A stretch of 64,000 nt of DNA, taken from positions 1-64,000 of the IMG/VR virus record IMGVR_UViG_3300027996_000012, one strand, 5' to 3'. Position numbers and translations under genes: made by a program. The DNA comes from a virus. Its lineage: Duplodnaviria; Heunggongvirae; Uroviricota; Caudoviricetes. Within the stretch, counting starts at the first letter, position 1, and each line of letters opens with the position of its first letter. This document shows, one piece after another, positions 1 through 64,000 of this stretch. Below the pieces are notes generated by a model. It did not search any database. It was not told where the DNA came from and was given only the letters and a program-made list of their open reading frames with translations.

Positions 1-42
1 GACACCCAATCAGGTGGTGGTCTTCTGGCTCTTGACGGGTCA

Positions 43-3000
43 GTGACACAAACAGAAATCTACATACTCGTTCCAACCAACACAGCCGTCTTTGTCGCTG
101 GTATATATCCCGCAGATGTGCGAATACACAACCATACGGCTTCTCTCCAGGAATTTAAGCCTAGTGCGGGAACCTATACCTTCCAGAAGAAGGTCACGAT
201 GAAGACCGACAGCACTGGTGATATGCATTGGGATAACTCCAATAGTCCTGACATCAATTTCCAGGGTGACTTTGAACAGGCCATCGGTAGCACTGGTGTA
301 CCCACATGGACAAAGGGTTCCGGGACAATTGGCATCGCTGGCGGTAACACACAAGTTCTCGATTTTGATTCCTTTAGTATGGAAGAGATCGTGATGGCCA
401 AGTCGGGCACCAATGTGGCTTCGATCACTGGTACCTTCACTACTGAATATCTCATGCTGGTCACCGGCTACTGGGACTTCGGTGATGCCGACATCACATG
501 CACGGGTGACTTCACAGCCGACAATGCTGACATCAATTGGGGTTCTGGGAACATCATCATCGGTGGACACTGTGACTGGGAGGATGTCCCTGCTTACACG
601 CGCGGGACAAGCCAAACCAAGCTTACTGGAACCAGCAAGAATCTCAGCATGGGTGGTCGTGTCTACAGCCTGTGGGTCACAGGCTCATACACAACCGTTG
701 GTGGAACCAACATTGGTGTTCAAGACGGTGATCTCATCGTTGATGGTACCCTGACAGCCGGTAATACTACGGGTCTATGGGCTTGGTGGGATTCCAAGGT
801 CCAGATCAATACTGGTGGTACAATCAACGGAACCACTGGTCTTACCTGTTATCGAAGTCAAAATGGTGGTGGCCTCACAGTTCTCGATGGAACGCTGTCA
901 CCGACTACGTTCTTCATTCGTGAATCATACAGCACTGGTGTGTTCGTGGGTGGTACCTGGGACTGCATCGTATACCTCTTTGGCCAAGGTGCCGATGCTG
1001 AGATCAGGTTGAACAATGAGACCTATACCATTACTGGTCCCGTGTATTTCCAGTCCTATGATGGCTACACAACACTCATGAACAATGCCATCAACAACCC
1101 GTCATTCATCTTGCACCACAACTTCATAGCTTTATGGGTTGATGGTGGAACACTCACCTGGACTAAGGGAACTGGTTTCATTACTCTCGCGTCAGGTGGA
1201 TCTCAAACCTTCAGTATGGAAGACATTCCAACACAGACTGTTGAAGACATTTACATTACGAGCGGTAGCACGGTGACCCTCAATAGCAACATCAAAACAG
1301 ATGCTCTGCTAGTTCAAGCGGGTACTACCCTGAACATCAACGGAAAGACTCTGCAAACACTGGGATATTTCCAGGTTAGTAACGGCGGGGCGCTCACTGT
1401 GGCTGGCCTCAATGGTTGTACCATCACCGTTGGTGGCCAACTGCGTCTGTATGGGGCTTCCGGAGACAAGCTTGATCTGGGTGCCACAGCGACGTGGTAT
1501 CTCAATGTCACCGATCCGACAACCATCGTGCAACATGTCACGGTCAAGAACTCCGATGCATCGGGCGGTGTGACTATCCACAGTACGAATTCGATTAACG
1601 AAGGCAATAACATCAATTGGGCTTTCGATGGCCTCTACTGGACCAACGGTGCATCCACTGGTCTCGTGAATGATTATCGTAACTGGGGTTCCGAAAGTGG
1701 TGTGGTAGACAACGCTGGTGTGCCAGGTCTGCTTGACACACCAATCTGGGATGGCAGTGTTACGGACACCTGCACACTCGATCTCCATTGGAGCGTGGCT
1801 GGTGCCGATATGCAGGCTGGCTTCACCGGGAAGATCGACGGAGCAACCTACAACTTTACCTCATCGGGAGATTGTGACTTTGATGGCGGCGAAGTTGATT
1901 TCGGAACCGGAACCTGGCAGTTCGGCGGTTACGCTGACTTCATCAATGTGACCACCATCACTAAGGGTACCGCGACGATCAAGATGGTCACGGCCGGAAA
2001 GACCCTGTCCCTGCAAACGACAGATACCTTCTGTGACATCTGGATCGCGGCCAATACCACCATAGTTGCAAGCGCCTCCGGAGCATGTGAAGGGCTAGAT
2101 GTTGATGCCACCCTTACCGTGAATACCGGGTCGATACTGGCTACCCGTGGTGTCGTTGATGTTTCTGGTACAATCACTGGAACCGGGACCATGGTGGTCT
2201 ATGCTGGTGGCATTGGTGAAGGTATTACTGGGATGTCAGGCACTATTGACATTGCAACCTTGTTTGTCTATGTCACAGTAGGGACAGCAGGTATCGTACC
2301 AATGGTGGCTGCTCAATACGATAGCGCACTAACTTATATCGGATCACAAGTAACGGGTGGCGAATTCAATTTTGCTGCCACAACCACGACCTTCACCGGA
2401 AATGTTAGCCTTGTTGCCCTTGACGGTGGTGATACTGCTCATTTCAAGAACTCAACGAACAATCCATCCTTGGTCTTCCAAGGCAACGTGAACAAGACCG
2501 GGGCTGGTTCCACATCGTGGACCACCGGCTCTGGCACCATCACCTTCTCGGGCACCACTGCGGATCAGCAGGTTGCATTTGACGGGAACTCAGTAGAAGA
2601 CATCATCATGAATAAGGGTGCTGGTAAAGTCACCCTTACGGCTGCTCTGTCATGTGAGAGCTTAGCCCTCAATGATGGGGACTGGGATGCCAATGACTAC
2701 AACGTCACTGTCTCTGGTAACGTCAATCTGGACAATGACTCAATTCTCATGGGTGATGGAAACACATGGGAAGTCAACGGCTCATGGGACAGCAAGGATT
2801 TGGCTATCGGGGCTGGCCGCGAGACTGCTACGCTGAAGATGACTGGTACTGGCGTCACACTGAACATGATGTACGCAAGCGGTGTATACTCGCTGTGGTT
2901 TGCTTCGGGATGTTCGGTCACAATTGATGACAATACCAAAGGTGGCCATGTCCATAATGGTATCTTGACCGTGGATGGAACCGTCTCAATGGGATCTGGA

Positions 3001-3426
3001 TGCTCCCTACAGTTATTTGCATATACCACTGGTAAGCTGAGAGTCAACACCACGGGGTATGTTACCGGAGCGGCTGGGCAATTGTGGGTCAGAGACGCCA
3101 GTGAAGGGGCCGGTATTGATGTCATGGATGGAGTAGTTGATTGTCTCTGGATAATCCTGGAAAAATGGCTGTCCACAGGTGTAATGGTTGGTGGTATCTA
3201 TAATGCTGTTGGGGTACAAATTCGTTCCAGTAACTCATATGATTGCACATTCAAGTTCTCAGATGATACCTATGTCTTTGATGGAGCTACGGGTGTCCAA
3301 CTTCGTGCGTTAAACGGTTGGGATATGGCCATCGATAATACCAACGGGGCACGGATCATTTTGCCTGACGGCGGTATCAGCATTAACGAAACCGGCGGCG
3401 GTGTCGTCTCTTGGGTGGAGGAATAA
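43..3426 (+). CDS. tail fibre-like beta-helix repeat protein (1127 aa); reading frame is open back to nt 1, so the N-terminus may lie upstream of the window
   Basis: Long ORF with a G/T/N/S-rich composition and repeated ~90 aa modules (WTKGTGFITL..., WTTGSGTITFSGT..., NVTVSGNVNLDND). This is typical of right-handed beta-helix fibres. It is followed by two more fibre genes. Confidence 0.8.
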   Translation: MTQTEIYILVPTNTAVFVAGIYPADVRIHNHTASLQEFKPSAGTYTFQKKVTMKTDSTGDMHWDNSNSPDINFQGDFEQAIGSTGVPTWTKGSGTIGIAGGNTQVLDFDSFSMEEIVMAKSGTNVASITGTFTTEYLMLVTGYWDFGDADITCTGDFTADNADINWGSGNIIIGGHCDWEDVPAYTRGTSQTKLTGTSKNLSMGGRVYSLWVTGSYTTVGGTNIGVQDGDLIVDGTLTAGNTTGLWAWWDSKVQINTGGTINGTTGLTCYRSQNGGGLTVLDGTLSPTTFFIRESYSTGVFVGGTWDCIVYLFGQGADAEIRLNNETYTITGPVYFQSYDGYTTLMNNAINNPSFILHHNFIALWVDGGTLTWTKGTGFITLASGGSQTFSMEDIPTQTVEDIYITSGSTVTLNSNIKTDALLVQAGTTLNINGKTLQTLGYFQVSNGGALTVAGLNGCTITVGGQLRLYGASGDKLDLGATATWYLNVTDPTTIVQHVTVKNSDASGGVTIHSTNSINEGNNINWAFDGLYWTNGASTGLVNDYRNWGSESGVVDNAGVPGLLDTPIWDGSVTDTCTLDLHWSVAGADMQAGFTGKIDGATYNFTSSGDCDFDGGEVDFGTGTWQFGGYADFINVTTITKGTATIKMVTAGKTLSLQTTDTFCDIWIAANTTIVASASGACEGLDVDATLTVNTGSILATRGVVDVSGTITGTGTMVVYAGGIGEGITGMSGTIDIATLFVYVTVGTAGIVPMVAAQYDSALTYIGSQVTGGEFNFAATTTTFTGNVSLVALDGGDTAHFKNSTNNPSLVFQGNVNKTGAGSTSWTTGSGTITFSGTTADQQVAFDGNSVEDIIMNKGAGKVTLTAALSCESLALNDGDWDANDYNVTVSGNVNLDNDSILMGDGNTWEVNGSWDSKDLAIGAGRETATLKMTGTGVTLNMMYASGVYSLWFASGCSVTIDDNTKGGHVHNGILTVDGTVSMGSGCSLQLFAYTTGKLRVNTTGYVTGAAGQLWVRDASEGAGIDVMDGVVDCLWIILEKWLSTGVMVGGIYNAVGVQIRSSNSYDCTFKFSDDTYVFDGATGVQLRALNGWDMAIDNTNGARIILPDGGISINETGGGVVSWVEE

Positions 3427-3428
3427 CC

Positions 3429-5756
3429 ATGTCGATTTGGATTACAGGCGCAGAAAACAAAAGCATTGATCACGGGTCGCTGGAAACAGATCCGGTGAGT
3501 GTGAATCTCCGTGAAGGCTGGTCCTTCAACGGGCTCAGTGATTATGTGTCATTCGCGGATCACGCGGACCTGACATTCCCGGATGCTGATTGGAGCTTTG
3601 GTGGTTGGATCAAACCGGTAGATAACGGTGAAGCAGCCGCAATTCTCTTCAGTTGGAACTATCCAACGCATCCCAGTATTCTTCCATACCTCAATATGAG
3701 CACGCTGAAAATCTGGGCATACTGGAATGATGGTACGGACAACATCAATACCGATTTGGGCGACTTCGTATTTGGTGCGTGGCAACACATCCTATTTGTA
3801 CGAACTGGTACTTCACTCAAGTTGTATGTAGACGGGCGTGAAACTGGATCAACACCAATCGGCAATGTTGATGCCGTGAACGGGGCCGGTGCCATGTATG
3901 CTGGAGTCCGAACGGCTCTGGACATCTACTGGTATGAAGGTGAGATGAGTAACTGGGCCAAATGGGATTCAGCCCTAGCCAAAGCGGACAGGGTTGCTCT
4001 TGCTGGCGGTATTGATGCCCGAGTCGTGGATACAGGGAACCAGAAGTGGTGTTGCCCGATGAAGCGTGGCGACTACTCAGTAGTTGGTGACACCTTTGCT
4101 GTAACCAACAATGGCACCAGCGATGGAACCGCTTACACAGCCACGTTGACAGCCAGTATCAACTGTGCTGGCCTCAAGGTCTACCAAGGAACCTTCGATG
4201 CTGACACCTATGGGCTCACCCTGCGGGGAGACACACTGCTGGCCAACAACTCAGTTCTGTTCGGGAATCAAACGTGGGATGTCTCTGGCGACTTTGATGA
4301 CCAGGAACTCGATGCACACACAGCAGAGACCAGCACACTGAAGCTCACAGGAGCCACCAAGACTCTCTCGCGGCCCACCACGGGTTCTGGAAACTACTTC
4401 GAGAATGTCTGGATCACAGGTTCATACACCATGGATACAGGTCACCTTCAGTATGATGGTGATGCCACGGTAGACGGTAGTCTGTCTCTCGGCAGTGGGC
4501 TGTCCTTCACCGGATACTTCAATGCTGACCTTGACATCAATGGTACTGTAACGGGCCTTGGGCAGATTTCCATGTACGGGATGTACGCCGCCCATGGCAT
4601 TGTAGGAAACGATGGGACGCTCACTTGTGCCAATCTCTACATTGATGACCCGGAAGCCACTTCAGTTTTTGATCCAGGCGACTACTCTGGACTCACTGGT
4701 ATTCTCTATATCAGGGACCGCACCACCTGGGCCGGTGACTCGACACTGAAGTTTGCAGCAGGCACCTTCACGTTTGGGGACATCGTCGCCACAACCCAGG
4801 GCGCGGATGATCTCTATTTTGATTGCACCAACAACCCGACCATCATTTTCACTGGAGACTATTCAGAAGTCAATGACTCAACCGGGGTAGTGTATTGGAC
4901 GCCAGGTGCAAGTGATACCATCACCTTTAGCGGAAGCGACGATCAGGATATTGGTTTTAGCGACTGTATTGGAAACGTAGTTGTCAACAAGTCTGGTGGT
5001 ACACTGACCTTGACCGCAAATCTTTGTTGTGCCAGTCTTGATATTCAAGACGGGAATTTCGATGCCAACGGTTACAATGTGACCATCAACGGAGACTTCA
5101 CGCTCACCAATCTGGGTGACACGCTCACCATGGGCTCAGGCACTTGGGAATGCAGCGGTAACGTCAATTGGGTTGGCTGCGGAACTATCGCCCCTGAAAC
5201 ATCGGTACTGAAACTGACTGGCTCTGGCAAGACTCTGGATGCTACCGTTGATGCGTATTGCAGAAATCTGTGGATCACTGGATCATATACGATCCCAGTC
5301 ACCACAGGGTGGTTTGGGGCGAATGCTGGTACCGTAACTATTGATGGTACGCTTACCAGCAACAACGGATTTGCAATTCTTGTTGGTACTTTGGATTTGA
5401 ATGTGGGCGGCACCGTAACCGGCTCGGGTTACATGAATGTCCATGCATCTAGTATCACGACACTGGACGGAACTTGGGACACAGCTATCGGATACATTTC
5501 TGAGCCCCTTGCTTGGACCAATACCTTTGCACCTGGTACCATTGCTTGTGCTGAAATGAGGATTCGTGCTATTGGTGCCGATGACCGGGGAATCCGTTAT
5601 GACTCTGGCACACATATCTACACTGGCAATGTGATATTCCGCTGCTATGGTACTGGAAACCTCACTGTTGACACCACTACCAACAGTCCGATCATTGATT
5701 TTAGAGGCAACTTGGGCGTACTAGAAGACAGCACCGGTCAAGTGATCTTCGCATAA
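3429..5756 (+). CDS. tail fibre protein with an N-terminal LamG/concanavalin-like domain and a C-terminal beta-helix module
   Basis: ATG at 3429 follows the RBS GGAGGAATAACC. The motifs DWSFGGWIKP ... WAKWDS match a Laminin_G_3-like domain. The C-terminus carries the shared module WTPGASDTITFSGSDDQ...NKSGGTLTLTANL...FDANGYNVTINGDF. Confidence 0.8.
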   Translation: MSIWITGAENKSIDHGSLETDPVSVNLREGWSFNGLSDYVSFADHADLTFPDADWSFGGWIKPVDNGEAAAILFSWNYPTHPSILPYLNMSTLKIWAYWNDGTDNINTDLGDFVFGAWQHILFVRTGTSLKLYVDGRETGSTPIGNVDAVNGAGAMYAGVRTALDIYWYEGEMSNWAKWDSALAKADRVALAGGIDARVVDTGNQKWCCPMKRGDYSVVGDTFAVTNNGTSDGTAYTATLTASINCAGLKVYQGTFDADTYGLTLRGDTLLANNSVLFGNQTWDVSGDFDDQELDAHTAETSTLKLTGATKTLSRPTTGSGNYFENVWITGSYTMDTGHLQYDGDATVDGSLSLGSGLSFTGYFNADLDINGTVTGLGQISMYGMYAAHGIVGNDGTLTCANLYIDDPEATSVFDPGDYSGLTGILYIRDRTTWAGDSTLKFAAGTFTFGDIVATTQGADDLYFDCTNNPTIIFTGDYSEVNDSTGVVYWTPGASDTITFSGSDDQDIGFSDCIGNVVVNKSGGTLTLTANLCCASLDIQDGNFDANGYNVTINGDFTLTNLGDTLTMGSGTWECSGNVNWVGCGTIAPETSVLKLTGSGKTLDATVDAYCRNLWITGSYTIPVTTGWFGANAGTVTIDGTLTSNNGFAILVGTLDLNVGGTVTGSGYMNVHASSITTLDGTWDTAIGYISEPLAWTNTFAPGTIACAEMRIRAIGADDRGIRYDSGTHIYTGNVIFRCYGTGNLTVDTTTNSPIIDFRGNLGVLEDSTGQVIFA

Positions 5757-5767
5757 GGAGAGGAAGC

Positions 5768-8700
5768 ATGTCAATCAAATTCACAGGCACCGCGAATCAG
5801 AGTGTTGACCTTGCTGGTCGAGCATTTGCTGATAGCGTTGAAGTCGATAAGTCTGCGGGGACGCTCACTCTCACTGGTGATTTCGGTGCTGCAAGTCTCG
5901 TTCTGACAGATGGTAATTGGACCACGTCCACATTTGATGTGACGATCAACGGGAACGTAACCTTCAACATCACTGACACCATCAATATGGGCACGGGCAG
6001 TCTCTGGACCATCGCTGGCAACTTCGATCCGTACTTCGCTGGAATCACATTCAATCGTCAGACTTCAACCATCAAGATGACCGGATCTGGTAAGACTTGG
6101 TGGGGTGGTAATGCTGACTGTCTCTACAATCTCATTTGGATTGCGTCTGGCGCAAGCATCACGCTCACGAATACCGTTCAGGTTTATGGGTCTGCAAGCA
6201 ATGCAATCCGTATCGATGGGACGTTTGATCTAGCCGGGAACGGCTGTATCTGTTGGACAGCCGCTGGTGTTGCTGTTGGTGCCTCTGGGGTGGTTGATTC
6301 CACCGCTGCCGGGCATGTTCGGTTCAAATCCAACTCAGTTGGTGTGACCCAGATGTTGGGGACCTGGAACGCACGGCTTGAAATCCAGCAGCCTAAGAGC
6401 ATGACCCTTGTGGCAGCAACCTACGGGGACGGCACGGCAACGAAACACTGTGAAGTGATCTTCACACAAGACACAGACAAGCTTATCCTACCGGCCAGTA
6501 CCACAATCTTCAATATGGACTTCGAGGTCGAGAACACTGGGGCCTTTGTTGGTACTATCGATATGGATACCAACGATGCCAGCCTCAATGTCACTGGAAA
6601 TTTCGCTGTGGTGAATTCTGGTGCTGGATCAATCGTTTGGGACAAAGGCACCGGTTCGATCACATTCAGCGGAACAGCGGCACAAAGCTTCACCTGTATT
6701 TATACCATTGAAGACGTGATCATCAACAAGTCTAGCAACACGCTTACATTGGCCAGCGATATGGTCACCGATAGCATTACGGGAACCACGGGAAGCTTCA
6801 ATGCTAGCACCTATGATATCACCACAACTACAAGCGCAATCTTCGATTTCTCAACGCTCACGATGGGCACCGGCAACACATGGACCGTTGGAACCACATT
6901 TGACTGTGAAGATTGTACCACCGTCACGACTGGCACAGCAACCCTGAAGCTTACCGGTACAGGAACATTTAAGACAGGGCTTCATTATGTCTTCCATCTA
7001 TGGGTCACATCGACTGCTACCATTACGGTAGACGATGGCTATGGGCAAGTTGGTGCAGAGACAGGGACCCCCACCTGTCTTATCGATGGGACTATGATTC
7101 TTACCGACTGGCTAATTTCGGCATGGAAATGCCAGATGACTGTCTCTGCCACGGCCAATATCAGTGGTGTATCCGGGCTCTTTATCAATCATCCACACAC
7201 TGGTGGTGGTATGGTAGCCTACAGTGCCAGTGCCACTGTCACATGTACCAACCTGAGATTCCATTACCCAATGGGTACCGCAGTATTGATCCCGGCTGAT
7301 TATTCATCGATCACCTTGACTGATGTCTATGTCGGTAACGCCACCGCCAGGGAGATAAAACTCAATTCTGGCACTTACTCGTTCTTCAGTTTGTATTTCC
7401 GAGAGACCTCATCAGGCACACTGCATGTCAATAATGTGAACAACCCGGATATCAATGTGGGTCGCCATTTCCTGGTGGACGGTAACGGGCTTACATATAC
7501 GGCTGGAACTGGTACCATCACAATGGACGGAAGTGCTGACCAAGGTTATTTCAGTACGAGCACTCACCAGATTGAAGACACAGTGTTTGCCAAAACCGGT
7601 GGCAAAGTAGTCTATATCTGGGATGACTCCACGGTTGGTGGGAATCTCGACATCAATGGCTGTGTGGCCGACTTCAATAATGCCAAGAAGTCTCTGACGG
7701 TATGGGGTGATGTAACCATCAATGCAACAGGTACATTGCTGATGGGTGACGCAACGTCCTACTTCAATGTCTATGGAAACTTCGACAACTCTAACAGTCT
7801 CACAGCAAACATCACTCGCAATACTGGTGTCTTGGTCATGAAGGGTTCTGGCAAAACACTTCAGACAGAAGCTGTTGGTGGCGTTGGTAATTACATAACT
7901 TCCATCACCATTGATACCGGAGCAAGCATCACCCAGGTTAATGACACAGTGCGTGTCTATGACGGTAATCTCAAGGTGTACGGTACGCTCACGCTGTCTA
8001 CCTATCTCATCCCATACTACTCGGCGAAGACATATCTGTACTCTACGGGTGTAATCAATGGCGCAGGTTATTTGTATCCATATCTCCCAAGAAATGGGTG
8101 TGGTATTCTGTTACTTGACGGTTCTTTGGCGTGTGCAAATGTCTATGTGAATTTCCACCCAACATACCCGACTGCCGTCTTTGTGGCCGGGGACTATACC
8201 GGTCTTTCCGGGAAGTTCTATTTCCGAAGTACATATACCAGTAGCGATCCTACTGTGTATTGGACACCTTCTGCTGGAACCTACCAGTTCAAGAATGTTG
8301 AATTCCGTACCTACACTGGGGACGGCACATTTACCATTGAAGGTGACACTGGTAATCCGAATTATGAAATCAGCGGCGACTTTCTGGTTCAGAATCTGGC
8401 TGGCGGCACGGTTACTTGGGATGCTGGCTCAGGTACTATGACCTTCAACGGCTCGGGTGCGCAAACACTTACTTGCCCCGCTAACATGACCTATGAAGCG
8501 GGCCGCGTGGACAAGTCAGGTGGGACCCTTACCGCTGTCTGTACCAACCTTGGATTTGCTAACACATTCAATCTGGTGAATGGCAGCTATTCACAAACCG
8601 GTGGAAACCTTTGGACCACACATATGACCCTGGCCGGTAGCGGTACCTTCACTCAAAATAGTTCCGTGTACCTCACTGGGAACTATCATGACTCGGCCCA

Positions 8701-11700
8701 TACCGGTACACAAACAATGAATGCCGTGCAGATGTATGGCGCAGGGGCCACGATGACTTTCCGGGCTCCAAACTCCACCATTGCAAACCTGTATATCGGG
8801 AACGTATACGGAGTTGCATCAACCACAATGATTGCTGGCCACCTCTATGTTGGTACCGCTCTTATTGTTGATGGTAATGGTAGCTCGCTTACAATCAATG
8901 CTGGTAAGGGTTTCTCAATGCTTAATGGCAGCACACTTGATTTGAATACTGGCGGCACCATTACTGGGGCGGGCTATCTGCATTTCTGGTCCGCAGCAGG
9001 AATATCTGACATTGGTGGTACCCTCTCAATTGCTACCGTGCGATGCTACAGCACTTTGGCAGGAGCGGTCTTTGTACCAGGTACCTACGAGTGCGGTGAG
9101 TTCATCATCATCTCCAACGGTGGAGGGGCTCATACCTTCCCATTCCGGGCAGGTGATTATGTGTTCTCGAATGGTAGTCTTCAGTTTGAAGCATACGGCA
9201 CCGCATCGAATACACTCACCATTGACTGCACCACTTATCAACCCGTGACCATCGACGTTGCTGGTGACCTCATTTGGGACACACTGGCGGGGTCCAACGT
9301 CAACATTGTTGTCAATTGTTCAAGTCGAGATGTTCGTTGGCACATTGGCGGGGACGTAGTGGATGCCAAATCAGGTAGTGGTACCGTGACCTGGACCAAG
9401 GGTACCGGGTACATTTATCTGGACACAGACGACAATGATAGCGGCACGGTGGACTTCCTCAACCAACAAACGGATACTGTGATTCAAGGCGAGTGGCCAT
9501 CTTACTACTTCAACGGTACCTCCGCAGAATTTGAACTGGATGATCCCCTACCGTTCCCAGGTGGTTCTAGCACGGCCAAATGGTCTATCGGTGGCTGGAT
9601 TAAACCAGCGGGTAAGCTCAATGCATTTGACTACGAAGTGATCTTTGCCACCGCAGTAGGTAATTCCAATTGGATAAACGCGAACAACTCCCTCTGTCTG
9701 CTAATGTACCAGTATGATCATGCTACGTATCCAGGAAAGCTTCGGTTTGCTATGAAGGACGGCGCTGGAGCCACAATGGATTTCGCTAGCACTGCTACCT
9801 TTCTTTTTAGCACAGGTAACGACCGCTGGCGTCACATCCAGGTACAGCGTAACAACAACAATATCTATCTGTACATTGATGGCGTTCTTGACAGCACTGT
9901 ATCCTGTGCAGCGGTTGGGGCCATTGACACCAGCGATCATTTCAGCCTGGGTAACTTTGTGGGCACAACAGCAGCCTACTGGTTCCATGGCTACATGCGA
10001 GAATGGTCCAAATGGCAGTCTGGTAAGAACTCCAGTCCCCATGATGACAGCATCAGTATCATCCATGGTGGACGCGAGAATATGGACTGGTCGCTAATAC
10101 TCGATAGCGACGATGAGTGGTACAACGGTTTGAACACGACCAACACCAACTGTGTCCTGGATACAGGTGATGATAAGGACGTTGCCCTCACTGGCCCGAT
10201 ACGTCCGGCCAACTACTATGGTCGGTATGGTACCTTTGATCCAAACGGGCAAACCATCAATAGCCCTGGTGTAGTGGCTCTTGGGAACAAAGACGTGTAC
10301 GGCACTCTTGATCTCATGGACGGATGCACGATCACCTGTGATACCTTCTATGTTGGTGGTATCGAGATGGATGGCTTCAAGTGTTTGGCTCAGTCGGCCT
10401 GGTATCTTAATGTTACCACCACCGGCTACTTCTTTGATTCCCAAATTGCTTACTGTGACGCATCGAGCAGCACTGTGGTACCCACAGCCAATCCAATATG
10501 CATAGATCGCGGGAACAACATCGGCATTGACTTCATTGATCCTCAAATCTACCTCTTGGATAATGGACTAACTGCTTGGGCATCAGGCTGGTGGGCCACA
10601 AATCATGGTGGGGCCCATACACGCTTCCTTGCTAGAACACAACAGAACGGCGTCTGGGGTTGTTCTGTGCAGCAATCTGGTAACCACATCTATTGGGCCA
10701 GTACGGTCCATAATGCGATCTCACGCGCCAGTCTTGATGGTCAAGATTTTGAGTACATCAAGACTGGTATCCCCACTCCATACGTGATTACAGTGTGTGC
10801 CGAGCATGGTTACATATGGTACAGTGACTATGTGGGCTACACAGTCGAGCGGGTTGATTTGGACGGCACCAATCAAACCAGTATGGGAACGGCTTCATTA
10901 CCGTCTGGCCTAGCTGTGGACCCAATCAATAAGAAGCTGTATGTCGCCGAAAAGGGCAACGACATCATCTATTCGATGAACTTCGATGGCACCAGTAAAA
11001 CGGCTGTCCATACTCTGGCAGCACTCAGCGAGCCCCGGAAATTGACCATTGACTACATCAATGGGATGCTATATTGGACTGAGGACAATAGCTTTGGCAG
11101 TGGTAATCGAATACGTAGTGGAACTACGGGAGGCGCAAGTCTCACGACTATCTACACAGGCTATGTGACGGACATTGAATGGTCACACCAACAAAATCGG
11201 CTGTACATGAGTGACGACCAAGGATATTGCTGGCGAATGTACGGTGACGGGACCAACCTCCAGACTGTGGTTGATGAGTCTGCGACCACCAGACCTTTCT
11301 ATGGTGTTGGCGTCCTTGATGGTATTGGTGGCGGTGGGAGTCCAGGAACCTGCCCCGATGGACATGATGATAGGCTGTTCGTTGTGGATACCGGAACCAC
11401 TGACGGGATTAGAATGCAGGATCGTGCCTGGGGTACACCGGCAGACTACATGACCGGTCGTGGGATTGCTGCCTCCGATTGCAAGGTTGATGATATCAAT
11501 GGCTGGTTCTACTGGGTAGACAACGTCGTGAATGCAATCATGCGATGCCGACTCAATGGTACACGACCAGAGATGATCATTGACAACAGACTTGACGGCA
11601 CCAATACTGTGAAATGGATTTGCTTGGCTCCGGACAAGGGTTATCTATTCTACGTGAAGACACCTGATAACCAACTTCGACGCTGTAACCTTGATGGTTC

Positions 11701-12994
11701 TGATGAACGCATCATCGTCAACAGTGCATATACCTACAAGGACTATTGGTCGATTGACTACGAGCGCCAATCCGCAAGGGTCTATTGGACCTCACGAGCA
11801 GATGGCCGTATCGTCTATTGTGGATACGATGGTTCCAGCCCCACTGTGCTGCAATCTGGACTCACACTCCCATCTTACATGTGTATTGATAATACGAATC
11901 GACGGATCATCTGGTGTGACAACACTGACTTCAAATACTACCGGTGTGCCTATACCGGTGGTGCTATCTCACACTTCGGTAATGGCGGTGCCTGGCCGAT
12001 TACATACTCACCTGCGAATGACTTCATGTATCTCATCTACACCAGTGGTGTGTATGGTATATCCTGTGCCACTGTGGGTCCCGTGGGAACTATTCCGCTG
12101 TTGTGGACAAGCACCGGTGGAAACCTGGATGCCATCAGCTTCAACGAGAAATGGCTGCCCTCGCGGTCTGTAGTCAAGGGTCGTATCATTGCCTTTGAGG
12201 ATGGGGGTAACGATCTCCATAAGATGGACATGCACGGTGAATACTTGGTCATGGAGACTAATAACCCTGTTCATAGTCAGGTATTCAATGCTGCTGGAAT
12301 GTTCAATGCCGCGCGGAGAATGGTGTGGGCTGAATACACAACAGGAACCATCTACAACAGGAATCCCACGGGTGCAAGTACCCTAGTCTATACGGCACCC
12401 GCAGGGGTGTATTGTCTCTGTGTTGATGAAGCCCGGTATAGGGTGTACTTCTATGTGAATGGTTATGGGATCTATTCAATGCAAGCTGGTGGTGTCGGTG
12501 GTCCGACACAGATCGTGGCGAATGGAAGCCTTAGCGGTAGTGTTCGAGGCATCTGGTATCAATCCACTGAAGACAAGATTTACATTAGCAGCAGTAGTGA
12601 CATCATCTGGAAATGTGATCGTGACGGCGGCAATTTTGCTGTATGGAAAACTGGTAGCGGAAACACCGGAGATTATCCGATCTCAATCACAGGTGATACT
12701 GTGCGGCAAAAAATCTTCTGGTCAAGCTACACGGATGCGGATATTCATGTGGCCGATACTGATGGCTCTAACCATTCGGTTCTGTGGGCTGGCTCTGGGA
12801 CGGCAGATCAGATCGGCCACATTGTCTACAATCCGGCCGATGACTACCTGTATATGGGCCACTACAACATCCACCATATTTCTCGGATGCGGTCAGATGG
12901 AGCGAATCGAGAGATCATCTATGAGTCGGCACAAACTGGTGACCGATTCAGAACTCTTGTAATTTGGAACTCAATTGGGGAGGTGTTGATATGA
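5768..12994 (+). CDS. giant tail fibre / adhesin (2408 aa) with beta-helix modules, a LamG domain (~nt 9480-10090) and tandem YWTD (LDL-receptor class B-like) beta-propeller repeats (~nt 10680-12950)
   Basis: RBS AGGAGAGGAAGC then ATG. Repeated modules include WDKGTGSITFSGTAAQ, WDAGSGTMTFNGSGAQ and WTKGTGYIYL. The motifs WSIGGWIKPAG...EWSKWQS indicate LamG. The C-terminal third has at least 12 repeats of the form (L/I/V)YW(T/S)(D/E)... (LYWTEDN, FYWVDNV, VYWTSRADGRIVYCGYDGS, IIWCDNTDFKYYRC, IFWSSYTDADIHVADTDGS). Confidence 0.85.
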   Translation: MSIKFTGTANQSVDLAGRAFADSVEVDKSAGTLTLTGDFGAASLVLTDGNWTTSTFDVTINGNVTFNITDTINMGTGSLWTIAGNFDPYFAGITFNRQTSTIKMTGSGKTWWGGNADCLYNLIWIASGASITLTNTVQVYGSASNAIRIDGTFDLAGNGCICWTAAGVAVGASGVVDSTAAGHVRFKSNSVGVTQMLGTWNARLEIQQPKSMTLVAATYGDGTATKHCEVIFTQDTDKLILPASTTIFNMDFEVENTGAFVGTIDMDTNDASLNVTGNFAVVNSGAGSIVWDKGTGSITFSGTAAQSFTCIYTIEDVIINKSSNTLTLASDMVTDSITGTTGSFNASTYDITTTTSAIFDFSTLTMGTGNTWTVGTTFDCEDCTTVTTGTATLKLTGTGTFKTGLHYVFHLWVTSTATITVDDGYGQVGAETGTPTCLIDGTMILTDWLISAWKCQMTVSATANISGVSGLFINHPHTGGGMVAYSASATVTCTNLRFHYPMGTAVLIPADYSSITLTDVYVGNATAREIKLNSGTYSFFSLYFRETSSGTLHVNNVNNPDINVGRHFLVDGNGLTYTAGTGTITMDGSADQGYFSTSTHQIEDTVFAKTGGKVVYIWDDSTVGGNLDINGCVADFNNAKKSLTVWGDVTINATGTLLMGDATSYFNVYGNFDNSNSLTANITRNTGVLVMKGSGKTLQTEAVGGVGNYITSITIDTGASITQVNDTVRVYDGNLKVYGTLTLSTYLIPYYSAKTYLYSTGVINGAGYLYPYLPRNGCGILLLDGSLACANVYVNFHPTYPTAVFVAGDYTGLSGKFYFRSTYTSSDPTVYWTPSAGTYQFKNVEFRTYTGDGTFTIEGDTGNPNYEISGDFLVQNLAGGTVTWDAGSGTMTFNGSGAQTLTCPANMTYEAGRVDKSGGTLTAVCTNLGFANTFNLVNGSYSQTGGNLWTTHMTLAGSGTFTQNSSVYLTGNYHDSAHTGTQTMNAVQMYGAGATMTFRAPNSTIANLYIGNVYGVASTTMIAGHLYVGTALIVDGNGSSLTINAGKGFSMLNGSTLDLNTGGTITGAGYLHFWSAAGISDIGGTLSIATVRCYSTLAGAVFVPGTYECGEFIIISNGGGAHTFPFRAGDYVFSNGSLQFEAYGTASNTLTIDCTTYQPVTIDVAGDLIWDTLAGSNVNIVVNCSSRDVRWHIGGDVVDAKSGSGTVTWTKGTGYIYLDTDDNDSGTVDFLNQQTDTVIQGEWPSYYFNGTSAEFELDDPLPFPGGSSTAKWSIGGWIKPAGKLNAFDYEVIFATAVGNSNWINANNSLCLLMYQYDHATYPGKLRFAMKDGAGATMDFASTATFLFSTGNDRWRHIQVQRNNNNIYLYIDGVLDSTVSCAAVGAIDTSDHFSLGNFVGTTAAYWFHGYMREWSKWQSGKNSSPHDDSISIIHGGRENMDWSLILDSDDEWYNGLNTTNTNCVLDTGDDKDVALTGPIRPANYYGRYGTFDPNGQTINSPGVVALGNKDVYGTLDLMDGCTITCDTFYVGGIEMDGFKCLAQSAWYLNVTTTGYFFDSQIAYCDASSSTVVPTANPICIDRGNNIGIDFIDPQIYLLDNGLTAWASGWWATNHGGAHTRFLARTQQNGVWGCSVQQSGNHIYWASTVHNAISRASLDGQDFEYIKTGIPTPYVITVCAEHGYIWYSDYVGYTVERVDLDGTNQTSMGTASLPSGLAVDPINKKLYVAEKGNDIIYSMNFDGTSKTAVHTLAALSEPRKLTIDYINGMLYWTEDNSFGSGNRIRSGTTGGASLTTIYTGYVTDIEWSHQQNRLYMSDDQGYCWRMYGDGTNLQTVVDESATTRPFYGVGVLDGIGGGGSPGTCPDGHDDRLFVVDTGTTDGIRMQDRAWGTPADYMTGRGIAASDCKVDDINGWFYWVDNVVNAIMRCRLNGTRPEMIIDNRLDGTNTVKWICLAPDKGYLFYVKTPDNQLRRCNLDGSDERIIVNSAYTYKDYWSIDYERQSARVYWTSRADGRIVYCGYDGSSPTVLQSGLTLPSYMCIDNTNRRIIWCDNTDFKYYRCAYTGGAISHFGNGGAWPITYSPANDFMYLIYTSGVYGISCATVGPVGTIPLLWTSTGGNLDAISFNEKWLPSRSVVKGRIIAFEDGGNDLHKMDMHGEYLVMETNNPVHSQVFNAAGMFNAARRMVWAEYTTGTIYNRNPTGASTLVYTAPAGVYCLCVDEARYRVYFYVNGYGIYSMQAGGVGGPTQIVANGSLSGSVRGIWYQSTEDKIYISSSSDIIWKCDRDGGNFAVWKTGSGNTGDYPISITGDTVRQKIFWSSYTDADIHVADTDGSNHSVLWAGSGTADQIGHIVYNPADDYLYMGHYNIHHISRMRSDGANREIIYESAQTGDRFRTLVIWNSIGEVLI

Positions 12995-13377
12995 TAACCA
13001 TGGAAGCTCCGTACCCCAGTATTCAAACAACGTCAGTCTTCCCGAATCCCCAGCTTGGGGACAGCGAGGAACTCACTGATGAGGTTATCACCAAGCGTGC
13101 CATGGACGGGACGCTATATACCTACGTGAAGACCAAGGGTCTCCGAAGACGTTTGGTTTGGGAACTCTCAATGAGTCGAATGAAGGCTCTTGAGTTGCGA
13201 AACTTTGTCCGCTCTTATTTTGCTTCCAAAATGCGGATAACTGACCATCTTGACCGCGTCTGGGTTGGGCATCTCGTAAATGACCCATTTGAGTTCACGA
13301 CACCTGCGCGTGCTGAATTCTTCCCTGGTCACGAGCGTCAGACGATTCAAATCGAGTTTGAAGGGATCATGCAATGA
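12991..13377 (+). CDS. hypothetical protein (128 aa), probably tail-associated
   Basis: ATG at 12991 overlaps the fibre stop (ATGA) and is preceded by GGGGAGG. It lies between the fibre and the large structural gene. Confidence 0.55.
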   Translation: MITMEAPYPSIQTTSVFPNPQLGDSEELTDEVITKRAMDGTLYTYVKTKGLRRRLVWELSMSRMKALELRNFVRSYFASKMRITDHLDRVWVGHLVNDPFEFTTPARAEFFPGHERQTIQIEFEGIMQ

Positions 13378-16241
13378 GAAATCTTTCAGCCGCTGCCATC
13401 AATGCTGTCCGTACACGTTTAGGTACTGAACCTATTGTGATTATCAAAATCGCTTGGGATGCCGAAAATGAACATATGACGAACATGTATGCTGATCGAG
13501 ATATCGGAACCATCCCCGGTAAGATTCTCGATGTCAGCACCATAGACAACGTGATCAGCATTGACCAAAGTGAAGACTCAGCGGAGATGGACATAACCCT
13601 TGATGATACAGACGGTAGCATCAAGGCTATCATGAACGAGCACGATATTCATAAGCGGGATGTGTGGGTGTATCACTGGTTTGAAGGACTTGATCTAGCA
13701 GACAAGTTCCTTCTCATTCGCGGGAAGATTAGTTCACCAGTGAGTTGGAATGAAGGGGAACGGTCTGTTTCGTTTAGTGTTGTGACCCAGATTGAGGACA
13801 AAGAGGTGGGGTTCTCGCCCGAGGAGGGGCAGTTCCCCTTTGTCCCAAAGGACATGGTTGGCACGACATGGCCTTCCATCTTTGGTACGCCGTATGATGT
13901 CCCGGCGGTACAATGTAATCGAGCCTTGACTGGAACAACACTGTGCCCCGTCAGTATCCTGACTGGGGTATCAGCGCACCTCAATGCTGGTTGGGGTTCC
14001 AACCCACCTGATTTTCGACAGGCCCAGCAATCGCGTCAACACTACGACTACATGTTTGCAGACTGGTATGGTGTGGATGACGATGAGGCTAGTAAAGCCT
14101 TGGACCAAGTTAATGAGATCTCTAACCAAATAGTCAAAACTGCGGAAGACTGGTACCGGTCACAGATGTGTGCATTAGAACAACGTTACGAGACAGTCAA
14201 TGCTGCTTTGGCAAAGGGGTCCGGTTGTAATCCAATACACATCCTTGGCGGTGAAGACTTTCCGAGGGGTGGGCTTACGCTACAGATTGGTGGTGGTATC
14301 TTTGTGGGTCATTTTGGAGAAGAAAATACCGAATTTGATGACAAATTCTATGTCACAAATAAATGGCACGCACCCTCCGAATCGGCCTCCAGTAGTGCAT
14401 CACAGGACAGGGACTCTCTTTGGTGTAAGACGCCGCCCAAGCCAGCCAACATTGTAAAGTTGGAAGGTAAGATACCCTGTGTAGGGTCTCTGAGCAAACC
14501 ACCATCGGATCTCACATCAGGTAAATTTATGATTGCGGGTGATTGCGTAAGACGCACCATCCGGATCTACTGGTACAACGACCCTGAAGAGGATACGCCT
14601 GATAGCGATGTGCTACAGCATTTTTGGGGTGACGCGGGCTCACAAGTCAGTATTGTTGGTGACGAACCAATTACCTACATAGTGAGTATTGTCCCCGGTA
14701 CTGTGCTAACCGTGAAGGCATTCAAAGATTTCCATGGTATCAAGATACTTTCTACGGTGCCTACCGAACTCTATGAGGTGAAAAATGTGTCATACGGGCC
14801 AATTGACACCGTACAAGTTGTCCTTACCAATACCTTGAGTCTCATGGAAGATGAAAACTGGAGCGACGATTTGTATGTGACATTCGAGTCGGATGTTGGC
14901 CCCAATATCTGTGACATTCTGATATACCTCATTGATGTGTACTCGGATATGACCTACGATCCTGTGAGTTTTGCTGAGGTTGGTGAAAAACTAGATATCT
15001 TCCCCGCCAACTTTGCGCTGTTAGAACGAAAGAATCTGGTCTCAGTTCTCAATGAAATTGCTTTTCAAGCTCGGTGCAGTCTTCGATTGATTGATGGGGT
15101 CTTCTATATACGATACCTTGCTGAAGAACCCACTGCTGTGGACACCATCACTGAGCAGGACATTGAAACCAATACCATTTCAATGGAACTCACGTCTACA
15201 GAAAATCTGGTGACAAAATACACGGCGACTTGGCGACTTAGTTATGCCCAGCCAGAACTCAACAAACTCATCCTACGTCACAATATCCGGAAGTATGGGA
15301 TTCAGGAGGAGGAGTATGAATACTACATCTATCACCATCCAGATACCATTTACAAGATTGCCACCTTCTGGTTGATCAGGAAATCAAATACATGGAAACG
15401 TTTGTCATTCAAGACATTTCTCAACAAGATGAACCTGGAAGCCTTTGATGCTGTGACACTGAGCTTTCAGTCGCCCTATATCGCTAACGGCGATATCAAA
15501 GCCACTGTTGAAGTCGCTGACCTAGAAACCTCGGACCAAAGCATGTCTTTGAATTGCTGGCTGCCCGTGAAATCAGGTGAAATGGAAGCATACGATTTTG
15601 CCTGGCCAGCTAATGTCAATCCAGAATGGGTCTTCCCGACCAGTAGAGAAATTGATTTGGGTCTGGCCGGTGGAGACGGTCCAGGTGCTCAAGCCACTGG
15701 TGACCTCCCTGTCGGTTATTATGAGTCACTCATAGGCGAGGGTGTAGTGTATGTTGGTGGCCCAGCTATCGGACTCTCATCACATGGAGACTATGGTGAC
15801 CGAAGTCCCTCAGATTGGAAAACTTTGGGACAGAAATGGTCGCCACAACCTGTGGGGAAATTCAGGCCGGTGTATCCTGAATTCCAATCTAAACCAGTGG
15901 TAAACACACGGATGTCAGGGCGGGTTCAAATTCCTGATCCTGAAATTCCGACGATAGAAACAACAGAACCTACTACCTTGTATATAGAAAATACGAGGAT
16001 CAGGACAACTGAGAAGGATGGTGAAGAAAACTGGGCTTCACTTGAAGACGTGTTCCGGTTGTTACCGGCCGAGAAGGATGTTCAAGACCGCGAGCTACAA
16101 CTGGTTATTTCCGACGAAGCTTATGTTGGTGGAGAAGAAGACGATGAGGAAAAACCCACCAAGCAATTCGATTTCCAGTATGATGACGAAGGTGAACTGT
16201 GGGGTTGCGGAACCTGTTACTTGCAAGCAGGAGAAGAATGA
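13374..16241 (+). CDS. putative tail/baseplate structural protein (955 aa)
   Basis: Long ORF, translationally coupled (ATGA). Its position directly after the fibres is the only basis for the call, as no catalytic motif was recognised. Confidence 0.5.
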   Translation: MRNLSAAAINAVRTRLGTEPIVIIKIAWDAENEHMTNMYADRDIGTIPGKILDVSTIDNVISIDQSEDSAEMDITLDDTDGSIKAIMNEHDIHKRDVWVYHWFEGLDLADKFLLIRGKISSPVSWNEGERSVSFSVVTQIEDKEVGFSPEEGQFPFVPKDMVGTTWPSIFGTPYDVPAVQCNRALTGTTLCPVSILTGVSAHLNAGWGSNPPDFRQAQQSRQHYDYMFADWYGVDDDEASKALDQVNEISNQIVKTAEDWYRSQMCALEQRYETVNAALAKGSGCNPIHILGGEDFPRGGLTLQIGGGIFVGHFGEENTEFDDKFYVTNKWHAPSESASSSASQDRDSLWCKTPPKPANIVKLEGKIPCVGSLSKPPSDLTSGKFMIAGDCVRRTIRIYWYNDPEEDTPDSDVLQHFWGDAGSQVSIVGDEPITYIVSIVPGTVLTVKAFKDFHGIKILSTVPTELYEVKNVSYGPIDTVQVVLTNTLSLMEDENWSDDLYVTFESDVGPNICDILIYLIDVYSDMTYDPVSFAEVGEKLDIFPANFALLERKNLVSVLNEIAFQARCSLRLIDGVFYIRYLAEEPTAVDTITEQDIETNTISMELTSTENLVTKYTATWRLSYAQPELNKLILRHNIRKYGIQEEEYEYYIYHHPDTIYKIATFWLIRKSNTWKRLSFKTFLNKMNLEAFDAVTLSFQSPYIANGDIKATVEVADLETSDQSMSLNCWLPVKSGEMEAYDFAWPANVNPEWVFPTSREIDLGLAGGDGPGAQATGDLPVGYYESLIGEGVVYVGGPAIGLSSHGDYGDRSPSDWKTLGQKWSPQPVGKFRPVYPEFQSKPVVNTRMSGRVQIPDPEIPTIETTEPTTLYIENTRIRTTEKDGEENWASLEDVFRLLPAEKDVQDRELQLVISDEAYVGGEEDDEEKPTKQFDFQYDDEGELWGCGTCYLQAGEE

Positions 16242-16807
16242 TGGAATTTCTCAACTGGATCAATGACATTATCTCCTCGTTGCTCAGCTTCATACCGCGC
16301 CCGATTATCGTGCGGGCGACTCATGGCGGTGTAAAATGGCCGTGGGGTAAGACAGCCAAGGAAATGTGCCCTGGGTTTCATTGGTACTGGCCTTTTTCAA
16401 CAGAGTTTGAGGTGATCCCTATCGCTCGACAGACGCTCAATCTCAAAACACAAGCCTTGATGACAAAAGACAAACAACAGGTCGTCGTTGGCGCACTTGT
16501 CGTGTACACCATTAACGACGTAGTGCGAGCTATCGGCAAGCGGAACTTTGACATAGATGCGACGGTCTATGACATCACACAAGCCGCGATAGTCGAAGCA
16601 GTGACTAAATGGACTCTCGACGACCTGTTATCTAACATCGCTGATAAGGTGGAAACGCAACTAACCCGCACGGTGCAGAAAAGACTGCGCCAGTTCGGTG
16701 TGCGTGTTCAGCGGACAGCCTTGACTGACTTCTCAACGGCGGTTGTCTACAAGATTCTCAGTGACGGCCTGCCACAGATGCCCCCGCCCGTGGCAGAGGA
16801 GGAATAA
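16241..16807 (+). CDS. SPFH/band-7 (prohibitin/stomatin-like) domain protein
   Basis: The stretch VRATHGGVKWPWGKTAKEMCPGFHWYWPFSTEFEVIPIARQTLNLKTQALMTKDKQQVVVGALVVYTINDVVRA follows the SPFH core pattern. The ATG overlaps the preceding stop. Confidence 0.5.
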   Translation: MEFLNWINDIISSLLSFIPRPIIVRATHGGVKWPWGKTAKEMCPGFHWYWPFSTEFEVIPIARQTLNLKTQALMTKDKQQVVVGALVVYTINDVVRAIGKRNFDIDATVYDITQAAIVEAVTKWTLDDLLSNIADKVETQLTRTVQKRLRQFGVRVQRTALTDFSTAVVYKILSDGLPQMPPPVAEEE

Positions 16808-16809
16808 CC

Positions 16810-18432
16810 ATGCCTAGACAAGAAGGTGACGACCGATGGGCCGAGGATGATCTGTTTACCCATGCGGATTGGTGTGACATCATTAACCGAGTCAATGACC
16901 TTATTGAAAGCGGTGGTGGCGAACCCACAGAACCAGAGGGTGGCGGTGAAGGCGGGGGCGGTGAAGAGGGTGGTGACGAATTCGCCTGCCCCACCTTGGA
17001 ACTGTTAGAGTGTCCAGAGAAGCCACATATTTGGTCCAAGAAAGACATCGAAGAAGTTCAAGACAAGCTGGAGGAAGTCTGTGACGAAAATGAAGACACT
17101 TGGACTGAACTCGAAGATATCCCTGATCCAGGGCAGTTGTGGTTGGCTACAGTTCTGAATGAAATCGAGGAGGCTATTGAAGACGGTTGGTGCAACTGTT
17201 GTTGGGATTGTCCCGAAGCTATCCGACATTGTATTGGTGGCGGCAAGATAGCACCCGACCCATCATATACCACCATTGGGCATTTTGTTCCATCCGAGCC
17301 ACAGATTGGTTACACCACCGACATAAATGATGTATCTCGTGTATCGACCACAAAAATCATGCTCCATACCACCGTTACTACTTGGACCAATACATACATC
17401 AATGGGGCTGACATCGACGGTCAGAATGATGCCCGAACGGCATTGCGGCAGGATATGTATGCGACATATACCGAATGCCGGGAAGCCGAAGAAAAGTGGG
17501 ACTTGCATCGCACGATGCAACAAGTCTGGCAAATGGCAAAGGATCAAGTCGATGAGGAGCTAGAACGCGCCGAAGAGGTTCTCGAAGACCTTCGTGATAT
17601 GAAGGATGAGATTTGTGCCGAAGCTCAAGAAGACCCCAGTCGTCAAGGTGCCTGTGACAACATGGATGACCTCATCAGTGATCAGGAAGAAGACATCGAA
17701 GAACTCGAAGATAACAAAGAACAGATTTATGACGAGTATGATCGGCACGAAGAGGAAGCCGACGAAGCCTGGGCTACGATTGAGAGAGCCACGTCAGAAA
17801 ATGACACCCAGAGGTCAAGTTGGCCGGGGCTTCCAGGCTTTGTGCAACTTAACGGCTCTATCCCGGACAAAGATTTAGGAGAAAACCCTGGTGGGGACTG
17901 GACCCCTGATCTTGTTCGGTGGGATAATGAGAGATGGTATTCCAGTCCCAGTTACTGCAAGGGTTCAGGGCCACAAACTTCAGAAGAGTGGCTCGAACAT
18001 ATCGGAACCGATGATGATTATTGTTGGGAACCACACGCTGCTCAGTGTCTTAGTTATGGCTGGAAGCGAGGTTACGAAACGGATCACTACATCCAAAATT
18101 ATGCCAGCCACACCGTGGAGGGTTGGCATGATTCAACGAGTACACGATATGCCTATAATGGTAGGGTGCTTAGTAGTGGTCCGTTTGTTTGGGGTGCCGA
18201 TGATTATCACAAGTACAAGCACCAGGCAATCTATCTAGGTGGGGTCATGACCTGGGAACATGAATATGATTACCATCAGAACTATTTTGGTGGGCCAGGT
18301 AGTGGATGTAGCCAAGGTGGCTGGGGTGTCGAAGAATACACCTGGGGATATTATGAATGGTGTGGCATCGTAGCCCATTGTCCGTATGATGACGATGGGA
18401 ACGTATATCCGCCACCAGGGAGTTGTGGATAA
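16810..18432 (+). CDS. acidic, Gly/Glu- and Cys-rich hypothetical protein (540 aa)
   Basis: RBS GGAGGAATAACC then ATG. It contains a GGGEPTEPEGGGEGGGGEEGGDE low-complexity tract and an acidic coiled-coil-like middle region. Confidence 0.6.
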   Translation: MPRQEGDDRWAEDDLFTHADWCDIINRVNDLIESGGGEPTEPEGGGEGGGGEEGGDEFACPTLELLECPEKPHIWSKKDIEEVQDKLEEVCDENEDTWTELEDIPDPGQLWLATVLNEIEEAIEDGWCNCCWDCPEAIRHCIGGGKIAPDPSYTTIGHFVPSEPQIGYTTDINDVSRVSTTKIMLHTTVTTWTNTYINGADIDGQNDARTALRQDMYATYTECREAEEKWDLHRTMQQVWQMAKDQVDEELERAEEVLEDLRDMKDEICAEAQEDPSRQGACDNMDDLISDQEEDIEELEDNKEQIYDEYDRHEEEADEAWATIERATSENDTQRSSWPGLPGFVQLNGSIPDKDLGENPGGDWTPDLVRWDNERWYSSPSYCKGSGPQTSEEWLEHIGTDDDYCWEPHAAQCLSYGWKRGYETDHYIQNYASHTVEGWHDSTSTRYAYNGRVLSSGPFVWGADDYHKYKHQAIYLGGVMTWEHEYDYHQNYFGGPGSGCSQGGWGVEEYTWGYYEWCGIVAHCPYDDDGNVYPPPGSCG

Positions 18433-18875
18433 TGAAAAGTGGACCCCGACAAAAACGCCAACTGCAACGACTTGCTGAAGCAAGGAAGCTATTGAAGAAG
18501 CCGCCGAAGCCGAAGCCCAAACGGAAGCCAAAGCAGAAGCCAAAGCAGAAGCCAAAGCCTCACACAGAAGTGACAGCCATGACAATCTCACGACCACGTA
18601 TCATGCGGGACGGCTCGCTGATCTATCCAAAGAAGGGATGGGAACCACCGCCCGTACCGGATGGCTTTACTCGCAAAACCACCAACCTGAGAAGCTCGGA
18701 TGCTTGGGTATTCCTACCCAAATTCAAGACATGCGAGCATCGTGTTTTCAAAGAGGGTCACAAACAGAGTTGTGGCTGTATATCGCTGCTGTTACATTGC
18801 AACAAATCAGGGAAGTTGGTGCAAATCACTGAGGGGCAGTGCATGAAGTGTTATTCAGACCAGGGGATAGAATAA
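18432..18875 (+). CDS. basic Lys/Pro-repeat protein (KPKQ tandem repeats) with a Cys-rich C-terminus
   Basis: PKPKPKRKPKQKPKQKPKPH is encoded by 12-bp tandem DNA repeats near 18500-18560. The ATG overlaps the previous stop (TAATG). Confidence 0.55.
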   Translation: MKSGPRQKRQLQRLAEARKLLKKPPKPKPKRKPKQKPKQKPKPHTEVTAMTISRPRIMRDGSLIYPKKGWEPPPVPDGFTRKTTNLRSSDAWVFLPKFKTCEHRVFKEGHKQSCGCISLLLHCNKSGKLVQITEGQCMKCYSDQGIE

Positions 18876-19483
18876 CAGTTTGCGATAGATCTGAGCTTCC
18901 GCACGAGCGTCACATAGAGCATCATGTGGCCGTTCGTTTATCACACCAAGATGCTCACATAACGACTTGAGACTCACTGAGGCCCAGGGTCGTTTCTGAC
19001 ACTGGAAGACATACCGATCATTGATCGAGATCGCCAGTTGCATTGAATCCCTGGGATGGACATGGAACATGTCTTCACAGGCATCAATACCCAGCCATGC
19101 CATCAAGAAGCTTCTCTCGAAGGCCCAGTTGTGTGCCAACGGCACAATCCGTTTGTTAAGTGGTAGCTCCAGTCGTTGGAACCATTCCTCAAACATATCG
19201 GCGGCTTTGAATTGATCAGGTGCATACTGGCAGATGTGAGCCAGGTCTAGGCCATGGATCTTGGTGGCCTCCCGCTCGGCCCGCAACGGATAGTCTGGAG
19301 CAACCTCTGTGTAGAACGGGAGAATCTCTGGAATGACCTGAAAATCATTGTCCAGAGGTTGTACCCCAATCTGAATTATCTCGTGGTGGCCAAACCTGCG
19401 CCCCGTGGTTTCCACGTCAATAGCACACATCAGATTCCCCATCAGGTGGGAGATGGCCGAGTGTAGGTTAATCTTCGCCATCG
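18855..19483 (-). CDS. DnaQ-like 3'-5' exonuclease (DEDD family)
   Basis: The exo I motif AIDVETTG is followed by HEIIQIGV. The start MAKIN is preceded by the RBS GAAGGAGACAGCG. Confidence 0.8.
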
Positions 19484-19923
19484 CTGTCTCCTTCTTTCCA
19501 ATCTTCTCCCTCGTCTTCCCAATCAGCCTTCTTGTGGCCTTTTGGCTTGTCGTTGTAGCCATGGCCCAGATCCACATCGTTCCCGGCATCCAAGCTCGTA
19601 GGAGGCCGTTTAGGGGGTCGTTGCTTCTTAGGTGTTGCTTTACGTCCCGGCCCTTGAAGGCCCTCCAGCGGCTTCTCTGGGCTCCCTGTGGTCGCTTTCA
19701 TGTACCCACCGGAGCACAATTGCAACCAGGCTGTGGGATTGGGGTCTGTGGGATCAAATCCCCGTGTCCGGCACCAATCATGGTAGATCGTGAGAAGCTT
19801 GGTTGCATTGTATTGACCCCCTATAATGAGGGGGTCTTGCAACTTCGTCAAATGGGTCAAGAAGTCACCGAGTGCCCCGGCGATCAACCGGCGTGCTTGA
19901 TTCGAGTCAGCTTGGGTCGCCAT
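19468..19923 (-). CDS. hypothetical protein with a basic/acidic C-terminal tail
   Basis: ORF in an operon context on the minus strand, with no recognised motif. Confidence 0.45.
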   Translation of the reverse strand: MATQADSNQARRLIAGALGDFLTHLTKLQDPLIIGGQYNATKLLTIYHDWCRTRGFDPTDPNPTAWLQLCSGGYMKATTGSPEKPLEGLQGPGRKATPKKQRPPKRPPTSLDAGNDVDLGHGYNDKPKGHKKADWEDEGEDWKEGDSDGED

Positions 19924-20128
19924 CGTCTATCTCTCCTCGAAATAGGGTTCCGTCTACTGTTTTGGTAACAGAGCAACCTGGCGGCACCGGGTGGTAGCCG
20001 CCGAAAAAATTCTTGATTGGCCATTCATCCAGCCATGCTTCATTGACCTGGAAGACCGTTCGATCCCCACGTTGGATGATGGTTGAAGCTGTCACTGTCA
20101 TGTGGCCTAACAACATGTAGTCTTCCAA
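19907..20128 (-). CDS. hypothetical protein (73 aa)
   Basis: Small ORF filling the gap between two minus-strand genes. Confidence 0.3.
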   Translation of the reverse strand: MEDYMLLGHMTVTASTIIQRGDRTVFQVNEAWLDEWPIKNFFGGYHPVPPGCSVTKTVDGTLFRGEIDDGDPS

Positions 20129-20472
20129 ACTGCGCCACCATGTCGTCGTCTATGGCAATTTGCACATCGAACATCACATTTGGCGATCTCTTTTTTGACA
20201 GTGGCAAGCGTGTAAGTCGCAATCATACTTGCCACATCAGCTTTTTTCTTACCCCTCACATGATCAAACTCCAAAACAATTATGTCTGTCTCACCGCAAT
20301 CAATACATGGATGTGTAGACAAGTAATCAACGATATACTGACGAACTTTAACCGTTGATTTTTGTTTTCTCTGCCGGGCTCGTTCCAATTCTGATTGGTG
20401 GTTACGTTTATACCATTTACGGAAATACCGCTTCTGGTATGCTTGTCGCTTTATGGGGTCTTTGTGGGGCAC
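20107..20472 (-). CDS. HNH endonuclease
   Basis: CIDCGETD...EFDHVRGKK...CANCHRRRH carries a His-Asn-His core with paired CxxC motifs. Confidence 0.85.
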   Translation of the reverse strand: MPHKDPIKRQAYQKRYFRKWYKRNHQSELERARQRKQKSTVKVRQYIVDYLSTHPCIDCGETDIIVLEFDHVRGKKKADVASMIATYTLATVKKEIAKCDVRCANCHRRRHGGAVWKTTCC

Positions 20473-20483
20473 AAACAGATACC

Positions 20484-21074
20484 TTAATTCTCATCAATCT
20501 GTGTTTTGATAAAATCTTTGCCGGTCATCCATTCCCCGTGCTCCAATGAATAGACCGTCTCGAAGCCTTCAATCAGCACGGGGTTGTGCGCGGTTGCGAT
20601 GACTTGCCCGCCCAGGTCTTCAATGTGCTGGAAGGCACGCACCAGTCGGCGGCATGACCGGATGCTCAATGCCATGTCCGGTTCATCCATTATGACGATG
20701 GCTGGCTTGTCGATCCCTTCAACGTCTGCAATCATTGCAAGCACCATCTCGCCATGGCTTTTCCAAAAAGTCCCGACATGAAAAGCAATGTCGTCATCGA
20801 ACCGTGCTTTGGTACGATAGTTGTCCTTCTCGAAATCGAAAGCAAACACTGGTAGCGGCTCGTCCCGGTAGTCCAGAATGAATGGGACCTCTTCCTTCCG
20901 TGGTAATTGTATGCTCTTGGGCTTCTTCATACCATGCACACAGATACCCTGGTACAGAGACGACTTGCCAGATCCTTGGTCGCCGACAATCAGATTCACC
21001 CCATGGCGGAAATTGATCATCTCGGTGCCTTTGAAGCACCGCCAAGGTTTCAGTATAAGTACAGTTTCAAACAT
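20484..21074 (-). CDS. compact ABC-type/AAA ATPase (196 aa)
   Basis: Walker A LIVGDQGSGKSSL, Walker B and D-loop VIMDEPDMALS, and an H-loop-like ATAHNP. Confidence 0.7.
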   Translation of the reverse strand: MFETVLILKPWRCFKGTEMINFRHGVNLIVGDQGSGKSSLYQGICVHGMKKPKSIQLPRKEEVPFILDYRDEPLPVFAFDFEKDNYRTKARFDDDIAFHVGTFWKSHGEMVLAMIADVEGIDKPAIVIMDEPDMALSIRSCRRLVRAFQHIEDLGGQVIATAHNPVLIEGFETVYSLEHGEWMTGKDFIKTQIDEN

Positions 21075-21077
21075 GAC

Positions 21078-21767
21078 TTACCCCATACAAGCTAGTGCTC
21101 TGACAGCTTGGCCCCAGTTGCCATTAGCGATTTGCAACTCATCCCGCGCCATACCCAAACATTCTTGCAGCGTATAGGGAGACGGTTCAGTGCGTAAACT
21201 CGTAATGATGTGGTGAGCAATGACTTCGGCTTGGTGGTCAAGTTCTTCCAAGGTTCCATCATTGAGAACCCTGGCGTCCCAACCCAAATACTTGGCAAGG
21301 GCCTGATCGGCGACATCGTTTCCGGGGTAGAAGCCTGGTCGCTCCACAAGGATGCTCAATCCACCCAGATCAGCAATCCGGGTTGCTTCATTCGGGAACC
21401 GAACATCGGGGATGATCAGCACATCAGGCTCAACCACGGGGCGCAGAGCATAATCGACCCATGTGCCATCGTAGACCTGTTCCCGAATCGCGGGGGTGCC
21501 CAGATCGATCCACACCTTACGTGGGGACTTGCCGATAGCTGGTAGGACGACTTCTCGCAGTGCTGCACCCTCCGGTGTATTGTAGAAGTCCTTGTCCTTG
21601 AGCCCTGCCCAACCATACAGGTCGTGGGCGATCTCTTTGAGTTTGTCTGCAAAGCCCACAGTACGCATGTCCCAATCCGGGCGATACTTCCTCAAGTGGG
21701 TCTTGAGCATCTCTGCAATAGTGTCCTTGCCAACTCGCTTCGCGTGACCAAATCCAACAAGTATCAT
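21078..21767 (-). CDS. deoxynucleoside monophosphate kinase-like P-loop protein
   Basis: N-terminal GFGHAKRVGKDTIAEML resembles the phage dNMP kinase GxxxxGKDT P-loop. Confidence 0.55.
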   Translation of the reverse strand: MILVGFGHAKRVGKDTIAEMLKTHLRKYRPDWDMRTVGFADKLKEIAHDLYGWAGLKDKDFYNTPEGAALREVVLPAIGKSPRKVWIDLGTPAIREQVYDGTWVDYALRPVVEPDVLIIPDVRFPNEATRIADLGGLSILVERPGFYPGNDVADQALAKYLGWDARVLNDGTLEELDHQAEVIAHHIITSLRTEPSPYTLQECLGMARDELQIANGNWGQAVRALACMG

Positions 21768-22102
21768 CTGTCAACCTTTCGATATCGGGGTCCGTCATGA
21801 TCGGGCGGTTGAGGAAAGGGGCTTTCCCCGTCCGGCCGATTCTTGTAAACATTACACACACTCTTGATGAGACCAACCAAAGCGTTGTCTCGTTGTTTCT
21901 CCGTCGCGTACCATTTCCAAAGCACCCAACTCCATGTGAGGGTGGTAGCCTTCCCGTTGACATTAAAGTGAAGCCTTGGACCCAACCACTCTACACCGAA
22001 CCGCTTCTTGATCTTCTTCTTATTCCTGGCGGGCCGAGCAACATCAGAGGGTTCGATCTCGTTCGACAGTTCGGGTCGGCGATGGTTTGGTCCCCAAGTC
22101 AT
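21764..22102 (-). CDS. hypothetical protein
   Basis: ORF coupled to the neighbouring minus-strand genes. Confidence 0.45.
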   Translation of the reverse strand: MTWGPNHRRPELSNEIEPSDVARPARNKKKIKKRFGVEWLGPRLHFNVNGKATTLTWSWVLWKWYATEKQRDNALVGLIKSVCNVYKNRPDGESPFPQPPDHDGPRYRKVDR

Positions 22103-22341
22103 TCCAGTTCTCCTGAATGAAATAGCACAGCATGACCACAGATTGTCCGCCCTGACAACATGGTCGCCGTTTGATTCACTTCTCCAAATTCATCGCTGTC
22201 TTCGTGGACTGCCATACAATCTCCACCCTGCAAGTTGATGAATTTCACGAACCCATTGACATACGTTTGCAAATCGGTGAGGGACAAAGGTGTCACAATA
22301 CCATGTTGCATCTGATTATCTACTGGAATGAAATGCGCCAT
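22099..22341 (-). CDS. hypothetical protein
   Basis: ORF whose start overlaps the upstream stop. Confidence 0.45.
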   Translation of the reverse strand: MAHFIPVDNQMQHGIVTPLSLTDLQTYVNGFVKFINLQGGDCMAVHEDSDEFGEVNQTATMLSGRTICGHAVLFHSGELE

Positions 22342-22343
22342 TG

Positions 22344-22499
22344 TTACTCCGGGTACGCAATTAAGTCACCATCATGTTGATCGGCGAATATGTCCTCGTT
22401 GTCGGGGAAATCATCCTCAACCACGGTTTCCACATGTTCGGCAACCAATACAGAGCGACTTGCATATCCGTAACAACGATAAACTTCAACCTCAACCAT
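22344..22499 (-). CDS. small hypothetical protein (~51 aa; MVEVEVYRCYGYASRSV...)
   Basis: Not in the ORF track because it is under 60 aa. A strong RBS AAGGAGAACCAGG precedes the ATG on the minus strand, and it fills the gap before the primase gene. Confidence 0.35.
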   Translation of the reverse strand: MVEVEVYRCYGYASRSVLVAEHVETVVEDDFPDNEDIFADQHDGDLIAYPE

Positions 22500-22510
22500 C
22501 CTGGTTCTCC

Positions 22511-25278
22511 TTACTCAGTTTTGGTGACCCGGAGGTAACCATCATCCAAAAAACATCTCGGGGTGGTTCTTATGTCCAAACCCTTTGGCGGTGGGCTAAA
22601 AGACATGTTTCCGATACTCACGTTACGTGAATGACCCCAGCCTACAACGTAGGGTTGTGTAATCTCAGCACGTACTCTCTTCAGTGTCCAAGTAGCCTTG
22701 TCAGTGGCGGACAGTGTTGCCTGGAATGTGTTGTAGAAGTCCTCTAGGACGATACGTTGTCCGGGGAATTCAAAACACTTTTCTGCCATGAACTCTTCTA
22801 ATGGGTTCATGGATGTCCTTGCCAACATCTCTTTGCTTTCCGTCATGACTACCGGGATACGCATTCTGGTGGTCATCTCTGGGAGGACCGTGCGAATCAA
22901 TGTTGTCATGAAATGTGGTGCTTCGGCCCTGAGCAGATCTTTCAACATGGGTTTGGGAATCTCGGTAGGTTCACCATGTTTATCAACCGGGAGGGCGGGG
23001 ACATAGATCGATGTAATACGACTGTCACCTGGAAAGATTGGAGAATGCCCCTGCTTGTTCGCAGTGTGAATGAACTTCAGATAGTTGGGTACCAAATAGG
23101 GTTCCAAGCCCTTTTTGTGGACCAAGAATGTATCTGAGGTTATCCAGTCTTTGATGCGATTGTATGTCCGCTCACCTGCTTCCCGCAGGTTGACTTCCTC
23201 AAGTCGGGCAAAGATGGTTGTCGCCAACTCGCTATTGAACCCACCCGAACTCAGGGCTGCTTGGTTGGCCGTCATTACAGCGTTTTTTGTCACCAACAAT
23301 TCGATGGCATCACCAAGAATAGATTTACCACTGTTCTGTGGTCCCCAGAGGAATAGGTAGGGTAAATGATTCAGGGGTTCACGCAATGCACTGGCGATCC
23401 ACAACCGAAGGTAATCGCCACCACGGAATACCCCATTCTTCATTGCCCATGGGTTTTTCCCAAGAGCTTGATCTAATTCATGTCCTGAATGTTCCAGAAC
23501 ACTGTCCCAATGTGGGTGATGCGGTTCTTCATCCAACGGAATATCAGCCGGTTGGTATACCCATTGTGGCGCATCACGATTCCATAGGCGTCCGCCGGGT
23601 TCTTCAGCACCAAATGGTGTCATGGTCAATTCCCACGCATTGTGAACTGCATCGCCCAACAAGTTTTCTGTTTCTGTTCCACTGTAACCCAAAGCTCGAA
23701 TGTAGTTGCGAACATTGTCCTTTTTCAAGTTCTTCCATTCATCGTTGACTATTGTCGCCCACCCAATTTCTTCCTTTTCACGGCACAGGAACCGCATTGT
23801 ATGATCATGCTCGTACAAAGTGGTTTGTGTTTTTTCAGCCGAGTTTGTTACATTCTCTAGGCGTGTCCAGTGACCTTTCTTCGCTAACCAACCAGGAGCT
23901 TTGATTCCAGCTTCGTCATCATCCTTTTCCTTGGCGATCTTAATATGCAAGCGATCATCTTTGGTCAGTGTGAGTGATGTCTGTCGGGTCTTGAATGTAT
24001 CAGGTACGTCAACCGTTTTACCCATGGCTTCAACGGCTGCTAAGGCATCAGCACCCGTGTTGAAGATATACGTACCCGGCTTGTCACCATCTTCCAGACC
24101 GCCTAAAGCCACTGCTGCATCAGATAATGAGGGTGCTTGGTTGAAGTAACACTGTGTCCAACCTTCAGGGGATTGGTCCCATGTGGGGGATTCAACAGCA
24201 CCAACACCAAACCGAAAAACACGCCAGCCGCCTTGCTTTAATGGAAACATAAAGCAGTTTGGTTTTGATGGGTCACCACCACCAGACAGGGTTTCAAAGA
24301 AGCCCTTCAGTTTGCGACCTTCGTTTGCGTGCTTCTCATAAACCTCTTTGATCGCAATGGTATGCGTTTGAAGCAGCCAATGGTCCGCGACCCAGATTGT
24401 TGAAAACCCAGAATCTTCCAGTTCTTCCATCAAGGCTTTGTGGGCGTCATCAAGTGGGACATTCTTTCGAGCCTTTGCCAGCTTCTCGAATTTCCCAGTC
24501 TCGTCCTTGGATGACCCTGTCAAACCTAGAACTCGGATATGTCGTTTTCGTCTGGAGACAACATCGATATTATCACGCCAGTTGATCGGTATCTTGTCAA
24601 ACTTCTCCGTAGCTGGTGTGATAAGCTTCAAACCGTTACTCTTACCATCCAAAATGTCACGCCGGAAACACCAGATGATATTGCCACAGACATCCATACT
24701 GGAAGCCAGATCGAAGGCTGCCTCTTTAGCCATAACGCCAAGCATCGCCCGCCCAAGTGCAGCATGTTCTGTATGAGTTTCTGTACGAGGAGGATTCTTG
24801 AAATGGATGTACAGATGAAGTCCGTTTCCACCGGTACTACGGCGTGTCTCAATCCAGGGAATGTCAGCAACTGCTTGTTCAACAGCCTTCAACTCTTCGG
24901 GTTTGATTCCCACCCCAGGGGCATGACCCACAATGGAATCAAAATCGTATCCGACAAACTCGCTCTGACGATCTCGCCAGTTCCAACCAGACATGCCGAC
25001 AGCATGTGCATATTTGGAGAGCGAGAAAGATAGTGGGTAGTCCTTCCATTCGGGGATCTTATCTGCCCCTTTTGGGATACGGATGTTCCACCAACGAGTC
25101 TCGCCATCTTCGTAGGTGTTCCGGCGACCCTCTACTGGCTCGCCGTTCAACTTCATCACATTGATCTGGGCTTCCATACCAGCGTGGTATAACGCGCCCA
25201 GTTCTGGGGAGTTGGGGGAATTATGGGTAAGAAAATACTTGAGTGCTTCAGTTACGGTTGGCAGGCTATTTGCTGACA
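22511..25278 (-). CDS. DNA primase-polymerase fused to an SF3 (D5-like) helicase
   Basis: The probable start MSANSLP at 25278 follows a GGAGGA RBS. A prim-pol-like N-terminal half is followed by the Walker A stretch YLFLWGPQNSGKSILGDAIELL typical of SF3 helicases. Confidence 0.8.
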
Positions 25279-25475
25279 TACAGTGTTGTCCTCCATTTGG
25301 CTCTACCCTACAATACGGTACTTGATCGGCGAATCTTTGACGAAAGTCTGAATTTGCCGAAAATCCGAATAAGGAAGCCGCGATCATTCCATCATAATAC
25401 GCCCGAACCCCCTGTGTCAAGAGGCTTTGTGTTAAGAAAGCTGCAATGGTCAAACTGTGTGGTGGCGGCCGGTTG

Positions 25476-25959
25476 AAAGTCACCTCACTTCAAATATCCG
25501 AGTGAGGTGACTTTGGGGCAAAAGATACAAGTGGTGCGAAATGGTTTGATATTTACCCCAGGGTAAGGGAGGTTGCTTTATGATTTCAAACTTTTGTTGT
25601 TTCTCTTGATGGACCGAAAACAGCTAAAACCCTGTGTCTTTTGAACCCCATTTTCATAAACCACATACTGAAAAGAACTTACGTCGATTAGTGAGGTGAC
25701 TTTTGGTAGTGAAAAGTCACCCCACCTCGAAAATCCCAGGTGACTTTTCACTACCAAAAGTCACCTGGCTGACAAAAGTCCGGCACTATTTTGAGAATTC
25801 TGAGAAACTTTCGGGTTTTGTCGAAGATCACGGCAACATCTACCGTATAATAAGATGTATCACATTTTGCAGGTTTTGAAAGTCACCAGCATTGAGATTC
25901 GAGACTGAGGTGACTTTTCACCAATCTCAGGTGACTTTTCACTACCAAAAGTCACCAGG
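25476..25959. repeat. array of palindromic iterons GGTGACTTTT-N7-AAAAGTCACC (candidate parS/operator/origin)
   Basis: Perfect inverted repeats at 25476-25514, 25693-25721, 25736-25768 and 25928-25959, with extra half-sites at ~25877-25888 and 25908-25923. The 7-nt spacers are GGTAGTG or its complement CACTACC. Confidence 0.75.
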
Positions 25960-25974
25960 TAAGATAGGTAAACT

Positions 25975-26919
25975 ATGCCGGATATTCCAGTCGTACAGGT
26001 TATACCGATAGAAAAAATACACGAGCCACCGATGGTACTCCGTGTGGTGAATCGTCAGATTGTTGAGTATTTGGAACTGCGTGACTCGCTAAAGGAACAT
26101 GGATTCATCAATAGCTTGTGTGTGCGACCCGCCCCACAACGTGGTCCAGACATGTATGAAGTCGTCGATGGTTTGTACCGGTTGAATTGCTGCCGTGATC
26201 TTGATATCCCCCGGGCTCCGTGTATCGTCAAAGACATCTCTGACCGTCTTCTATTGTCGCTTCAAATTCAAGCCAACGCAATTCGCCCAGAAACCACCCA
26301 GATTGAGTATGCCCGTCAGCTTCTCAAGATTATGGAATTCGACACAAGTCTTCGATTGGTAGACCTAGCGTGTATGATTCACAAGTCCTCTGTGTGGGTG
26401 AAAAACACACTTGGGCTATTGAACCTGTCTGTGCCGCTCCAGAAAAAAGTCGAACGCGGAGAGATTGGAGCAAGTAATGCGTATTGGCTGTCCAAGATGC
26501 ATTCATCGTTTCAGCGTGATTATGCGGAACAGGCAGAAACCATGTCTATCTCAGAATTCGCAGCCATGGCAAAGGAGCGCATCAAAGCCTTCAATGATGC
26601 CGTGCGTCAGGGGAAAATGGAAGTTTTCTATTCCACGCGGTACACACCATACCCCCACCTGCGTCCGTTGAAAGAGATCGAGGCCGAGCGGCTTAGTATG
26701 GAAGCAGCAACTCGGGTGATGCCTCAAGCGAAATGTCGTACCCCTATTGACGGGTGGCGTATGGCTCTTAGTTGGGTTCTGCACATGGACCCCGATTCGG
26801 TGGCCCTTTTACACAAATACCATCAGAACCAGGAGCAACGTATTCAAGACCGCCTCCAAGCTCGCCGAGCCGCACTCATCGCTGAAAGAAAAAAGAAGAA
26901 ATCCGATTATGACACTTGA
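25975..26919 (+). CDS. ParB-like (ParB/Srx N-terminal domain) partition or nuclease protein
   Basis: IPIEKIHEPPMVLRVVNRQIVEYLELRDSLKEHGFINSLCVRPAP...YEVVDGLYRLNCCRDL matches the ParB N-terminal box. The gene sits directly downstream of the iteron array. Confidence 0.7.
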   Translation: MPDIPVVQVIPIEKIHEPPMVLRVVNRQIVEYLELRDSLKEHGFINSLCVRPAPQRGPDMYEVVDGLYRLNCCRDLDIPRAPCIVKDISDRLLLSLQIQANAIRPETTQIEYARQLLKIMEFDTSLRLVDLACMIHKSSVWVKNTLGLLNLSVPLQKKVERGEIGASNAYWLSKMHSSFQRDYAEQAETMSISEFAAMAKERIKAFNDAVRQGKMEVFYSTRYTPYPHLRPLKEIEAERLSMEAATRVMPQAKCRTPIDGWRMALSWVLHMDPDSVALLHKYHQNQEQRIQDRLQARRAALIAERKKKKSDYDT

Positions 26920-27012
26920 CAAACACCATCCGGTCATATTACCATAGAGGTTGTGGATCATACAATGTGATCCGAGTAACCCTCTGACCCTCTTTTTAGT
27001 GAGGTATTTGCT

Positions 27013-27747
27013 ATGAGCGATGAGCAAGCCCTGGCCACTGTGGCCAACCTTGGGGATCTTCTCCCCGCAAGCACCAACCTTGGACTGGATGTTATCGAGT
27101 CCTTTGCGTCGGTGAACTCGTACCTGCCCCGAATGCAACTTTTCACCAAGGGCACGTACATTGACCAAGGAAAGATCGCACCTGGTCATTACGGAGTGAT
27201 CAGCGGTAAGGAAGTTGCCGATCATGGTACGGAAATCGATGTTCTGGTACTGGCCGTGCGTGCGAAAGCACTGGACATGTCGGATCGAGATAACATCATC
27301 TCGCGGTACGTCCCCGGTGAGGCCGAGTTTGAACGGATTCGTGCGGATGCTGAAGGCAAGAATACATCTTGCCAGTGTGGTCTGTCGTTCCTTATCTATG
27401 AGGCGGCATCCAATACCCTCTTTGAGTTCTTCTGTGGCTCAAAGTCGGCGCAAACAGAATCAAAGACGATTCTGAACTTCATGGCCGTTACGAAGGAACA
27501 AGCAGCCCAACAGGCTGAGCTAGGCCGTATTGTTGAACCGCGTCCCATGTCCCCCATGACCTTGAAAGTCCGGTACATCCAGAAGAAATTCTCCTGGCAC
27601 GTTCCGGTCGCCGTCCCCTGCTCGACACCGATTGATGTCGGTCTCCCCCAAGAGCAACTGGTGGCGCAGGTCAAGAAGTTCCTTGATCCCAAGGACGAAG
27701 GTGGCACCGAAGTAGCTGAGGATGCTACCGGCGGTCGCGCAGTGTGA
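27013..27747 (+). CDS. hypothetical protein (244 aa)
   Basis: Clean ORF with RBS, no recognised motif. Confidence 0.55.
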   Translation: MSDEQALATVANLGDLLPASTNLGLDVIESFASVNSYLPRMQLFTKGTYIDQGKIAPGHYGVISGKEVADHGTEIDVLVLAVRAKALDMSDRDNIISRYVPGEAEFERIRADAEGKNTSCQCGLSFLIYEAASNTLFEFFCGSKSAQTESKTILNFMAVTKEQAAQQAELGRIVEPRPMSPMTLKVRYIQKKFSWHVPVAVPCSTPIDVGLPQEQLVAQVKKFLDPKDEGGTEVAEDATGGRAV

Positions 27748-27813
27748 GAATGGATCGGACCAGAGTCATCATGGCGGTGACTCTGGTCTTCTTTTTCAAG
27801 CACAGGTATTTAC

Positions 27814-28365
27814 ATGTTGAGAACAATCGGCAATTTTGAACTCGGCGATTGGCATATTCCGGTACAGACTGGAATTCCTGATGCCACCGAGTTTCTACGA
27901 CTCGCATACAATCTTGCACATAAGAAGAGCGACGACCCCAGCACTGAAGTTGGTGCTGTTGTTGTCCGTAAAGGTGAGGTACTGGTTTCTGGCGTGAATC
28001 ACATGCCAGCCAGAAGCCTGTGCTTCGATAAGGCCAACCTTGAGCGACCCTACAAGTACAAACTCATAGAGCACGCCGAGCGAGATGCCGTGTACACTGC
28101 CGCCAGATGTGGGGTGGCCCTTGATGGGAGTGTTATGTTTGCTCCGTGGGCTGCCTGTTCAGACTGCGCCAGAGCCATTGTCCTGAGTGGGATTGATCAT
28201 GTGGTGGCCCATTATCAGGCTATCGAGCAGACACCGAAGCGATGGAAAGAAGAAATCGAGATCGGGCTCCGCATCTTTGATGCGGCTGGAGTGAGCTATG
28301 TCCTGTTTGACGGGAATATCGGGGGCGTTGAGAATCTGTTCGACGGAAAAATCTGGTATCCGTAA
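27814..28365 (+). CDS. dCMP / cytidine deaminase (zinc-dependent)
   Basis: HAERDAV ... PWAACSDCA is the H(A/C)E ... PCxxC zinc-binding signature. Confidence 0.85.
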   Translation: MLRTIGNFELGDWHIPVQTGIPDATEFLRLAYNLAHKKSDDPSTEVGAVVVRKGEVLVSGVNHMPARSLCFDKANLERPYKYKLIEHAERDAVYTAARCGVALDGSVMFAPWAACSDCARAIVLSGIDHVVAHYQAIEQTPKRWKEEIEIGLRIFDAAGVSYVLFDGNIGGVENLFDGKIWYP

Positions 28366-28447
28366 GGATTTGGCTTGAAATTGAAATGAAACGTGGTATA
28401 TTTGAAGGAGTTTACCACTTTTCTACTCTTACTTGAGGAGGTACGCA

Positions 28448-29368
28448 ATGACGTACACCAAGCAGAGCGGTCCTTCTGTAAAGAAGGTCGCTACCATCGT
28501 GTTGTCTGGTATTGCTGTACTGACGGTACTCATCTTTGCTGTGATGAGCTACAAGGTCGTCGATGCCGGTGAGGTCGGGGTTGCCACCCTATTCGGTAAC
28601 GTGCAAGAAGAGTCCTATTCCGAGGGGCTGCACTTTCCGGTGAATCCGTTCTACAATTGGACCGCGTACAATGTCAGAGAGCAAAAACTTGATCTCAGCG
28701 GTGTTCCGGTACCAACGGCAGACCAACAAACCTCCAAAATCGATTTGACAGTGATCTTCGAGCTTACCGATGCCTCGTGTCCGGCGGCCCGCAGTGATGT
28801 GGGCAACGGTGATGCCGTTCGAGAAGTGAAGTTGGTACCGAATCTGCGATCATTGGTTCGATCCGTGGGTAAATCGGTCAGTCGATGCGAAGATTTGTTC
28901 CTGGACAACATCCAAGAGACAATGCAAGCCGATCTCACGTCACAGCTTCAGATCAAGGTTGGCAAGTATGCAACCGTGAAGGCAGTGTTGCTACGCAATA
29001 TCGTGCTGCCGGGTCATATTCTGGACGCGATCAAGAACAAGAAGGTCCGCGAACAGCAGGGCGAGGAAGAGAAGGCCGAGCTTGCTCGATTCAAGACCGA
29101 GCAGGAACAGAAGAAGGCCCAAGCTCAAGCCGAACGCGCGGCTGCGGAGGAGCGTGCCGAGCAGATCAAGGTGCTTGCTGACGCCGATGCTTATGCCATT
29201 CAAGCGATCAACAAGGCTATTGCTGGGAATCCGGCGTACATCAAGTTGCAGGCTCTGGAGGCTCTGCAAGCGATCTCCAAGGACCCGGCGTCCAAGATGT
29301 ATTTCATGGATGGAAACTCAACGAATCCGTTGCCCTTGCTTCATCTCGGAGATGACATAGGGAAGTAA
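28448..29368 (+). CDS. SPFH/band-7 (prohibitin/HflC-like) membrane protein
   Basis: RBS GAGGAGG then ATG. An N-terminal TM segment is followed by YKVVDAGEVGVATLFGNVQEESYSEGLHFPVNPF (SPFH core) and an Ala/Glu-rich coiled coil. Confidence 0.8.
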   Translation: MTYTKQSGPSVKKVATIVLSGIAVLTVLIFAVMSYKVVDAGEVGVATLFGNVQEESYSEGLHFPVNPFYNWTAYNVREQKLDLSGVPVPTADQQTSKIDLTVIFELTDASCPAARSDVGNGDAVREVKLVPNLRSLVRSVGKSVSRCEDLFLDNIQETMQADLTSQLQIKVGKYATVKAVLLRNIVLPGHILDAIKNKKVREQQGEEEKAELARFKTEQEQKKAQAQAERAAAEERAEQIKVLADADAYAIQAINKAIAGNPAYIKLQALEALQAISKDPASKMYFMDGNSTNPLPLLHLGDDIGK

Positions 29369-29383
29369 CAGGCTGTCGCGGAC

Positions 29384-29413
29384 GGGAGGGTCCTGTGCAT
29401 CCAGGGCCCTCCC
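29384..29413 (+). other. strong GC hairpin between the SPFH gene and the tRNA cluster (processing site or U-tract-less terminator)
   Basis: GGGAGGGTCCTG-TGCAT-CAGGGCCCTCCC, 11 of 12 paired, with no T-run after it. Confidence 0.35.
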
Positions 29414-29421
29414 GAAATGGT

Positions 29422-29494
29422 GCGGGTTGGAGCAGTCCGGTTAGCTCGCCAGACTCATAATCTGGGGGTCTGGGGTTCAAATCCCTGACCCGCT
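29422..29494 (+). tRNA. tRNA-Met/Ile2 (anticodon CAT)
   Basis: Cloverleaf with acceptor GCGGGTT/GACCCGC, D-arm GAGCAGTCCGGTTAGCTC, anticodon stem CCAGA/TCTGG with loop CTCATAA, and T-loop GGGGTTCAAATCC. Confidence 0.7.
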
Positions 29495-29499
29495 ACTTA

Positions 29500-29563
29500 G
29501 GTACTATAGCTCAATGGTAGAGTCCCGTGAAGGGCGACGTGGGTCCGATTCCCATAGGTACCT
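29500..29563 (+). ncRNA. tRNA-like element lacking a functional anticodon arm
   Basis: A canonical D-arm (TAGCTCAATGGTAGAG), a T-arm (GTGGGTCCGATTCCCAT) and a pairing acceptor (GGTACTA/AGGTACC) are present. Only 14 nt lie between the D- and T-arms and they cannot form an anticodon stem. Total length is 64 nt. Confidence 0.5.
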
Positions 29564-29568
29564 TGTTT

Positions 29569-36705: not shown

Positions 36706-37092
36706 ATGAAGAATGTAGCGATTTGGATTCTTTGCATCGCGGTATTCGCCACGAGTGGAACTATCTGGTCCATCGAGTGGCGAGTTGGTGTCTGTGATCA
36801 GTTGCTTGATATCAGGCAAGAGGAAATCTACCGCCTGGAAGATGTCGTTGACATGCAGGCCGAGGTGGTCCAAAGCCAAATCGACGAGATTGACGAGCTT
36901 CAAACAATACTGGACAACAACGAGATTTGCCGCGACAGGATGGTCTCTGCATGGCATGTTCGTGAATTGGAACTTCTGGCCGAGATCAAGAGTCTGCGGG
37001 CAACCATTCTTCCGGTAGACCCGCCCGATGGAATCAATCCACCGGATGCCCCTATCTTATTTCAAACAGAGGAAGTCTCCTATGCCAACTGA
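36706..37092 (+). CDS. membrane-anchored coiled-coil protein (128 aa)
   Basis: An N-terminal TM segment (IWILCIAVFATSGTIW) is followed by a coiled coil and a Pro-rich C-terminus. Confidence 0.55.
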   Translation: MKNVAIWILCIAVFATSGTIWSIEWRVGVCDQLLDIRQEEIYRLEDVVDMQAEVVQSQIDEIDELQTILDNNEICRDRMVSAWHVRELELLAEIKSLRATILPVDPPDGINPPDAPILFQTEEVSYAN

Positions 37093-37128
37093 AGACCCTG
37101 TCGCCAAGTAGCCATCAAACGAACTGAA

Positions 37129-37404
37129 GTGATGGATGTCGCCGATGCATTGATGGAAGAGCTTCTGGCTGCCAAAGCCAGATTGGAAGCTCAGCTTCCG
37201 ATTATCATACGAGCTATCGTTGATTTGTCTCCAAACGTTGATGGGTCGCCTACGAGCGATGATGTTCTGGCAGACATTTACAAACAACTGTCGGATGCGA
37301 ATGTCGATAGCGAACACGGCCACTTTTCTGACAATGTCCTGTGCTGTCTTTACGAACTTTGGATCGAGCAGGACCGAATTCCTCAAGGAGAAGACGATGA
37401 ATAG
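37129..37404 (+). CDS. hypothetical acidic protein (91 aa)
   Basis: ORF whose 3' end overlaps the rsr start. Confidence 0.5.
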   Translation: MMDVADALMEELLAAKARLEAQLPIIIRAIVDLSPNVDGSPTSDDVLADIYKQLSDANVDSEHGHFSDNVLCCLYELWIEQDRIPQGEDDE

Positions 37405-38980
37405 GTACGCACGCACACTTTCGCCAAGTAACACTCCTCAGACGCGCCCCTTGGTCGGTAGTAACCAAGTCGCCAACAGCGGCGGTGGCTTTGGTTGGGA
37501 AGTTGATTGCTGGACACGCTTGGATCGGTTTCTGATTCTTGGGTGTGAAGGCGGAACCTATTATGCCGGTGAGCAGAAGCTCACTATCGAAGCTGCTGAG
37601 TCTCTTCGCATCTGTGCTGCTGAGGATGCACAGCGAACCGTGGACCGCATTGTGCAGATCAGTGACGAAGGCCGGGCTGCAAAGAATGACCCTGCCATTT
37701 TCTGTTTGGCTATGTTGTGTGCCGATGCCCGCTACAGTAGCATTGCACTGCCGCGCCTTAGCGAAGTATGTCGAATCGGAACACACCTGTTCCAATTCGT
37801 GGATGCAGTGACTCAATTCCGTGGCTGGGGCCGTGCCTTGAAGCGTGCCGTCTCGAACTGGTATCTGAATCACCGACCTGATCGGCTGGCCGCTCAGATT
37901 ACGAAGTACAAGCAACGCGGTGGCTGGTCTCATCGTGACGTGCTTCGGTGTTGCCATGCACACACCAACAACGCCGAGATCAACCAGATCCTTGGGTACG
38001 CCGTGCGGAAGCCGGGTGGGGATTACCCGATGGTGACCAACCACACACTGGAAGGCGTCGAAAAGGTCAAGTTGGCTACCACCTCGAAAGAGGTTGCCGC
38101 CTTGGTTCGGAGCTACGGCTTGGTCCGTGAGAACATCCCGACTCAGTTCCTCAATGACCCAAGAGTCTGGGAAGCCATGCTTGAGTTGCGGATGCCTATG
38201 ACGGCTTTGATCCGGAATTTGGGTAAGATGACCAGCATCGACGTTCTGAAGCCCAACACCTCAGCAGTGAAGCAGGTATGTGCCCAGCTTCGGGACCGAG
38301 AGCAGCTTCAACGTGCTCGGGTACATCCATTCAGCGTGCTGCTGGCACTCTCCACCTATCAACAAGGTTGTGGTGTTCGTGGCAGTCTCCGTTGGAGCCC
38401 TGTAACCCAGGTGTTGGATTCCCTGGAAGACGCCTACGATGCATCCTTTGGGTACGTCGAGCCCACTGGTCAGCGTTATCTGCTGGGTGTGGATGTGTCT
38501 GGGTCCATGACCTATGGCACGATCAACAACACGCACTTGACGCCACGGGATGCTGCCGGGTGTATGGCTGCTACTTTGGTTCGATCTGAGGACCAAGTGC
38601 AGACCTATGGGTTCTGCAATACCTTCCACTCGTTGCCCGTTACCAAGCGAACATCGCTTTCTGAAGTGAATCGCATGATCACCGGCCTCCCATTTGGTCG
38701 CACAGACTGTTCACTTCCGATGAGGTACGCGACCCAGGAAAAGATTCCGACTGATGTGTTCGTGATCTACACGGACAGCGAGACCAACTGTAACAGCGTA
38801 CACCCTGCTGTAGCACTACAGGACTACCGCCGGAAGATGGGTATCAACGCCAAGTTGATTGTGGTGGCCTTCACCGCCAACGAGATCTCCATCGCGGACC
38901 CCAACGATGCAGGGATGCTCGATGTCGTTGGCTTCGATGCCAGTGCCCCGAAGATCATGGCTGACTTTGCCCGCGAATGA
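37397..38980 (+). CDS. rsr: Ro60 orthologue (Rsr) with TROVE and vWA domains
   Basis: The TROVE-like N-terminus WEVDCWTRLDRFLILGCEGGTYYAGEQKLT is followed by a vWA MIDAS motif LLGVDVSGSMTYG. The 527 aa length matches Ro60. ATG at 37397 follows AAGGAGAAGACG. Confidence 0.75.
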   Translation: MNRYARTLSPSNTPQTRPLVGSNQVANSGGGFGWEVDCWTRLDRFLILGCEGGTYYAGEQKLTIEAAESLRICAAEDAQRTVDRIVQISDEGRAAKNDPAIFCLAMLCADARYSSIALPRLSEVCRIGTHLFQFVDAVTQFRGWGRALKRAVSNWYLNHRPDRLAAQITKYKQRGGWSHRDVLRCCHAHTNNAEINQILGYAVRKPGGDYPMVTNHTLEGVEKVKLATTSKEVAALVRSYGLVRENIPTQFLNDPRVWEAMLELRMPMTALIRNLGKMTSIDVLKPNTSAVKQVCAQLRDREQLQRARVHPFSVLLALSTYQQGCGVRGSLRWSPVTQVLDSLEDAYDASFGYVEPTGQRYLLGVDVSGSMTYGTINNTHLTPRDAAGCMAATLVRSEDQVQTYGFCNTFHSLPVTKRTSLSEVNRMITGLPFGRTDCSLPMRYATQEKIPTDVFVIYTDSETNCNSVHPAVALQDYRRKMGINAKLIVVAFTANEISIADPNDAGMLDVVGFDASAPKIMADFARE

Positions 38981-39010
38981 ATTACTTCAGCCCCTCTACA
39001 CGGGCTATAA

Positions 39011-39051
39011 GCACACCCCCAAAACGAGATACGGGGTGTGCTTTCTTTTTT
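39011..39051 (+). terminator. rho-independent terminator after rsr
   Basis: GCACACCCC-loop-GGGGTGTGC stem followed by TTTCTTTTTT. Confidence 0.7.
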
Positions 39052-39058
39052 ACCCCCC

Positions 39059-39087
39059 TTGACACTGTCTCCCAGCGGTGATACAAT
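39059..39087 (+). promoter_or_regulatory. sigma70-like promoter TTGACA-17-TACAAT
   Basis: Consensus hexamers lie directly after the terminator and upstream of the 39094 gene. Confidence 0.55.
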
Positions 39088-39093
39088 AGGACT

Positions 39094-39438
39094 ATGGAAC
39101 CTACACTTCCCGTTCAACAGCAGATCGACAATGCGGCCATAGCAACGGCCCAGTTGAATTTGCAAGCCGCTCAGGCTAAACACCAGGTGCGCATATACGA
39201 AATCACCCGTGCGCAGAACCAGGTGCGACCGTCCAGCCTCTATACTCCGGTGCTTTACCATGACGGCCTTTGCTGGGTCGCTTGGTATGGTGGCGTCAGT
39301 GAAGAGGTTCAAAAGATGCTTCCGGAAGACGTGACCTCACCGGGTGTGAAAGCCATGGGGTCCTCACCGGCCGAAGCACTCACCAATTTCGATAAACACT
39401 GGTTAGGTATGGAGTTGAAAGACAGTGACCCCGAGTGA
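39094..39438 (+). CDS. hypothetical protein
   Basis: ORF downstream of the promoter. Confidence 0.55.
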   Translation: MEPTLPVQQQIDNAAIATAQLNLQAAQAKHQVRIYEITRAQNQVRPSSLYTPVLYHDGLCWVAWYGGVSEEVQKMLPEDVTSPGVKAMGSSPAEALTNFDKHWLGMELKDSDPE

Positions 39439-40084
39439 AGTTGCCTCAAAAGTTGATCTGGCTGTTCTCAATCCGGCTGCAAGCTATGACATGATTTTAG
39501 CCGGGGCCGAACTGGCAATAGAATACCAGGTAGCCAGCTTCTGTGTCAACCCTACCTGGGTGAGCACGGCAGCACACCGCCTCTCTGGTTCTGGTATCGG
39601 GGTTTGTGCGGTTGTAGATTTCCCACATGGTTCAAGCCGTGCTGAGATGAAAGCATCCCAAACGATATTTGTACTGAATGAGGGAGCCACCGAGGTTGAT
39701 ATGGTTATGAATCTTGGCAAGTTTGCTTCTGGGTTCATGGCTCCTGTTCGTTTTGACATGGAGGCCGTCTGCAAGCTCACACAAGCCAAGAATGTCCCAT
39801 TAAAGGTCATCATCGAATCTTCAGTGTGGAATCCAACTGAGATCAGAATTGCCTGTGATCTGGTGATCAGGTCAGGGGCACAGTACGTTAAGACTTCAAC
39901 AGGCTTCACTGGGACGGCTTCCGTTGAAGACGTGAAGACCATCATAGATGCAGTAGGCGACAAGATTCTTGTTAAAGCATCTGGTGGTATCAAGACTTTC
40001 GAGCAGGCTGTTACGTATTTGGAACTTGGATGTGCCCGGTTGGGCCTCTCTGATATCGAAGGAGTATTGCGAACCGCCCCTTGA
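39425..40084 (+). CDS. deoC: deoxyribose-phosphate aldolase (DeoC)
   Basis: SFCVNPTWV, KVIIESSVW, the active-site Lys context YVKTSTGF, and KASGGIKTF. Confidence 0.8.
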   Translation: MTPSEVASKVDLAVLNPAASYDMILAGAELAIEYQVASFCVNPTWVSTAAHRLSGSGIGVCAVVDFPHGSSRAEMKASQTIFVLNEGATEVDMVMNLGKFASGFMAPVRFDMEAVCKLTQAKNVPLKVIIESSVWNPTEIRIACDLVIRSGAQYVKTSTGFTGTASVEDVKTIIDAVGDKILVKASGGIKTFEQAVTYLELGCARLGLSDIEGVLRTAP

Positions 40085-40101
40085 CAACGGAGTTCCTCCC
40101 T

Positions 40102-40569
40102 ATGTACTCTCCCAGAATCTACTTAGCAGGCCCCATCACGGGGTTGTCGTATGAAGATGCGACTGTGTGGCGCATTGAAGCAACGAATGCCTTACCGGCA
40201 GTTCGTTGCTATTCTCCGATGCGTGCCAAACAAGCCCAACGCAAGTGTAAGAAGCTGGGTTGGGGTGCCAATGAAGTCAACGCGACGGACCCCATCTTCA
40301 CGATTCGTGGGATCATCACACGAGATTACTTGGACTGTGTCAAAGCAGACCTACTCCTCGTGAACTTTGAACCATGTGCCCCTGAAGTCAGTGTCGGCAC
40401 CGTGTCAGAAATCTCATGGGCTTGGGCCGCGCATGTTCCAACGATTGTGATTGCCAAAGAAGGCAACATCCATGACCAGAAATGGATTCGAGAGTTGGTC
40501 CCATTCTGGACAGACGATCTTGAAGATGCCCTTCGGTTGGTCCGAACCATTTTGTTTCCCGGAGTTTGA
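40102..40569 (+). CDS. nucleoside 2-deoxyribosyltransferase / DNPH1 (Rcl)-like dNMP N-hydrolase family protein
   Basis: N-terminal RIYLAGPITG and SVGTVSEISWAWAA resemble the NDT/DNPH1 signatures SIYFCGSIRGG and DSGTAFELGYA. Confidence 0.5.
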   Translation: MYSPRIYLAGPITGLSYEDATVWRIEATNALPAVRCYSPMRAKQAQRKCKKLGWGANEVNATDPIFTIRGIITRDYLDCVKADLLLVNFEPCAPEVSVGTVSEISWAWAAHVPTIVIAKEGNIHDQKWIRELVPFWTDDLEDALRLVRTILFPGV

Positions 40570-40570
40570 G

Positions 40571-41002
40571 ATGAAAGAGTACGTAGCTGGATTCTTCTTT
40601 GATACACAACTTGAACGAGTTGTTCTGATCGAGAAACAGCGTCCGAATTGGCAGAAGGGTTTCTACAACGGGATCGGTGGTCACATTGAACCCGATGACG
40701 AGTATCCAGAGGATGCCATGGAGCGCGAGTTCCTGGAAGAGACCGGGCACCTGGTTGAGAAATGGAAATGGCATCTGTTTTGCGTCTATCACAATGACGA
40801 GTTCATGGTGCATTTCTTCATGGCTATAGGTGATGTCCATGCGGTCCAGACAACAACAGACGAGCGGGTTGAGAGGCATTGGATTGACCATCTCCCCAGC
40901 AACGTGATACCCAATCTGCTTTGGCTGATCCCATTGGCCATTCAGAGTCAAGATAGCGACATCTTTGCTGACGTACAAGCCCCGCTCATAGGAGATGGTT
41001 GA
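40571..41002 (+). CDS. NUDIX hydrolase
   Basis: Nudix box GGHIEPDDEYPEDAMEREFLEETG. Confidence 0.8.
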   Translation: MKEYVAGFFFDTQLERVVLIEKQRPNWQKGFYNGIGGHIEPDDEYPEDAMEREFLEETGHLVEKWKWHLFCVYHNDEFMVHFFMAIGDVHAVQTTTDERVERHWIDHLPSNVIPNLLWLIPLAIQSQDSDIFADVQAPLIGDG

Positions 41003-41445
41003 TGCCAGCAATCTCCTATCAACGCGGGCAACAATTGACGTACCAGGGTGGTGCCTGGCGATATGTTGATGACGGTGCATTAGTCACTGAGGTACGCCCA
41101 TGTGTGCGTTGTGGCAGGATGCCAACCGAGGACGGACACGACGCCTGCTTAGGTCGTATCCCCGGTATTGTGAGTGCCTGCTGTGGTCATGGTATTGAAG
41201 CACCATACAAAACACCCGGAACACGTCTGTACTGTCATCAACTTGGTGAGTACGGGTATCACATGAGTAGCTGTTGTGCCTGTTGCCATGGCTTGACAAA
41301 GGCATCTTCCTTGATGGAATACGAAATGAAGGATGGTAATACGGCTGTGGTTTGTGGCGGGGCTGCTAAGTTCTTGGAAGACAACGGCTGTCTTGTACCG
41401 GGTCAGTCAATTGGACATGGTTGTGACTGGAGGGGCGATCAATGA
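41002..41445 (+). CDS. Cys-rich hypothetical protein
   Basis: Multiple CxxC and CC motifs. TGATG-coupled. Confidence 0.5.
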   Translation: MPAISYQRGQQLTYQGGAWRYVDDGALVTEVRPCVRCGRMPTEDGHDACLGRIPGIVSACCGHGIEAPYKTPGTRLYCHQLGEYGYHMSSCCACCHGLTKASSLMEYEMKDGNTAVVCGGAAKFLEDNGCLVPGQSIGHGCDWRGDQ

Positions 41446-41972
41446 ACTGTGAAGCTGTGATGATTCAAACTCCGCAGGTAGACAACCGAGTCTTCTTAGG
41501 TTATACTAAGAAGATGCTGGGGTACGCCATTGCACGGGCGGCCGACCAGAAACAACCATCATTGGCTCCGGATGCACACCACCTGGCCTGTATTGCGGCC
41601 TTCAAGCACAAAGAAGCCGAGGCGACTGTTGCAGAATCAATGCCTTATCTTGAGATGTTGCATTACGGATTCCTGTTGATGGCCGATGAGCGTGATATGC
41701 AGGAAATCTTGGAGGCAACACATGGAATGCCATTTGTTGTAGTGGAAACCATGATGCGCGGGATGCAGGCAGCTTTGGTCACCGGGTCGCTACGAACATG
41801 GCGCACAGCAGTCCGGCTTGGATGCCAAACCAATACATCACAGGCAGTTCGGGAATGCTTCGATAAGGTCTACATGGCGTTCACAAAGATTGGACTGAAA
41901 GCGTTTTTTGGACAACTCACTCGACGCGAACTACCAGATCATACTTTCTTACTTGAGGGGCCAGATGCGTGA
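41442..41972 (+). CDS. hypothetical protein
   Basis: ATGA-coupled ORF. Confidence 0.5.
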   Translation: MNCEAVMIQTPQVDNRVFLGYTKKMLGYAIARAADQKQPSLAPDAHHLACIAAFKHKEAEATVAESMPYLEMLHYGFLLMADERDMQEILEATHGMPFVVVETMMRGMQAALVTGSLRTWRTAVRLGCQTNTSQAVRECFDKVYMAFTKIGLKAFFGQLTRRELPDHTFLLEGPDA

Positions 41973-42205
41973 CTGACTTACAACTCTTCCTAGATGCTCT
42001 ACACAACATGGGCTTCACGAGAATAAGCGTCGAGTCTGGCGAAGACATGCTATTGACTTCACGAGTCTACTTGACGGATACGGCTCGTGGCAACACAGAT
42101 GTGCTGATCGGGCAGACACCGCGCGGTGGGGACGATAAGGGCTACATGTGCTGGCACTTTGACCATAACGAAAAACTCCTTGAACATGGGGTATGGGAAT
42201 ACTAA
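41969..42205 (+). CDS. hypothetical protein (GTG start)
   Basis: GTGA-coupled ORF. Confidence 0.4.
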   Translation: MTDLQLFLDALHNMGFTRISVESGEDMLLTSRVYLTDTARGNTDVLIGQTPRGGDDKGYMCWHFDHNEKLLEHGVWEY

Positions 42206-44175
42206 TGGAACTTGAACACACTCAGATCATTGTGAAAACCAGGAAGGGCAATAAGGTTTATCGCCCTGCATCCCTTGCATTCCGAGATAATCGCATTGAG
42301 TTCTTGAAATCACCCTTTGATGCCAAGGATGACATCAAGGCCATGAAAGGTTCAAAGTGGCATGGCTTCGAGACGCCTTCTAGGAAGGTTTGGTCAGTCG
42401 CCGACTGTCGCCGAAATCGCTTCCAGTTGGAATTGATGAAGGGCCAGAATCCGTATGAATGGTTTGATCAACCACTGAAGGAATGGAGCTATCAGCGTCC
42501 ATTGATGGACCATCAGATTCTCATGGCAAACTGTGGGCTCACTTATCATTACCAGATCCTTGCTGCCGAAATGGGTCTTGGTAAAACACTGTCAGCTATG
42601 GAGATCATGGAACAATCTGGTGTGCAGAATTGGTGGTGGGTTGGGCCCAAATCTGGTCTCAAAGCGGTTGACCGCGAATTCACAAAGTGGGAGCTTGCAG
42701 CCGGTGTCAACGTAGAGATGATGACCTACGAGAAGCTCGTCAAAACCATGACCAACTGGACTACTGGCGACAATGCGCCCCAGGGTATTATCTACGATGA
42801 GTCTTCCCTCCTCAAGGGACCGACCAGCCAACGCTCACGGTATGCCCGTGACTTGACAGAGGGTATGATGGCCGATTGGGGCACAGATAGCTACATCATT
42901 CTCATGTCAGGTACGCCATCTCCGAAATCACCCCTGGACTGGTGGTCACAGGCTGAGATTTGTTATCCAGGCTTCATCAAAGAGGGCAACCATAATGCCT
43001 TCAAAGCACGTCTGGCGTTCTTGGAAAAATGCAGTAACCATGACGGCGGACACTATCTGGACTTGGTGGCCTGGCGAGACGATGAGAATCGGTGTGCGAC
43101 ATGCGGCGAGTTTTATGACGACGGGCCACACGACAAACTGTTGGCGATTGCTGACGGCGACGAATACCATGCCTATTCCAAGAGCAAGAACGAAGTTGCC
43201 TTCTTGGCAGAACGCCTCAAAGGTCTAGTTGTGGTTCTGCACAAAGAGGATTGCATCCAGTTGCCAGAGAAGCGGTATCGTGTCGAACGATGCGAGATGA
43301 CAAAAGCGGTTGCCAATGTGGCAAAGATTATCGTCAAGTCGGCACCCAATGTCATTTCCGGCCTGACTTGGTTGCGTGAGCTTAGCGATGGATTCCAATA
43401 CCGTGAGGTTAAGGACGGTAAGCAGCCATGCAAGGCTTGCAAGGCCACAGGTGAGATCGACGAGTGGTATGATCCCAATGATGATAACCATCACTTCCAA
43501 GCTGTGGAACTTCTTGACCCAGAGTATGTGGCCACGTTGCTCAAGCATAAGATCACATGCCCCACATGCAAGGGTTCCAAGGAAGTCCCCAAGTTCACGC
43601 GGAAGACTTACGAACTCCCGTGCCCCAAAGAAGACAAGCTCTCAATGCTACTGGATGAAAATGACGAACAAGGCCGTATCGTCATCTTTGCAGGATTCAC
43701 CGGTTCGGTGGATCGTGTCACAAATCTCTGTTTGAAGAAACAGTGGGACGTGGTTCGTGTTGATGGTCGAGGGTGGCTCATATACAGGTATGACCCTGAA
43801 ACCAAGAAGCGGGTTGTAATTCGTGATGTCAAACCGTTGGATTATTGGGCCAATGTCAAAGGCATAAGACGAGTTGCGTTCGTGGCTCACCCGAAGTCCG
43901 GTGGTATGGCCTTGACCTTGACAGAAGCCCGTATGGCTGTATTCTGGTCAAACGATTTTGATCCATCATCACGGCGTCAAGCTGAAGATCGTATCCACCG
44001 TAAGGGTATGGATGCGAATCTTGGCGCAACAATTGTGGACTTGTTCCATCTCCCGTATGACGAACATATCAGAGACGTGCTGGCTGCCAACCGTCGCCTG
44101 GAGCTTATGACTCTTGGTGAAGATGGCACCCTGATTTGGAACGAGGAAGAGGAAGAGGAAGAGGCAACCGCATGA
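42205..44175 (+). CDS. SNF2/Rad54-family helicase with zinc-ribbon inserts and an acidic C-terminal tail
   Basis: Motif I AAEMGLGKTL, motif II IIYDESS, Cys4 ribbons, C-terminal EEEEEEEATA. Confidence 0.75.
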   Translation: MELEHTQIIVKTRKGNKVYRPASLAFRDNRIEFLKSPFDAKDDIKAMKGSKWHGFETPSRKVWSVADCRRNRFQLELMKGQNPYEWFDQPLKEWSYQRPLMDHQILMANCGLTYHYQILAAEMGLGKTLSAMEIMEQSGVQNWWWVGPKSGLKAVDREFTKWELAAGVNVEMMTYEKLVKTMTNWTTGDNAPQGIIYDESSLLKGPTSQRSRYARDLTEGMMADWGTDSYIILMSGTPSPKSPLDWWSQAEICYPGFIKEGNHNAFKARLAFLEKCSNHDGGHYLDLVAWRDDENRCATCGEFYDDGPHDKLLAIADGDEYHAYSKSKNEVAFLAERLKGLVVVLHKEDCIQLPEKRYRVERCEMTKAVANVAKIIVKSAPNVISGLTWLRELSDGFQYREVKDGKQPCKACKATGEIDEWYDPNDDNHHFQAVELLDPEYVATLLKHKITCPTCKGSKEVPKFTRKTYELPCPKEDKLSMLLDENDEQGRIVIFAGFTGSVDRVTNLCLKKQWDVVRVDGRGWLIYRYDPETKKRVVIRDVKPLDYWANVKGIRRVAFVAHPKSGGMALTLTEARMAVFWSNDFDPSSRRQAEDRIHRKGMDANLGATIVDLFHLPYDEHIRDVLAANRRLELMTLGEDGTLIWNEEEEEEEATA

Positions 44176-44333
44176 ACAAGAGACCGAAGACTTCCGATGT
44201 TATCTTAGCCATGTTGGCTGGGATCGTGGTCATTCCCTTAATCGTGATTGGGTCAGTTTTCTTTGGCTGTTGGCTGGCCTGGTTAGGCGGACATGCTTTC
44301 GATTGGTTTGCACCTTGGTTTGGATTGGTATGA
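44172..44333 (+). CDS. small membrane protein (53 aa)
   Basis: ATGA-coupled to the helicase. Product MNKRPKTSDVILAMLAGIVVIPLIVIGSVFFGCWLAWLG. Confidence 0.4.
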   Translation: MNKRPKTSDVILAMLAGIVVIPLIVIGSVFFGCWLAWLGGHAFDWFAPWFGLV

Positions 44334-44596
44334 ACAGAATAAGCGCACTACCGCGAGACGTTACGAGTTTCATCGAAGATCACGATGGACGTTGTGCCAT
44401 CTTTTGGGAGACTACTGGCGGCTGGGCTTTGCGAATCACGGTAGGCTCCGTTACCCGTTCGATACCACTACCAAATGGTATCCTGACTACAGAGATTGTC
44501 TACGAACTCTATGGAAAAGTATGCGAGCAACTAATCCTTGGAGACGAACAACTGGCGAGTCCAGAAGATGTGTTTGAGCAGATGCCGATTACATGA
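44330..44596 (+). CDS. hypothetical protein (88 aa)
   Basis: ATGA-coupled on both sides. Confidence 0.4.
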   Translation: MNRISALPRDVTSFIEDHDGRCAIFWETTGGWALRITVGSVTRSIPLPNGILTTEIVYELYGKVCEQLILGDEQLASPEDVFEQMPIT

Positions 44597-45120
44597 AGCA
44601 GCACTGGTTTACCGCCGACTTGCATTTGGGACATGGCTTTATCATCAGACATTGCCATCGGCCATTTACCTGTGCTGAGACCATGGACCTTCATTTGATC
44701 GACCAGATTAACGATTGTGTGGATGCCAAAGATGTGTTGTACATACTGGGAGACTTTTGCTGGGGTGCCACCAACGTAGGACACTACCGAGAACAGATCA
44801 ATTGCCGGGAAGTCCATTTGATCCAAGGTAACCATGATCCAAACTCGGCCGGGAAACACTTTAGCACATGCCATCAGTTCAACGAAATCAAGGTACGGGG
44901 ACAAAGAATTACCCTTTGCCACTACCCATTGGCGGTGTGGCCGGGCCACCTCAAGGGCGCATGGCACCTGTATGGTCACTGCCATAGTCTTCAAGAAGAG
45001 ACACTAGACAAGATGTATCCAGGACGACGATCCAAAGATGCCGGGGTTGATAACGCCATGAAACGTCTCGGGCGTATGGGTCCGTTCTCATTTGACATAC
45101 TAGGGGAGATGTTTGCATGA
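44593..45120 (+). CDS. calcineurin-like metallophosphoesterase
   Basis: DLHLGH, GDFCWG and GNHD motifs. Confidence 0.75.
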   Translation: MKQHWFTADLHLGHGFIIRHCHRPFTCAETMDLHLIDQINDCVDAKDVLYILGDFCWGATNVGHYREQINCREVHLIQGNHDPNSAGKHFSTCHQFNEIKVRGQRITLCHYPLAVWPGHLKGAWHLYGHCHSLQEETLDKMYPGRRSKDAGVDNAMKRLGRMGPFSFDILGEMFA

Positions 45121-45308
45121 AAGAACTGTTCGGATTTCTGGTGTTTCTTTTGGTCTGCGGCCTCCTGGCTGTGGGCATGGGATTCATTGCTAATGGTTGG
45201 ATACCCATGGTGCAACGTATTGCTATTGTAGATGTGTTCCTTTTCGCCATGGCCATAGTGGCAGCTTGGATCGGTGACCCGTCTGATGACGAAAACAACG
45301 AGGAATAA
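45117..45308 (+). CDS. small 2-TM membrane protein
   Basis: ATGA-coupled, hydrophobic. Confidence 0.45.
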   Translation: MKELFGFLVFLLVCGLLAVGMGFIANGWIPMVQRIAIVDVFLFAMAIVAAWIGDPSDDENNEE

Positions 45309-45311
45309 ATC

Positions 45312-45776
45312 ATGCCTACACTAGGAGTTGGTGCTGTTGTTCGGGTTGCTGGCCAAGATGTTCTGGTCACCGGGCACAGTACCCCGGATGTTTCAGGATT
45401 CAATGTCAATACGGGTGCTCCACTGGCCGGTACAGAAGGTCAGCTTACTTCGGTGTTGGCCGATACCTACCGCGAATACATTGTGGGGAAATCAAACGAG
45501 GTGCAACTCGGCCGTTGGTTTGTAGGGAAGGTCGCCCAGAACGATAATGGCAATGTCGGTTTCATTACATCTTATACACCGACACCATCACCTGTATGGG
45601 CTGGGGTTGATTTGGAAACCGGCGCAGGCTGGCAATCAACTACGCTGCCTGCCCTACTTGCGAAGACCATAGGGATCTTTACAACCGAAATGCTGCTAAA
45701 AGCAGTGTCCCATAAGCACGCCATCAAGCCTACGCGAGACCACGACGCAGTGCGCCCGAACATTCCACAGAGCTAA
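45312..45776 (+). CDS. hypothetical protein
   Basis: ORF with RBS. Confidence 0.5.
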   Translation: MPTLGVGAVVRVAGQDVLVTGHSTPDVSGFNVNTGAPLAGTEGQLTSVLADTYREYIVGKSNEVQLGRWFVGKVAQNDNGNVGFITSYTPTPSPVWAGVDLETGAGWQSTTLPALLAKTIGIFTTEMLLKAVSHKHAIKPTRDHDAVRPNIPQS

Positions 45777-45822
45777 GGAACCCCATGTACCTCAAAGCCT
45801 ACCGGCCATAAAGGAGACCACG

Positions 45823-46218
45823 ATGATTGCTACCACAGGACGAGTTTGCAAAACTGAAGACAAGCGCCACATCTTGTTGATGCGACGACTTGAGGGTGAT
45901 GAAGTCCTCTATGAGGCCATGGATTTGCACAGTGGAGAAATTCTCCCTAGTGTCGAACCTGGTGAGCCCATTGCGGAGAACGTTGCCAAGTACATCGCTG
46001 GGATCATCCAGGCCGCCCACTATCATGGTGGGCAGCTTATCCTCCAGCGGGATGAGTCAGCGGCCGTTGCTGATGCGTTGGCAGCACGACTCAAATTTGA
46101 AGAGTCACCTTTGCTGATGACAGCTTTACAGAAGATTCAGGCAAACACAGATGTGGTGGCTCGCCGGGACTTCCATCGCTTGCAGAAGACACTTGAGGGC
46201 ACGGGGGAGACTAAATGA
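45823..46218 (+). CDS. hypothetical protein
   Basis: RBS AAGGAGACCACG then ATG. Confidence 0.55.
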   Translation: MIATTGRVCKTEDKRHILLMRRLEGDEVLYEAMDLHSGEILPSVEPGEPIAENVAKYIAGIIQAAHYHGGQLILQRDESAAVADALAARLKFEESPLLMTALQKIQANTDVVARRDFHRLQKTLEGTGETK

Positions 46219-47114
46219 AATGGCTGCGATCCCTATTGATTATAGTTGTGATGGGCATCTGTTCGTTGACCCATGCCCAGACAGCGGAGGAACTCCGTTC
46301 TACGGTCGAATATCTCGCTTCACAAGAATTACGTGGTCGGGCGACGGCCACGAAAGACATCCAGAAAGCTCAAGATTGGATCGTGGCTCGGTGCCAGGAA
46401 GCTGGACTTCAGGTTCAACGCCAGACGGTGCCCACCCCGAGGGGTAAGTGCCAGAACGTCATTGCTTGGATCGAAGGCAGCGACCCCACACAGGTTGTGG
46501 TGATCGGTGCTCATCTGGATCATATTGGCGTGAGGAATCGTCGCGTGTATCCAGGTGCGGATGACAATGCCTCGGGCTCCGCAGCAGTGCTTGGGTTGGC
46601 AAAGCGATTCGCAGCCGGTACGCAACCCGCCTTTACCATTGCATTTCAGTGGTACACAGGTGAGGAGATCAACCCCTATTTGGTTGGATCAAAGTATTAC
46701 GTGAAGAACCCAACACTTCCAGTCGGTGACCCAGATATTGATCAGCATATCGTCATGTTGAACATCGATATGATCGGCCACCTAAAGAAGAAGTATGCCA
46801 CCGATGTTGATGTCGATTCTCTTCTTGAGACATTGTTCCCGAAATACCCGTTTGCCAAGTCGATCACATTCAAACGCAACTCGGGTAGCGATCAAGTTTC
46901 ATTTGATAACGGCGGGGTGCCGGTGGCCTTTCTGCATACTGGTACGGACTTTGGTACTTACCACAAGACCACCGACAAACCTGACACACTGAACTATCGT
47001 GGGATGGAGGCAATCTGCAATTTCGCTTATGACTTCATCAATCTGATTGTTGCACAGGACGTTCCCCCAGACTACATCATCTGGAGTTTGCCTGAAATCA
47101 TTATCCCTCGTTAA
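46215..47114 (+). CDS. secreted M28-family zinc peptidase (aminopeptidase / glutaminyl-cyclase fold)
   Basis: Signal peptide MKWLRSLLIIVVMGICSLTHAQ, with HLDH and GADDNASGSAAVL metal-ligand motifs. Confidence 0.7.
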   Translation: MKWLRSLLIIVVMGICSLTHAQTAEELRSTVEYLASQELRGRATATKDIQKAQDWIVARCQEAGLQVQRQTVPTPRGKCQNVIAWIEGSDPTQVVVIGAHLDHIGVRNRRVYPGADDNASGSAAVLGLAKRFAAGTQPAFTIAFQWYTGEEINPYLVGSKYYVKNPTLPVGDPDIDQHIVMLNIDMIGHLKKKYATDVDVDSLLETLFPKYPFAKSITFKRNSGSDQVSFDNGGVPVAFLHTGTDFGTYHKTTDKPDTLNYRGMEAICNFAYDFINLIVAQDVPPDYIIWSLPEIIIPR

Positions 47115-47125
47115 GGAGCACTACT

Positions 47126-47842
47126 TTGCCAGATGCACATACGATTACCGTGGTGGAACCCGGATTTGAGTTGAGTCCGTATAACAACTTTGCACAGTTG
47201 GAACGAGCCTGTGAATGGGCCGGTCGCAAGTGCTACAAGTCGGAAGACAAGATCACCGCTGACTCGGCCACCAAATTCTGTCGGGGTTTGCTCAGTCGCA
47301 AGCCGCCACACCAGAGTGTGGTTGAGCACGCAATCTTGACAGCAAATATCATCTGTAGCCGCTCATGCAGCCACCAGTTGGTTCGGCATCGGATTGCGGC
47401 ATATAGCCAAGAATCACAGCGGTACTGTGACTATGGCAAGAAGGGCTTTCAGATCATTTGCCCACCTAGTATTGGTGTTCCCGCAGGGGAATACACAGTG
47501 GAGCGCAATGGTGTCAATGGATCATTGTTCTGTTACCCTGATCCTACTACGATAGAACAGAAGTGGTTCATGTACAAGGCTTGGCAGGACTATGATTTGT
47601 ACATGCAGTATCGTGAACGCGGGATCAAACCAGAAGATGCCCGTGAAGTATTGGGCAATTGTACCAAGACTGAAGTTGTTTCAACCTTCAATATCAGTAT
47701 GTGGCGACATGTTTTCAAGGAACGTGCCTTGAACCCACGAGCCCAGTGGCAGATTCGCGGCATCTTTCGGAGCATCCTGGACGTGTTTGTCGAACGAGCA
47801 CCCTCACTATTCGCTGACCTTTTGGAGACGGATGAAGCATGA
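47126..47842 (+). CDS. thyX: flavin-dependent thymidylate synthase ThyX (TTG start)
   Basis: The ThyX motif RHRIAAYSQES (RHR-x7-S). RBS AAGGAG lies 8 nt upstream of the TTG. Confidence 0.8.
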   Translation: MPDAHTITVVEPGFELSPYNNFAQLERACEWAGRKCYKSEDKITADSATKFCRGLLSRKPPHQSVVEHAILTANIICSRSCSHQLVRHRIAAYSQESQRYCDYGKKGFQIICPPSIGVPAGEYTVERNGVNGSLFCYPDPTTIEQKWFMYKAWQDYDLYMQYRERGIKPEDAREVLGNCTKTEVVSTFNISMWRHVFKERALNPRAQWQIRGIFRSILDVFVERAPSLFADLLETDEA

Positions 47843-50472
47843 GTATGGAAATAACACCACTCTTTTGTGACGAGATGGACCCGTTTGAAAGCGTGGACTG
47901 GGACAAACGAAATGCGAGTATTATTGGTGAAGGTGATGAAGTCATCTTCAGCCAAACTGACATAGACGTACCGGTGTCTTGGTCACAAACTGCCCTCAAC
48001 ATTGTGGCCAGTAAATACTTCTATGGTGAGCAGGACACGGATGAGCGGGAAACCAGCATCCGACAACTGATTCATCGGGTTACCAAGACTGTTACCGACT
48101 GGGGTATTGAAGATGGGTACTTCGACAAAGAGAACGGTGAAGTATTTTACCGTGAACTTACCTGGCTTTGTCTCCACCAACACATGGCCTTCAATTCACC
48201 AGTCTGGTTCAATGTTGGTATATGGCAGGAATATGGTGTCACCGGCACCCCTTGTGGTTTCACTTGGAACGATGGCGAGATTCTCCCTGTTCAGAACCCC
48301 CATGAAGAACCCCAGGTCTCTGCATGTTTCATCCAGAGCGTGGCTGACAACATGGAAGACATCATGCGGTTTGCAACGGATGAAGCCATGCTGTTCAAGT
48401 TTGGCTCCGGCGTAGGTGCTGATCTTTCAACACTGCGTGGTTCATGCGAGAAGCTGTCCGGTGGCGGTCGTGCTTCTGGTCCTCTGAGCTTTGCTCGTAT
48501 CTACAACATGGTTGCAGAGGTAGTCAAAAGTGGTGGCAAGACCCGGCGGGCAGCCCTATTGTTTAGCATCAAGGATTCGCATCCGGACCTGATGCAGTTC
48601 ATTCAGTGCAAGGCCCGCGAAGAAGCCAAGGCAGCTACACTGGTGGGCAAGGGGTATTCACCGCAGGATGCCTACATGTCGGTGCTGTACCAGAATGCTA
48701 ACCTATCTGTTCGACTCTCGGATGAGTTCATGATTCAAGTGAACAAAGATGGAGATTGGTATACTCGGTGGGTCACCGATTCGGCCGTGAGTGGGCCTCA
48801 CCATAAAGCGCGGGCGATACTACGTGCCATTGCCGAAGCAGCATGGGAGTGTGGCGACCCCGGAGTGCAGTTCGATACAGCTTTGAATAAGTGGCATACT
48901 TGCCCGGTGTCTGGTAGAATCAATGCCAGCAACCCATGTGGTGAGTACAATTACCTAGACAATTCGGCATGTAACCTTGCCAGTTTGAATCTGATGAAGT
49001 TTCGACAGCAAGATGGCTCACTGAATGTTTCGTTGTTTCAGGCTGCGGCTCGTATCGCTTTGATAACACAGGATATCATGGTGGATAGAGCTAGCTATCC
49101 GTCTGCTAAGATCGCACAGACCAGTCATCGACACCGGGCTTTGGGACTTGGGTACTCAAATTTGGGTAGCTTTGTCATGTCCAACGGGGTTGCGTATGAT
49201 TCAGAGCTTGGTAGAAGCATATGTGCTGGCATCACTGCTATCATAACTGGGACTGCTTATGCAGCCAGTGCCGAGATTGCCGAACACCTGAGTCCATTCG
49301 AGGACTTTGAGTTGAACCGTACTCCGATGCTTGAGGTAATGAGTGAGCATTATGCAGCTTTAGGGCGAATGCCAATGCCAGCATATCTCGCTGAAGCGGC
49401 CCATATCGTTTGGAAACACGCGCGGACACACGGTGATCTACATGGGTACCGTAATGCTCAAACCACCGTGCTCGCTCCAACGGGCACCATTTCATTCATG
49501 ATGGATTGTTCCACGTTTGGTATCGAACCTGATTTGGCTCTGATGAAATACAAGAGGCTGGCTGGTGGTGGCACCCTAAAGATGGTCAACAAGAGTGTCC
49601 CGAAGGCCCTTCGTTTCCTGGGCTACGCAGAGGACGATATCGATACTCTCATGGCTTGGGTCGAAGAGAAGGGTACCTTTGAAGGTTCCCTGTTGAAGCC
49701 GGATCATTTGTCAGTATTCGACACAGCCTTAGCTCCACAGGGTAGCTCCAGAAGTATTGCCGCTAGCGCCCATTTGAAGATGTTGGCGGCAGCACAGCCA
49801 TTCCTTAGTGGTGCGATTTCTAAGACAATCAACATGCCTGCATCGGCGACAGTGCAGGACTTTGAGGACGCCATTATCAAGGCATGGCGACTCGGACTCA
49901 AGTCTGTTACTCTTTACAGAGATGGTTCTAAGAGCCACCAACCACTGAACACGGCGTTGGACAAAAAGGGTGCGAGTCAATCCCCGCCTAAACAAGTTCG
50001 CCGACCGCTCCCGGATGAACGGAAGTCCGTCACGAAAAAGATTTCGATCAGCGGACATGAAGGTTATGTCACCGTGGGTCTGTATCCCGATGGCACACCT
50101 GGGGAGCTTTTCATTGCCATGTCAAAAGAGGGAAGCACTATTAGTGGGATGATGGATGCATTCAGTATCGCTGTGTCTCTGGGCTTCCAACATGGTGTCC
50201 CGATGACTACGTTTGTGGACAAGTTTGCCTACATGCAGTTTGAGCCGATGGGCTTCACGAAGGATGCGGACATCAAGATGGCAAAATCAATTGTGGACTT
50301 CATCTTTCGGTGGATGCAATTGCGATTCCAAATTTCAGAAGTTGCCACGACCACTTCTGAAACGACCGATCAAGAAGCCACGCCGATTTGTGATCAGTGT
50401 GGCAGCATGACAGTTCGCAGTGGGTCATGCTATCTGTGTTACAACTGTGGAACATCAATGGGCTGTAGCTAA
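47839..50472 (+). CDS. ribonucleotide reductase, probably class II (B12-dependent NrdJ-like), with a C-terminal zinc ribbon
   Basis: Active-site NPCGE, 877 aa, C-terminal CDQCGS...CYLCYNCG. No separate beta subunit was seen. Confidence 0.8.
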   Translation: MSMEITPLFCDEMDPFESVDWDKRNASIIGEGDEVIFSQTDIDVPVSWSQTALNIVASKYFYGEQDTDERETSIRQLIHRVTKTVTDWGIEDGYFDKENGEVFYRELTWLCLHQHMAFNSPVWFNVGIWQEYGVTGTPCGFTWNDGEILPVQNPHEEPQVSACFIQSVADNMEDIMRFATDEAMLFKFGSGVGADLSTLRGSCEKLSGGGRASGPLSFARIYNMVAEVVKSGGKTRRAALLFSIKDSHPDLMQFIQCKAREEAKAATLVGKGYSPQDAYMSVLYQNANLSVRLSDEFMIQVNKDGDWYTRWVTDSAVSGPHHKARAILRAIAEAAWECGDPGVQFDTALNKWHTCPVSGRINASNPCGEYNYLDNSACNLASLNLMKFRQQDGSLNVSLFQAAARIALITQDIMVDRASYPSAKIAQTSHRHRALGLGYSNLGSFVMSNGVAYDSELGRSICAGITAIITGTAYAASAEIAEHLSPFEDFELNRTPMLEVMSEHYAALGRMPMPAYLAEAAHIVWKHARTHGDLHGYRNAQTTVLAPTGTISFMMDCSTFGIEPDLALMKYKRLAGGGTLKMVNKSVPKALRFLGYAEDDIDTLMAWVEEKGTFEGSLLKPDHLSVFDTALAPQGSSRSIAASAHLKMLAAAQPFLSGAISKTINMPASATVQDFEDAIIKAWRLGLKSVTLYRDGSKSHQPLNTALDKKGASQSPPKQVRRPLPDERKSVTKKISISGHEGYVTVGLYPDGTPGELFIAMSKEGSTISGMMDAFSIAVSLGFQHGVPMTTFVDKFAYMQFEPMGFTKDADIKMAKSIVDFIFRWMQLRFQISEVATTTSETTDQEATPICDQCGSMTVRSGSCYLCYNCGTSMGCS

Positions 50473-50484
50473 CAGGAGATACAC

Positions 50485-51141
50485 ATGCTGACTATTACAC
50501 AACTGATTCAAGAATCCCATGGCACCGCAGTGGAAAAGGGTTGGTGGGAAGATTGGGACCGCAACTTTGGTGAAATGCTGATGCTGTTCATTACTGAGAT
50601 CACCGAAGTCTGGGAAGAAATCAGTGATGATGGCATCCCCAACCCAGCCCAGTGGATAACCATCAACCCGGATACTCAGAAGCCAGAAGGCTTGGCTGTC
50701 GAATTTGCTGACTTGTTGATTCGAGCCGCCGACACTGTGGGGCGATACGAACTCCCACTGGTAGAAGCATTGAAGAGTCTCCTAAGCTGGGATAAGGTTT
50801 ATCGTGAGATAGACAACGAGCCGGTGGCTCGATTTGTACCCATCGAGTTGTTGATGGGCCGGTCGTTTGCTGTCGTGGGTGAGGGACAGGACGAGGAGTG
50901 GGTACGGGGCAATTTACAAGATGGCCTGCTGGACATCATCACCCCGATTAGCCATGCCATGGAAGCCTACCGTGTCAGTGGTGTCGAAGACACCCGAATT
51001 CTGGCGGGACATTTTGCCGAGATATTCATAGCGACGGCAGCACTCTGTGAAGATTTTGATGTACCGCTTGAAAAGGCTCTGGAAGTCAAGCTGGCTTACA
51101 ACAAGACACGACCGTACCGACATGGAGGAAAGAAAGCATGA
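50485..51141 (+). CDS. MazG-like nucleotide pyrophosphohydrolase
   Basis: EEXXE-type tracts EMLMLFITEITEVWEE and an all-alpha composition. Confidence 0.5.
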   Translation: MLTITQLIQESHGTAVEKGWWEDWDRNFGEMLMLFITEITEVWEEISDDGIPNPAQWITINPDTQKPEGLAVEFADLLIRAADTVGRYELPLVEALKSLLSWDKVYREIDNEPVARFVPIELLMGRSFAVVGEGQDEEWVRGNLQDGLLDIITPISHAMEAYRVSGVEDTRILAGHFAEIFIATAALCEDFDVPLEKALEVKLAYNKTRPYRHGGKKA

Positions 51142-52352
51142 GACGCCAATGCATAGTTTGTGAGTCCAGGAACCTAATCCCATTGTATGATCCCGGCCCA
51201 CAGCCGTTGACCACATTACGTATTCCACAGACGGTTGCTGATGCTATGTGTGCCCCTAAATTCGGGATGCATCATGTTCTGTGTGAGGATTGTGGCCACA
51301 TTTTCAATCTTCAATTTGAAGAGAAGAACGTGGACTATGAACAGGACTGGCAGATGTACAATAGTGGCATTGCCTGGAAGGATCATTTTGAGCGGGCGGC
51401 CAACGAGATTCTGGAACGTGCCCAATTACCTGATACCAGTACAGTTCTTGAAATCGGGAGCGGTAGCGGCGGGTTTATGCGCGAAATGATTCAGTATCCA
51501 CTCGGGGCCCGTCTTCGATACCGTGGCGTCGATCCTGGCGTTGATGTGTCAGATGCTGAGTTTGCCAACGAAGGCCAGGATATCATCATTGAACGCGCAT
51601 TTGCCAACTGTGAATACGACATTGATAAGCATGAGCCCAGTTTGATCATCATGCGACATGTCCTGGAGCACTTCCCGCGTCCAGCCGAGTTTATCGATGA
51701 ACTGGTGCGTGCCTGCCACATTACTCAGGTATCCCCGTTTGTGTTCATCGAAGTGCCTAATGGCGATCTCATTCTGGATCGGCTTCGTTCACAGGACATG
51801 ATGTACGAGCATGTTTCACATTTCACGCTGAGTAGCTTGGATGTACTACTGCGTAAGCATTTTCGTGTAGTCTATCTCAAGCCAGACTGCCGTGGATCGA
51901 TGCTGACCGCGTTGGTGAAATTACGATCCCCAATGTCACATCGGAAACGGGCCGAGGGGTTTGCTGATCAGATCGCCCTTCAGGTCGCCACGGTACAGGG
52001 TCAATTGGAGTTCCTTAGAACCCAAGAGTTGGATGACACGTACAACCGACCGCTAGCCTTCTGGGGCGCGATTGGCAAGAGTGCTTCATTCTTCAATCTG
52101 TATCAAGTGGACAAGACACGGTACCCGTTGGTGGTGGATTCTAATTTGGCCTTGGTGGAACTGTTTGTCCCCGGCACAGGGCAGGAAATCAAATTTCCTA
52201 TCGACGAGTTGGTGCAAGATCCGCCACGAACCATCATTGTTACGTCAGCTTGGCGAATTCACGATATCGCTGATCAAATTCGTTCGATTGGCATCAACTG
52301 CAAGCAAATCATGTACATTGACAACGGTCAACTTGTACCATATGGAGGGTGA
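51138..52352 (+). CDS. SAM-dependent methyltransferase of the NDP-hexose C-methyltransferase (TylC3-like) architecture
   Basis: An N-terminal CxxC...CxxC zinc module, the SAM motif VLEIGSGSGGF, and a C-terminal extension. Confidence 0.6.
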   Translation: MRRQCIVCESRNLIPLYDPGPQPLTTLRIPQTVADAMCAPKFGMHHVLCEDCGHIFNLQFEEKNVDYEQDWQMYNSGIAWKDHFERAANEILERAQLPDTSTVLEIGSGSGGFMREMIQYPLGARLRYRGVDPGVDVSDAEFANEGQDIIIERAFANCEYDIDKHEPSLIIMRHVLEHFPRPAEFIDELVRACHITQVSPFVFIEVPNGDLILDRLRSQDMMYEHVSHFTLSSLDVLLRKHFRVVYLKPDCRGSMLTALVKLRSPMSHRKRAEGFADQIALQVATVQGQLEFLRTQELDDTYNRPLAFWGAIGKSASFFNLYQVDKTRYPLVVDSNLALVELFVPGTGQEIKFPIDELVQDPPRTIIVTSAWRIHDIADQIRSIGINCKQIMYIDNGQLVPYGG

Positions 52353-52353
52353 T

Positions 52354-54192
52354 ATGTTCCCATCGATTCAAGCATTAGGCCAGTTTGGTGATATCTTCAA
52401 GCATGTAGCCGTTCGACTCAAGTTGGCATACGAGACCAGAAACTACCCTCAGTATGCTGCCTTGTTCAATGATTCCATGGGTTTGTATCACAAGCTGGAA
52501 TCAGCCCGCCCGGATGCCGCAGCTAAAGCCGGAATCTCTGATTTCATGGGAGTGTTGTTGTCCACCTTCGTAGGCGAAAAATTCCAACTGGAAGCCTATG
52601 ATGCCGCCCGCTTCATTGATTTCAATCCGATGATAGCCAACCTCTTAGCTGCCTCAAAGCACGAGACAGCGGACAGATGGTTGGATCAACTCTTGGATGC
52701 TGACGGACAGATTGCTGAGCCATTTGAGCACAACTTTCTGAAGGTACTGGTACTGCTGTCATCTCGTATCAGACGCCGGGTGAATTTTGACATCTTGCAT
52801 GAGGGCGACCGAGAGGCTGTAGCCCTGTGGTGGTCAGCATATACACGCGGAGTCAGCAACACAGCGGAAGATTACATCAATGAGAATCTGACTCGATGTT
52901 TCCGATGGGGACCACCGCCTGCATTCCCTCAAGATACTCGCGTTACTAATGCTGCTTTCCTTGCGTCCTACAAAGACCTGCCGGGGAGTCGAAAGCTGAA
53001 GCAGCGGGTCAACGAGCACATTCAGAAGAGATGGCCACAGCTTGAAGTCACCAACAACCCCGATCCAAAACGGATAGCGGTTATCACCAATAGCTGGCAG
53101 AATCGCCATGTGATCTATCGTACTATGGGGCCGCTGGTTAAGGCCCTGCATGGCCAGTATCGCATGGATCTGTTTCAAGGGCAACCCCATGACCCTGATA
53201 AACAAGACACGACCATCTTTGAGAACGTGTATGAGTTGTCAACCGACAAGAAGGACCCGTTGCAGAATCTTGGACCGCTACTAAATAACCAGTATGGTGC
53301 GGTCATGTATGTTGACATTGGTATGTCGAATCTGTCGGTGATCCTCTCGAATCAGAGATTTGCGCCAATACAAATGGCACTGATGGGACATCCAGTCAGT
53401 ACGTTTGGTGGTAAGATCGACTACTTCATCAGCGGTGACCTTGGTGAGAATCTAAACATGGCAGAAGTGAATTACTCTGAGCGATTGGTATTGCTGCCTG
53501 GCCTGGGGATTCAAGCCACACAACCTGCTTACGAGTTGCAACGCCCCAAGCGGGATGAGACCATCGTTATCAATGCGTGCTGGAGTGGTGCCAAATTCAA
53601 TCGCCCCATGTTAGAAGCTGTTCGTGATGCAATGGACAATGCAAAGCGGAAGTCACGGGTCCACTTCTTCCCGAACGACGGGATCAATCGTTACTTTGGG
53701 TTCAGTGCTTTTGAAAACAGTACCAAGAGCATTATGGGTGACCGCGCGGTGATCATGGAGACAGCAGGCGGGCGACCCGCTTACATGCACAGACTAGAGC
53801 GTGGCGACTTCGGAATTGACTCCTATCCGTTCTGTGGGTTCAACACGATCTTTGACCTGTTGCATGTTCAGAATCCAGTTGTCACATTCCAGGGTGGCCA
53901 GTGGCACAATCGAGCATCTTCAGCAATTATCGATGTCATGGGTATGGGTGAGTTGATTACCACTAACTATGACACATACCGCGATCTGATCACGCGAATG
54001 ATCGATGATGATGATTTTCGTACCAAAATGGTAGCCCGTATCAAACAAGATGTGCTGCGGGATGCGTTCTATACTGACACGACGGAGCAGGTGGCGTTCA
54101 AGACTGCTGTGCAGTATCTCATTGAACAGCAACCCAATCCGAATACTATCAGTCCCATTTACATTCGTGGAGCAAGTCCATGCCACATTTGA
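52354..54192 (+). CDS. GT41-family (OGT / HMW1C-like) glycosyltransferase, paralogue 1
   Basis: The C-terminal lobe tracks the OGT/HMW1C catalytic domain: INACWSGAKFNRPMLEAV, HFFPNDG, DSYPFCGFNTIFDLLHVQNPVVTFQGG..ASSAIIDVMGMGELIT. ATG at 52354 follows GGAGGG. Confidence 0.6.
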   Translation: MFPSIQALGQFGDIFKHVAVRLKLAYETRNYPQYAALFNDSMGLYHKLESARPDAAAKAGISDFMGVLLSTFVGEKFQLEAYDAARFIDFNPMIANLLAASKHETADRWLDQLLDADGQIAEPFEHNFLKVLVLLSSRIRRRVNFDILHEGDREAVALWWSAYTRGVSNTAEDYINENLTRCFRWGPPPAFPQDTRVTNAAFLASYKDLPGSRKLKQRVNEHIQKRWPQLEVTNNPDPKRIAVITNSWQNRHVIYRTMGPLVKALHGQYRMDLFQGQPHDPDKQDTTIFENVYELSTDKKDPLQNLGPLLNNQYGAVMYVDIGMSNLSVILSNQRFAPIQMALMGHPVSTFGGKIDYFISGDLGENLNMAEVNYSERLVLLPGLGIQATQPAYELQRPKRDETIVINACWSGAKFNRPMLEAVRDAMDNAKRKSRVHFFPNDGINRYFGFSAFENSTKSIMGDRAVIMETAGGRPAYMHRLERGDFGIDSYPFCGFNTIFDLLHVQNPVVTFQGGQWHNRASSAIIDVMGMGELITTNYDTYRDLITRMIDDDDFRTKMVARIKQDVLRDAFYTDTTEQVAFKTAVQYLIEQQPNPNTISPIYIRGASPCHI

Positions 54193-55970
54193 CACGAGCT
54201 TTACCTGATCTTCTTCTCGATGATATTCGTCAGGCTTACAAAGAGAAGAACTATATGCACTACATGGTGTTGATAGTCGAAGCTATGCGACTCTTTTGCA
54301 CCGTCAACTTTGGTCCAATGCAGCCAAAAACCGAGAAGTATGTGGACGAGTTTCTGGAAGTCTTCCTGGATACATTCACCGGGAAGAAGTTTCGTATTGC
54401 AGGCATGGATGAGGAATACTTCGTCCGCCTAAATCCAGTCATCGCCAACATCGTAGCCATGTCCAGATTCAAGACCGCCGATAAGTGGTTGGCCCAACTG
54501 GATATGCGAACCAAAGGCCATCGTGCCAAGATACTCACCCTGGTGTGCCCACGGACCAGCGTACAGGTTGACTATGACACTTTGGAGAAGGACTCATTAG
54601 CAACCCTGTGGTGGTCACTATATCCAACCTGCACGGGTAGCATCATCAACCCACGAATCGAAAAGAATCTCCGAAATCATTTCAGGGCCGGACCCTTTGG
54701 TGATTTTCCACAAACCACCCAGTTCACGGACATCCACTTTGTGCCAACGTATGCTGATCATGACGGTGCCCCGTTGATTAAGGCTCGTATCAACGAGTGT
54801 GTTCGTAAGAAGTGGCCGCCTATGAAGATCACAAACAACCCAGATCCAAAGCGGATTGCAATCATTTCTGACCGGTGGGCACCCAACACTGTGGTCCATC
54901 GAAGTGTGGCCCCGCTCATCAACGCTCTGAAGGGGCCGTTCAAGTTGGACTTGTTTCATTTGAACAGGGATGCTGGTGATTTGAAATTGGACACCGAGGG
55001 CTTCGAGAAGGTTCATTTCATCCATACTGAGGGCAATGATTTCCTCGGTCTGGAACCGTTGTTGGATAACCAGTACGCAGCTATCATCTACCCGGATGTT
55101 GGCATGAACTCGCAGTCCATCATTCTGGCCAACCAAAGATTTGCACCCATCCAGGTTTTGACCACCGGCCACCCAGTCAGTACAGTTGGAACCGAGATTG
55201 ATTTTTTCATCAGTGGAGACGCTGTGGAGTCCTCTGAGGCGTACCTTAATTATTCAGAGCGGTTAGTGTTACTCCCTGGGATGGGAAATCAGTCAGTTCG
55301 CCCAACATACGAACTCACCAACCCGGAGCGGGAAACTGACATTGTTCTGATCAACGCATGTTGGGGCCCGTCTAAGTACAATCGTGATATGCTTACGGCT
55401 GTGCGAGCCGGGATGATGGATGCCAAACACGAGTCGCGTGTACATTTCTTCCCAAGCAGCGGGATCTGTCGTTACAACGGGTTGAATGCATTCCTGACGG
55501 AGATTCACGACATTTTTGAGGGCGGGAGCGCCCGTGTTCTACCCGATAATGGTGGTTATGCTGGTTATATGGCCAGATTGGAATGGGGCGATTTTGGTAT
55601 TGATTCTTTCCCGTTCGGAGGTTACAATACAATTATCGATCAATTGCATGTTGGTAAACCAGTAATCACTCTACAGGGTGATCATTGGTACAATAGAGCA
55701 TCATCGGCCGTGAACCGTATGCTGAACATGCCGGAACTCATTGCTGAGAGTCGGTATGGATACCAGAAACTGATCACACGGATGATTGATGACGAAGAGT
55801 TTCGCCAGGAAATGCGGCAGCGTGTACAGGTTGCGCCAATGGACGAGAAGATTTATGACAACATATCCGAACCGGCTCATTTTGTGGCTGCCATGGACTA
55901 CTTGATCGAGCATCATCCCGATCCTAATTTTCCTCACCCCGTGTATATCTCGCCAGGAGAAACTATATGA
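54180..55970 (+). CDS. GT41-family glycosyltransferase, paralogue 2
   Basis: Collinear with paralogue 1: INACWGPSKYNRDMLTAV, HFFPSSG, DSFPFGGYNTIIDQLHVGKPVITLQGD. Confidence 0.6.
   Translation: MPHLTRALPDLLLDDIRQAYKEKNYMHYMVLIVEAMRLFCTVNFGPMQPKTEKYVDEFLEVFLDTFTGKKFRIAGMDEEYFVRLNPVIANIVAMSRFKTADKWLAQLDMRTKGHRAKILTLVCPRTSVQVDYDTLEKDSLATLWWSLYPTCTGSIINPRIEKNLRNHFRAGPFGDFPQTTQFTDIHFVPTYADHDGAPLIKARINECVRKKWPPMKITNNPDPKRIAIISDRWAPNTVVHRSVAPLINALKGPFKLDLFHLNRDAGDLKLDTEGFEKVHFIHTEGNDFLGLEPLLDNQYAAIIYPDVGMNSQSIILANQRFAPIQVLTTGHPVSTVGTEIDFFISGDAVESSEAYLNYSERLVLLPGMGNQSVRPTYELTNPERETDIVLINACWGPSKYNRDMLTAVRAGMMDAKHESRVHFFPSSGICRYNGLNAFLTEIHDIFEGGSARVLPDNGGYAGYMARLEWGDFGIDSFPFGGYNTIIDQLHVGKPVITLQGDHWYNRASSAVNRMLNMPELIAESRYGYQKLITRMIDDEEFRQEMRQRVQVAPMDEKIYDNISEPAHFVAAMDYLIEHHPDPNFPHPVYISPGETI

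Positions 55971-64000: not shown

Follow-up and report, generated by a model that had tools for sequence, protein, structure and literature searches.

The giant gene and its modular neighbours

The window, i.e. the whole stretch of 64,000 nucleotides that was analysed, carries on its plus strand a giant gene (5768..12994), a complete open reading frame of 2408 codons whose product of 2408 aa is identical to database protein P0063, present on contigs of up to 177,656 bp. A strong AAGGAG Shine-Dalgarno sequence lies 8 nt 5' of its ATG, and its stop codon overlaps the ATG of the next gene in an ATGA. This downstream gene (12991..13377, plus strand), translationally coupled to the giant gene, encodes 128 aa, had no family match and is conserved in a sister phage. 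Phage genes in the window include those for a primase, a helicase, a ribonucleotide reductase, an RNA ligase and an exonuclease.

The giant gene is one of four paralogous modular genes (products of at least 5044, 3604, 775 and 2408 aa) that take up ~35 kb, about one fifth of the genome. At the upstream edge of the window, positions 43..3426 (plus strand) encode the C-terminal 1127 aa of the 3604-aa giant protein (P0078), including a stalk module; its YWTD propellers are encoded upstream of the window and are N-terminal and internal in this paralogue. Next comes, at 3411..5756 (plus strand), the gene of P0081, a LamG protein of 775-781 aa that scores 50.7 bits with Laminin_G_3, carries the stalk module and matches the N-terminal region of the 2408-aa protein (phmmer, 8e-37). 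Both the 3604-aa and the at least 5044-aa neighbours bear YWTD propellers and share a stalk module of ~300 aa with the 2408-aa protein; across the four genes, the stalk module recurs along with LamG domains and a total of eight or more YWTD propellers. Two further products of this gene block are of the SPFH/Band_7 and the SMC-like coiled-coil types.

When the whole 2408-aa protein was scanned, LamG was the sole Pfam family and no propeller family rose above threshold; the Pfam assignments precomputed by the source database list LamG alone, and the PHROGs scan yielded nothing beyond LamG. Neither a signal peptide nor a transmembrane segment was found in the protein (maximum 19-aa Kyte-Doolittle mean of 1.49). 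At the DNA level, the gene is free of repeats of at least 40 nt, so its propeller repeats are old and diverged. Over the whole window, the sole repeat of this size is a 42-nt hairpin pair near 25.5 kb, and a diversity-generating retroelement or a recent duplication was ruled out on this ground.

The first 1225 aa (5768..9442, plus strand) consist of four all-beta modules of ~300 aa, rich in Thr, Gly and Asn, which were recognised with phmmer and AlphaFold and run from aa 1 to 300 (M1), 301 to 590 (M2), 591 to 895 (M3) and 896 to 1225 (M4). Every module is closed by a G(T/S)G.(I/M).(F/M).G motif. In phmmer comparisons between hand-cut modules, M1-M3 proved related to one another (E-values of 1e-10 to 1e-16) and M4 weakly so; self-BLAST of the stalk returned no repeats at 1e-3. 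The AlphaFold model of these ~1200 N-terminal aa (pLDDT of 67) is made up of short regular strands throughout, and its Foldseek matches, which are non-significant (best E-value of 0.03), are nearly all beta-solenoid or beta-helix adhesins. The stalk had no Pfam match, and no secretion domain was found in it. A putative beta-helix or beta-solenoid stalk is plausible on this model but unproven. The module constitutes a separate family: a search of 1.84 billion representative proteins gave 170 relatives, both neighbouring genes among them, which mostly lie in phage-like contexts. One of them, P0065, is encoded beside portal and Mu-F genes of the head rather than beside tail genes. The gene contexts of two others, P0072 and P0111, were uninformative.

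A probable LamG (concanavalin-A-like lectin) domain lies at 9569..10009 (aa 1268-1414, plus strand). It scores 27.4 bits with Laminin_G_3 (E-value of 4.2e-6), 0.2 bits short of the cut-off of 27.6, and 16 bits with Laminin_G_2; the source's precomputed assignments give PF13385 for the sister-phage orthologue P0064 and, flagged as weak, for this protein. This agrees with the lectin-like domain reported by the first-pass annotation. Against PHROGs, the LamG piece matches phrog_3545 (unknown function, E-value of 2.3e-5) and, faintly, phrog_701, a 'virion structural protein' (0.008). Further downstream, at 10445..10585 (aa ~1560-1606, plus strand), a conserved 'cap' motif could be read from the sequences, W.LN...Y....CDAS...P..C.DRGNNIG.DF, which also ends the module arrays of P0065 and within which P0064 has an inserted domain of ~170 aa.

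The C-terminal YWTD propellers

The first-pass annotation had recognised YWTD (LDL-receptor class B) repeats in the C-terminal region, and all six motif strings that it quoted occur in the 2408-aa protein. In a phmmer search of aa 1601-2408 against the PDB, each of the 36 matches was a YWTD-propeller protein (LRP2, 1.3e-55; LRP4, 2.7e-50; LRP6, 6e-28; LDLR, 1e-5; nidogen, 2e-5), identity to the YWTD proteins being ~22-29 %. Pfam LRP1-like_beta_prop/DUF5050 (PF16472) scored 42.7 bits in three stretches of the same region (cut-off of 27), and 39.6 and 30.0 bits on its two halves. The Pfam check that had been suggested for Ldl_recept_b (PF00058) came out positive on aa 1601-2000 scanned alone (25.9 bits, E-value of 1.4e-5, cut-off of 21); the family went unreported in scans of the whole protein or of the 808-aa C-terminal region, so the outcome varies with the choice of query segment. 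A search of 5.8 billion proteins with the propeller region placed a bacterial protein on top, followed by LRP6, VLDLR and LRP8.

The AlphaFold model, likewise suggested as a check, is all-beta with 70 strands. Its top 47 Foldseek matches in the PDB are LRP4, LRP2, LRP6, ROS1 and Sevenless (E-values of 3e-37 to 1e-20), the best fold matches being LRP4, LRP2 and LRP6 (1e-37 to 1e-25); the query TM-score of ~0.3 fits the superposition of one propeller out of three. Pfam found no EGF-like module, and there is no Cys-rich stretch between the propellers (16 scattered Cys in ~800 aa). An EGF-like module packed C-terminally on the propeller belongs to the YWTD-EGF receptor architecture of animals and does not define the fold. 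No NHL match was obtained for the protein, and the NHL-type part of the earlier assignment was dropped. Judged by sequence searches and predicted fold, the C-terminal ~780 aa are evolutionary relatives of the YWTD propellers of LDL-receptor class B.

A compositional or chance pattern that forms no propeller would agree with the whole-protein Pfam scan, without any propeller family above threshold, and with the precomputed assignment of LamG alone. This is vanishingly improbable. Region-only Pfam scans pass curated cut-offs, E-values in the PDB and sequence databases go down to 1e-55, the predicted fold matches LRP4, LRP2 and LRP6, and the orthologue keeps the region at 40-54 % identity; the chance reading is refuted by the region-only Pfam, PDB phmmer, AlphaFold and Foldseek results and by the separate matches of the thirds of the region.

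An iterated blade HMM recovered 12 strong repeats of ~42 aa, starting at aa 1629, 1671, 1712, 1756, 1800, 1902, 1948, 1993, 2035, 2259, 2304 and 2349; ten of them had served as HMM seeds and match by construction, while those at 1756 and 2259 were recovered unseeded. With three weak blades (aa 1860, 2187 and 2214), the earlier count of at least 12 was right. The 70 AlphaFold strands amount to ~17.5 four-stranded blades which, together with the spacing, gives 17-18 blade units, a total that is inexact because the model has a pLDDT below 50 at the junction (aa ~2091-2182) of propellers 2 and 3. Spacing, AlphaFold strands and the independent matches of the thirds to YWTD proteins of the PDB (e.g. 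LRP4, 1.9e-39; LRP6, 1.6e-10) indicate three propellers, at aa ~1626-1900, ~1901-2170 and ~2171-2408, instead of the two six-bladed ones first proposed; every third matches LRP proteins.

Propeller 1 (10643..11467, aa ~1626-1900, plus strand), identified with the blade HMM, Pfam and the PDB, is clear, its six blades comprising five strong ones and one weak. It has a pLDDT of mostly 85-95, scores 25.9 bits with Ldl_recept_b (cut-off of 21) and 26.1 with SGL, and matches LRP2 and LRP6 in the PDB. Propeller 2 (11468..12277, aa ~1901-2170, plus strand), identified with the PDB, Pfam and AlphaFold, has four strong blades and two degenerate blade-sized units; alone, it matches LRP4 (1.9e-39) and LRP6 (9e-21), and the best DUF5050 stretch is located there. 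Its pLDDT is 75-93 in blades 1-4 and below 50 at aa ~2091-2182. For propeller 3 (12278..12991, aa ~2171-2408, plus strand), the PDB, AlphaFold and the blade HMM delimit three strong and two weak blades, with a pLDDT of ~75-88 and, when searched alone, matches to LRP6 (1.6e-10) and LRP4 (1.6e-8); a short C-terminal strand pair may close its sixth blade. Degeneracy or low confidence affects the last two blades (5-6) of propeller 2 and the sixth of propeller 3. Identity to the orthologue P0064 falls towards the C-terminus, from 53.5 % in propeller 1 to 42.9 % in propeller 2 and 39.8 % in propeller 3, the most divergent.

The six-bladed clan also includes calcium-dependent lactonases, SGL/gluconolactonases, arylesterases, phytase-like phosphatases and Vgb lyases, and the propellers might be enzymatic, in which case the tail would carry a depolymerase or esterase to degrade a polymer of the host surface or remove its acyl groups. 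Enzymes are common among phage tailspikes, and sub-threshold Pfam matches were obtained to SGL (26.1 vs 26.3 bits), Vgb_lyase, Lactonase and Arylesterase, along with a faint NCBIfam phytase-like match. The matches to non-catalytic YWTD proteins are far stronger, however (1e-55 vs ~1e-5), and no enzyme family reached its curated cut-off; we regard a catalytic function as quite unlikely.

Relatives of the protein and its probable place in the tail module

In 50,697 GenBank phage records, tblastn found no match to the propeller region, to the stalk or to the 955-aa neighbour, and the only match of the window's primase among GenBank phages was a weak one, to Erythrobacter phage XM05; no cultivated relative of the phage came to light. 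No PHROG family matched the propellers or the stalk, and a literature search for YWTD, Ldl_recept_b or DUF5050 domains in phage proteins found no paper. The first impression that such repeats are unusual for a phage agrees with these GenBank, PHROG and literature searches. Since whole-protein Pfam annotation misses the domain, YWTD proteins are probably under-counted in viromes. An independent YWTD protein was seen in L013, where its neighbours had no GenBank phage matches; one or more independent viral contigs encode a protein of this type.

By sequence, the propeller region is closest to the bacterial protein P0001 (3.1e-51, 93 % coverage). A pattern search based on a 3-sequence alignment, used instead of a 12-homologue alignment that was too diverse, retrieved 248 bacterial loci with related propellers at 22-34 % identity. 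Many of the closest bacterial relatives belong to Latescibacterota, Poribacteria and Gemmatimonadota, others to Spirochaetia, Anaerolineae and Planctomycetota. In Poribacteria, Ldl_recept_b proteins have been described as eukaryote-like surface repeat proteins with signal peptides or transmembrane helices, and according to the same source practically nothing is known of the ligands of such propellers (PMC3909097). Bacterial LRP1-like_beta_prop/Ldl_recept_b surface proteins are the probable evolutionary source of the phage propellers.

This taxonomic spread bears on another explanation, in which the virion protein tethers the phage to animal matrix, mucus or other environmental surfaces rather than serving adsorption to a bacterial host. 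Ig-like decorations of capsids have been proposed to tether phages to mucus or matrix, YWTD and LamG both rank among the classic modules of metazoan matrix and receptor proteins, and many of the closest relatives come from Latescibacterota, Gemmatimonadota and Poribacteria, the proteins of the latter being eukaryote-like as stated above. However, the domain also occurs in Spirochaetia, Anaerolineae and Planctomycetota without an evident animal link, and the location of the gene, behind the tape measure and fibre-like genes, argues for the tail and host recognition, so that tethering of this kind appears distinctly unlikely.

This position of the giant gene was seen in the syntenic sister phage only, whose gene order is tape measure (1330 aa; phrog_1533, 5.8e-34), 96 aa, 200 aa, three fibre-like genes of ~350 aa, 4895 aa, 3617 aa, 775 aa and P0064, directly after which come replication genes on the reverse strand. 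Both of the two fibre-like genes tested match phrog_2448, and a weak homology (E-value of 3e-5) links a phrog_2448 paralogue with the first part of the 'putative tail fiber' encoded by Sphingomonas phage Lucius. In Lucius, this gene stands at the end of the tail module, directly before reverse-strand replication genes, a layout identical to that of the window. In the window's own phage, the upstream contig breaks off within the gene for at least 5044 aa; the linkage to a tape measure comes from the sister phage, and the tail-module position was carried over via the conserved order of the genes for at least 5044, 3604, 775 and 2408 aa. No PHROG tail, fibre or baseplate family matched any part of the 2408-aa protein or of its immediate neighbours, and no fibre hallmark (S74 intramolecular chaperone, collagen or T4-type shaft) was found with Pfam, NCBIfam or PHROG. 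The original designation as a tail fibre thus follows from synteny in the sister phage, not from similarity to a known fibre.

Behind its propellers, P0064 carries one more LamG-like domain. Taken with such extra domains of the orthologue, the fall in identity towards the C-terminus is typical of host-range proteins. Because of this later domain, and because the propellers of the 3604-aa paralogue are N-terminal or internal, the propellers do not necessarily form the distal tip, and their initial description as the distal receptor-binding part is not established.

The same neighbourhood was weighed against a giant protein that would be made in the infected cell, as a surface, exclusion, internal or ejected protein, and would merely adjoin the tail genes. 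The lack of homology to known structural families, the SPFH/Band_7 and SMC-like proteins of the gene block and the occurrence of the stalk relative P0065 beside head rather than tail genes all lean that way. Against it, a Sec route to the cell surface is impossible for a protein with neither signal peptide nor transmembrane segment, the gene shares its orientation and tight packing with tail-module genes in an arrangement kept in the sister phage, and the adhesin-type domain content is typical of fibres. We consider a non-virion protein unlikely.

Predicted role and known systems

[quoted passage not shown] From the domains and gene neighbourhood described above, we infer that the 2408-aa protein is a tail-associated adhesin of the virion of a large (~160-178 kb) uncultivated long-tailed phage, a prediction with a probability of about 0.6. 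Its architecture probably comprises four ~300-aa modules, one LamG domain, the cap motif and three tandem six-bladed YWTD propellers without EGF spacers. As it has no secretion signal, the protein would be built into the distal tail, where the stalk would project the LamG domain and the three propellers outward; the propeller faces would bind host-surface ligands (protein or glycan), and multivalent, probably reversible, primary adsorption would result. YWTD propellers and autotransporter-like solenoids are monomeric and classical fibres trimeric, which is a point against the tail-fibre model. The reuse of stalk, LamG domains and propellers across the giants suggests domain shuffling that broadens or changes host range.

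Modular phage adhesins are of a known kind, while the choice of the YWTD domain is so far undescribed for phages; in triplicate within a phage tail module, the YWTD propeller adds a domain class to phage adhesins. The investment in adhesins is extreme (~35 kb, four genes), with the YWTD domain reused in two adjacent giants, and the protein offers a concrete handle on what bacterial and phage YWTD propellers bind. A bolder and rather doubtful reading sees here a new host-recognition apparatus, in which giant, probably monomeric, adhesin-like solenoid stalks display at least eight YWTD propellers and LamG and, unlike trimeric fibres, might bind proteins from an animal-associated niche or from an unusual host envelope.

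As in the YWTD proteins of animals (LRP2/megalin, LRP4, LRP5/6, LDLR, VLDLR, nidogen, ROS1 and Sevenless), tandem propellers lie in one chain, with blades of ~42 aa in which an (L/I/V)(Y/F)W(T/S/V)(D/E) strand precedes a DG(S/T) turn. In contrast to these proteins, the phage propellers abut directly, without EGF spacers, several of their blades are degenerate, and the protein has neither a membrane anchor nor LA repeats. With bacterial DUF5050 (PF16472)/Ldl_recept_b proteins it has in common tandem propellers joined to other adhesion-type domains; these proteins are encoded in cellular gene contexts, whereas the phage protein, encoded in a tail module, has its propellers joined to a stalk module specific to phages. 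It also lacks the signal peptides and transmembrane helices of the Poribacteria proteins. Beta-solenoid adhesins and passengers (EtpA, Hap, SepA, Ag43 and tapirin) resemble it in the overall plan of a long stalk, here putative, with adhesive end domains, but the stalk match is non-significant (best E-value of 0.03) and the secretion domain is absent here.

Propellers are found in known receptor-binding proteins of phages, i.e. the five-bladed platform of Gp45 of Staphylococcus phage phi11 and the six-bladed sialidase propeller of the K1F endosialidase. These share with the present protein, in its predicted role, a propeller for host-surface contact in a tail protein, but are trimeric fibres with one propeller per chain. 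In eCIS tail fibres of the eBAP3 class, beta-propeller lectins are combined with other shafts (PMC12923769). They belong to a phage-tail-derived apparatus that likewise uses propellers for target binding; they differ in bearing lectin-type propellers on collagen-like trimeric shafts, and neither 'YWTD' nor 'LDL' occurs in their description (PMC12923769).

Other predicted phage proteins, an annotated tail fibre among them, contain propeller folds, which supports a tail adhesin. In a Foldseek search against BFVD, propeller folds were matched in viral models with E-values of 5e-20 to 1e-12 at an identity of only 9-14 %; these matches are weaker than those to LRP proteins, and none is documented as being of the YWTD class. 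Examples are the tail fibre of Caulobacter phage Percy and an 'autotransporter adhesin' of Agrobacterium phage Atu_ph07.

Identity and number of the C-terminal propellers

P0063, the 2408-aa protein studied here, is encoded by 2408 open codons in the frame 5768..12994 (+), with an AAGGAG Shine-Dalgarno sequence 8 nt before the start and a TGA overlapping the ATG of the next gene. The identical protein was recorded in several metagenome assemblies (contigs up to 177,656 bp), and neither a signal peptide nor a TM segment was detected in its sequence. The first-pass annotation had read its C-terminal repeats as two YWTD (LDL-receptor class B-like) propellers, and all the peptide strings it quoted were found in P0063.

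A blade HMM was seeded with ten repeats picked by hand and iterated with P0064, the orthologue in a sister phage. Twelve strong units of ~42 aa were delineated, starting at aa 1629, 1671, 1712, 1756, 1800, 1902, 1948, 1993, 2035, 2259, 2304 and 2349; as the ten seed blades match by construction, only those at 1756 and 2259 are independent detections. Three weaker units were placed at aa 1860, 2187 and 2214. A search of the window revealed no DNA-level repeats in this gene, so that the blades are old and diverged rather than recent duplications.

When the full protein was submitted to hmmscan, Pfam returned a borderline LamG match and no propeller family. When the C-terminal region was scanned alone, DUF5050 (now LRP1-like_beta_prop; 42.7 bits vs cut-off 27) and Ldl_recept_b (25.9 bits vs cut-off 21) were retrieved, and the other six-bladed families (SGL, Vgb_lyase, Lactonase and Arylesterase) stayed sub-threshold. 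Routine annotation of giant proteins would thus miss such domains, the whole-protein scan being blank where the region alone passes two curated cut-offs. That the propellers are enzymes is improbable, enzyme families having given sub-threshold matches only.

A phmmer search of aa 1601-2408 against all PDB sequences gave 36 matches, every one a YWTD-propeller protein, i.e. LRP2 (1.3e-55), LRP4 (2.7e-50), LRP6 (6e-28), LDLR (1e-5) and nidogen (2e-5), with LRP8 and VLDLR also present. Among 5.8 billion proteins, the top match was the bacterial protein P0001 (3e-51, 93% coverage), whose gene sits in a cellular context, followed by animal LRP6, VLDLR and LRP8. The AlphaFold2 model of the same region (mean pLDDT 73, propeller 1 mostly 85-95) was all beta, its 70 strands corresponding to about 17.5 four-stranded blades. 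Foldseek ranked LRP4, LRP2/megalin, LRP6, ROS1 and Sevenless first in PDB (E 3e-37 to 1e-20). A query TM-score of ~0.3 fits the superposition of one propeller out of three. Pfam cut-offs, PDB matches and predicted fold agree: structure prediction yielded a propeller and the repeats were not placed in a different, beta-sandwich repeat family. The analyses of the C-terminal region therefore confirm, at the level of sequence and predicted structure, the fold and family as YWTD propeller. A chance origin of the repeats is refuted.

The propellers proposed at first pass thus stand, while their number had to be revised from two to three, as there are 17-18 blades and each third matches YWTD proteins alone. 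Model residue n being protein residue n + 1600, YWTD-type strands were located at model positions 40, 82, 123, 167, 211 and 269 (propeller 1), 313, 359, 404, 446, 486 and ~550 (propeller 2), and 585, 625, 670, 715, 760 and ~797 (propeller 3). Strand positions and blade HMM together distribute the blades over ~780 aa, i.e. three domains of 240-275 aa; aa 1896-2165 alone matches LRP4 at 1.9e-39 and aa 2161-2408 alone matches LRP6 at 1.6e-10. Propeller 1 is well defined. In propeller 2, blades 5-6 (aa ~2077-2180) have a degenerate sequence and pLDDT below 50; in propeller 3, five blades can be recognised, and a sixth may be closed by a short pair of C-terminal strands. Pfam scans and sequence inspection found no EGF modules between the propellers, which sets P0063 apart from the animal YWTD-EGF architecture.

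Putative stalk, LamG domain and neighbouring giant genes

Upstream of the propellers, a LamG-type domain (aa 1268-1414) matched Laminin_G_3 at 27.4 bits, 0.2 under the Pfam cut-off (E 4e-6); PF13385 is given in the source's precomputed Pfam for both P0063 and P0064. It is followed by a conserved cap motif, ...CDAS...P..C.DRGNNIG.DF (aa ~1560-1606); P0065, a distant relative, has this motif at the end of its module arrays as well.

The first 1225 residues consist of four Thr-, Gly- and Asn-rich modules of ~300 aa, of which M1-M3 are interrelated (E 1e-10 to 1e-16) and M4 is related weakly. The AlphaFold model of this stalk, computed from three sequences only, displayed regular short strands (pLDDT 67). 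Foldseek gave no significant match to it (best E 0.03), yet the non-significant list was almost purely composed of beta-solenoid adhesins (EtpA, Hap, SepA, EspC, Hbp, Ag43, tapirin and Fap2), and a beta-helix stalk is therefore plausible from the model but unproven. In a complete HMMER search of 1.84 billion representative proteins, the stalk had 170 relatives, including the products of both genes just upstream, P0078 (6e-41) and P0081 (8e-37). P0065 (2125 aa; L007 10001-16378, Logan SRR26786784 contig) has stalk modules only, two cap motifs and no propeller; its gene immediately follows the portal and Mu-F head-morphogenesis genes of another phage-like contig.

P0078 (3604 aa) is encoded at L009 10001-20815 and L002 1-7659, its C-terminal 1127 aa forming the first ORF of the window (43-3426, +). 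It contains three YWTD regions (aa ~1-230, ~330-620 and ~1806-2010), long tandem repeats of ~35 aa ('TL.LSD...R') and a stalk module as in P0063. P0081 (775-781 aa; 3411-5756, +) combines an unambiguous LamG domain (Laminin_G_3, 50.7 bits) with a single stalk module behind it (phmmer). The P0078 gene is preceded by a gene of at least 5044 aa (L009 1-9998, upstream of the window in the same phage and truncated by the contig edge) with DUF5050/YWTD-type matches and at least two more YWTD regions. From the counts in these proteins and P0063, the three adjacent giant genes therefore carry at least eight YWTD propellers between them; together with the 775-aa gene they span about 35 kb. The sister phage has a 4895-aa counterpart of the partial gene (L012 2666..17353), and its giant genes share the same pattern of YWTD regions.

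An SPFH/Band_7 (prohibitin-like) gene (16199-16807, +; Pfam 84 bits; phrog_200 'lipoprotein'), an odd partner for structural genes, is located among the genes for giant and unknown proteins, and the sister phage has kept it. It is followed at 16810-18432 (+) by a 540-aa protein with weak SMC-like/coiled-coil matches (NCBIfam ASRP 25.8 bits; Pfam FH2 15.6 bits).

The syntenic sister phage that encodes P0064 (2765 aa; L005/L006 10001-18298) is recorded both as JGI Ga0209926_1000001 and as IMGVR_UViG_3300007764_000001. P0064 is 49% identical to P0063 over the stalk, and 53.5, 42.9 and 39.8% over propellers 1, 2 and 3, respectively; its cap motif, which precedes the propellers, is interrupted by an inserted domain of ~170 aa, and a further LamG-like domain lies C-terminal to the propellers. 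These two close phages thus differ by domain-level remodelling, and an identity drop toward the C-terminus with domain gain is typical of host-range determinants.

Position in the tail region and proposed role

No PHROG tail family was matched by any piece of P0063 or its neighbours, and none of the GenBank phages was similar. Gene order upstream was read in the sister phage, on one strand: small genes, a 1330-aa gene, genes of 96 and 200 aa, three genes of ~350 aa, and the giants (4895, 3617, 775 and 2765 aa, the last being P0064). The 1330-aa protein matches fourteen PHROG tape-measure families (best 5.8e-34), and phrog_2448 was matched by both ~350-aa genes tested. Weak homology links the phrog_2448 protein to the beginning of a Sphingomonas phage Lucius protein annotated as 'putative tail fiber'. 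The Lucius gene stands last in its tail module, with replication genes on the reverse strand coming immediately next; the window shows this layout too, as exonuclease, kinase and primase genes on the reverse strand come after the giant-gene block. Gene position in the sister phage and this Lucius-like layout therefore support a tail-distal role for P0063, and a function outside the virion is unlikely.

The best explanation, to which we give a probability of roughly 0.6, is a multivalent adhesin built into the tail together with paralogous giants. P0063 would be a signal-less structural protein of the distal tail, with its single LamG domain and its three YWTD propellers held out by the stalk; these domains would bind host-surface ligands multivalently, in concert with paralogous giants made of the same parts. 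Virion presence, oligomeric state and ligand are presumptive.

YWTD propellers in viruses and other elements of the window

YWTD propellers are well known in animals. Many bacteria have them as well, functionally uncharacterised: we found 248 bacterial loci, and PMC3909097 states that next to nothing is known of the bacterial forms. Adhesion of P0063 to animal matrix or another non-host surface would fit the 'eukaryote-like' literature (PMC3909097) and the large number of Latescibacterota and Poribacteria relatives, but we regard it as quite doubtful beside a tail-built adhesin directed at the host.

Some phage and eCIS fibres carry propeller domains of other classes. For the YWTD class in phages, there was no PHROG family, tblastn against GenBank phages found nothing, whether the query was P0063 or a viral YWTD protein of more canonical type, and our literature search found no paper. 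In IMG/VR, the patterns that had recovered the 248 bacterial loci retrieved the sister phage only. On the unrelated IMG/VR contig IMGVR_UViG_3300007900_000584 (L013 98-3376), a 1092-aa protein has YWTD propellers that match very strongly (LRP2, 1.8e-79); the genes after it, of 585, 795 and 619 aa, matched no GenBank phage. This contig provides another viral case, independent of the first, and the domain is not limited to the P0063 lineage. P0063 can be classed as a probable modular phage adhesin with a binding domain new to the phage literature; the significance would be greater should the full set of giant genes turn out to form an adsorption apparatus of a separate type.

A tmRNA gene (62378-62727, +) was identified by ARAGORN (tag peptide AKPLFATAA) and Rfam (RF00023, 124 bits vs cut-off 47), and might help to assign the host. 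ARAGORN and Rfam also located genes for tRNA-Met (29421-29496, +), tRNA-Glu (34425-34498, +) and tRNA-Thr (63536-63611, +); a fourth, 90-nt tRNA-like match (30048-30137, +) came from Rfam only (36 bits vs cut-off 29). Finally, a 42-nt palindromic element, TTGAAAGTCACC...GGTGACTTT, occurs in two copies (25473-25514 and 25876-25917; 74% identical, 403 nt apart) on either side of the intergenic region from which the primase gene (minus strand, start 25483) and the plus-strand genes beginning at 25975 diverge, and could be a regulatory or origin-like element.

Follow-up and report, generated by a model that had tools for sequence, protein, structure and literature searches.

Plasmid RK2 encodes a ParB homologue, KorB, with an intact CTP-binding motif, the partner proteins IncC and KorA, and operators scattered over the plasmid. 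The phage locus described here resembles KorB and other autoregulatory centromere-binding proteins in pairing a ParB-family helix-turn-helix (HTH) protein with palindromic sites at or near promoters, its own putative promoter included. As in those systems, sites lie both upstream and downstream of promoter elements, and action at a distance or bridging is plausible. The phage locus differs in several respects: its ParB has a degenerate box II and no ParA partner that could be found, its sites sit in one spacer, and each is 27 bp long with an oriented centre, whereas the KorB site is a 13-bp palindrome.

A second set of relatives is suggested by the gene on the other side of the spacer. Phage P4 alpha and pRN1 ORF904 share the domain order primase, superfamily 3 (SF3) helicase, winged helix, and the primase domain of P4 alpha is of the DnaG type (PMC2777425). 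In the annotated P4 record, ori and crr are clusters of an 8-bp repeat, TGTTCACC, in both orientations, with 16 type 1 repeats; a literature text search for TGTTCACC returned primer sequences only. The locus studied here shares with P4 the domain order, a winged-helix fold match and short repeats with GGTGA that run both ways and form more than one cluster, but its primase domain looks AEP-like, the two winged helices are only 12% identical, and, while the P4 sites lie far from the alpha promoter of a phage without ParB, the element here stays beside parB.

Two further comparisons are looser. P1 parS is likewise composite, its short motifs being set in several orientations and bound by a ParB with flexibly linked DNA-binding modules, and we take the TTTTCAC of the half-site described below to resemble the P1 box A motif ATTTCAC. 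P1 parS, however, lies downstream of parB, relies on ParA for partition and on IHF for bending, and belongs to a plasmid prophage, none of which was found here. In the SV40 core origin, HSV oriS/oriL and the papillomavirus E1/E2 origin, mirror-symmetric sites flank an AT-richer centre between divergent replication genes, and large T antigen and E1 are SF3 helicases, like the phage primase-helicase; these are eukaryotic viruses with unrelated proteins, so that the likeness is an analogy only.

The replication module and its ParB-like protein

The genes of the conserved layout in the window (the whole 64-kb stretch of phage DNA that was analysed) are:

22511-25279, minus strand: primase-helicase, 922 aa, with N-terminal primase-polymerase-like (AEP) motifs, then an SF3/DUF5906 NTPase and a C-terminal winged helix
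25975-26919, plus strand: ParB-like protein, 314 aa, with ParB_N and HTH_ParB domains
27013-27747, plus strand: conserved 244-aa protein (p244) downstream of parB, an OB-fold protein resembling single-stranded-DNA-binding proteins

This layout, with the primase-helicase leftward and ParB followed by the OB-fold protein rightward, was present in 84 of 85 two-gene loci from metagenomes and prophages, and no ParA belongs to it in any of the 84. The phages and prophages that share it are apparently associated with Planctomycetota, and at least one relative is an integrated prophage in a 4.2-Mb contig. Searches for cultured relatives by megablast of 6.5 kb gave no match, tblastn of ParB and the primase against 50,697 GenBank phage records gave remote matches only, and protein scans of IMG/VR returned no relatives for ParB and five loci for the primase. 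Homologues of ParB and of the primase number roughly 120 each. The literature search found no relevant description of a phage ParB and primase system.

The ParB-like protein scores above the Pfam gathering threshold for both ParB_N (E 5e-7) and HTH_ParB (E 8e-6), and its best sequence match in the PDB is Spo0J (1vz0, E 2e-12). Its predicted recognition helix lies around HKSSVWVKNTLGLL, at residues 136-149. Judged by sequence, the CTP-binding motif GxxRxxA is degenerate: box II reads G-L-Y-R-L-N-C in place of GERRxRA and so is missing the arginine pair of CTP-dependent ParBs, and across 26 family members only G66 and R69 of this box are invariant. Within the conserved module, Pfam recognises a sequence-specific DNA-binding domain in ParB alone. 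The last ~90 residues of the primase-helicase are, however, predicted to form an RFX/P4-type winged helix (pLDDT 92-98), which in the model resembles the origin-binding domain of phage P4 at the level of the fold.

The module around the spacer also encodes an exonuclease and a dNMP kinase. Neither it nor ten further ORFs of the window yielded a ParA-type ATPase, and ParM and TubZ were equally missing from the module and the tested ORFs. The 244-aa protein, which has no Pfam or PHROG match, was considered as a hidden ParA and rejected on account of its OB fold.

A half-site array between divergent genes

Between the genes for the primase-helicase and ParB lies a gap of ~700 bp, in which a 9-bp motif, GGTGACTTT, occurs in ten exact copies, counting both strands, from 25476 to 25956. 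Chance alone would put about 0.005 exact copies into 700 bp, and the only two others in the window (265, plus strand, and 2626, minus strand) lie within ORFs and are not accompanied by the usual flanks. The spacer has no one-mismatch variants of the motif, and the pattern GGTGACTTTT-N7-AAAAGTCACC, matched three times, was not matched once in 100 shuffles. The repeats are thus real and far above chance expectation. Nor is the array an assembly artefact, as the spacer is base-for-base identical (100%) in two independent assemblies of the phage; microdiversity footprinting of the spacer with these two other assemblies accordingly gave zero variation. The elements of the spacer are as follows:

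25310-25318, minus strand: CCGTATTGT, a mirror copy of CCGTATAAT, 32 nt before the primase ATG
25391-25420, minus strand: sigma-70-like promoter candidate of the primase-helicase gene, TTGACA-18-TATGAT, 11 of 12 matches
25476-25514, no strand: cluster 1, everted pair AAAGTCACC-N21-GGTGACTTT, also a 14-nt inverted repeat with an 11-nt gap
25520-25690, no strand: AT-richer spacer between clusters 1 and 2, GC 0.36-0.40 over ~170 bp against ~0.50
25695-25721, minus strand: palindrome P1, GGTGACTTTT-GGTAGTG-AAAAGTCACC, with CACTACC as its minus-strand centre, oriented towards the primase gene
25739-25765, plus strand: palindrome P2, GGTGACTTTT-CACTACC-AAAAGTCACC, oriented towards parB
25774-25806, no strand: conserved non-repeat block AAAGTCCGGCA(C/G)TATTTTGA(G/A)AA
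25843-25851, plus strand: candidate parB -10 element CCGTATAAT, by consensus match only
25879-25917, no strand: cluster 3a, second everted pair AAAGTCACC-N21-GGTGACTTT, a direct repeat of cluster 1 (74% identical)
25930-25956, plus strand: palindrome P3, identical to P2 and part of a 37-nt direct repeat (95% identical)

In three clusters, the array combines three palindromes, each perfect over 27 bp, with two everted pairs and a further half-site. The sequence-only reading had counted at least four palindromes and two clusters; it was right that half-sites exist outside the palindromes, these forming the two everted pairs, and that the whole site occurs in both orientations, the N7 centre being GGTAGTG in one copy and CACTACC in two. 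P1 and P2 together make a perfect 28-nt inverted repeat (25694-25721 and 25739-25766, with a 17-nt gap). Half-site centres are 18-30 bp apart in three relative orientations, everted and direct order occurring as well. P3 ends 18 nt before the parB ATG at 25975, rather than 16 nt as first read, and the primase-helicase starts at 25279, not 25278.

Cluster 1 is upstream of the candidate primase promoter, 56 bp from its -35, and both hexamers of this promoter are kept in three relatives (L006, L011 and L008). The candidate parB -10 element is conserved as CCGTATAGT and CCGTATAGA in L006 and L011 and, if used, would place cluster 3 within the parB leader. The same two relatives keep the block at 25774-25806 despite having different half-sites; a sigma-54 reading of this block, inspected by eye, was discarded because its spacing is off by one. 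The AT-richer stretch, which had been proposed to be flanked by the two clusters first counted, lies between clusters 1 and 2, and its difference in composition is modest. It contains no DnaA box within one mismatch and no exact IHF site.

Conservation of the element and concerted evolution of its arms

Among 76 non-identical spacers of related uncultivated phages, the best inverted repeat scored at least 13 in 70, with a median of 19.5 against 7 in shuffles (maximum 10), and its sequence is specific to each lineage. Its right arm typically stops shortly before parB (median distance 22 nt), and in 69 of the 76 parB is the nearer of the two genes. Where the spacer is long (624-1152 bp) and the repeat compact (L019, L022, L048, L051, L071 and L073), parB is 21-43 nt away from the repeat and the primase gene more than 500 nt. 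This positional tracking of parB counts for ParB as the reader. The shortest related spacers measure 113-126 bp. In some relatives the arms reach 40-67 nt, and in two (L006 and L011) the single elements are non-palindromic. One phage in which the genes are not divergent (L061/L097) has no such repeat before either gene, and another locus (L101, which carries a prophage) has the same 49-nt sequence before both genes, in the same orientation relative to each.

In a lineage of 20 loci, the arms contain a sharply bounded 14-bp core, TAYAMAWRASYSCM, in which eight columns vary between phages. Not one arm-to-arm mismatch was observed within the core, against ~64 expected if the arms evolved independently, while the columns flanking it show mismatches at the expected rate. 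At the sequence level, a core free of arm mismatches is the signature of a recognition site that co-evolves with a phage-encoded reader. Arm mismatches comprise 39 G.T, 30 A.C and 64 others and thus have no G.U bias, and non-complementary spacers of 5-8 nt separate the conserved boxes within the arms; both features favour recognition of double-stranded DNA over an RNA hairpin.

Protein-DNA covariation over 2256 column pairs pointed to ParB residue 140 in the strongest pair and residue 138 in the third strongest, both inside the predicted recognition helix. The ranking is confounded by shared ancestry, and it leaves out the primase winged helix, the full gene being present in only 7 of the 20 loci. 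With the repeat hugging the parB start and the top covariation in the recognition helix, ParB is, on these sequence data, a plausible reader and the best single candidate.

Candidate readers of the array

The comparisons support a selected array of protein-binding repeats in the control region that parB shares with the primase-helicase gene. Our preferred, though tentative, reading is that it is a lineage-specific, mirror-symmetric set of autoregulatory operators bound by ParB in the control region of the replication module. ParB units would recognise a 9-13-bp half-site, (TGA/CA)GGTGACTTT(TCAC), either alone or, in pairs, as the 27-bp palindrome. Occupancy of cluster 3 (25879-25956), which falls downstream of the candidate parB -10 and ahead of the start codon, would shut off parB and the genes after it. 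The P1/P2 pair and cluster 1 would lie upstream of the divergent promoters, and bridging of the three clusters by ParB could couple primase-helicase expression to the level of ParB. That ParB is the binder, that the promoters lie where we place them, and that binding represses are all points that we infer. The confinement of exact half-sites to the spacer counts for the operator reading. Several features count against it, namely half-site centres 18-30 bp apart in three relative orientations, where canonical HTH ParB proteins bind 16-bp palindromes of adjacent half-sites, the restriction of sites to one spacer in 64 kb, which a global regulator of the KorB type would not show, arms of 40-67 nt that exceed one binding site and may include duplicated promoter or leader sequence, and a primase-helicase with a candidate DNA-binding domain of its own.

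This last feature leads to a serious rival, possible if less than probable, in which the spacer is a replication origin of the P4 or iteron type. The half-sites would then be iterons bound by the winged helix of the primase-helicase, two opposed SF3 hexamers would be loaded on the inverted sites and the AT-richer DNA between the clusters melted, and ParB would be a neighbour or accessory. The domain order is that of P4 alpha and pRN1 ORF904 (PMC2777425), short repeats in both orientations are found in P4 ori and crr as well, and the half-sites GGTGAC here and GGTGAAC in L011 can be set beside GGTGAACA in P4, although this likeness spans only 5-7 nt and could be chance. Ten 9-mers in three clusters, direct and inverted and in non-coding DNA, are what such an origin should contain; the initiator should have a sequence-specific origin-binding domain, for which the winged helix is the candidate; and the spacer sits within a replication module. 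Cumulative GC skew, proposed as a check on the origin, does have a local minimum at 25-27 kb, but the minimum coincides with the switch in gene orientation, and we set skew aside as origin evidence because the two are confounded.

Other observations speak against an origin. In long spacers the inverted repeat follows parB and not the primase gene, and in spacers of 113-126 bp, where both genes must already have their promoter and ribosome-binding site, a separate unwinding element would not fit. AT enrichment is weak, and DnaA and IHF boxes were not found. Between lineages with unrelated arms, helix 3 and the wing of the primase winged helix stay fairly constant. No such repeats lie near a chromosomal homologue of the primase that has no ParB (L100); four GGTTCACCCC repeats upstream of that gene were considered as primase-bound iterons and rejected as a CRISPR mini-array (29-nt repeat, 61-bp period, single orientation, AT-rich flank, likeness to the type I-E repeat of E. 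coli).

An intermediate proposal would give both proteins a part. On the sequence of its box II, ParB would be an orphan without the canonical CTP-switch motif, serving as the origin-recognition or regulatory partner of the P4-like SF3 primase-helicase, binding the element by its own gene and recruiting or positioning the helicase. We consider this unlikely.

It also seems improbable that the repeats are duplicates of promoter, operator or leader sequence belonging to the divergent gene pair and are bound by a different factor, of phage or host, such as a repressor, activator or sigma factor. The 49-nt sequence before both genes of L101 is what such a duplication would leave, the arms of several lineages contain TATA(C/G)-like -10 elements resembling CCTATAGTAT upstream of the L097 primase, and the lack of the repeat in the non-divergent L061/L097 also fits a general feature of divergent promoters. 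In the window, however, the -10-like motifs CCGTATAAT and CCGTATTGT fall outside the GGTGACTTT repeats, and the array motif is confined to the spacer and is hence no general phage promoter. The concerted variation of the arms, moreover, calls for a fast-evolving phage-encoded reader, and the module has no other conserved DNA-binding protein.

The sequence-only reading had combined an operator array with an origin and a centromere. A selected array whose position is kept across the 76 spacers has held up; the centromere has not, and we find it very unlikely that the array is a true partition centromere (parS) of a plasmid-like prophage whose ParB works with an unrecognised or host-encoded motor. 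The ParB_N and HTH_ParB domains are those of a partition protein, and palindrome clusters adjoining parB do resemble the centromeres of self-regulating systems, but neither the module nor the tested ORFs yielded a ParA, ParM or TubZ, the gene after parB encodes an OB fold, box II (GLYRLNC) is without the arginine pair, and at least one relative is integrated in a contig of 4.2 Mb. A parS site is a compact palindrome of ~16 bp bound by a ParB dimer; palindromes are present here too, 27 bp long and with an oriented 7-nt centre.

Least probable of all is that the palindromes act as hairpins, in a parB leader RNA or as extruded single-stranded DNA serving as priming or loading signals, rather than as duplex sites: the predicted folds are stable (RNA, 25858-25990, -37 kcal/mol, z = -3.2; single-stranded DNA of P1/P2, 25685-25775, -32 kcal/mol, z = -10), the arms are perfectly complementary even at positions that vary between phages and the loop CACTACC is presented on both strands, but arm mismatches have no G.U bias, non-complementary spacers separate the conserved boxes in relatives, the single elements of L006 and L011 are non-palindromic, P1 and P2 are both upstream of the candidate parB promoter, Rfam matches were only to miRNA hairpin families (20-27 bits against thresholds of 50-140 bits), and the start codon and ribosome-binding site are exposed in the predicted leader fold.

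Taken as a single locus, the array is unexceptional among regulatory or origin repeats. If ParB is its reader, it provides a defined cis element and a specificity code for a clade of orphan, ParA-less ParB proteins without the usual CTP motif, and the eight variable positions of the 14-bp core, which always change jointly in both arms and make an unusually clean set of natural variants, could be used for studying how HTH specificity evolves in the ParB family. If instead the primase-helicase is the reader, the element would show where replication begins in a large group of uncultivated phages and would extend the P4 alpha paradigm. Should ParB prove to be a partner of the helicase, the locus would parallel, in a bacterial virus, the E2/E1 arrangement of papillomaviruses, and the 14-bp core would be a fast-evolving determinant of replicon specificity (incompatibility). 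Under either reader, the layout of primase-helicase, mirror-symmetric element, ParB and OB-fold protein is an annotation marker for this phage group.

The array between the primase-helicase and parB genes

The spacer between the divergent primase-helicase and parB genes does contain a repeat array, as the sequence-only reading had proposed: the exact half-site GGTGACTTT occurs ten times, on both strands, from 25476 to 25956, and the full pattern GGTGACTTTT-N7-AAAAGTCACC is matched at three places, whereas 100 shuffles gave no match. A search of the spacer for one-mismatch variants of GGTGACTTT returned none. In the remaining 63 kb of the window the half-site appears just twice, lacking the usual flanks and inside a 1127-aa ORF at 43-3426 (265-273, plus strand; 2626-2634, minus strand), and with about 0.5 copies expected by chance in the window these two are probably chance matches. 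The spacer and its surroundings have the following features.

22511-25279, minus strand: primase-helicase, 922 aa; ATG at 25279 with GGAGG ahead
25280-25974: spacer
25310-25318, minus strand: CCGTATTGT, mirror copy of the candidate parB -10 element, 32 nt before the primase ATG
25391-25420, minus strand: strong sigma-70-like candidate primase promoter, TTGACA-18-TATGAT (11/12), kept in close relatives
25476-25514 and 25879-25917: everted half-site pairs, AAAGTCACC-N21-GGTGACTTT, comprising the four half-sites outside the palindromes
25695-25721: perfect 27-bp palindrome P1, N7 = GGTAGTG
25739-25765: perfect 27-bp palindrome P2, N7 = CACTACC
25774-25806: conserved block, AAAGTCCGGCA(C/G)TATTTTGA(G/A)AA, kept in the related loci L006 and L011
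25843-25851, plus strand: CCGTATAAT, conserved, best parB -10 candidate by consensus match
25930-25956: perfect 27-bp palindrome P3, N7 = CACTACC
25975-26919, plus strand: ParB-family protein, 314 aa, with ParB_N and HTH_ParB domains

The centre was rightly said to occur in both orientations (GGTAGTG in P1, CACTACC in P2 and P3), but the perfect palindromes number three rather than at least four, and the half-sites form three clusters, numbered here from the left, rather than two. The array lies between the two genes as claimed, at distances from each that had been given slightly wrongly. P1 and P2 jointly make a perfect inverted repeat (28 nt, gap 17 nt). P3 repeats P2 directly over 37 nt (95% identical), and the everted pairs are direct repeats of one another (74%). 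By the orientation of the centre, P1 points to the primase gene and the other two palindromes to parB. Half-site centres within clusters are spaced by 18, 21, 26 or 30 bp, the GC content is 0.36-0.40 between clusters 1 and 2 as against about 0.50 elsewhere, and the spacer is base-for-base identical across two independent assemblies. The AT-richer part also holds a nine-codon mini-ORF (25580-25609, plus strand; MISNFCCFS) with a strong AAGGGAGG ribosome-binding site ahead, for which conservation was not apparent in L006 or L011 when the sequences were read by eye.

The block at 25774-25806 is kept in L006 and L011 while their half-sites differ, and is thus a separate element; as a sigma-54 site its spacing is one base off. 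Each of the two genes has a copy of CCGTAT(A/T)(A/G)T upstream, the two being mirror images, and distant relatives have a kindred motif, GCGTATAAACGC or GCGTGTAAACGC, 20-55 nt 5' of the primase ATG. Motifs of this type may be a family-specific promoter element. In the primase leader (25336-25362) are two TTTG(A/C)CGAAA repeats 17 nt apart, and at the matching position L008, another close relative, has three perfect tandem copies of the 11-nt CAAATCTTCGG (5386-5422).

Conservation of an inverted repeat beside parB

Protein searches, contig look-ups, IMG/VR and one metagenome scan yielded about 100 loci for comparison. The primase-helicase gene runs leftward and the ParB gene rightward in 84 of the 85 loci with both, followed, where the contig reaches, by a homologue of the 244-aa OB-fold protein encoded 3' of parB. 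Relatives' contigs extend to 100-370 kb, and one copy sits within a 4.2-Mb contig, so the group includes integrated prophages; the NCBI names of homologues indicate Planctomycetota (Thermoguttaceae, Thalassoroseus). No cultured relative of the window phage was found by a 6.5-kb megablast or by tblastn against 50,697 GenBank phage records, which gave remote matches only. The module on the 4.2-Mb contig has two ParB paralogues (327-1331 and 6679-7557) and a spacer with 49-nt arms, 96% complementary and 229 nt apart. The 1214-aa primase-helicase of L005 (5992-9636) contains intein-splicing and LAGLIDADG domains, and the 1219-aa homologue of L004 (2305-5964) shows the same alignment gap of about 300 residues relative to the window protein.

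Spacers in these relatives span 113-1152 bp (median 234). Among 76 non-identical ones, 70 contain an inverted repeat scoring 13 or more; the best score per spacer has a median of 19.5, as against 7 in shuffled spacers, where the highest was 10. The arms measure 14-67 nt, with a gap usually of 33-45 nt, and vary in sequence by lineage. Of the two genes, parB is the nearer to the repeat in 69 of the 76; the right arm ends a median of 22 nt before the parB start (interquartile range 8.5-32), and six long spacers place a compact repeat at 21-43 nt from parB, with the primase gene >500 nt away. The closest relatives, L006, L011 and L008 (ParB identity 52-60%), retain an inverted pair 159-206 nt 5' of parB; L006 and L011, in which the single elements are non-palindromic, have a further copy of the arm, which stops 2-8 nt short of the parB start. 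Half-sites in these relatives read GGTGCCTTT, GGTGAACTT and GGTGATGTG, with only GGTG / CACC invariant. At L061/L097, the sole locus with codirectional genes (about 3 kb apart, inside operons), no large inverted repeat was found upstream of either gene; ahead of the primase gene are a terminator and a promoter-like motif of the CCTATAGTAT type. The element is thereby linked to the divergent control region as such.

In a 20-locus lineage marked by CTATACA, each arm has an outer box and a TTTTCAG-like inner box, separated by a spacer of 5-8 nt that is neither conserved nor complementary. The outer box holds a sharply bounded 14-bp core, TAYAMAWRASYSCM, in which eight columns vary among phages and yet no arm-to-arm mismatch occurs, against about 64 expected if the arms evolved independently; adjoining columns mismatch at the independent rate (all 21 columns: 29 observed, 98 expected). 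Such a pattern is expected of a recognition site that co-evolves with a reader encoded by the phage. Simple gene conversion would run past a 14-bp edge, and a continuous hairpin would not accommodate the unpaired fixed-length spacers. Members such as L090, L024, L014 and L086 carry a GACGCGG box about 7-20 nt before both the parB and primase starts, and a third copy stands beside the left arm, so the control region is mirror-symmetric over about 110 bp.

Candidate readers of the array

We tentatively suggest, at slightly short of an even chance, that the array is an autoregulatory operator array read by ParB, the sole protein of the module with a Pfam-recognisable sequence-specific DNA-binding domain. 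The repeat's position tracks parB across relatives, and the variable residues of the ParB recognition helix, HK-x-x-x-W, differ among lineages. Among 2256 pairs of protein and DNA columns in the 20-locus lineage, ParB residues 140 and 138, both in this helix, rank first and third for covariation, a test confounded by shared ancestry and leaving out the primase winged helix, before which most contigs end. Glutamate at residue 140 accompanies the xGCC core variant in 6/7 cases, as against 0/13 without it. If 25843-25851 is the -10 element used, cluster 3 (25879-25956) would fall in the parB leader and its occupancy would block parB expression, while the P1/P2 pair and cluster 1, upstream of both promoters, could act through protein bridging of clusters; both promoter positions are candidates from consensus matches, and we infer the repression.

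It is possible, if doubtful, that the repeats are instead origin iterons read by the winged helix of the primase-helicase. This protein, labelled from its SF3/DUF5906 core alone, has AEP-like motifs (DFDSITGH, GxHLYVYF) in the family alignment of its otherwise unannotated N-terminal 600 residues and ends in an RFX/P4-type winged helix. In P4, ori and crr comprise 16 annotated copies of TGTTCACC, lying either way round, which on the other strand read GGTGAACA, compared with GGTGAC in the window and GGTGAAC in L011. A further point is the setting, a module of replication and nucleotide-metabolism genes in a large phage (dNMP kinase-like protein, RNase T-like exonuclease, dCMP deaminase, SPFH protein, ribonucleotide reductase, ThyX, helicase). 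However, the primase gene is often far from the repeat, helix 3 and the wing are rather conserved over lineages with unrelated arms, and such repeats are absent from L100, a ParB-less primase homologue on the Thalassoroseus pseudoceratinae chromosome. Between a tRNA gene (9062-9146) and that homologue, which an excisionase-like HTH gene follows, L100 has four 29-nt CGGTTCACCCCCACGTGCATGGGGACTTCG copies recurring every 61 bp, with AT-rich DNA alongside (9412-9636); rather than primase iterons, these resemble a CRISPR mini-array of type I-E (29+32) on a small integrated element. The window also has a gene for a second, short DUF5906 NTPase (242 aa; 35841-36569, plus strand), 10 kb downstream of the primase-helicase.

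A different reader, or a duplicated promoter and leader sequence, is unlikely. The proposal of a true partition centromere fares worse and seems very improbable: no ParA was found in the conserved module or among the window ORFs scanned, at least one relative is chromosomally integrated, the protein encoded downstream of parB has an OB fold, and box II of ParB is degenerate. The nearest solved relatives of the window ParB are Spo0J, Noc and ParB, and G-L-Y-R-L-N-C stands where the CTP-binding motif GERRxRA is expected; throughout the clade (V/I)DGLYRxxx replaces it at residues 60-72, with G66 and R69 alone invariant in the region among 26 family members, so this ParB may not be a CTP-dependent clamp. 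A hairpin acting as RNA or single-stranded DNA is the least credible: arm mismatches across the 76 spacers (39 G.T, 30 A.C, 64 other) are not biased towards wobble pairs on either transcript strand, an Rfam search gave no meaningful match, and the predicted fold of the parB leader sequesters neither the start codon nor the ribosome-binding site, all of which favours recognition as duplex DNA.

Elements of this type are already well known. What is new is the breadth of conservation and the clean covariation of the two arms in an uncultivated phage group with a ParA-less ParB.

Follow-up and report, generated by a model that had tools for sequence, protein, structure and literature searches.

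A phage gene trio encoding DeoC, an NDT-fold protein and a NUDIX hydrolase points to a possible three-step route of deoxynucleotide catabolism

Introduction

In the PurZ0 phages with Z genomes, such as Ghobes and Wayne, the enzymes DutZ and DmtZ together turn dATP into adenine, and the published assay couples them with E. coli DeoC (PMC12884076). Phage T5 degrades host dNMPs with the 5'-deoxynucleoside monophosphatase Dmp, which is encoded in one operon with A1, and relies on de novo synthesis for its nucleotides (bioRxiv 10.64898/2026.04.02.716235). Beyond phages, the mammalian MTH1 (NUDT1), DNPH1 (Rcl) and DERA proteins, the CMP/hmCMP N-glycosidases MilB, BlsM and BcmB of antibiotic biosynthesis, and the bacterial deo operon (deoCABD) offer further points of comparison.

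The window studied here, i.e., the whole 64-kb stretch of DNA that was analysed out of a phage genome of roughly 178 kb, carries three consecutive genes for a deoxyribose-5-phosphate aldolase (DeoC), a protein of the nucleoside 2-deoxyribosyltransferase (NDT) fold and a NUDIX hydrolase. As in the DutZ/DmtZ system, a predicted dNTP pyrophosphohydrolase lies beside a predicted NDT-fold dNMP N-glycosidase, and the two would lead from dNTP to free base. However, the pyrophosphohydrolase is here a NUDIX and not a Dut-like protein, the PurZ context is lacking, and DeoC, used in the earlier study merely to couple the assay in vitro, is encoded beside the NDT-like gene. The resemblance to T5 lies in the proposed destruction of host-derived dNMPs alongside de novo synthesis; it is one of function, Dmp being a phosphatase and the protein described here a predicted N-glycosidase, and whereas T5 excretes nucleosides, the sugar would in this case enter glycolysis. 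The mammalian trio comprises the same three folds and the same three chemical steps, which are predicted for the phage proteins. DeoC is likewise the terminal step of deoxynucleoside catabolism in the deo operon, but bacteria reach 2-deoxyribose-5-phosphate (dR5P) by a nucleoside phosphorylase and a phosphopentomutase, both of which a single nucleotide N-glycosidase would replace in the phage.

Organisation of the locus

The three genes lie on the plus strand between 39425 and 41002, as the first-pass annotation had placed them, and independent gene prediction on public contigs of identical sequence yields products of equal length (219, 155 and 143 aa). The motifs that it quoted are likewise present, RIYLAGPITG as residues 5–14 and SVGTVSEISWA as residues 97–107 of the NDT-like protein, along with GGHIEPDDEYPEDAMEREFLEETG. 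Its description of the trio as translationally coupled applies in part: two junctions are overlapping, that of DeoC with the ORF upstream (14 nt) and that of the NUDIX gene with the next ORF (TGATG), but the two junctions within the trio are spaced: 17 nt that include a separate GGAG lie between DeoC and the NDT-like gene, and 1 nt, with a GGAG upstream, between the latter and the NUDIX gene. Such tight packing is a feature of the whole same-strand block and not of the trio alone. A promoter-like site (TTGACA-17-TACAAT with TG; 39059–39087, plus strand), recognised purely as a consensus match (11 of 12 positions), falls in the gap between the end of a Ro60 gene (38980) and the ORF starting at 39094, and is likely to be the start of an operon carrying the trio. 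Compared with known phages, the DNA of the window shows a single similarity, a 110-nt match in Ro60 to Gordonia phages.

DeoC and the NDT-like protein

DeoC (39425–40084, plus strand; GTG start, 219 aa; class I, short type) scores 187.3 bits against the NCBIfam equivalog model TIGR00126 (cutoff 117.3), and 39 solved DERA-derived sequences in the PDB match it at E ≤1e-4, the best at 4e-43. Its residues D92, K127, K156 and K184 align with D102, K137, K167 and K201 of E. coli DERA, which comprise the Schiff-base lysine and the other catalytic Asp and Lys residues, and all four columns are invariant across four phage DeoCs. The window protein itself finds no match in Pfam (PF01791) or PHROGs, while an orthologue (L001) has PF01791 on record; the missing match may reflect the limited sensitivity of so broad a model. 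By these sequence comparisons DeoC is certainly a bona fide DERA, which bears out its initial identification.

The 155-aa NDT-like protein (40102–40569, plus strand; ATG start) has the NDT (flavodoxin-like) fold, in which the nucleophile Glu follows the fourth strand. Its Pfam scores lie below the gathering thresholds (PF05014, 22.2 versus 28.8 bits; PF15891, 18.5 versus 30), and it groups with DNPH1 neither by sequence nor by fold, true transferases being equally distant. The original DNPH1/Rcl-like label is apt for the hydrolase markers, which are present, but not for descent or grouping: by descent the protein lies outside the DNPH1 family, in an extensive, uncharacterised NDT branch that is almost exclusively viral and for which clustering at 50% identity leaves about 1,100 representatives (E ≤1e-30).

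Within this branch Tyr7 on strand 1, Ser97-x-Gly99 and Glu103 are invariant, and the catalytic Asp is either the nearly invariant Asp75 (at least 90% conserved) or the invariant Asp78. The motif offsets equal those of Y13, D69, S87 and E93 in Rcl, the marker residues of DNPH1, whose Tyr, Glu and Ser six residues before the Glu are shared. The numbering is also almost equal to that of the DmtZ triad (Y6, N77 and E103, against Y7, D75/D78 and E103), but outside the Glu loop hhalign detects no sequence relation to DmtZ (probability 1%).

The best-scoring characterised relatives are MilB, BlsM and BcmB (profile E 2e-5). The S-x-G-T-x-x-E-x-G-W-A motif of these CMP N-glycosidases is present, in the common form S-x-G-T-x-x-E-x-(G/S)-W-A, as are the nucleophile Glu103 and the phosphate ligands Ser97 and Gly99, whose counterparts bind phosphate in MilB (PMC4081090). 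These enzymes serve antibiotic biosynthesis and not phages, and they differ in acting on ribonucleotides and in having a ribose-tolerant strand-1 Phe and an Arg/Lys gate for base and phosphate (Phe22-Arg23) where the NDT-like protein has Tyr and Ile-Thr; the invariant Tyr7 and the Ile12-Thr13 of GPITG in the NDT-like family contrast with F...PFMG/PFKG in BlsM and BcmB. The strand-1 Tyr is a marker of deoxy-specificity, with Phe in its place in the ribo-specific BlsM and BcmB (PMC12884076). True transferases bind the nucleoside 5'-OH through an Asp placed six residues ahead of the nucleophile Glu (PMC12884076); this Asp, found in the transferase 7m5h, is absent from the NDT-like protein, which has the invariant Ser97 there. 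Moreover, nucleoside transferase activity was absent from phage NDTs of unmodified contigs (bioRxiv 10.1101/2025.10.22.683976). The active-site markers fit a 2'-deoxynucleoside-5'-monophosphate N-glycosidase, and we accordingly use this as the predicted activity. Two other relationships were considered and set aside: YtoQ, the top profile match, is itself uncharacterised and has Asp at the nucleophile position, and kinship with DmtZ of Ghobes was rejected (hhalign probability 1.2%).

The NUDIX hydrolase

The third protein (40571–41002, plus strand; ATG start, 143 aa) is a NUDIX hydrolase by its match to PF00293 (38.8 bits versus a gathering threshold of 21.1), and its best solved sequence match is MTH1 (E 8e-6). 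Its AlphaFold2 model (pLDDT 93.7) likewise has MTH1 structures as its top Foldseek matches (E 2e-9, TM 0.66–0.75), in agreement with the NUDIX call made at the outset. The E-x7-REFxEETG core and an NGxGG motif are conserved, with E-x7-REFLEETG intact in the window protein; relative to the Nudix box GX5EX7REUXEEXGU the latter has one additional residue between the G and the E, while the family consensus is canonical. In sequence and predicted fold it resembles the MTH1/MutT-like hydrolases and is predicted to be a (d)NTP pyrophosphohydrolase.

This resemblance raises the matter of pool sanitation, in which damaged or modified dNTPs would be the substrates of the NUDIX protein, and the NDT-like protein would destroy the abnormal dNMPs that result and so keep them from re-phosphorylation, in the manner of human MTH1 and DNPH1 (the latter acting on hmdUMP) followed by DERA. 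The closest solved relatives of the NUDIX protein are indeed MTH1 structures, among them complexes with 8-oxo-dGTP, 2-oxo-dATP and N6-methyl-dAMP, the DNPH1 entries of the PDB are named 5-hydroxymethyl-dUMP N-hydrolase, and the equivalent of MTH1 Asn33, within NGxGG, is kept and invariant. However, Asp119 and Asp120, by which MTH1 reads damaged bases, are replaced by Asn and Leu, and since they are not conserved the protein need not share the substrates of MTH1. Further, the broad link of the NDT branch with genes for A1-type nucleases, dNMP kinases and dATP/dGTP pyrophosphohydrolases (see below) suggests bulk nucleotides and not rare lesions. We accordingly regard sanitation as an improbable role for the trio.

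Recurrence across viral contigs

Scans of viral contigs for DeoC and NUDIX homologues with single-protein queries gave nothing useful, and alignment-based queries were used. An NDT-like ORF is present in 34 of 50 DeoC-encoding IMG/VR contigs (36 with a broader profile), and when viral DeoCs are clustered at 70% identity the DeoC-then-NDT-like pair is found in 22 of the 31 clusters. Counted from the DeoC stop, the NDT-like domain of the 34 loci, obtained with our A1 profile, begins at -6 to 765 nt and shares the strand of DeoC; these loci hold no further matches to the NDT-like profile outside this position. The genes downstream of viral DeoC belong to two different NDT-like families, both of which occur in one locus (L036). 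The pair thus recurs in many uncultured phages and has apparently not been described before; the linkage in 22 of 31 clusters indirectly favours the predicted hydrolysis of dNMP to base and dR5P. DeoC also occurs without an NDT-like neighbour in a 735-kb uncultured phage, and the records of isolated phages with DeoC are mostly unannotated fragments or resemble host DNA.

The linkage is looser at both ends of the trio. DeoC is missing from close relatives at 71–73% identity, and the third step is therefore not obligatory. The adjacency of the NUDIX gene is specific to this phage clade: outside it we found no general linkage of NUDIX relatives to NDT-like or DeoC genes, and these relatives lie in unrelated contexts, including a bacterial chromosome.

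The near relatives without DeoC could be taken to mean that the trio has no common pathway and consists of three independent nucleotide-metabolism or moron genes, the product of the middle one acting as a nucleoside transferase or a ribonucleotide N-glycosidase, or simply binding nucleotides. The tight packing of every gene in the block, the sub-threshold NDT-family Pfam scores, and the presence of true transferases and the uncharacterised YtoQ among the structurally closest proteins are all consistent with such an assortment. Against it, an NDT-like gene of either of two families follows DeoC in those 22 of 31 independent viral clusters; the invariant Ser where 7m5h has Asp argues against a transferase, and the strand-1 Tyr speaks against ribonucleotides. 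Independence of the three genes consequently appears unlikely to us.

Around the NDT branch as a whole, the Pfam domain that occurs most often among immediate neighbours (n = 118) is PF18909 of dATP/dGTP diphosphohydrolases (8); MazG (2) and PF04447 (1) are also seen. A dNMP kinase occurs in 16 loci of the branch, ThyX and RNR occur as well, and most loci resemble ordinary replication modules. As T5 Dmp shares an operon with A1, so the NDT-like gene directly follows homologues of T5 A1 in phage BDU-MI-1 and six IMG/VR loci of the branch, but the window phage lacks an A1 homologue beside the trio.

Nucleotide-metabolism context

Elsewhere in the window, Pfam matches confirm the nucleotide-metabolism enzymes previously listed: a dNMP kinase (21078–21767, minus strand; PF21448, 28.8 versus 27.1 bits; tblastn with a dNMP kinase from one of the loci, E 2e-9), a dCMP deaminase (27814–28365, plus strand; PF00383, E 4.8e-16), ThyX (47126–47842, plus strand; PF02511, E 2e-40) and a ribonucleotide reductase, which is of class II (47839–50472, plus strand; PF02867, E 4e-121, and PF08471). 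The MazG-like enzyme of the same list has no counterpart among the window ORFs scanned. ThyX and the class II reductase give the phage a capacity for de novo dNTP synthesis.

The original annotation had entertained the purging of one host dNTP pool by a phage with a replaced base. In such a scheme the NUDIX and NDT-like proteins would remove one canonical dNTP or dNMP, or transfer dR5P to a modified base as DmtZ does, and DeoC would clear the by-product. DutZ and DmtZ of the PurZ0 phages work in this way (PMC12884076), dZ contigs are enriched in PF05014 proteins, and the domain most often seen next to the family, PF18909/DUF5664, is that of a dATP/dGTP pyrophosphohydrolase and was first reported from a Z phage. 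However, PurZ, DutZ and DmtZ find no match in the 64-kb window, PurZ is absent within 5 kb of any NDT-branch locus, DmtZ is likewise absent from the loci, and Dut-like genes occur in three loci only; kinship with DmtZ is undetectable, the window has ordinary ThyX, dCMP deaminase, RNR and dNMP kinase genes, and family loci mostly resemble ordinary replication modules. With no sign of base replacement in the window or the related loci, we give this reading little weight.

A counter-defence role, also floated at first, would have the NUDIX protein and an NDT/SLOG-fold enzyme break down an immune signal of nucleotide type or a toxic nucleotide produced by a host defence system, or offset nucleotide-depletion defences. 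Nothing points to such a role: the neighbouring genes serve replication and nucleotide synthesis, we saw no context of PADLOC or anti-defence type, and the linkage to DeoC implies dR5P as a product, one not to be expected from known immune signals. We hold it to be very improbable.

A proposed catabolic route and its implications

From these assignments we infer the substrates, direction of flux and physiological role of the trio as follows. The MTH1-like NUDIX protein would convert one or more dNTPs to dNMP and PPi; the NDT-fold enzyme, with Glu103 as nucleophile, would cut the N-glycosidic bond of the dNMP to give free base and dR5P; and DeoC would cleave dR5P to glyceraldehyde-3-phosphate (G3P) and acetaldehyde, thereby drawing the second step forward and clearing dR5P, which is toxic to bacteria. 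As a piece of biochemical logic, the pathway dNTP to dNMP to base and dR5P to G3P and acetaldehyde is well supported. Of the three-step shunt as first put forward, this logic stands, given the enzyme identities, the DeoC–NDT pairing and the DutZ/DmtZ precedent, while the clade-restricted NUDIX link and the dispensability of DeoC in close relatives weigh against it. The opposite, biosynthetic direction (acetaldehyde and G3P to dR5P to dNMP) was rejected because it would require an N-glycoside to form from dR5P and free base without an activating group.

The role that we favour, with moderate confidence, is that this three-step route disposes of or re-routes unwanted deoxynucleotides, for instance those derived from host DNA or in surplus, while the phage makes its own dNTPs via RNR, ThyX, dCMP deaminase and dNMP kinase. 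The trio would then be a functional analogue of T5 Dmp, with base removal instead of dephosphorylation and with recovery of the sugar carbon. More tentatively, and with somewhat less than even confidence, we propose that DeoC and an NDT-fold dNMP N-glycosidase form a widespread, undescribed phage cassette burning deoxynucleotides, probably from degraded host DNA, to glycolytic carbon, acetaldehyde and free bases; the N-glycosidase would come from either of two large, essentially viral families and functionally replace T5 Dmp, and the NUDIX protein would extend the cassette to dNTPs in this clade.

Were this correct, the family of about 1,100 clusters, whose members currently carry the label 'nucleoside 2-deoxyribosyltransferase' or hypothetical, would have to be annotated as dNMP N-glycosidases. 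Metagenomic surveys list viral deoC as a pentose-phosphate auxiliary gene; it would instead be read as the final step of phage-driven catabolism of DNA precursors. The strategy followed by T5, in which host nucleotides are destroyed and the phage synthesises its own, would have a second, chemically different form that is common in uncultured phages, the DutZ/DmtZ principle would extend past the Z-genome phages, and the cassette would be a novel type of pathway for host takeover or auxiliary metabolism, whose enzymes may serve as biocatalysts for nucleotide analogue chemistry.

Against the favoured reading, the destruction of dNMPs seems wasteful for a phage, and its role and base selectivity are not readable from sequence.

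Flanking genes

Two further genes adjoin the trio. The 114-aa ORF upstream of DeoC (39094–39438, plus strand), for which Pfam and PHROG searches gave no match, is present or absent together with DeoC: a homologue lies directly upstream of DeoC in loci L001 and L002, beyond which it has no conserved partner, and both genes are missing in L003–L006. The Cys-rich 147-aa ORF directly after the NUDIX gene (41002–41445, plus strand), also without a match in family searches, is conserved in the clade, with 59–60% identical homologues after NUDIX in L003–L006 and a shortened 79-aa version in L001.

Organization of the locus

The plus-strand stretch 39425-41002 holds three consecutive ORFs, as the first-pass annotation had it: DeoC (39425-40084, GTG start, 219 aa), a nucleoside deoxyribosyltransferase-like (NDT-like) protein (40102-40569, ATG start, 155 aa) and a NUDIX protein (40571-41002, ATG start, 143 aa). 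This is borne out both by ORF calls and by independent gene calls on public contigs with an identical NUDIX protein, where the block proteins measure 219, 155, 143, 147, 176 and 78 aa. Longer alternatives were also considered: homologues lend no support to a start at TTG 40081 for the NDT-like ORF, nor is TTG 40451 supported for NUDIX. No close relative of the window was found among deposited phages; the same or related genes are present on contigs of 177,656 and 178,192 bp.

The gene order is orf39094, DeoC, NDT-like, NUDIX, orf41002, orf41442, orf41969 and an SNF2 helicase, all tightly packed. The DeoC start overlaps the upstream ORF by 14 nt, spacers of 17 nt and 1 nt precede the NDT-like and NUDIX genes, respectively, and the NUDIX stop overlaps the next start as TGATG. 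The gap separating the Ro60 gene from orf39094 contains a near-consensus promoter-like site at 39059-39087 (TTGACA-17-TACAAT, with an extended -10). Therefore, the trio is part of a longer operon, and the three genes are not specially coupled, the whole operon being packed alike; the translational coupling proposed earlier is only partly accurate. Directly after NUDIX lies a Cys-rich 147-aa ORF (41002-41445, +) without a detectable family match, which is conserved in the viral loci L003-L006 and shortened to 79 aa in L001; functionally, it may belong with the NDT-NUDIX pair.

The NDT-like protein is predicted to be a dNMP hydrolase

The middle protein scores under the thresholds for PF05014 and PF15891, and its structural model (pLDDT 93.6) has the NDT fold. 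A profile for remote relatives, built from 25 family members, matched YtoQ (3e-6), BlsM (2e-5), BcmB (2.4e-5) and an NDT (1e-4), and more weakly MilB (2e-3), Rcl (0.045) and DNPH1 (0.13-1). This ranking makes it a separate branch of the NDT superfamily and not a DNPH1 orthologue, and the earlier DNPH1/Rcl-like label does not hold as a statement of descent. The branch comprises about 1,100 representatives at 50% identity (E up to 1e-30) and was found in 197 IMG/VR contigs; 185,579 species genomes yielded just 24 loci, nearly all on MAG contigs from scattered phyla. Hence, it is essentially viral.

While the fold by itself leaves hydrolase versus transferase activity undecided, the active-site columns can decide between them. 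Y7, G10, P11, W23, R24, S38, P39, R41, D78, S97, G99, T100 and E103 are invariant in the family, and conservation reaches 90% or more at D75, R74, K43, N122 and H124. The catalytic Asp candidates are D75 and the invariant D78; D75 aligns with MilB D78 and, presumably, with Rcl D69. In HMM alignments, the family S97-x-G99-T-x-x-E103 falls on these same residues in BlsM, BcmB and MilB, whereas the transferase 7m5h has Asp in the Ser97 column. In MilB, Ser97 and Gly99 hold the 5'-phosphate, Asp78 contacts both ribose and base, and the nucleophile is Glu103 (PMC4081090). NDTs hold the 5'-OH with Asp or Asn, where hydrolases have small uncharged residues (PMC12884076). The family shares the Glu loop motif with the ribo-specific BlsM and BcmB, but where these have Phe in strand 1 it has an invariant Tyr. 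The same Tyr is found in DNPH1, in NDTs and in DmtZ (the dNMP N-glycosidase of PurZ0 phages), where it excludes ribo substrates (PMC12884076). Together, the Ser97/Gly99 phosphate ligands and the strand-1 Tyr point to a 2'-deoxy, 5'-phosphorylated substrate. Thus, the DNPH1-like reading survives at the level of the active site, with Tyr7, Ser97-x-Gly99 and Glu103 as invariant markers of a predicted dNMP hydrolase.

The flanking enzymes

DeoC passes the NCBIfam equivalog TIGR00126 (187 bits; cutoff 117) and matches solved deoxyribose-phosphate aldolases with an E of 4e-43. Its D92, K127, K156 and K184 align with what we take to be the catalytic D102, K137, K167 and K201 of the E. coli enzyme. 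Despite these very strong scores, hmmscan against Pfam and PHROGs gave no match to 39425-40084, which we could not explain beyond the breadth of the models; this is a warning for annotation pipelines based solely on Pfam.

The NUDIX protein passes PF00293, and its closest solved sequences are MTH1 proteins (E 8e-6). In a structure search with its AlphaFold model (pLDDT 93.7), MTH1 likewise ranks at the top (E 2e-9, TM 0.66-0.75), ahead of MutT-type enzymes. Across 22 homologues, the E-x7-REFxEETG core is kept, as is the NGxGG motif (MTH1 Asn33). These matches and motifs argue for a predicted small enzyme of the MTH1/MutT type. The window protein has a G-x5-E spacer that is one residue longer, and the base-reading Asp119 and Asp120 of MTH1 align to Asn and Leu. 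Damaged-nucleotide sanitation is one alternative role for the trio.

Linkage of DeoC and NDT-like genes across viruses

Among 85 loci carrying the window's NDT-like family, DeoC is the immediate upstream gene in L001/L002, L036 and L055, whose NDT-like proteins are 86%, 42% and 38% identical to that of the window, respectively. L003-L006 (71-73% identity) have Ro60, NDT-like and NUDIX genes and lack both DeoC and orf39094, which makes DeoC an accessory module in the window's clade. Between the window (39425-41002) and L001 (5346-6957), the NDT-like proteins are 86% identical, DeoC 56% and NUDIX 51%; this uneven divergence suggests either module exchange or far stronger constraint on the middle gene.

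In the reverse direction, searching with an alignment of four phage DeoCs gave 50 DeoC-encoding viral contigs, 34 of which have an NDT-like profile match (36 with a broader profile); an NDT-like ORF lies downstream in 22 of the 31 DeoC clusters at 70% identity. In the 34 loci, the match starts -6 to 765 nt past the DeoC stop (typically ~15-70), always on the same strand, and none occurs elsewhere in these loci. Three DeoC loci have the window's own family; the others have a second, ~200-aa NDT-like family, in which the Tyr, WR pair, Asp and G-T-x-E-E motif are retained and position -6 is occupied by a small residue. L036 (4315-6061) encodes DeoC followed by one gene of each family, which hints at two base specificities. 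In L089, L095, L099, L100, L105, L119 and L135 (about 4400-5700), the second-family ORF runs into a ~200-aa C-terminal extension, either a fusion or read-through from simple ORF calling, which we guess from the alignment might be HNH/AP2-like.

Among 118 immediate neighbours of the window's family, the commonest identified is PF18909, a dATP/dGTP diphosphohydrolase domain (8), and MazG (2) and PF04447 (1) also occur. A dNMP kinase lies directly downstream of the NDT-like gene in 16 loci; the gene directly upstream is a phrog_284 exonuclease in 13 loci and a homologue of T5 A1 (phrog_1745) in 6. The isolated phage BDU-MI-1 has the order A1, NDT-like, dNMP kinase, and in Tunturi_5 a single small ORF separates the NDT-like gene from the RNR gene upstream of it. 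NUDIX relatives adjoin NDT-like genes in the window's clade only and have unrelated contexts elsewhere; that the three genes have unlinked functions is a further alternative.

A predicted route of deoxynucleotide breakdown

For the DeoC-NDT-like linkage to make chemical sense, the NDT-like enzyme must yield 2-deoxyribose-5-phosphate (dR5P), the substrate of DeoC, and hence cleave dNMPs and not nucleosides. We commit to a route in which NUDIX would convert dNTP to dNMP, the NDT-like enzyme, with Glu103 as nucleophile, would release base and dR5P, and DeoC would cleave dR5P to glyceraldehyde-3-phosphate and acetaldehyde. The enzyme families, active-site markers and gene linkage are established here and support the logic of the three-step shunt proposed earlier, whereas we infer its substrates, any base selectivity, flux direction and biological role. 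E. coli DeoC is the coupling enzyme in a published assay of dNMP N-glycosidase activity, and conversion of dATP to adenine by DmtZ plus the dNTP pyrophosphohydrolase DutZ has been demonstrated (PMC12884076); by analogy, the DeoC/NDT-like phages seem to encode that same coupling. An adjoining pyrophosphohydrolase would extend the route to dNTPs: DutZ beside the N-glycosidase in phage Ghobes, NUDIX in that place here, and DUF5664 or MazG elsewhere.

As annotated at the outset, the window encodes an RNR (class II), ThyX, dCMP deaminase and dNMP kinase, so the phage can, by its predicted gene content, synthesize dNTPs de novo. Phage T5 degrades host DNA through A1, destroys the resulting dNMPs by Dmp, encoded in one operon with A1, and synthesizes nucleotides of its own; when dmp is lost, virulence drops by half (bioRxiv 10.64898/2026.04.02.716235). 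The recurrent position of NDT-like genes right after A1 homologues in some loci suggests an analogous role in nucleotide disposal, with recovery of carbon and free base. Counter-defence is another alternative, as is a base-selective purge for modified DNA. A preprint reports dZ contigs to be enriched in PF05014 proteins (bioRxiv 10.1101/2025.10.22.683976); however, no PurZ or other base-replacement gene was found in the 64-kb window of the about 178 kb genome or in the family loci, which speaks against the replaced canonical base envisaged earlier. The lack of nucleoside transferase activity in NDTs of unmodified contigs (bioRxiv 10.1101/2025.10.22.683976) fits a nucleotide substrate.

Full-text literature searches returned no paper combining phage, deoxyribose-phosphate aldolase and NDT, and the DmtZ study alone (PMC12884076) for phage, N-hydrolase and dR5P. 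Viral deoC has been listed as an auxiliary metabolic gene of the pentose-phosphate pathway. The chemistry is already known from DNPH1, MilB, DmtZ, DERA and MTH1. The apparent novelty lies in the cassette, in which an NDT-like gene follows DeoC, in the two viral families predicted for the N-glycosidase step, and in the three-gene version extended by NUDIX.

Other features of the window

A Ro60/TROVE+vWA protein (37397-38980) directly upstream of the trio operon, an RNA ligase (55967-57061) and an AAA_33 kinase (59314-59766) together resemble a set for RNA repair or RNA quality control; an Rfam scan of the window gave no Y-RNA family above threshold. A tmRNA (62378-62727, +; RF00023, 124 bits) encodes the tag peptide AKPLFATAA, and there are tRNAs for Met (29421-29496), Glu (34425-34498) and Thr (63536-63611), with a weak tRNA-like match at 30048-30137. 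In the plus-strand region 51138-55970, a methyltransferase gene precedes the genes of two large proteins whose C-terminal regions resemble GT41 glycosyltransferases.

Follow-up and report, generated by a model that had tools for sequence, protein, structure and literature searches.

What does a phage gain from two tandem glycosyltransferase (GT) genes preceded by a gene for a sugar methyltransferase (MT)? We examined this question in an uncultured phage of ∼177 kb, working on a 64-kb stretch of its DNA (the window). The first-pass annotation had proposed that the phage glycosylates its own fibers, citing a high density of N-x-S/T sequons within them. The sequon argument did not survive analysis, and cytoplasmic protein glycosylation remains the best reading. 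We tentatively propose that MT, GT-A, and GT-B (Table 1) make up an accessory cassette that glycosylates proteins in the cytoplasm, derives from a flagellar locus, and has virion proteins as its most probable substrates; we assign this proposal a probability of roughly 0.4.

Table 1. Features of the window relevant to the glycosyltransferase cassette
Feature	Coordinates	Strand	Remarks
Fiber-like protein, C-terminal 1141 aa of 3604 aa	1..3426	+	Frame open to base 1; candidate substrate only
Fiber-like protein, 775 aa	3429..5756	+	Laminin_G_3; candidate substrate only
Fiber-like protein, 2408 aa	5768..12994	+	Laminin_G_3 and YWTD-like propeller repeats; candidate substrate only
MT, NDP-sugar 3-C-methyltransferase homolog	51138..52352	+	Opens the cassette; Zn-ribbon N-domain, SAM domain, C-methyltransferase C-domain
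GT-A, soluble HMW1C/NGT-fold GT41, "A-type" paralog	52354..54192	+	All-alpha N-domain plus GT-B domain
GT-B, second NGT-fold GT41 glycosyltransferase, "B-type" paralog	54180..55970	+	
Sigma-70-type promoter consensus, perfect	57058..57087	+	TTGACA, 18-nt spacer, TG-TATAAT; consensus match only
175-aa weakly sulfotransferase-like protein	58438..58965	+	phrog_3347, Sulfotransfer_1, motifs

Organization and distribution of the cassette

The cassette genes are arranged in the order MT, GT-A, GT-B. The GT-A stop and the GT-B start overlap by 13 nt, and the GT-B stop overlaps the start of an RNA ligase gene by 4 nt. The promoter-like site lies between the RNA ligase and an exonuclease gene, and this predicted promoter is likely the downstream limit of the cassette transcription unit. 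Among 64 related IMG/VR phage contigs, MT and GT were both present in 31, both absent from 33, and never found singly, a co-occurrence that is partly phylogenetic, as the GT-positive contigs mostly represent a single sub-lineage. Because the two genes always occur together and are jointly absent from 33 contigs, they appear to constitute a two-gene functional unit that is dispensable for replication. The GT diverges fast (26 to 32% identity, versus 52 to 64% for the neighboring exonuclease), which fits an enzyme that follows variable substrates.

A sulfotransferase-like gene had also been associated with the cassette. The functional call holds weakly: phrog_3347 was matched by 4/6 homologs (best E value, 2.3e-6) and Pfam Sulfotransfer_1 by 1/6 (4e-4), and the protein carries two PAPS-loop-like motifs, AxPRT[AG]S and VRNPxDxxVSWW. 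A PDB profile search with this protein gave no match, and its single-sequence AlphaFold model has a pLDDT of 36. Its association with the cassette fails, as the gene occurs independently (4/31 GT-positive and 4/33 GT-negative contigs) and lies in a separate transcription unit, downstream of the promoter-like site. The gene thus probably lies outside the cassette.

The cassette is surrounded by a nucleotide and RNA repair block (RNR, MazG-like, RNA ligase, and exonuclease genes) that includes no structural genes, which counts against a virion target. These surroundings raise the alternative of a nucleic acid acceptor, either hypermodified phage DNA or an RNA tied to the adjacent RNA repair genes, with the MT tailoring the sugar. 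In keeping with this idea, the order SNF2 helicase, phosphoesterase, MT, GT, RNA ligase, and Mre11-like exonuclease is stable; the RNA ligase co-varies with the cassette (23/31 GT-positive contigs versus 1/33 GT-negative contigs); and the window also encodes a MazG-like pyrophosphatase, ThyX, a dCMP deaminase, and a dNMP kinase. However, the phage DNA GTs of two published studies have the GT-A fold (TarP/JGT-like), are T4-BGT-like, or are other GT-B-fold enzymes that resemble lipid or small-molecule GTs, and neither text names GT41. These DNA GTs also adjoin a hydroxymethylase or a C5-MT plus TET, and neither a ThyA-type hydroxymethylase nor a dioxygenase was found in the window. Compared with viral structures, the phage GT model best matched generic GT-B proteins (TM score, <0.4), and the score for a cyanophage DNA alpha-GT was 0.30. 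With the informative bacterial contexts of the family all involving protein substrates (see below), we consider a nucleic acid target highly improbable.

GT-A and GT-B share the fold of N-glycosyltransferases

The first-pass annotation described two collinear GT41 paralogs of the HMW1C/ApNGT architectural subtype, and each element of this description was borne out. Both open reading frames are real (the public gene call P0001 yields an identical 612-aa product), and their products are 45% identical over 587 aa (E value, 1e-173). Pfam PF13844 scored 37.1 and 46.3 bits against a gathering cutoff of 25, with the match spanning only the C-terminal ∼100 aa. The subtype follows from the lack of TPR matches, a full-length profile alignment, and the NGT fold of the AlphaFold model. 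ApNGT and AaNGT were the top PDB sequence matches of both GTs (E values, 1e-18 and 5e-16). The family profile aligned to AaNGT with an E value of 5e-57 (profile positions 19 to 563 to AaNGT residues 14 to 601), whereas the same profile matched OGT/SPINDLY at 1e-18 to 1e-21 in the C-lobe only. The AlphaFold model (pLDDT, 91.9) consists of helices over residues 9 to 226 followed by the GT-B domain; its TM score was 0.78 to 0.80 to the AaNGT/ApNGT structures 8P0O, 3Q3E, and 8J30, compared with about 0.55 to OGT/SPY. No such enzyme was found in cultured phages or among BFVD structures. To our knowledge, the GTs that act on mycobacteriophage virions belong to other enzyme families rather than to GT41 or the NGT fold.

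The nucleotide-sugar site appears intact. Of the five UDP-contacting residues of ApNGT (named in PMC10466321), four are kept: K441, Y501, N521, and D525 correspond to GT-A K414, Y477, N497, and D501, and the equivalent of H495 is not conserved in the phage GTs. Every member inspected, whether from phages, from flagellar loci, or from the TPS-linked and sequon-linked groups, keeps the Lys and Asn of this site and has Asp or Glu at the Asp position.

Sequon recognition and the fiber proteins

The full-length homology and shared fold would be expected of canonical HMW1C-type N-glucosyltransferases, which in this phage would place a hexose on Asn within the N-x-S/T sequons of the fibers. In NGT, the Arg177/Asp215 dyad recognizes the +2 Ser/Thr of the sequon, and Arg177 is essential for peptide binding, AaNGT R177A being inactive (PMC10507012); ApNGT D215N is still active, with broader specificity (PMC10466321). 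At the Asp215 position, GT-A has Asn199. GT-B has Asp184, and Asp is likewise found in five other window-clade members, in favor of canonical activity; elsewhere among the phage members, this position is P, V, T, L, A, or G. The Arg177 region argues against it: the phage and flagellar-locus clades share a 1-aa deletion and have no conserved basic residue there, whereas TPS-linked and sequon-linked bacterial members conserve Arg or Lys ("E.YRSG"), in an alignment of this segment that may be shifted by 1 to 2 residues. The NCBIfam NGT equivalog NF049992 scored 93.1 and 79.8 bits, far below its cutoff of 1000. Recognition by the phage GTs probably differs from the canonical Arg/Asp reading of N-x-S/T.

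The fibers themselves had been described as saturated with sequons, a claim that our counts contradict. The 58 sequons of the three fibers compare with 54 expected by composition (pooled z, 0.62), or 17 versus 14.7, 10 versus 9.3, and 31 versus 29.7 in composition shuffles of the individual proteins, and their density within the window is 13 to 15 per 1000 aa. The reversed control motif scored higher (z, 1.97). The first fiber, whose full length of 3604 aa and LRP1-like beta-propeller both come from L112, falls below expectation, with 28 sequons versus 36.4 expected in the visible 3331 aa (z, -1.65). Laminin_G_3 and LRP1/YWTD-like propellers were the only domain signals in the fibers.

No sequon enrichment was seen in the proteins of the window or in those encoded up to 10 kb from the GT at 24 related viral loci (best z, 2.7); the module for the capsid and tail lies farther off, about 77 kb upstream. 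Against a background of 780 proteins (mean z, 0.04; standard deviation, 1.14), proteins beside bacterial GT homologs, which served as positive controls, reached z values of 3.7 to 10.6, including giant proteins adjoining the GT in Planctomycetes and Nitrospirae (10.6, 7.1, 6.3, and 5.1). The test has power, since giant proteins adjoining homologous planctomycetal GTs score z values of 6 to 11. Some bacterial members of the family are evidently sequon directed, as canonical activity would have it. The phage fibers show no such enrichment, and the nearest relatives of the phage GTs lie beside flagellins with slightly fewer sequons than expected (z, -1.3 to -1.6). Taken together, these results make canonical sequon glucosylation of the fibers decidedly unlikely.

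The methyltransferase

The identification of the MT as a TylC3-type enzyme was well founded. The protein contains VLEIGSGSGG and four Zn cysteines, and its profile covers the three domains of MtmC, a KijD1-like enzyme, and TcaB9 (E values over positions 7 to 360 of profile A3: MtmC, 4e-24; 5t64, 2e-17; TcaB9, 1e-15). Pfam Methyltransf_23 matched at 3e-13, Methyltransf_13 and Methyltransf_14 matched weakly, PF08484 was above threshold in MT homologs, and a PDB sequence search matched MtmC (4rv9; 5e-10). The four Cys and Y223-E224-H225 are invariant across 31 MT homologs. This Y-E-H aligns to the "EH" of MtmC, and E224/H225 of TcaB9 are presumably its active-site Glu-His. The family is nearly restricted to this phage lineage, with 53 matches before a drop to an E value of 3e-10. 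Searches of the window for a nucleotide-sugar 4,6-dehydratase or any further gene of a sugar pathway that could feed the MT found none, which weighs against the proposed function; the MT substrate would have to be host supplied. In P0088, a fusion protein of the GT family, the fused MT domain shows no homology to the phage MT. One MT-GT41 fusion adjoins lasso peptide-like genes.

The solved relatives of the MT belong to natural-product deoxysugar pathways, which could suggest an acceptor other than protein, such as a small molecule, a lipid, or a glycan of the cell envelope; the NGT-like fold would then reflect ancestry alone. The lasso peptide-associated fusion might be read in the same way, although it implies a peptide acceptor. 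We consider this reading very unlikely: the acceptor-side all-alpha domain is predicted to be kept at high model confidence, polysaccharide and lipid-carrier genes are absent near the cassette, and all characterized GT41 members known to us modify proteins or peptides.

Cellular relatives and proposed function

The cellular GTs nearest the phage clade adjoin giant flagellins or FliD rather than TPS adhesin operons, in a grouping of phage and flagellar-locus GTs with a neighbor-joining bootstrap of 33%. At the Thermoguttaceae locus L074, an MT gene lies between the GT and fliD, and its product is 33% identical to the phage MT. A Gloeobacter homolog resides in a TpsA(TPS+CHAT)-TpsB-GT operon, and TPS linkage also occurs in Cuspidothrix; neither a TpsA adhesin nor a TpsB transporter was found in the phage window. 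All informative cellular contexts of the GT family point to a large exported protein as the substrate. GT41 enzymes, mostly fused to MT domains, also occur in flagellin glycosylation islands (PMC4875605).

These flagellin and FliD contexts also allow for a host protein target, in which the cassette would re-glycosylate flagellin or a surface protein (blocking superinfection or altering motility) or act as an intracellular takeover device. The position of the cassette among nucleotide metabolism and RNA repair genes, away from structural genes, its accessory status in the lineage, and the fast divergence of the GT would all suit such a role. A lytic cycle would allow little time for flagella to be rebuilt, and the sole experimentally documented phage-encoded protein glycosylation known to us, through a secondary citation, modifies virion proteins. 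A host target is therefore a possible but less likely explanation.

We favor cytoplasmic glycosylation of virion proteins. In each GT, an all-alpha domain for acceptor binding would clamp onto the GT-B catalytic domain, whose nucleotide-sugar site is intact. Drawing on nucleotide sugars made by the host, the GTs would pass a sugar straight to a protein that is folded, or still folding, inside the infected cell, with linkage to Asn or to Ser/Thr. The MT may methylate the transferred sugar, and the simplest point for this would be while the sugar is still bound to its nucleotide. The most probable substrates would be large virion proteins exposed on the particle, either the 3604-, 775-, and 2408-aa fiber-like proteins or structural proteins encoded beyond the window; by analogy, the fibers are plausible targets. 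The most likely source of the cassette is a locus for flagellar glycosylation in a bacterium, probably a planctomycete, and the GT duplication probably predates diversification of the window's clade.

Comparison with known systems

Like the T4 alpha/beta-GTs and the GTs that add glycans to 5hmC or 5hoC, the cassette GTs are phage enzymes containing a GT-B domain and encoded amid nucleotide metabolism genes. The DNA-modifying enzymes belong to another fold subclass that lacks the NGT-type N-domain, and their genes invariably accompany one for a base-hydroxylating enzyme, of which the window has none. The MT shares with TylC3, TcaB9, MtmC, and KijD1 the three domains, the four Zn cysteines, the SAM motif, and the E-H aligned with MtmC. 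It differs in its pairing with a presumed protein GT instead of a natural-product GT, in a window with no dehydratase, aminotransferase, or ketoreductase partner.

A precedent for virion protein glycosylation by phage-encoded GTs comes from mycobacteriophages, in which such enzymes work in the cytoplasm and decorate proteins of the phage's own virion (Freeman et al. 2023, as cited in PMC12619734). As relayed there, the glycans are located on the C termini of capsid and tail-tube subunits of those phages, whereas the present phage is uncultured.

The GT41 enzymes of flagellin glycosylation islands resemble the phage system in being partnered with an MT, and the nearest bacterial relatives of the phage GTs have a giant flagellin or FliD as a direct neighbor and, in one case, a TylC3-like MT as well. 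The Enterobacteriaceae enzymes, in contrast, have a SPINDLY/OGT-type domain (PMC4875605), the phage has no flagellar genes, and the kinship of flagellar-locus and phage GTs is based on a weakly supported neighbor-joining tree and the shared 1-aa deletion.

The closest structural counterparts are HMW1C, ApNGT, and AaNGT (CAZy GT41; PDB entries 3Q3E, 8J30, and 8P0O). Unlike these enzymes, to which they are only 18 to 20% identical, the phage GTs lack the dyad Arg and have Asn for Asp in GT-A, have neither a TPS partner nor a sequon-enriched candidate substrate in the phage, and are phage encoded and paired with a sugar C-methyltransferase. They share with them a length of about 600 aa without TPRs, an all-alpha N-domain joined to a GT-B domain (E value, 5e-57; TM score, 0.8), and the UDP-contacting Lys/Tyr/Asn/Asp. 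Distant members of the phage GT family also occur in TpsA-TpsB-GT operons that resemble hmw1ABC.

Genomic context of the cassette

The genes between 46215 and 57061 form a single plus-strand run in which stops and starts abut or overlap. Within this run, a methyltransferase gene (MT) precedes two glycosyltransferase genes, GT-A and GT-B, whose products are collinear paralogues of about 600 aa, as the first-pass annotation had stated (45% identity over 587 residues). The exact GT-A product is also present in a public gene call on a 177,656-bp contig. A perfect 12/12 match to a sigma-70-type promoter consensus, with an extended -10 TG, is predicted in the 54 nt that separate the RNA ligase and exonuclease genes; the unit downstream of it comprises an Mre11/SbcD-like exonuclease, a 175-aa protein, and a PNK-like kinase. 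No sugar-nucleotide pathway genes were found within the 64-kb window. Searches of 50,697 deposited phage genomes (megablast/tblastn, with the region DNA and GT-B) returned no match, and the primase retrieved one weak match among phage records. No cultured relative is available for comparison.

Features of the phage window and of cellular loci containing NGT-fold glycosyltransferases
Feature	Coordinates	Strand	Remarks
Fibre-like protein F1	1-3426
Fibre-like protein F2	3429-5756
Fibre-like protein F3	5768-12994
SPFH/Band_7 protein	16199-16807
tRNA-Met	29421		ARAGORN
tRNA-like gene, 90 nt	30048-30137		Rfam 36 bits, without ARAGORN call
tRNA-Glu	34425		ARAGORN
Ro60 orthologue	37220-38980		TROVE 5e-37; Ro60 vWA 3e-61
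M28 peptidase	46215-47114	+
ThyX	47126-47842	+
Class II ribonucleotide reductase	47839-50472	+
MazG-like pyrophosphatase	50485-51141	+
Methyltransferase (MT)	51138-52352	+
GT-A	52354-54192	+	612-aa product
GT-B	54180-55970	+
RNA ligase	55967-57061	+
Predicted promoter	57058-57087		Consensus match
175-aa protein	58438-58965
tmRNA, phage-encoded	62378-62727		Rfam RF00023, 124 bits; ARAGORN tag peptide AKPLFATAA
tRNA-Thr	63536		ARAGORN
Hyper-sequon giant proteins (1261-2204 aa)	L057:9767-16381; L073:5325-10718; L054:10894-15225		Beside NGT-fold GT41
Hyper-sequon giant proteins (same size range)	L092:7045-10830; L089:1194-7274	-	Beside NGT-fold GT41
Planctomycetal flagellin/FliD	L049:2973-6170; L069:4370-7111; L071:3866-6661; L034:9932-12808; L074:11379-14225		Beside NGT-fold GT
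TpsA-TpsB-GT operon, Gloeobacter kilaueensis	L005:3616-11806
MT and two tandem GTs, bacterial	L044:3237-9626
Methyltransf_23-GT41 fusion locus, bacterial	L006:9209-12547

Elsewhere in the window, the Ro60 orthologue, RNA ligase, PNK-like kinase, tmRNA, and several tRNAs, together with a Thg1 encoded in one relative (L003), suggest an RNA repair and quality-control toolkit. The window also encodes a second Band_7 match, a small PQ-loop membrane protein, a dCMP deaminase, a dNMP kinase, a NUDIX protein, a nucleoside 2-deoxyribosyltransferase-like protein, and an SMC/AAA_23 ATPase.

Family and fold of the glycosyltransferases

GT-A and GT-B exceeded the Pfam GT41 threshold over their last ~100 residues only, and neither contains TPR repeats. 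The best PDB sequence matches of both were ApNGT and AaNGT, solved soluble N-glycosyltransferases (NGTs) of the HMW1C type (E 1e-18, 5e-16), with O-GlcNAc transferases matching far more weakly. A profile built from 66 family members aligned end to end with AaNGT (positions 19-563 with AaNGT 14-601; E 5e-57), whereas SPINDLY/OGT matched the same profile in the C-lobe only (1e-18 to 1e-21). The AlphaFold model of GT-A (pLDDT 91.9, pTM 0.91) is helical to about residue 226, followed by a domain of the GT-B fold. When this model was compared with the PDB by Foldseek, AaNGT/ApNGT ranked at the top (TM 0.78-0.80), and OGT, SPY, and XcOGT scored 0.50-0.59. The UDP-contacting residues of ApNGT (K441, Y501, N521, and D525; PMC10466321) have equivalents in K414, Y477, N497, and D501. 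Given the profile, fold, UDP-contact, and TPR-less evidence, the original assignment to GT41 of the HMW1C/ApNGT subtype is correct at the level of architecture. NGT-like structures were absent from the viral models of BFVD, where nothing ranked above generic GT-B-fold proteins (TM < 0.4). Three single proteins of 1163-1736 aa (P0176, P0177, and P0178) each carry two to three stretches matching the NGT-fold profile.

The sole pointer to a nucleic-acid target is the nucleotide-metabolism neighbourhood of the cassette. This reading is unlikely because the fold is NGT-like and unlike that of known phage DNA glycosyltransferases, the enzymes keep the peptide-binding domain, the window was found to encode no base-hydroxylating enzyme, and the term GT41 is absent from the two phage DNA-glycosyltransferase studies compared.

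Acceptor-reading residues and the sequon test

Both phage enzymes scored far below the NCBIfam NGT equivalog cutoff (93 and 80 bits versus 1000). In AaNGT, Arg177 and Asp215 of the all-alpha domain read the +2 Ser/Thr of the sequon, and the R177A and D215A variants are inactive (PMC10507012). The Asp215 position is Asp in GT-B and its close relatives, Asn in GT-A, and Pro, Val, Thr, Leu, Ala, or Gly in more distant phage members. The Arg177 segment holds a conserved Arg ("E.YRSG") in many bacterial members; in all phage members it carries a one-residue deletion and lacks a conserved basic residue. Judged from these alignments, the phage proteins are NGT-fold enzymes with a diverged acceptor-reading apparatus, which makes new specificities possible.

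The first-pass annotation had argued for fibre glycosylation by two GT41 enzymes on the grounds that the fibre-like proteins F1 to F3 are saturated with N-x-S/T sequons. We counted N-x(not P)-S/T against shuffles of each protein's own composition and scored control motifs alongside. F1 (as visible in the window), F2, and F3 contained 17, 10, and 31 sequons, compared with 14.7, 9.3, and 29.7 in the shuffles; pooled, there were 58 against 54.0 expected (z 0.62), with control motifs at z 1.97 (S/T-x-N) and 1.77 (D-x-S/T). Only the C terminus of F1, a 3604-aa protein (see L112:1-9998), lies in the window; the 3331 residues of the protein that are visible contain 28 sequons versus 36.4 expected (z -1.65). 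Sequon density in the fibres merely reflects their Asn-, Ser-, and Thr-rich composition; the proposed saturation did not survive this comparison, and sequon enrichment as a sign of fibre targeting was rejected on the basis of the shuffles and control motifs.

Across 111 loci, the 780 proteins encoded close to family members gave a mean z of 0.04 (standard deviation 1.14); the outliers were giant proteins directly beside a glycosyltransferase in Planctomycetes and Nitrospirae. Two contained 114 sequons versus 49 expected (z 10.6) and 63 versus 29 (z 7.1), a third, from a Kuenenia MAG, contained 42 versus 18.5 (z 6.3), and two further loci reached z 5.1 and 3.7. Thus, the test is not powerless. 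A comparable excess was seen neither in the window nor in 24 related viral contigs, where proteins up to 10 kb from the glycosyltransferase were scored, the highest z being 2.7. The capsid/tail module lies ~77 kb upstream. Canonical N-x-S/T glycosylation, in which the phage enzymes would read the sequon as AaNGT does, is best regarded as an improbable special case alongside these counts and the residues at the Arg177 and Asp215 positions.

The fibre-like proteins also contain YWTD/LRP1-like beta-propeller repeats (3604-aa and 2408-aa proteins) and Laminin_G_3 (ConA-like) domains (775-aa and 2408-aa proteins). None of the three matched a PHROG. Orthologue searches gave two weak matches for the F1 fragment and none for F3 in IMG/VR, and the F1 N terminus had no match in JGI metagenomes.

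The methyltransferase and the 175-aa protein

MT contains the motif VLEIGSGSGG and four Zn cysteines, and its Pfam matches span the Zn domain, the SAM domain, and the C-methyltransferase C-domain. The family profile matched MtmC (4e-24), a KijD1-like sugar 3-C-methyltransferase (2e-17), and TcaB9 (1e-15) over positions 7-360, with an invariant Y-E-H aligned to the E-H of MtmC; the earlier description as a TylC3-type C-methyltransferase-like gene is borne out. The family is small, with 53 matches, mostly unnamed metagenomic proteins of ~400 aa, before a drop to 3e-10. Bacterial Methyltransf_23-GT41 fusions were considered as a Rosetta stone for MT and rejected, since the fused domain shows no specific homology to it (E 0.14). 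One such fusion (848 aa, locus L006) has PqqD and a transglutaminase-like protein as neighbours and a TPR-GT41 upstream; the locus resembles a lasso-peptide-type RiPP cluster that includes glycosylation.

The 175-aa protein had been called sulfotransferase-like. Weak signals for this recur among six homologues, four of which match phrog_3347 (best 2.3e-6) and one Sulfotransfer_1, and there are motifs that resemble the two PAPS-binding loops. A PDB profile search gave no match, tblastn against phages was uninformative, and a single-sequence AlphaFold model was unusable (pLDDT 36). Its proposed association with the cassette was not borne out: among the best 80 of 171 related contigs, the gene occurs in 4/31 cassette-positive and 4/33 cassette-negative contigs and thus does not track MT and the glycosyltransferases.

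Distribution among related phages

An IMG/VR scan with the single GT-B sequence retrieved nothing; an alignment-based scan retrieved 24 viral contigs with glycosyltransferase relatives, most of which encode SNF2 helicase, phosphoesterase, MT, GT, RNA ligase, and exonuclease in that order. Searching with the exonuclease (52-64% identity across the lineage) yielded 171 contigs, and 64 of the best 80 had at least 6 kb upstream of this gene. Among these 64, MT and GT occurred together in 31, both were absent from 33, and neither was ever found alone. RNA ligase was present in 23 of the 31 cassette-positive contigs versus 1 of the 33 negative ones. At 26-32% identity, the glycosyltransferases are far more diverged than neighbouring genes. 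Within the clade containing the window's enzymes (100% bootstrap), support is 92% for an A-type group and 100% for a B-type group, so the duplication is older than these phages. One relative retains only A and others only B, and tandem pairs occur in other phages and in one bacterial locus.

Cellular relatives of the glycosyltransferases

The NGT-fold family comprises 2,775 representatives at 50% identity (E <= 1e-30) and is common in Cyanobacteria and Planctomycetota. In Gloeobacter kilaueensis, a 1540-aa TpsA (TPS secretion domain, 4e-38, plus CHAT), a ShlB-type TpsB, and an NGT-fold glycosyltransferase follow the hmw1A-B-C order; a CHASE2 kinase and a LysM/DUF928 protein are encoded upstream. 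TpsB also adjoins the glycosyltransferase in Cuspidothrix, and the enzymes of both TPS-linked loci keep the Arg and the Asp/Glu. Those beside the five hyper-sequon giant proteins keep the Arg and have His at the Asp position. In these giant proteins, N-x-S/T occurs 1.4- to 2.3-fold above composition (z 3.7-10.6), with NAT, NGT, and NLT favoured, making them candidates for heavily cytoplasmically N-glycosylated surface proteins; we know of no such system as described.

In a neighbor-joining tree, the six bacterial enzymes nearest those of the phages are encoded beside giant flagellins of 913-1065 aa (three), FliD proteins of 948-958 aa (two), and a TPR-containing GT41 (one). These enzymes share the deletion of the phage clade and lack both sequon-reading residues, and the adjacent flagellins are slightly sequon-poor. 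In the Thermoguttaceae locus L074, a TylC3-like methyltransferase 33% identical to MT lies between the glycosyltransferase and fliD; another flagellar locus (L069) also encodes a radical SAM enzyme and a TylF-like O-methyltransferase. Enterobacterial flagellin glycosylation islands likewise hold GT41 enzymes, mostly with methyltransferase domains (PMC4875605). Because bootstrap support for the exact clade of phage and flagellar-locus enzymes is 33%, an origin of the cassette in a flagellar locus is a tentative lead. A host protein as the target, with flagellin an obvious candidate, is a serious rival reading, if a rather unlikely one. A separate bacterial locus (L044, also encoding Der/EngA and GpsA) contains the same TylC3-like methyltransferase along with a radical SAM gene and a tandem pair of NGT-fold glycosyltransferases, an arrangement that parallels MT-GT-GT in the window.

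Proposed function and comparison with known systems

The two-enzyme cassette evolves fast and can be dispensed with, and its cellular relatives adjoin genes for large exported proteins of filaments or the cell surface. Glycosylation of protein in the cytoplasm is the most economical account: the glycosyltransferases would transfer sugar onto protein from a host-derived nucleotide sugar, which MT would tailor, and the most likely targets would be the phage's own large exposed proteins. We assign this reading a probability of roughly 0.4. In a more specific and somewhat less probable form, this widespread uncultured lineage may have taken a flagellin-glycosylation cassette (NGT-fold GT41 plus sugar C-methyltransferase) from a probably planctomycetal host and may decorate its giant fibre-like virion proteins with a methylated sugar, using a mode of recognition unlike canonical N-x-S/T reading. 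If true, the cassette would be the first known instance of GT41/HMW1C-type protein glycosylation in any bacterial virus.

NGT-fold enzymes constitute a large uncharacterised family, whose genomic neighbours include giant flagellins as well as TPS exoproteins and hyper-sequon giant proteins. Cytoplasmic glycoengineering seeks soluble enzymes of the NGT type as tools, and the phage members may offer new acceptor specificities. The MT-GT cassette is present in about half of the contigs fetched (31/64) from a large uncultured phage lineage. Should virion proteins prove to be the target, the 31 positive and 33 negative contigs among the best 80 of 171 would provide a natural comparison for the purpose of the glycan. 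To our knowledge, demonstrations of virion glycosylation in phages are recent and come from a single phage group. Phage-encoded enzymes glycosylate mycobacteriophage virions, according to work cited in PMC12619734; with virion proteins as the target, the present cassette would add both an enzyme class and a host phylum to those known for such self-glycosylation.
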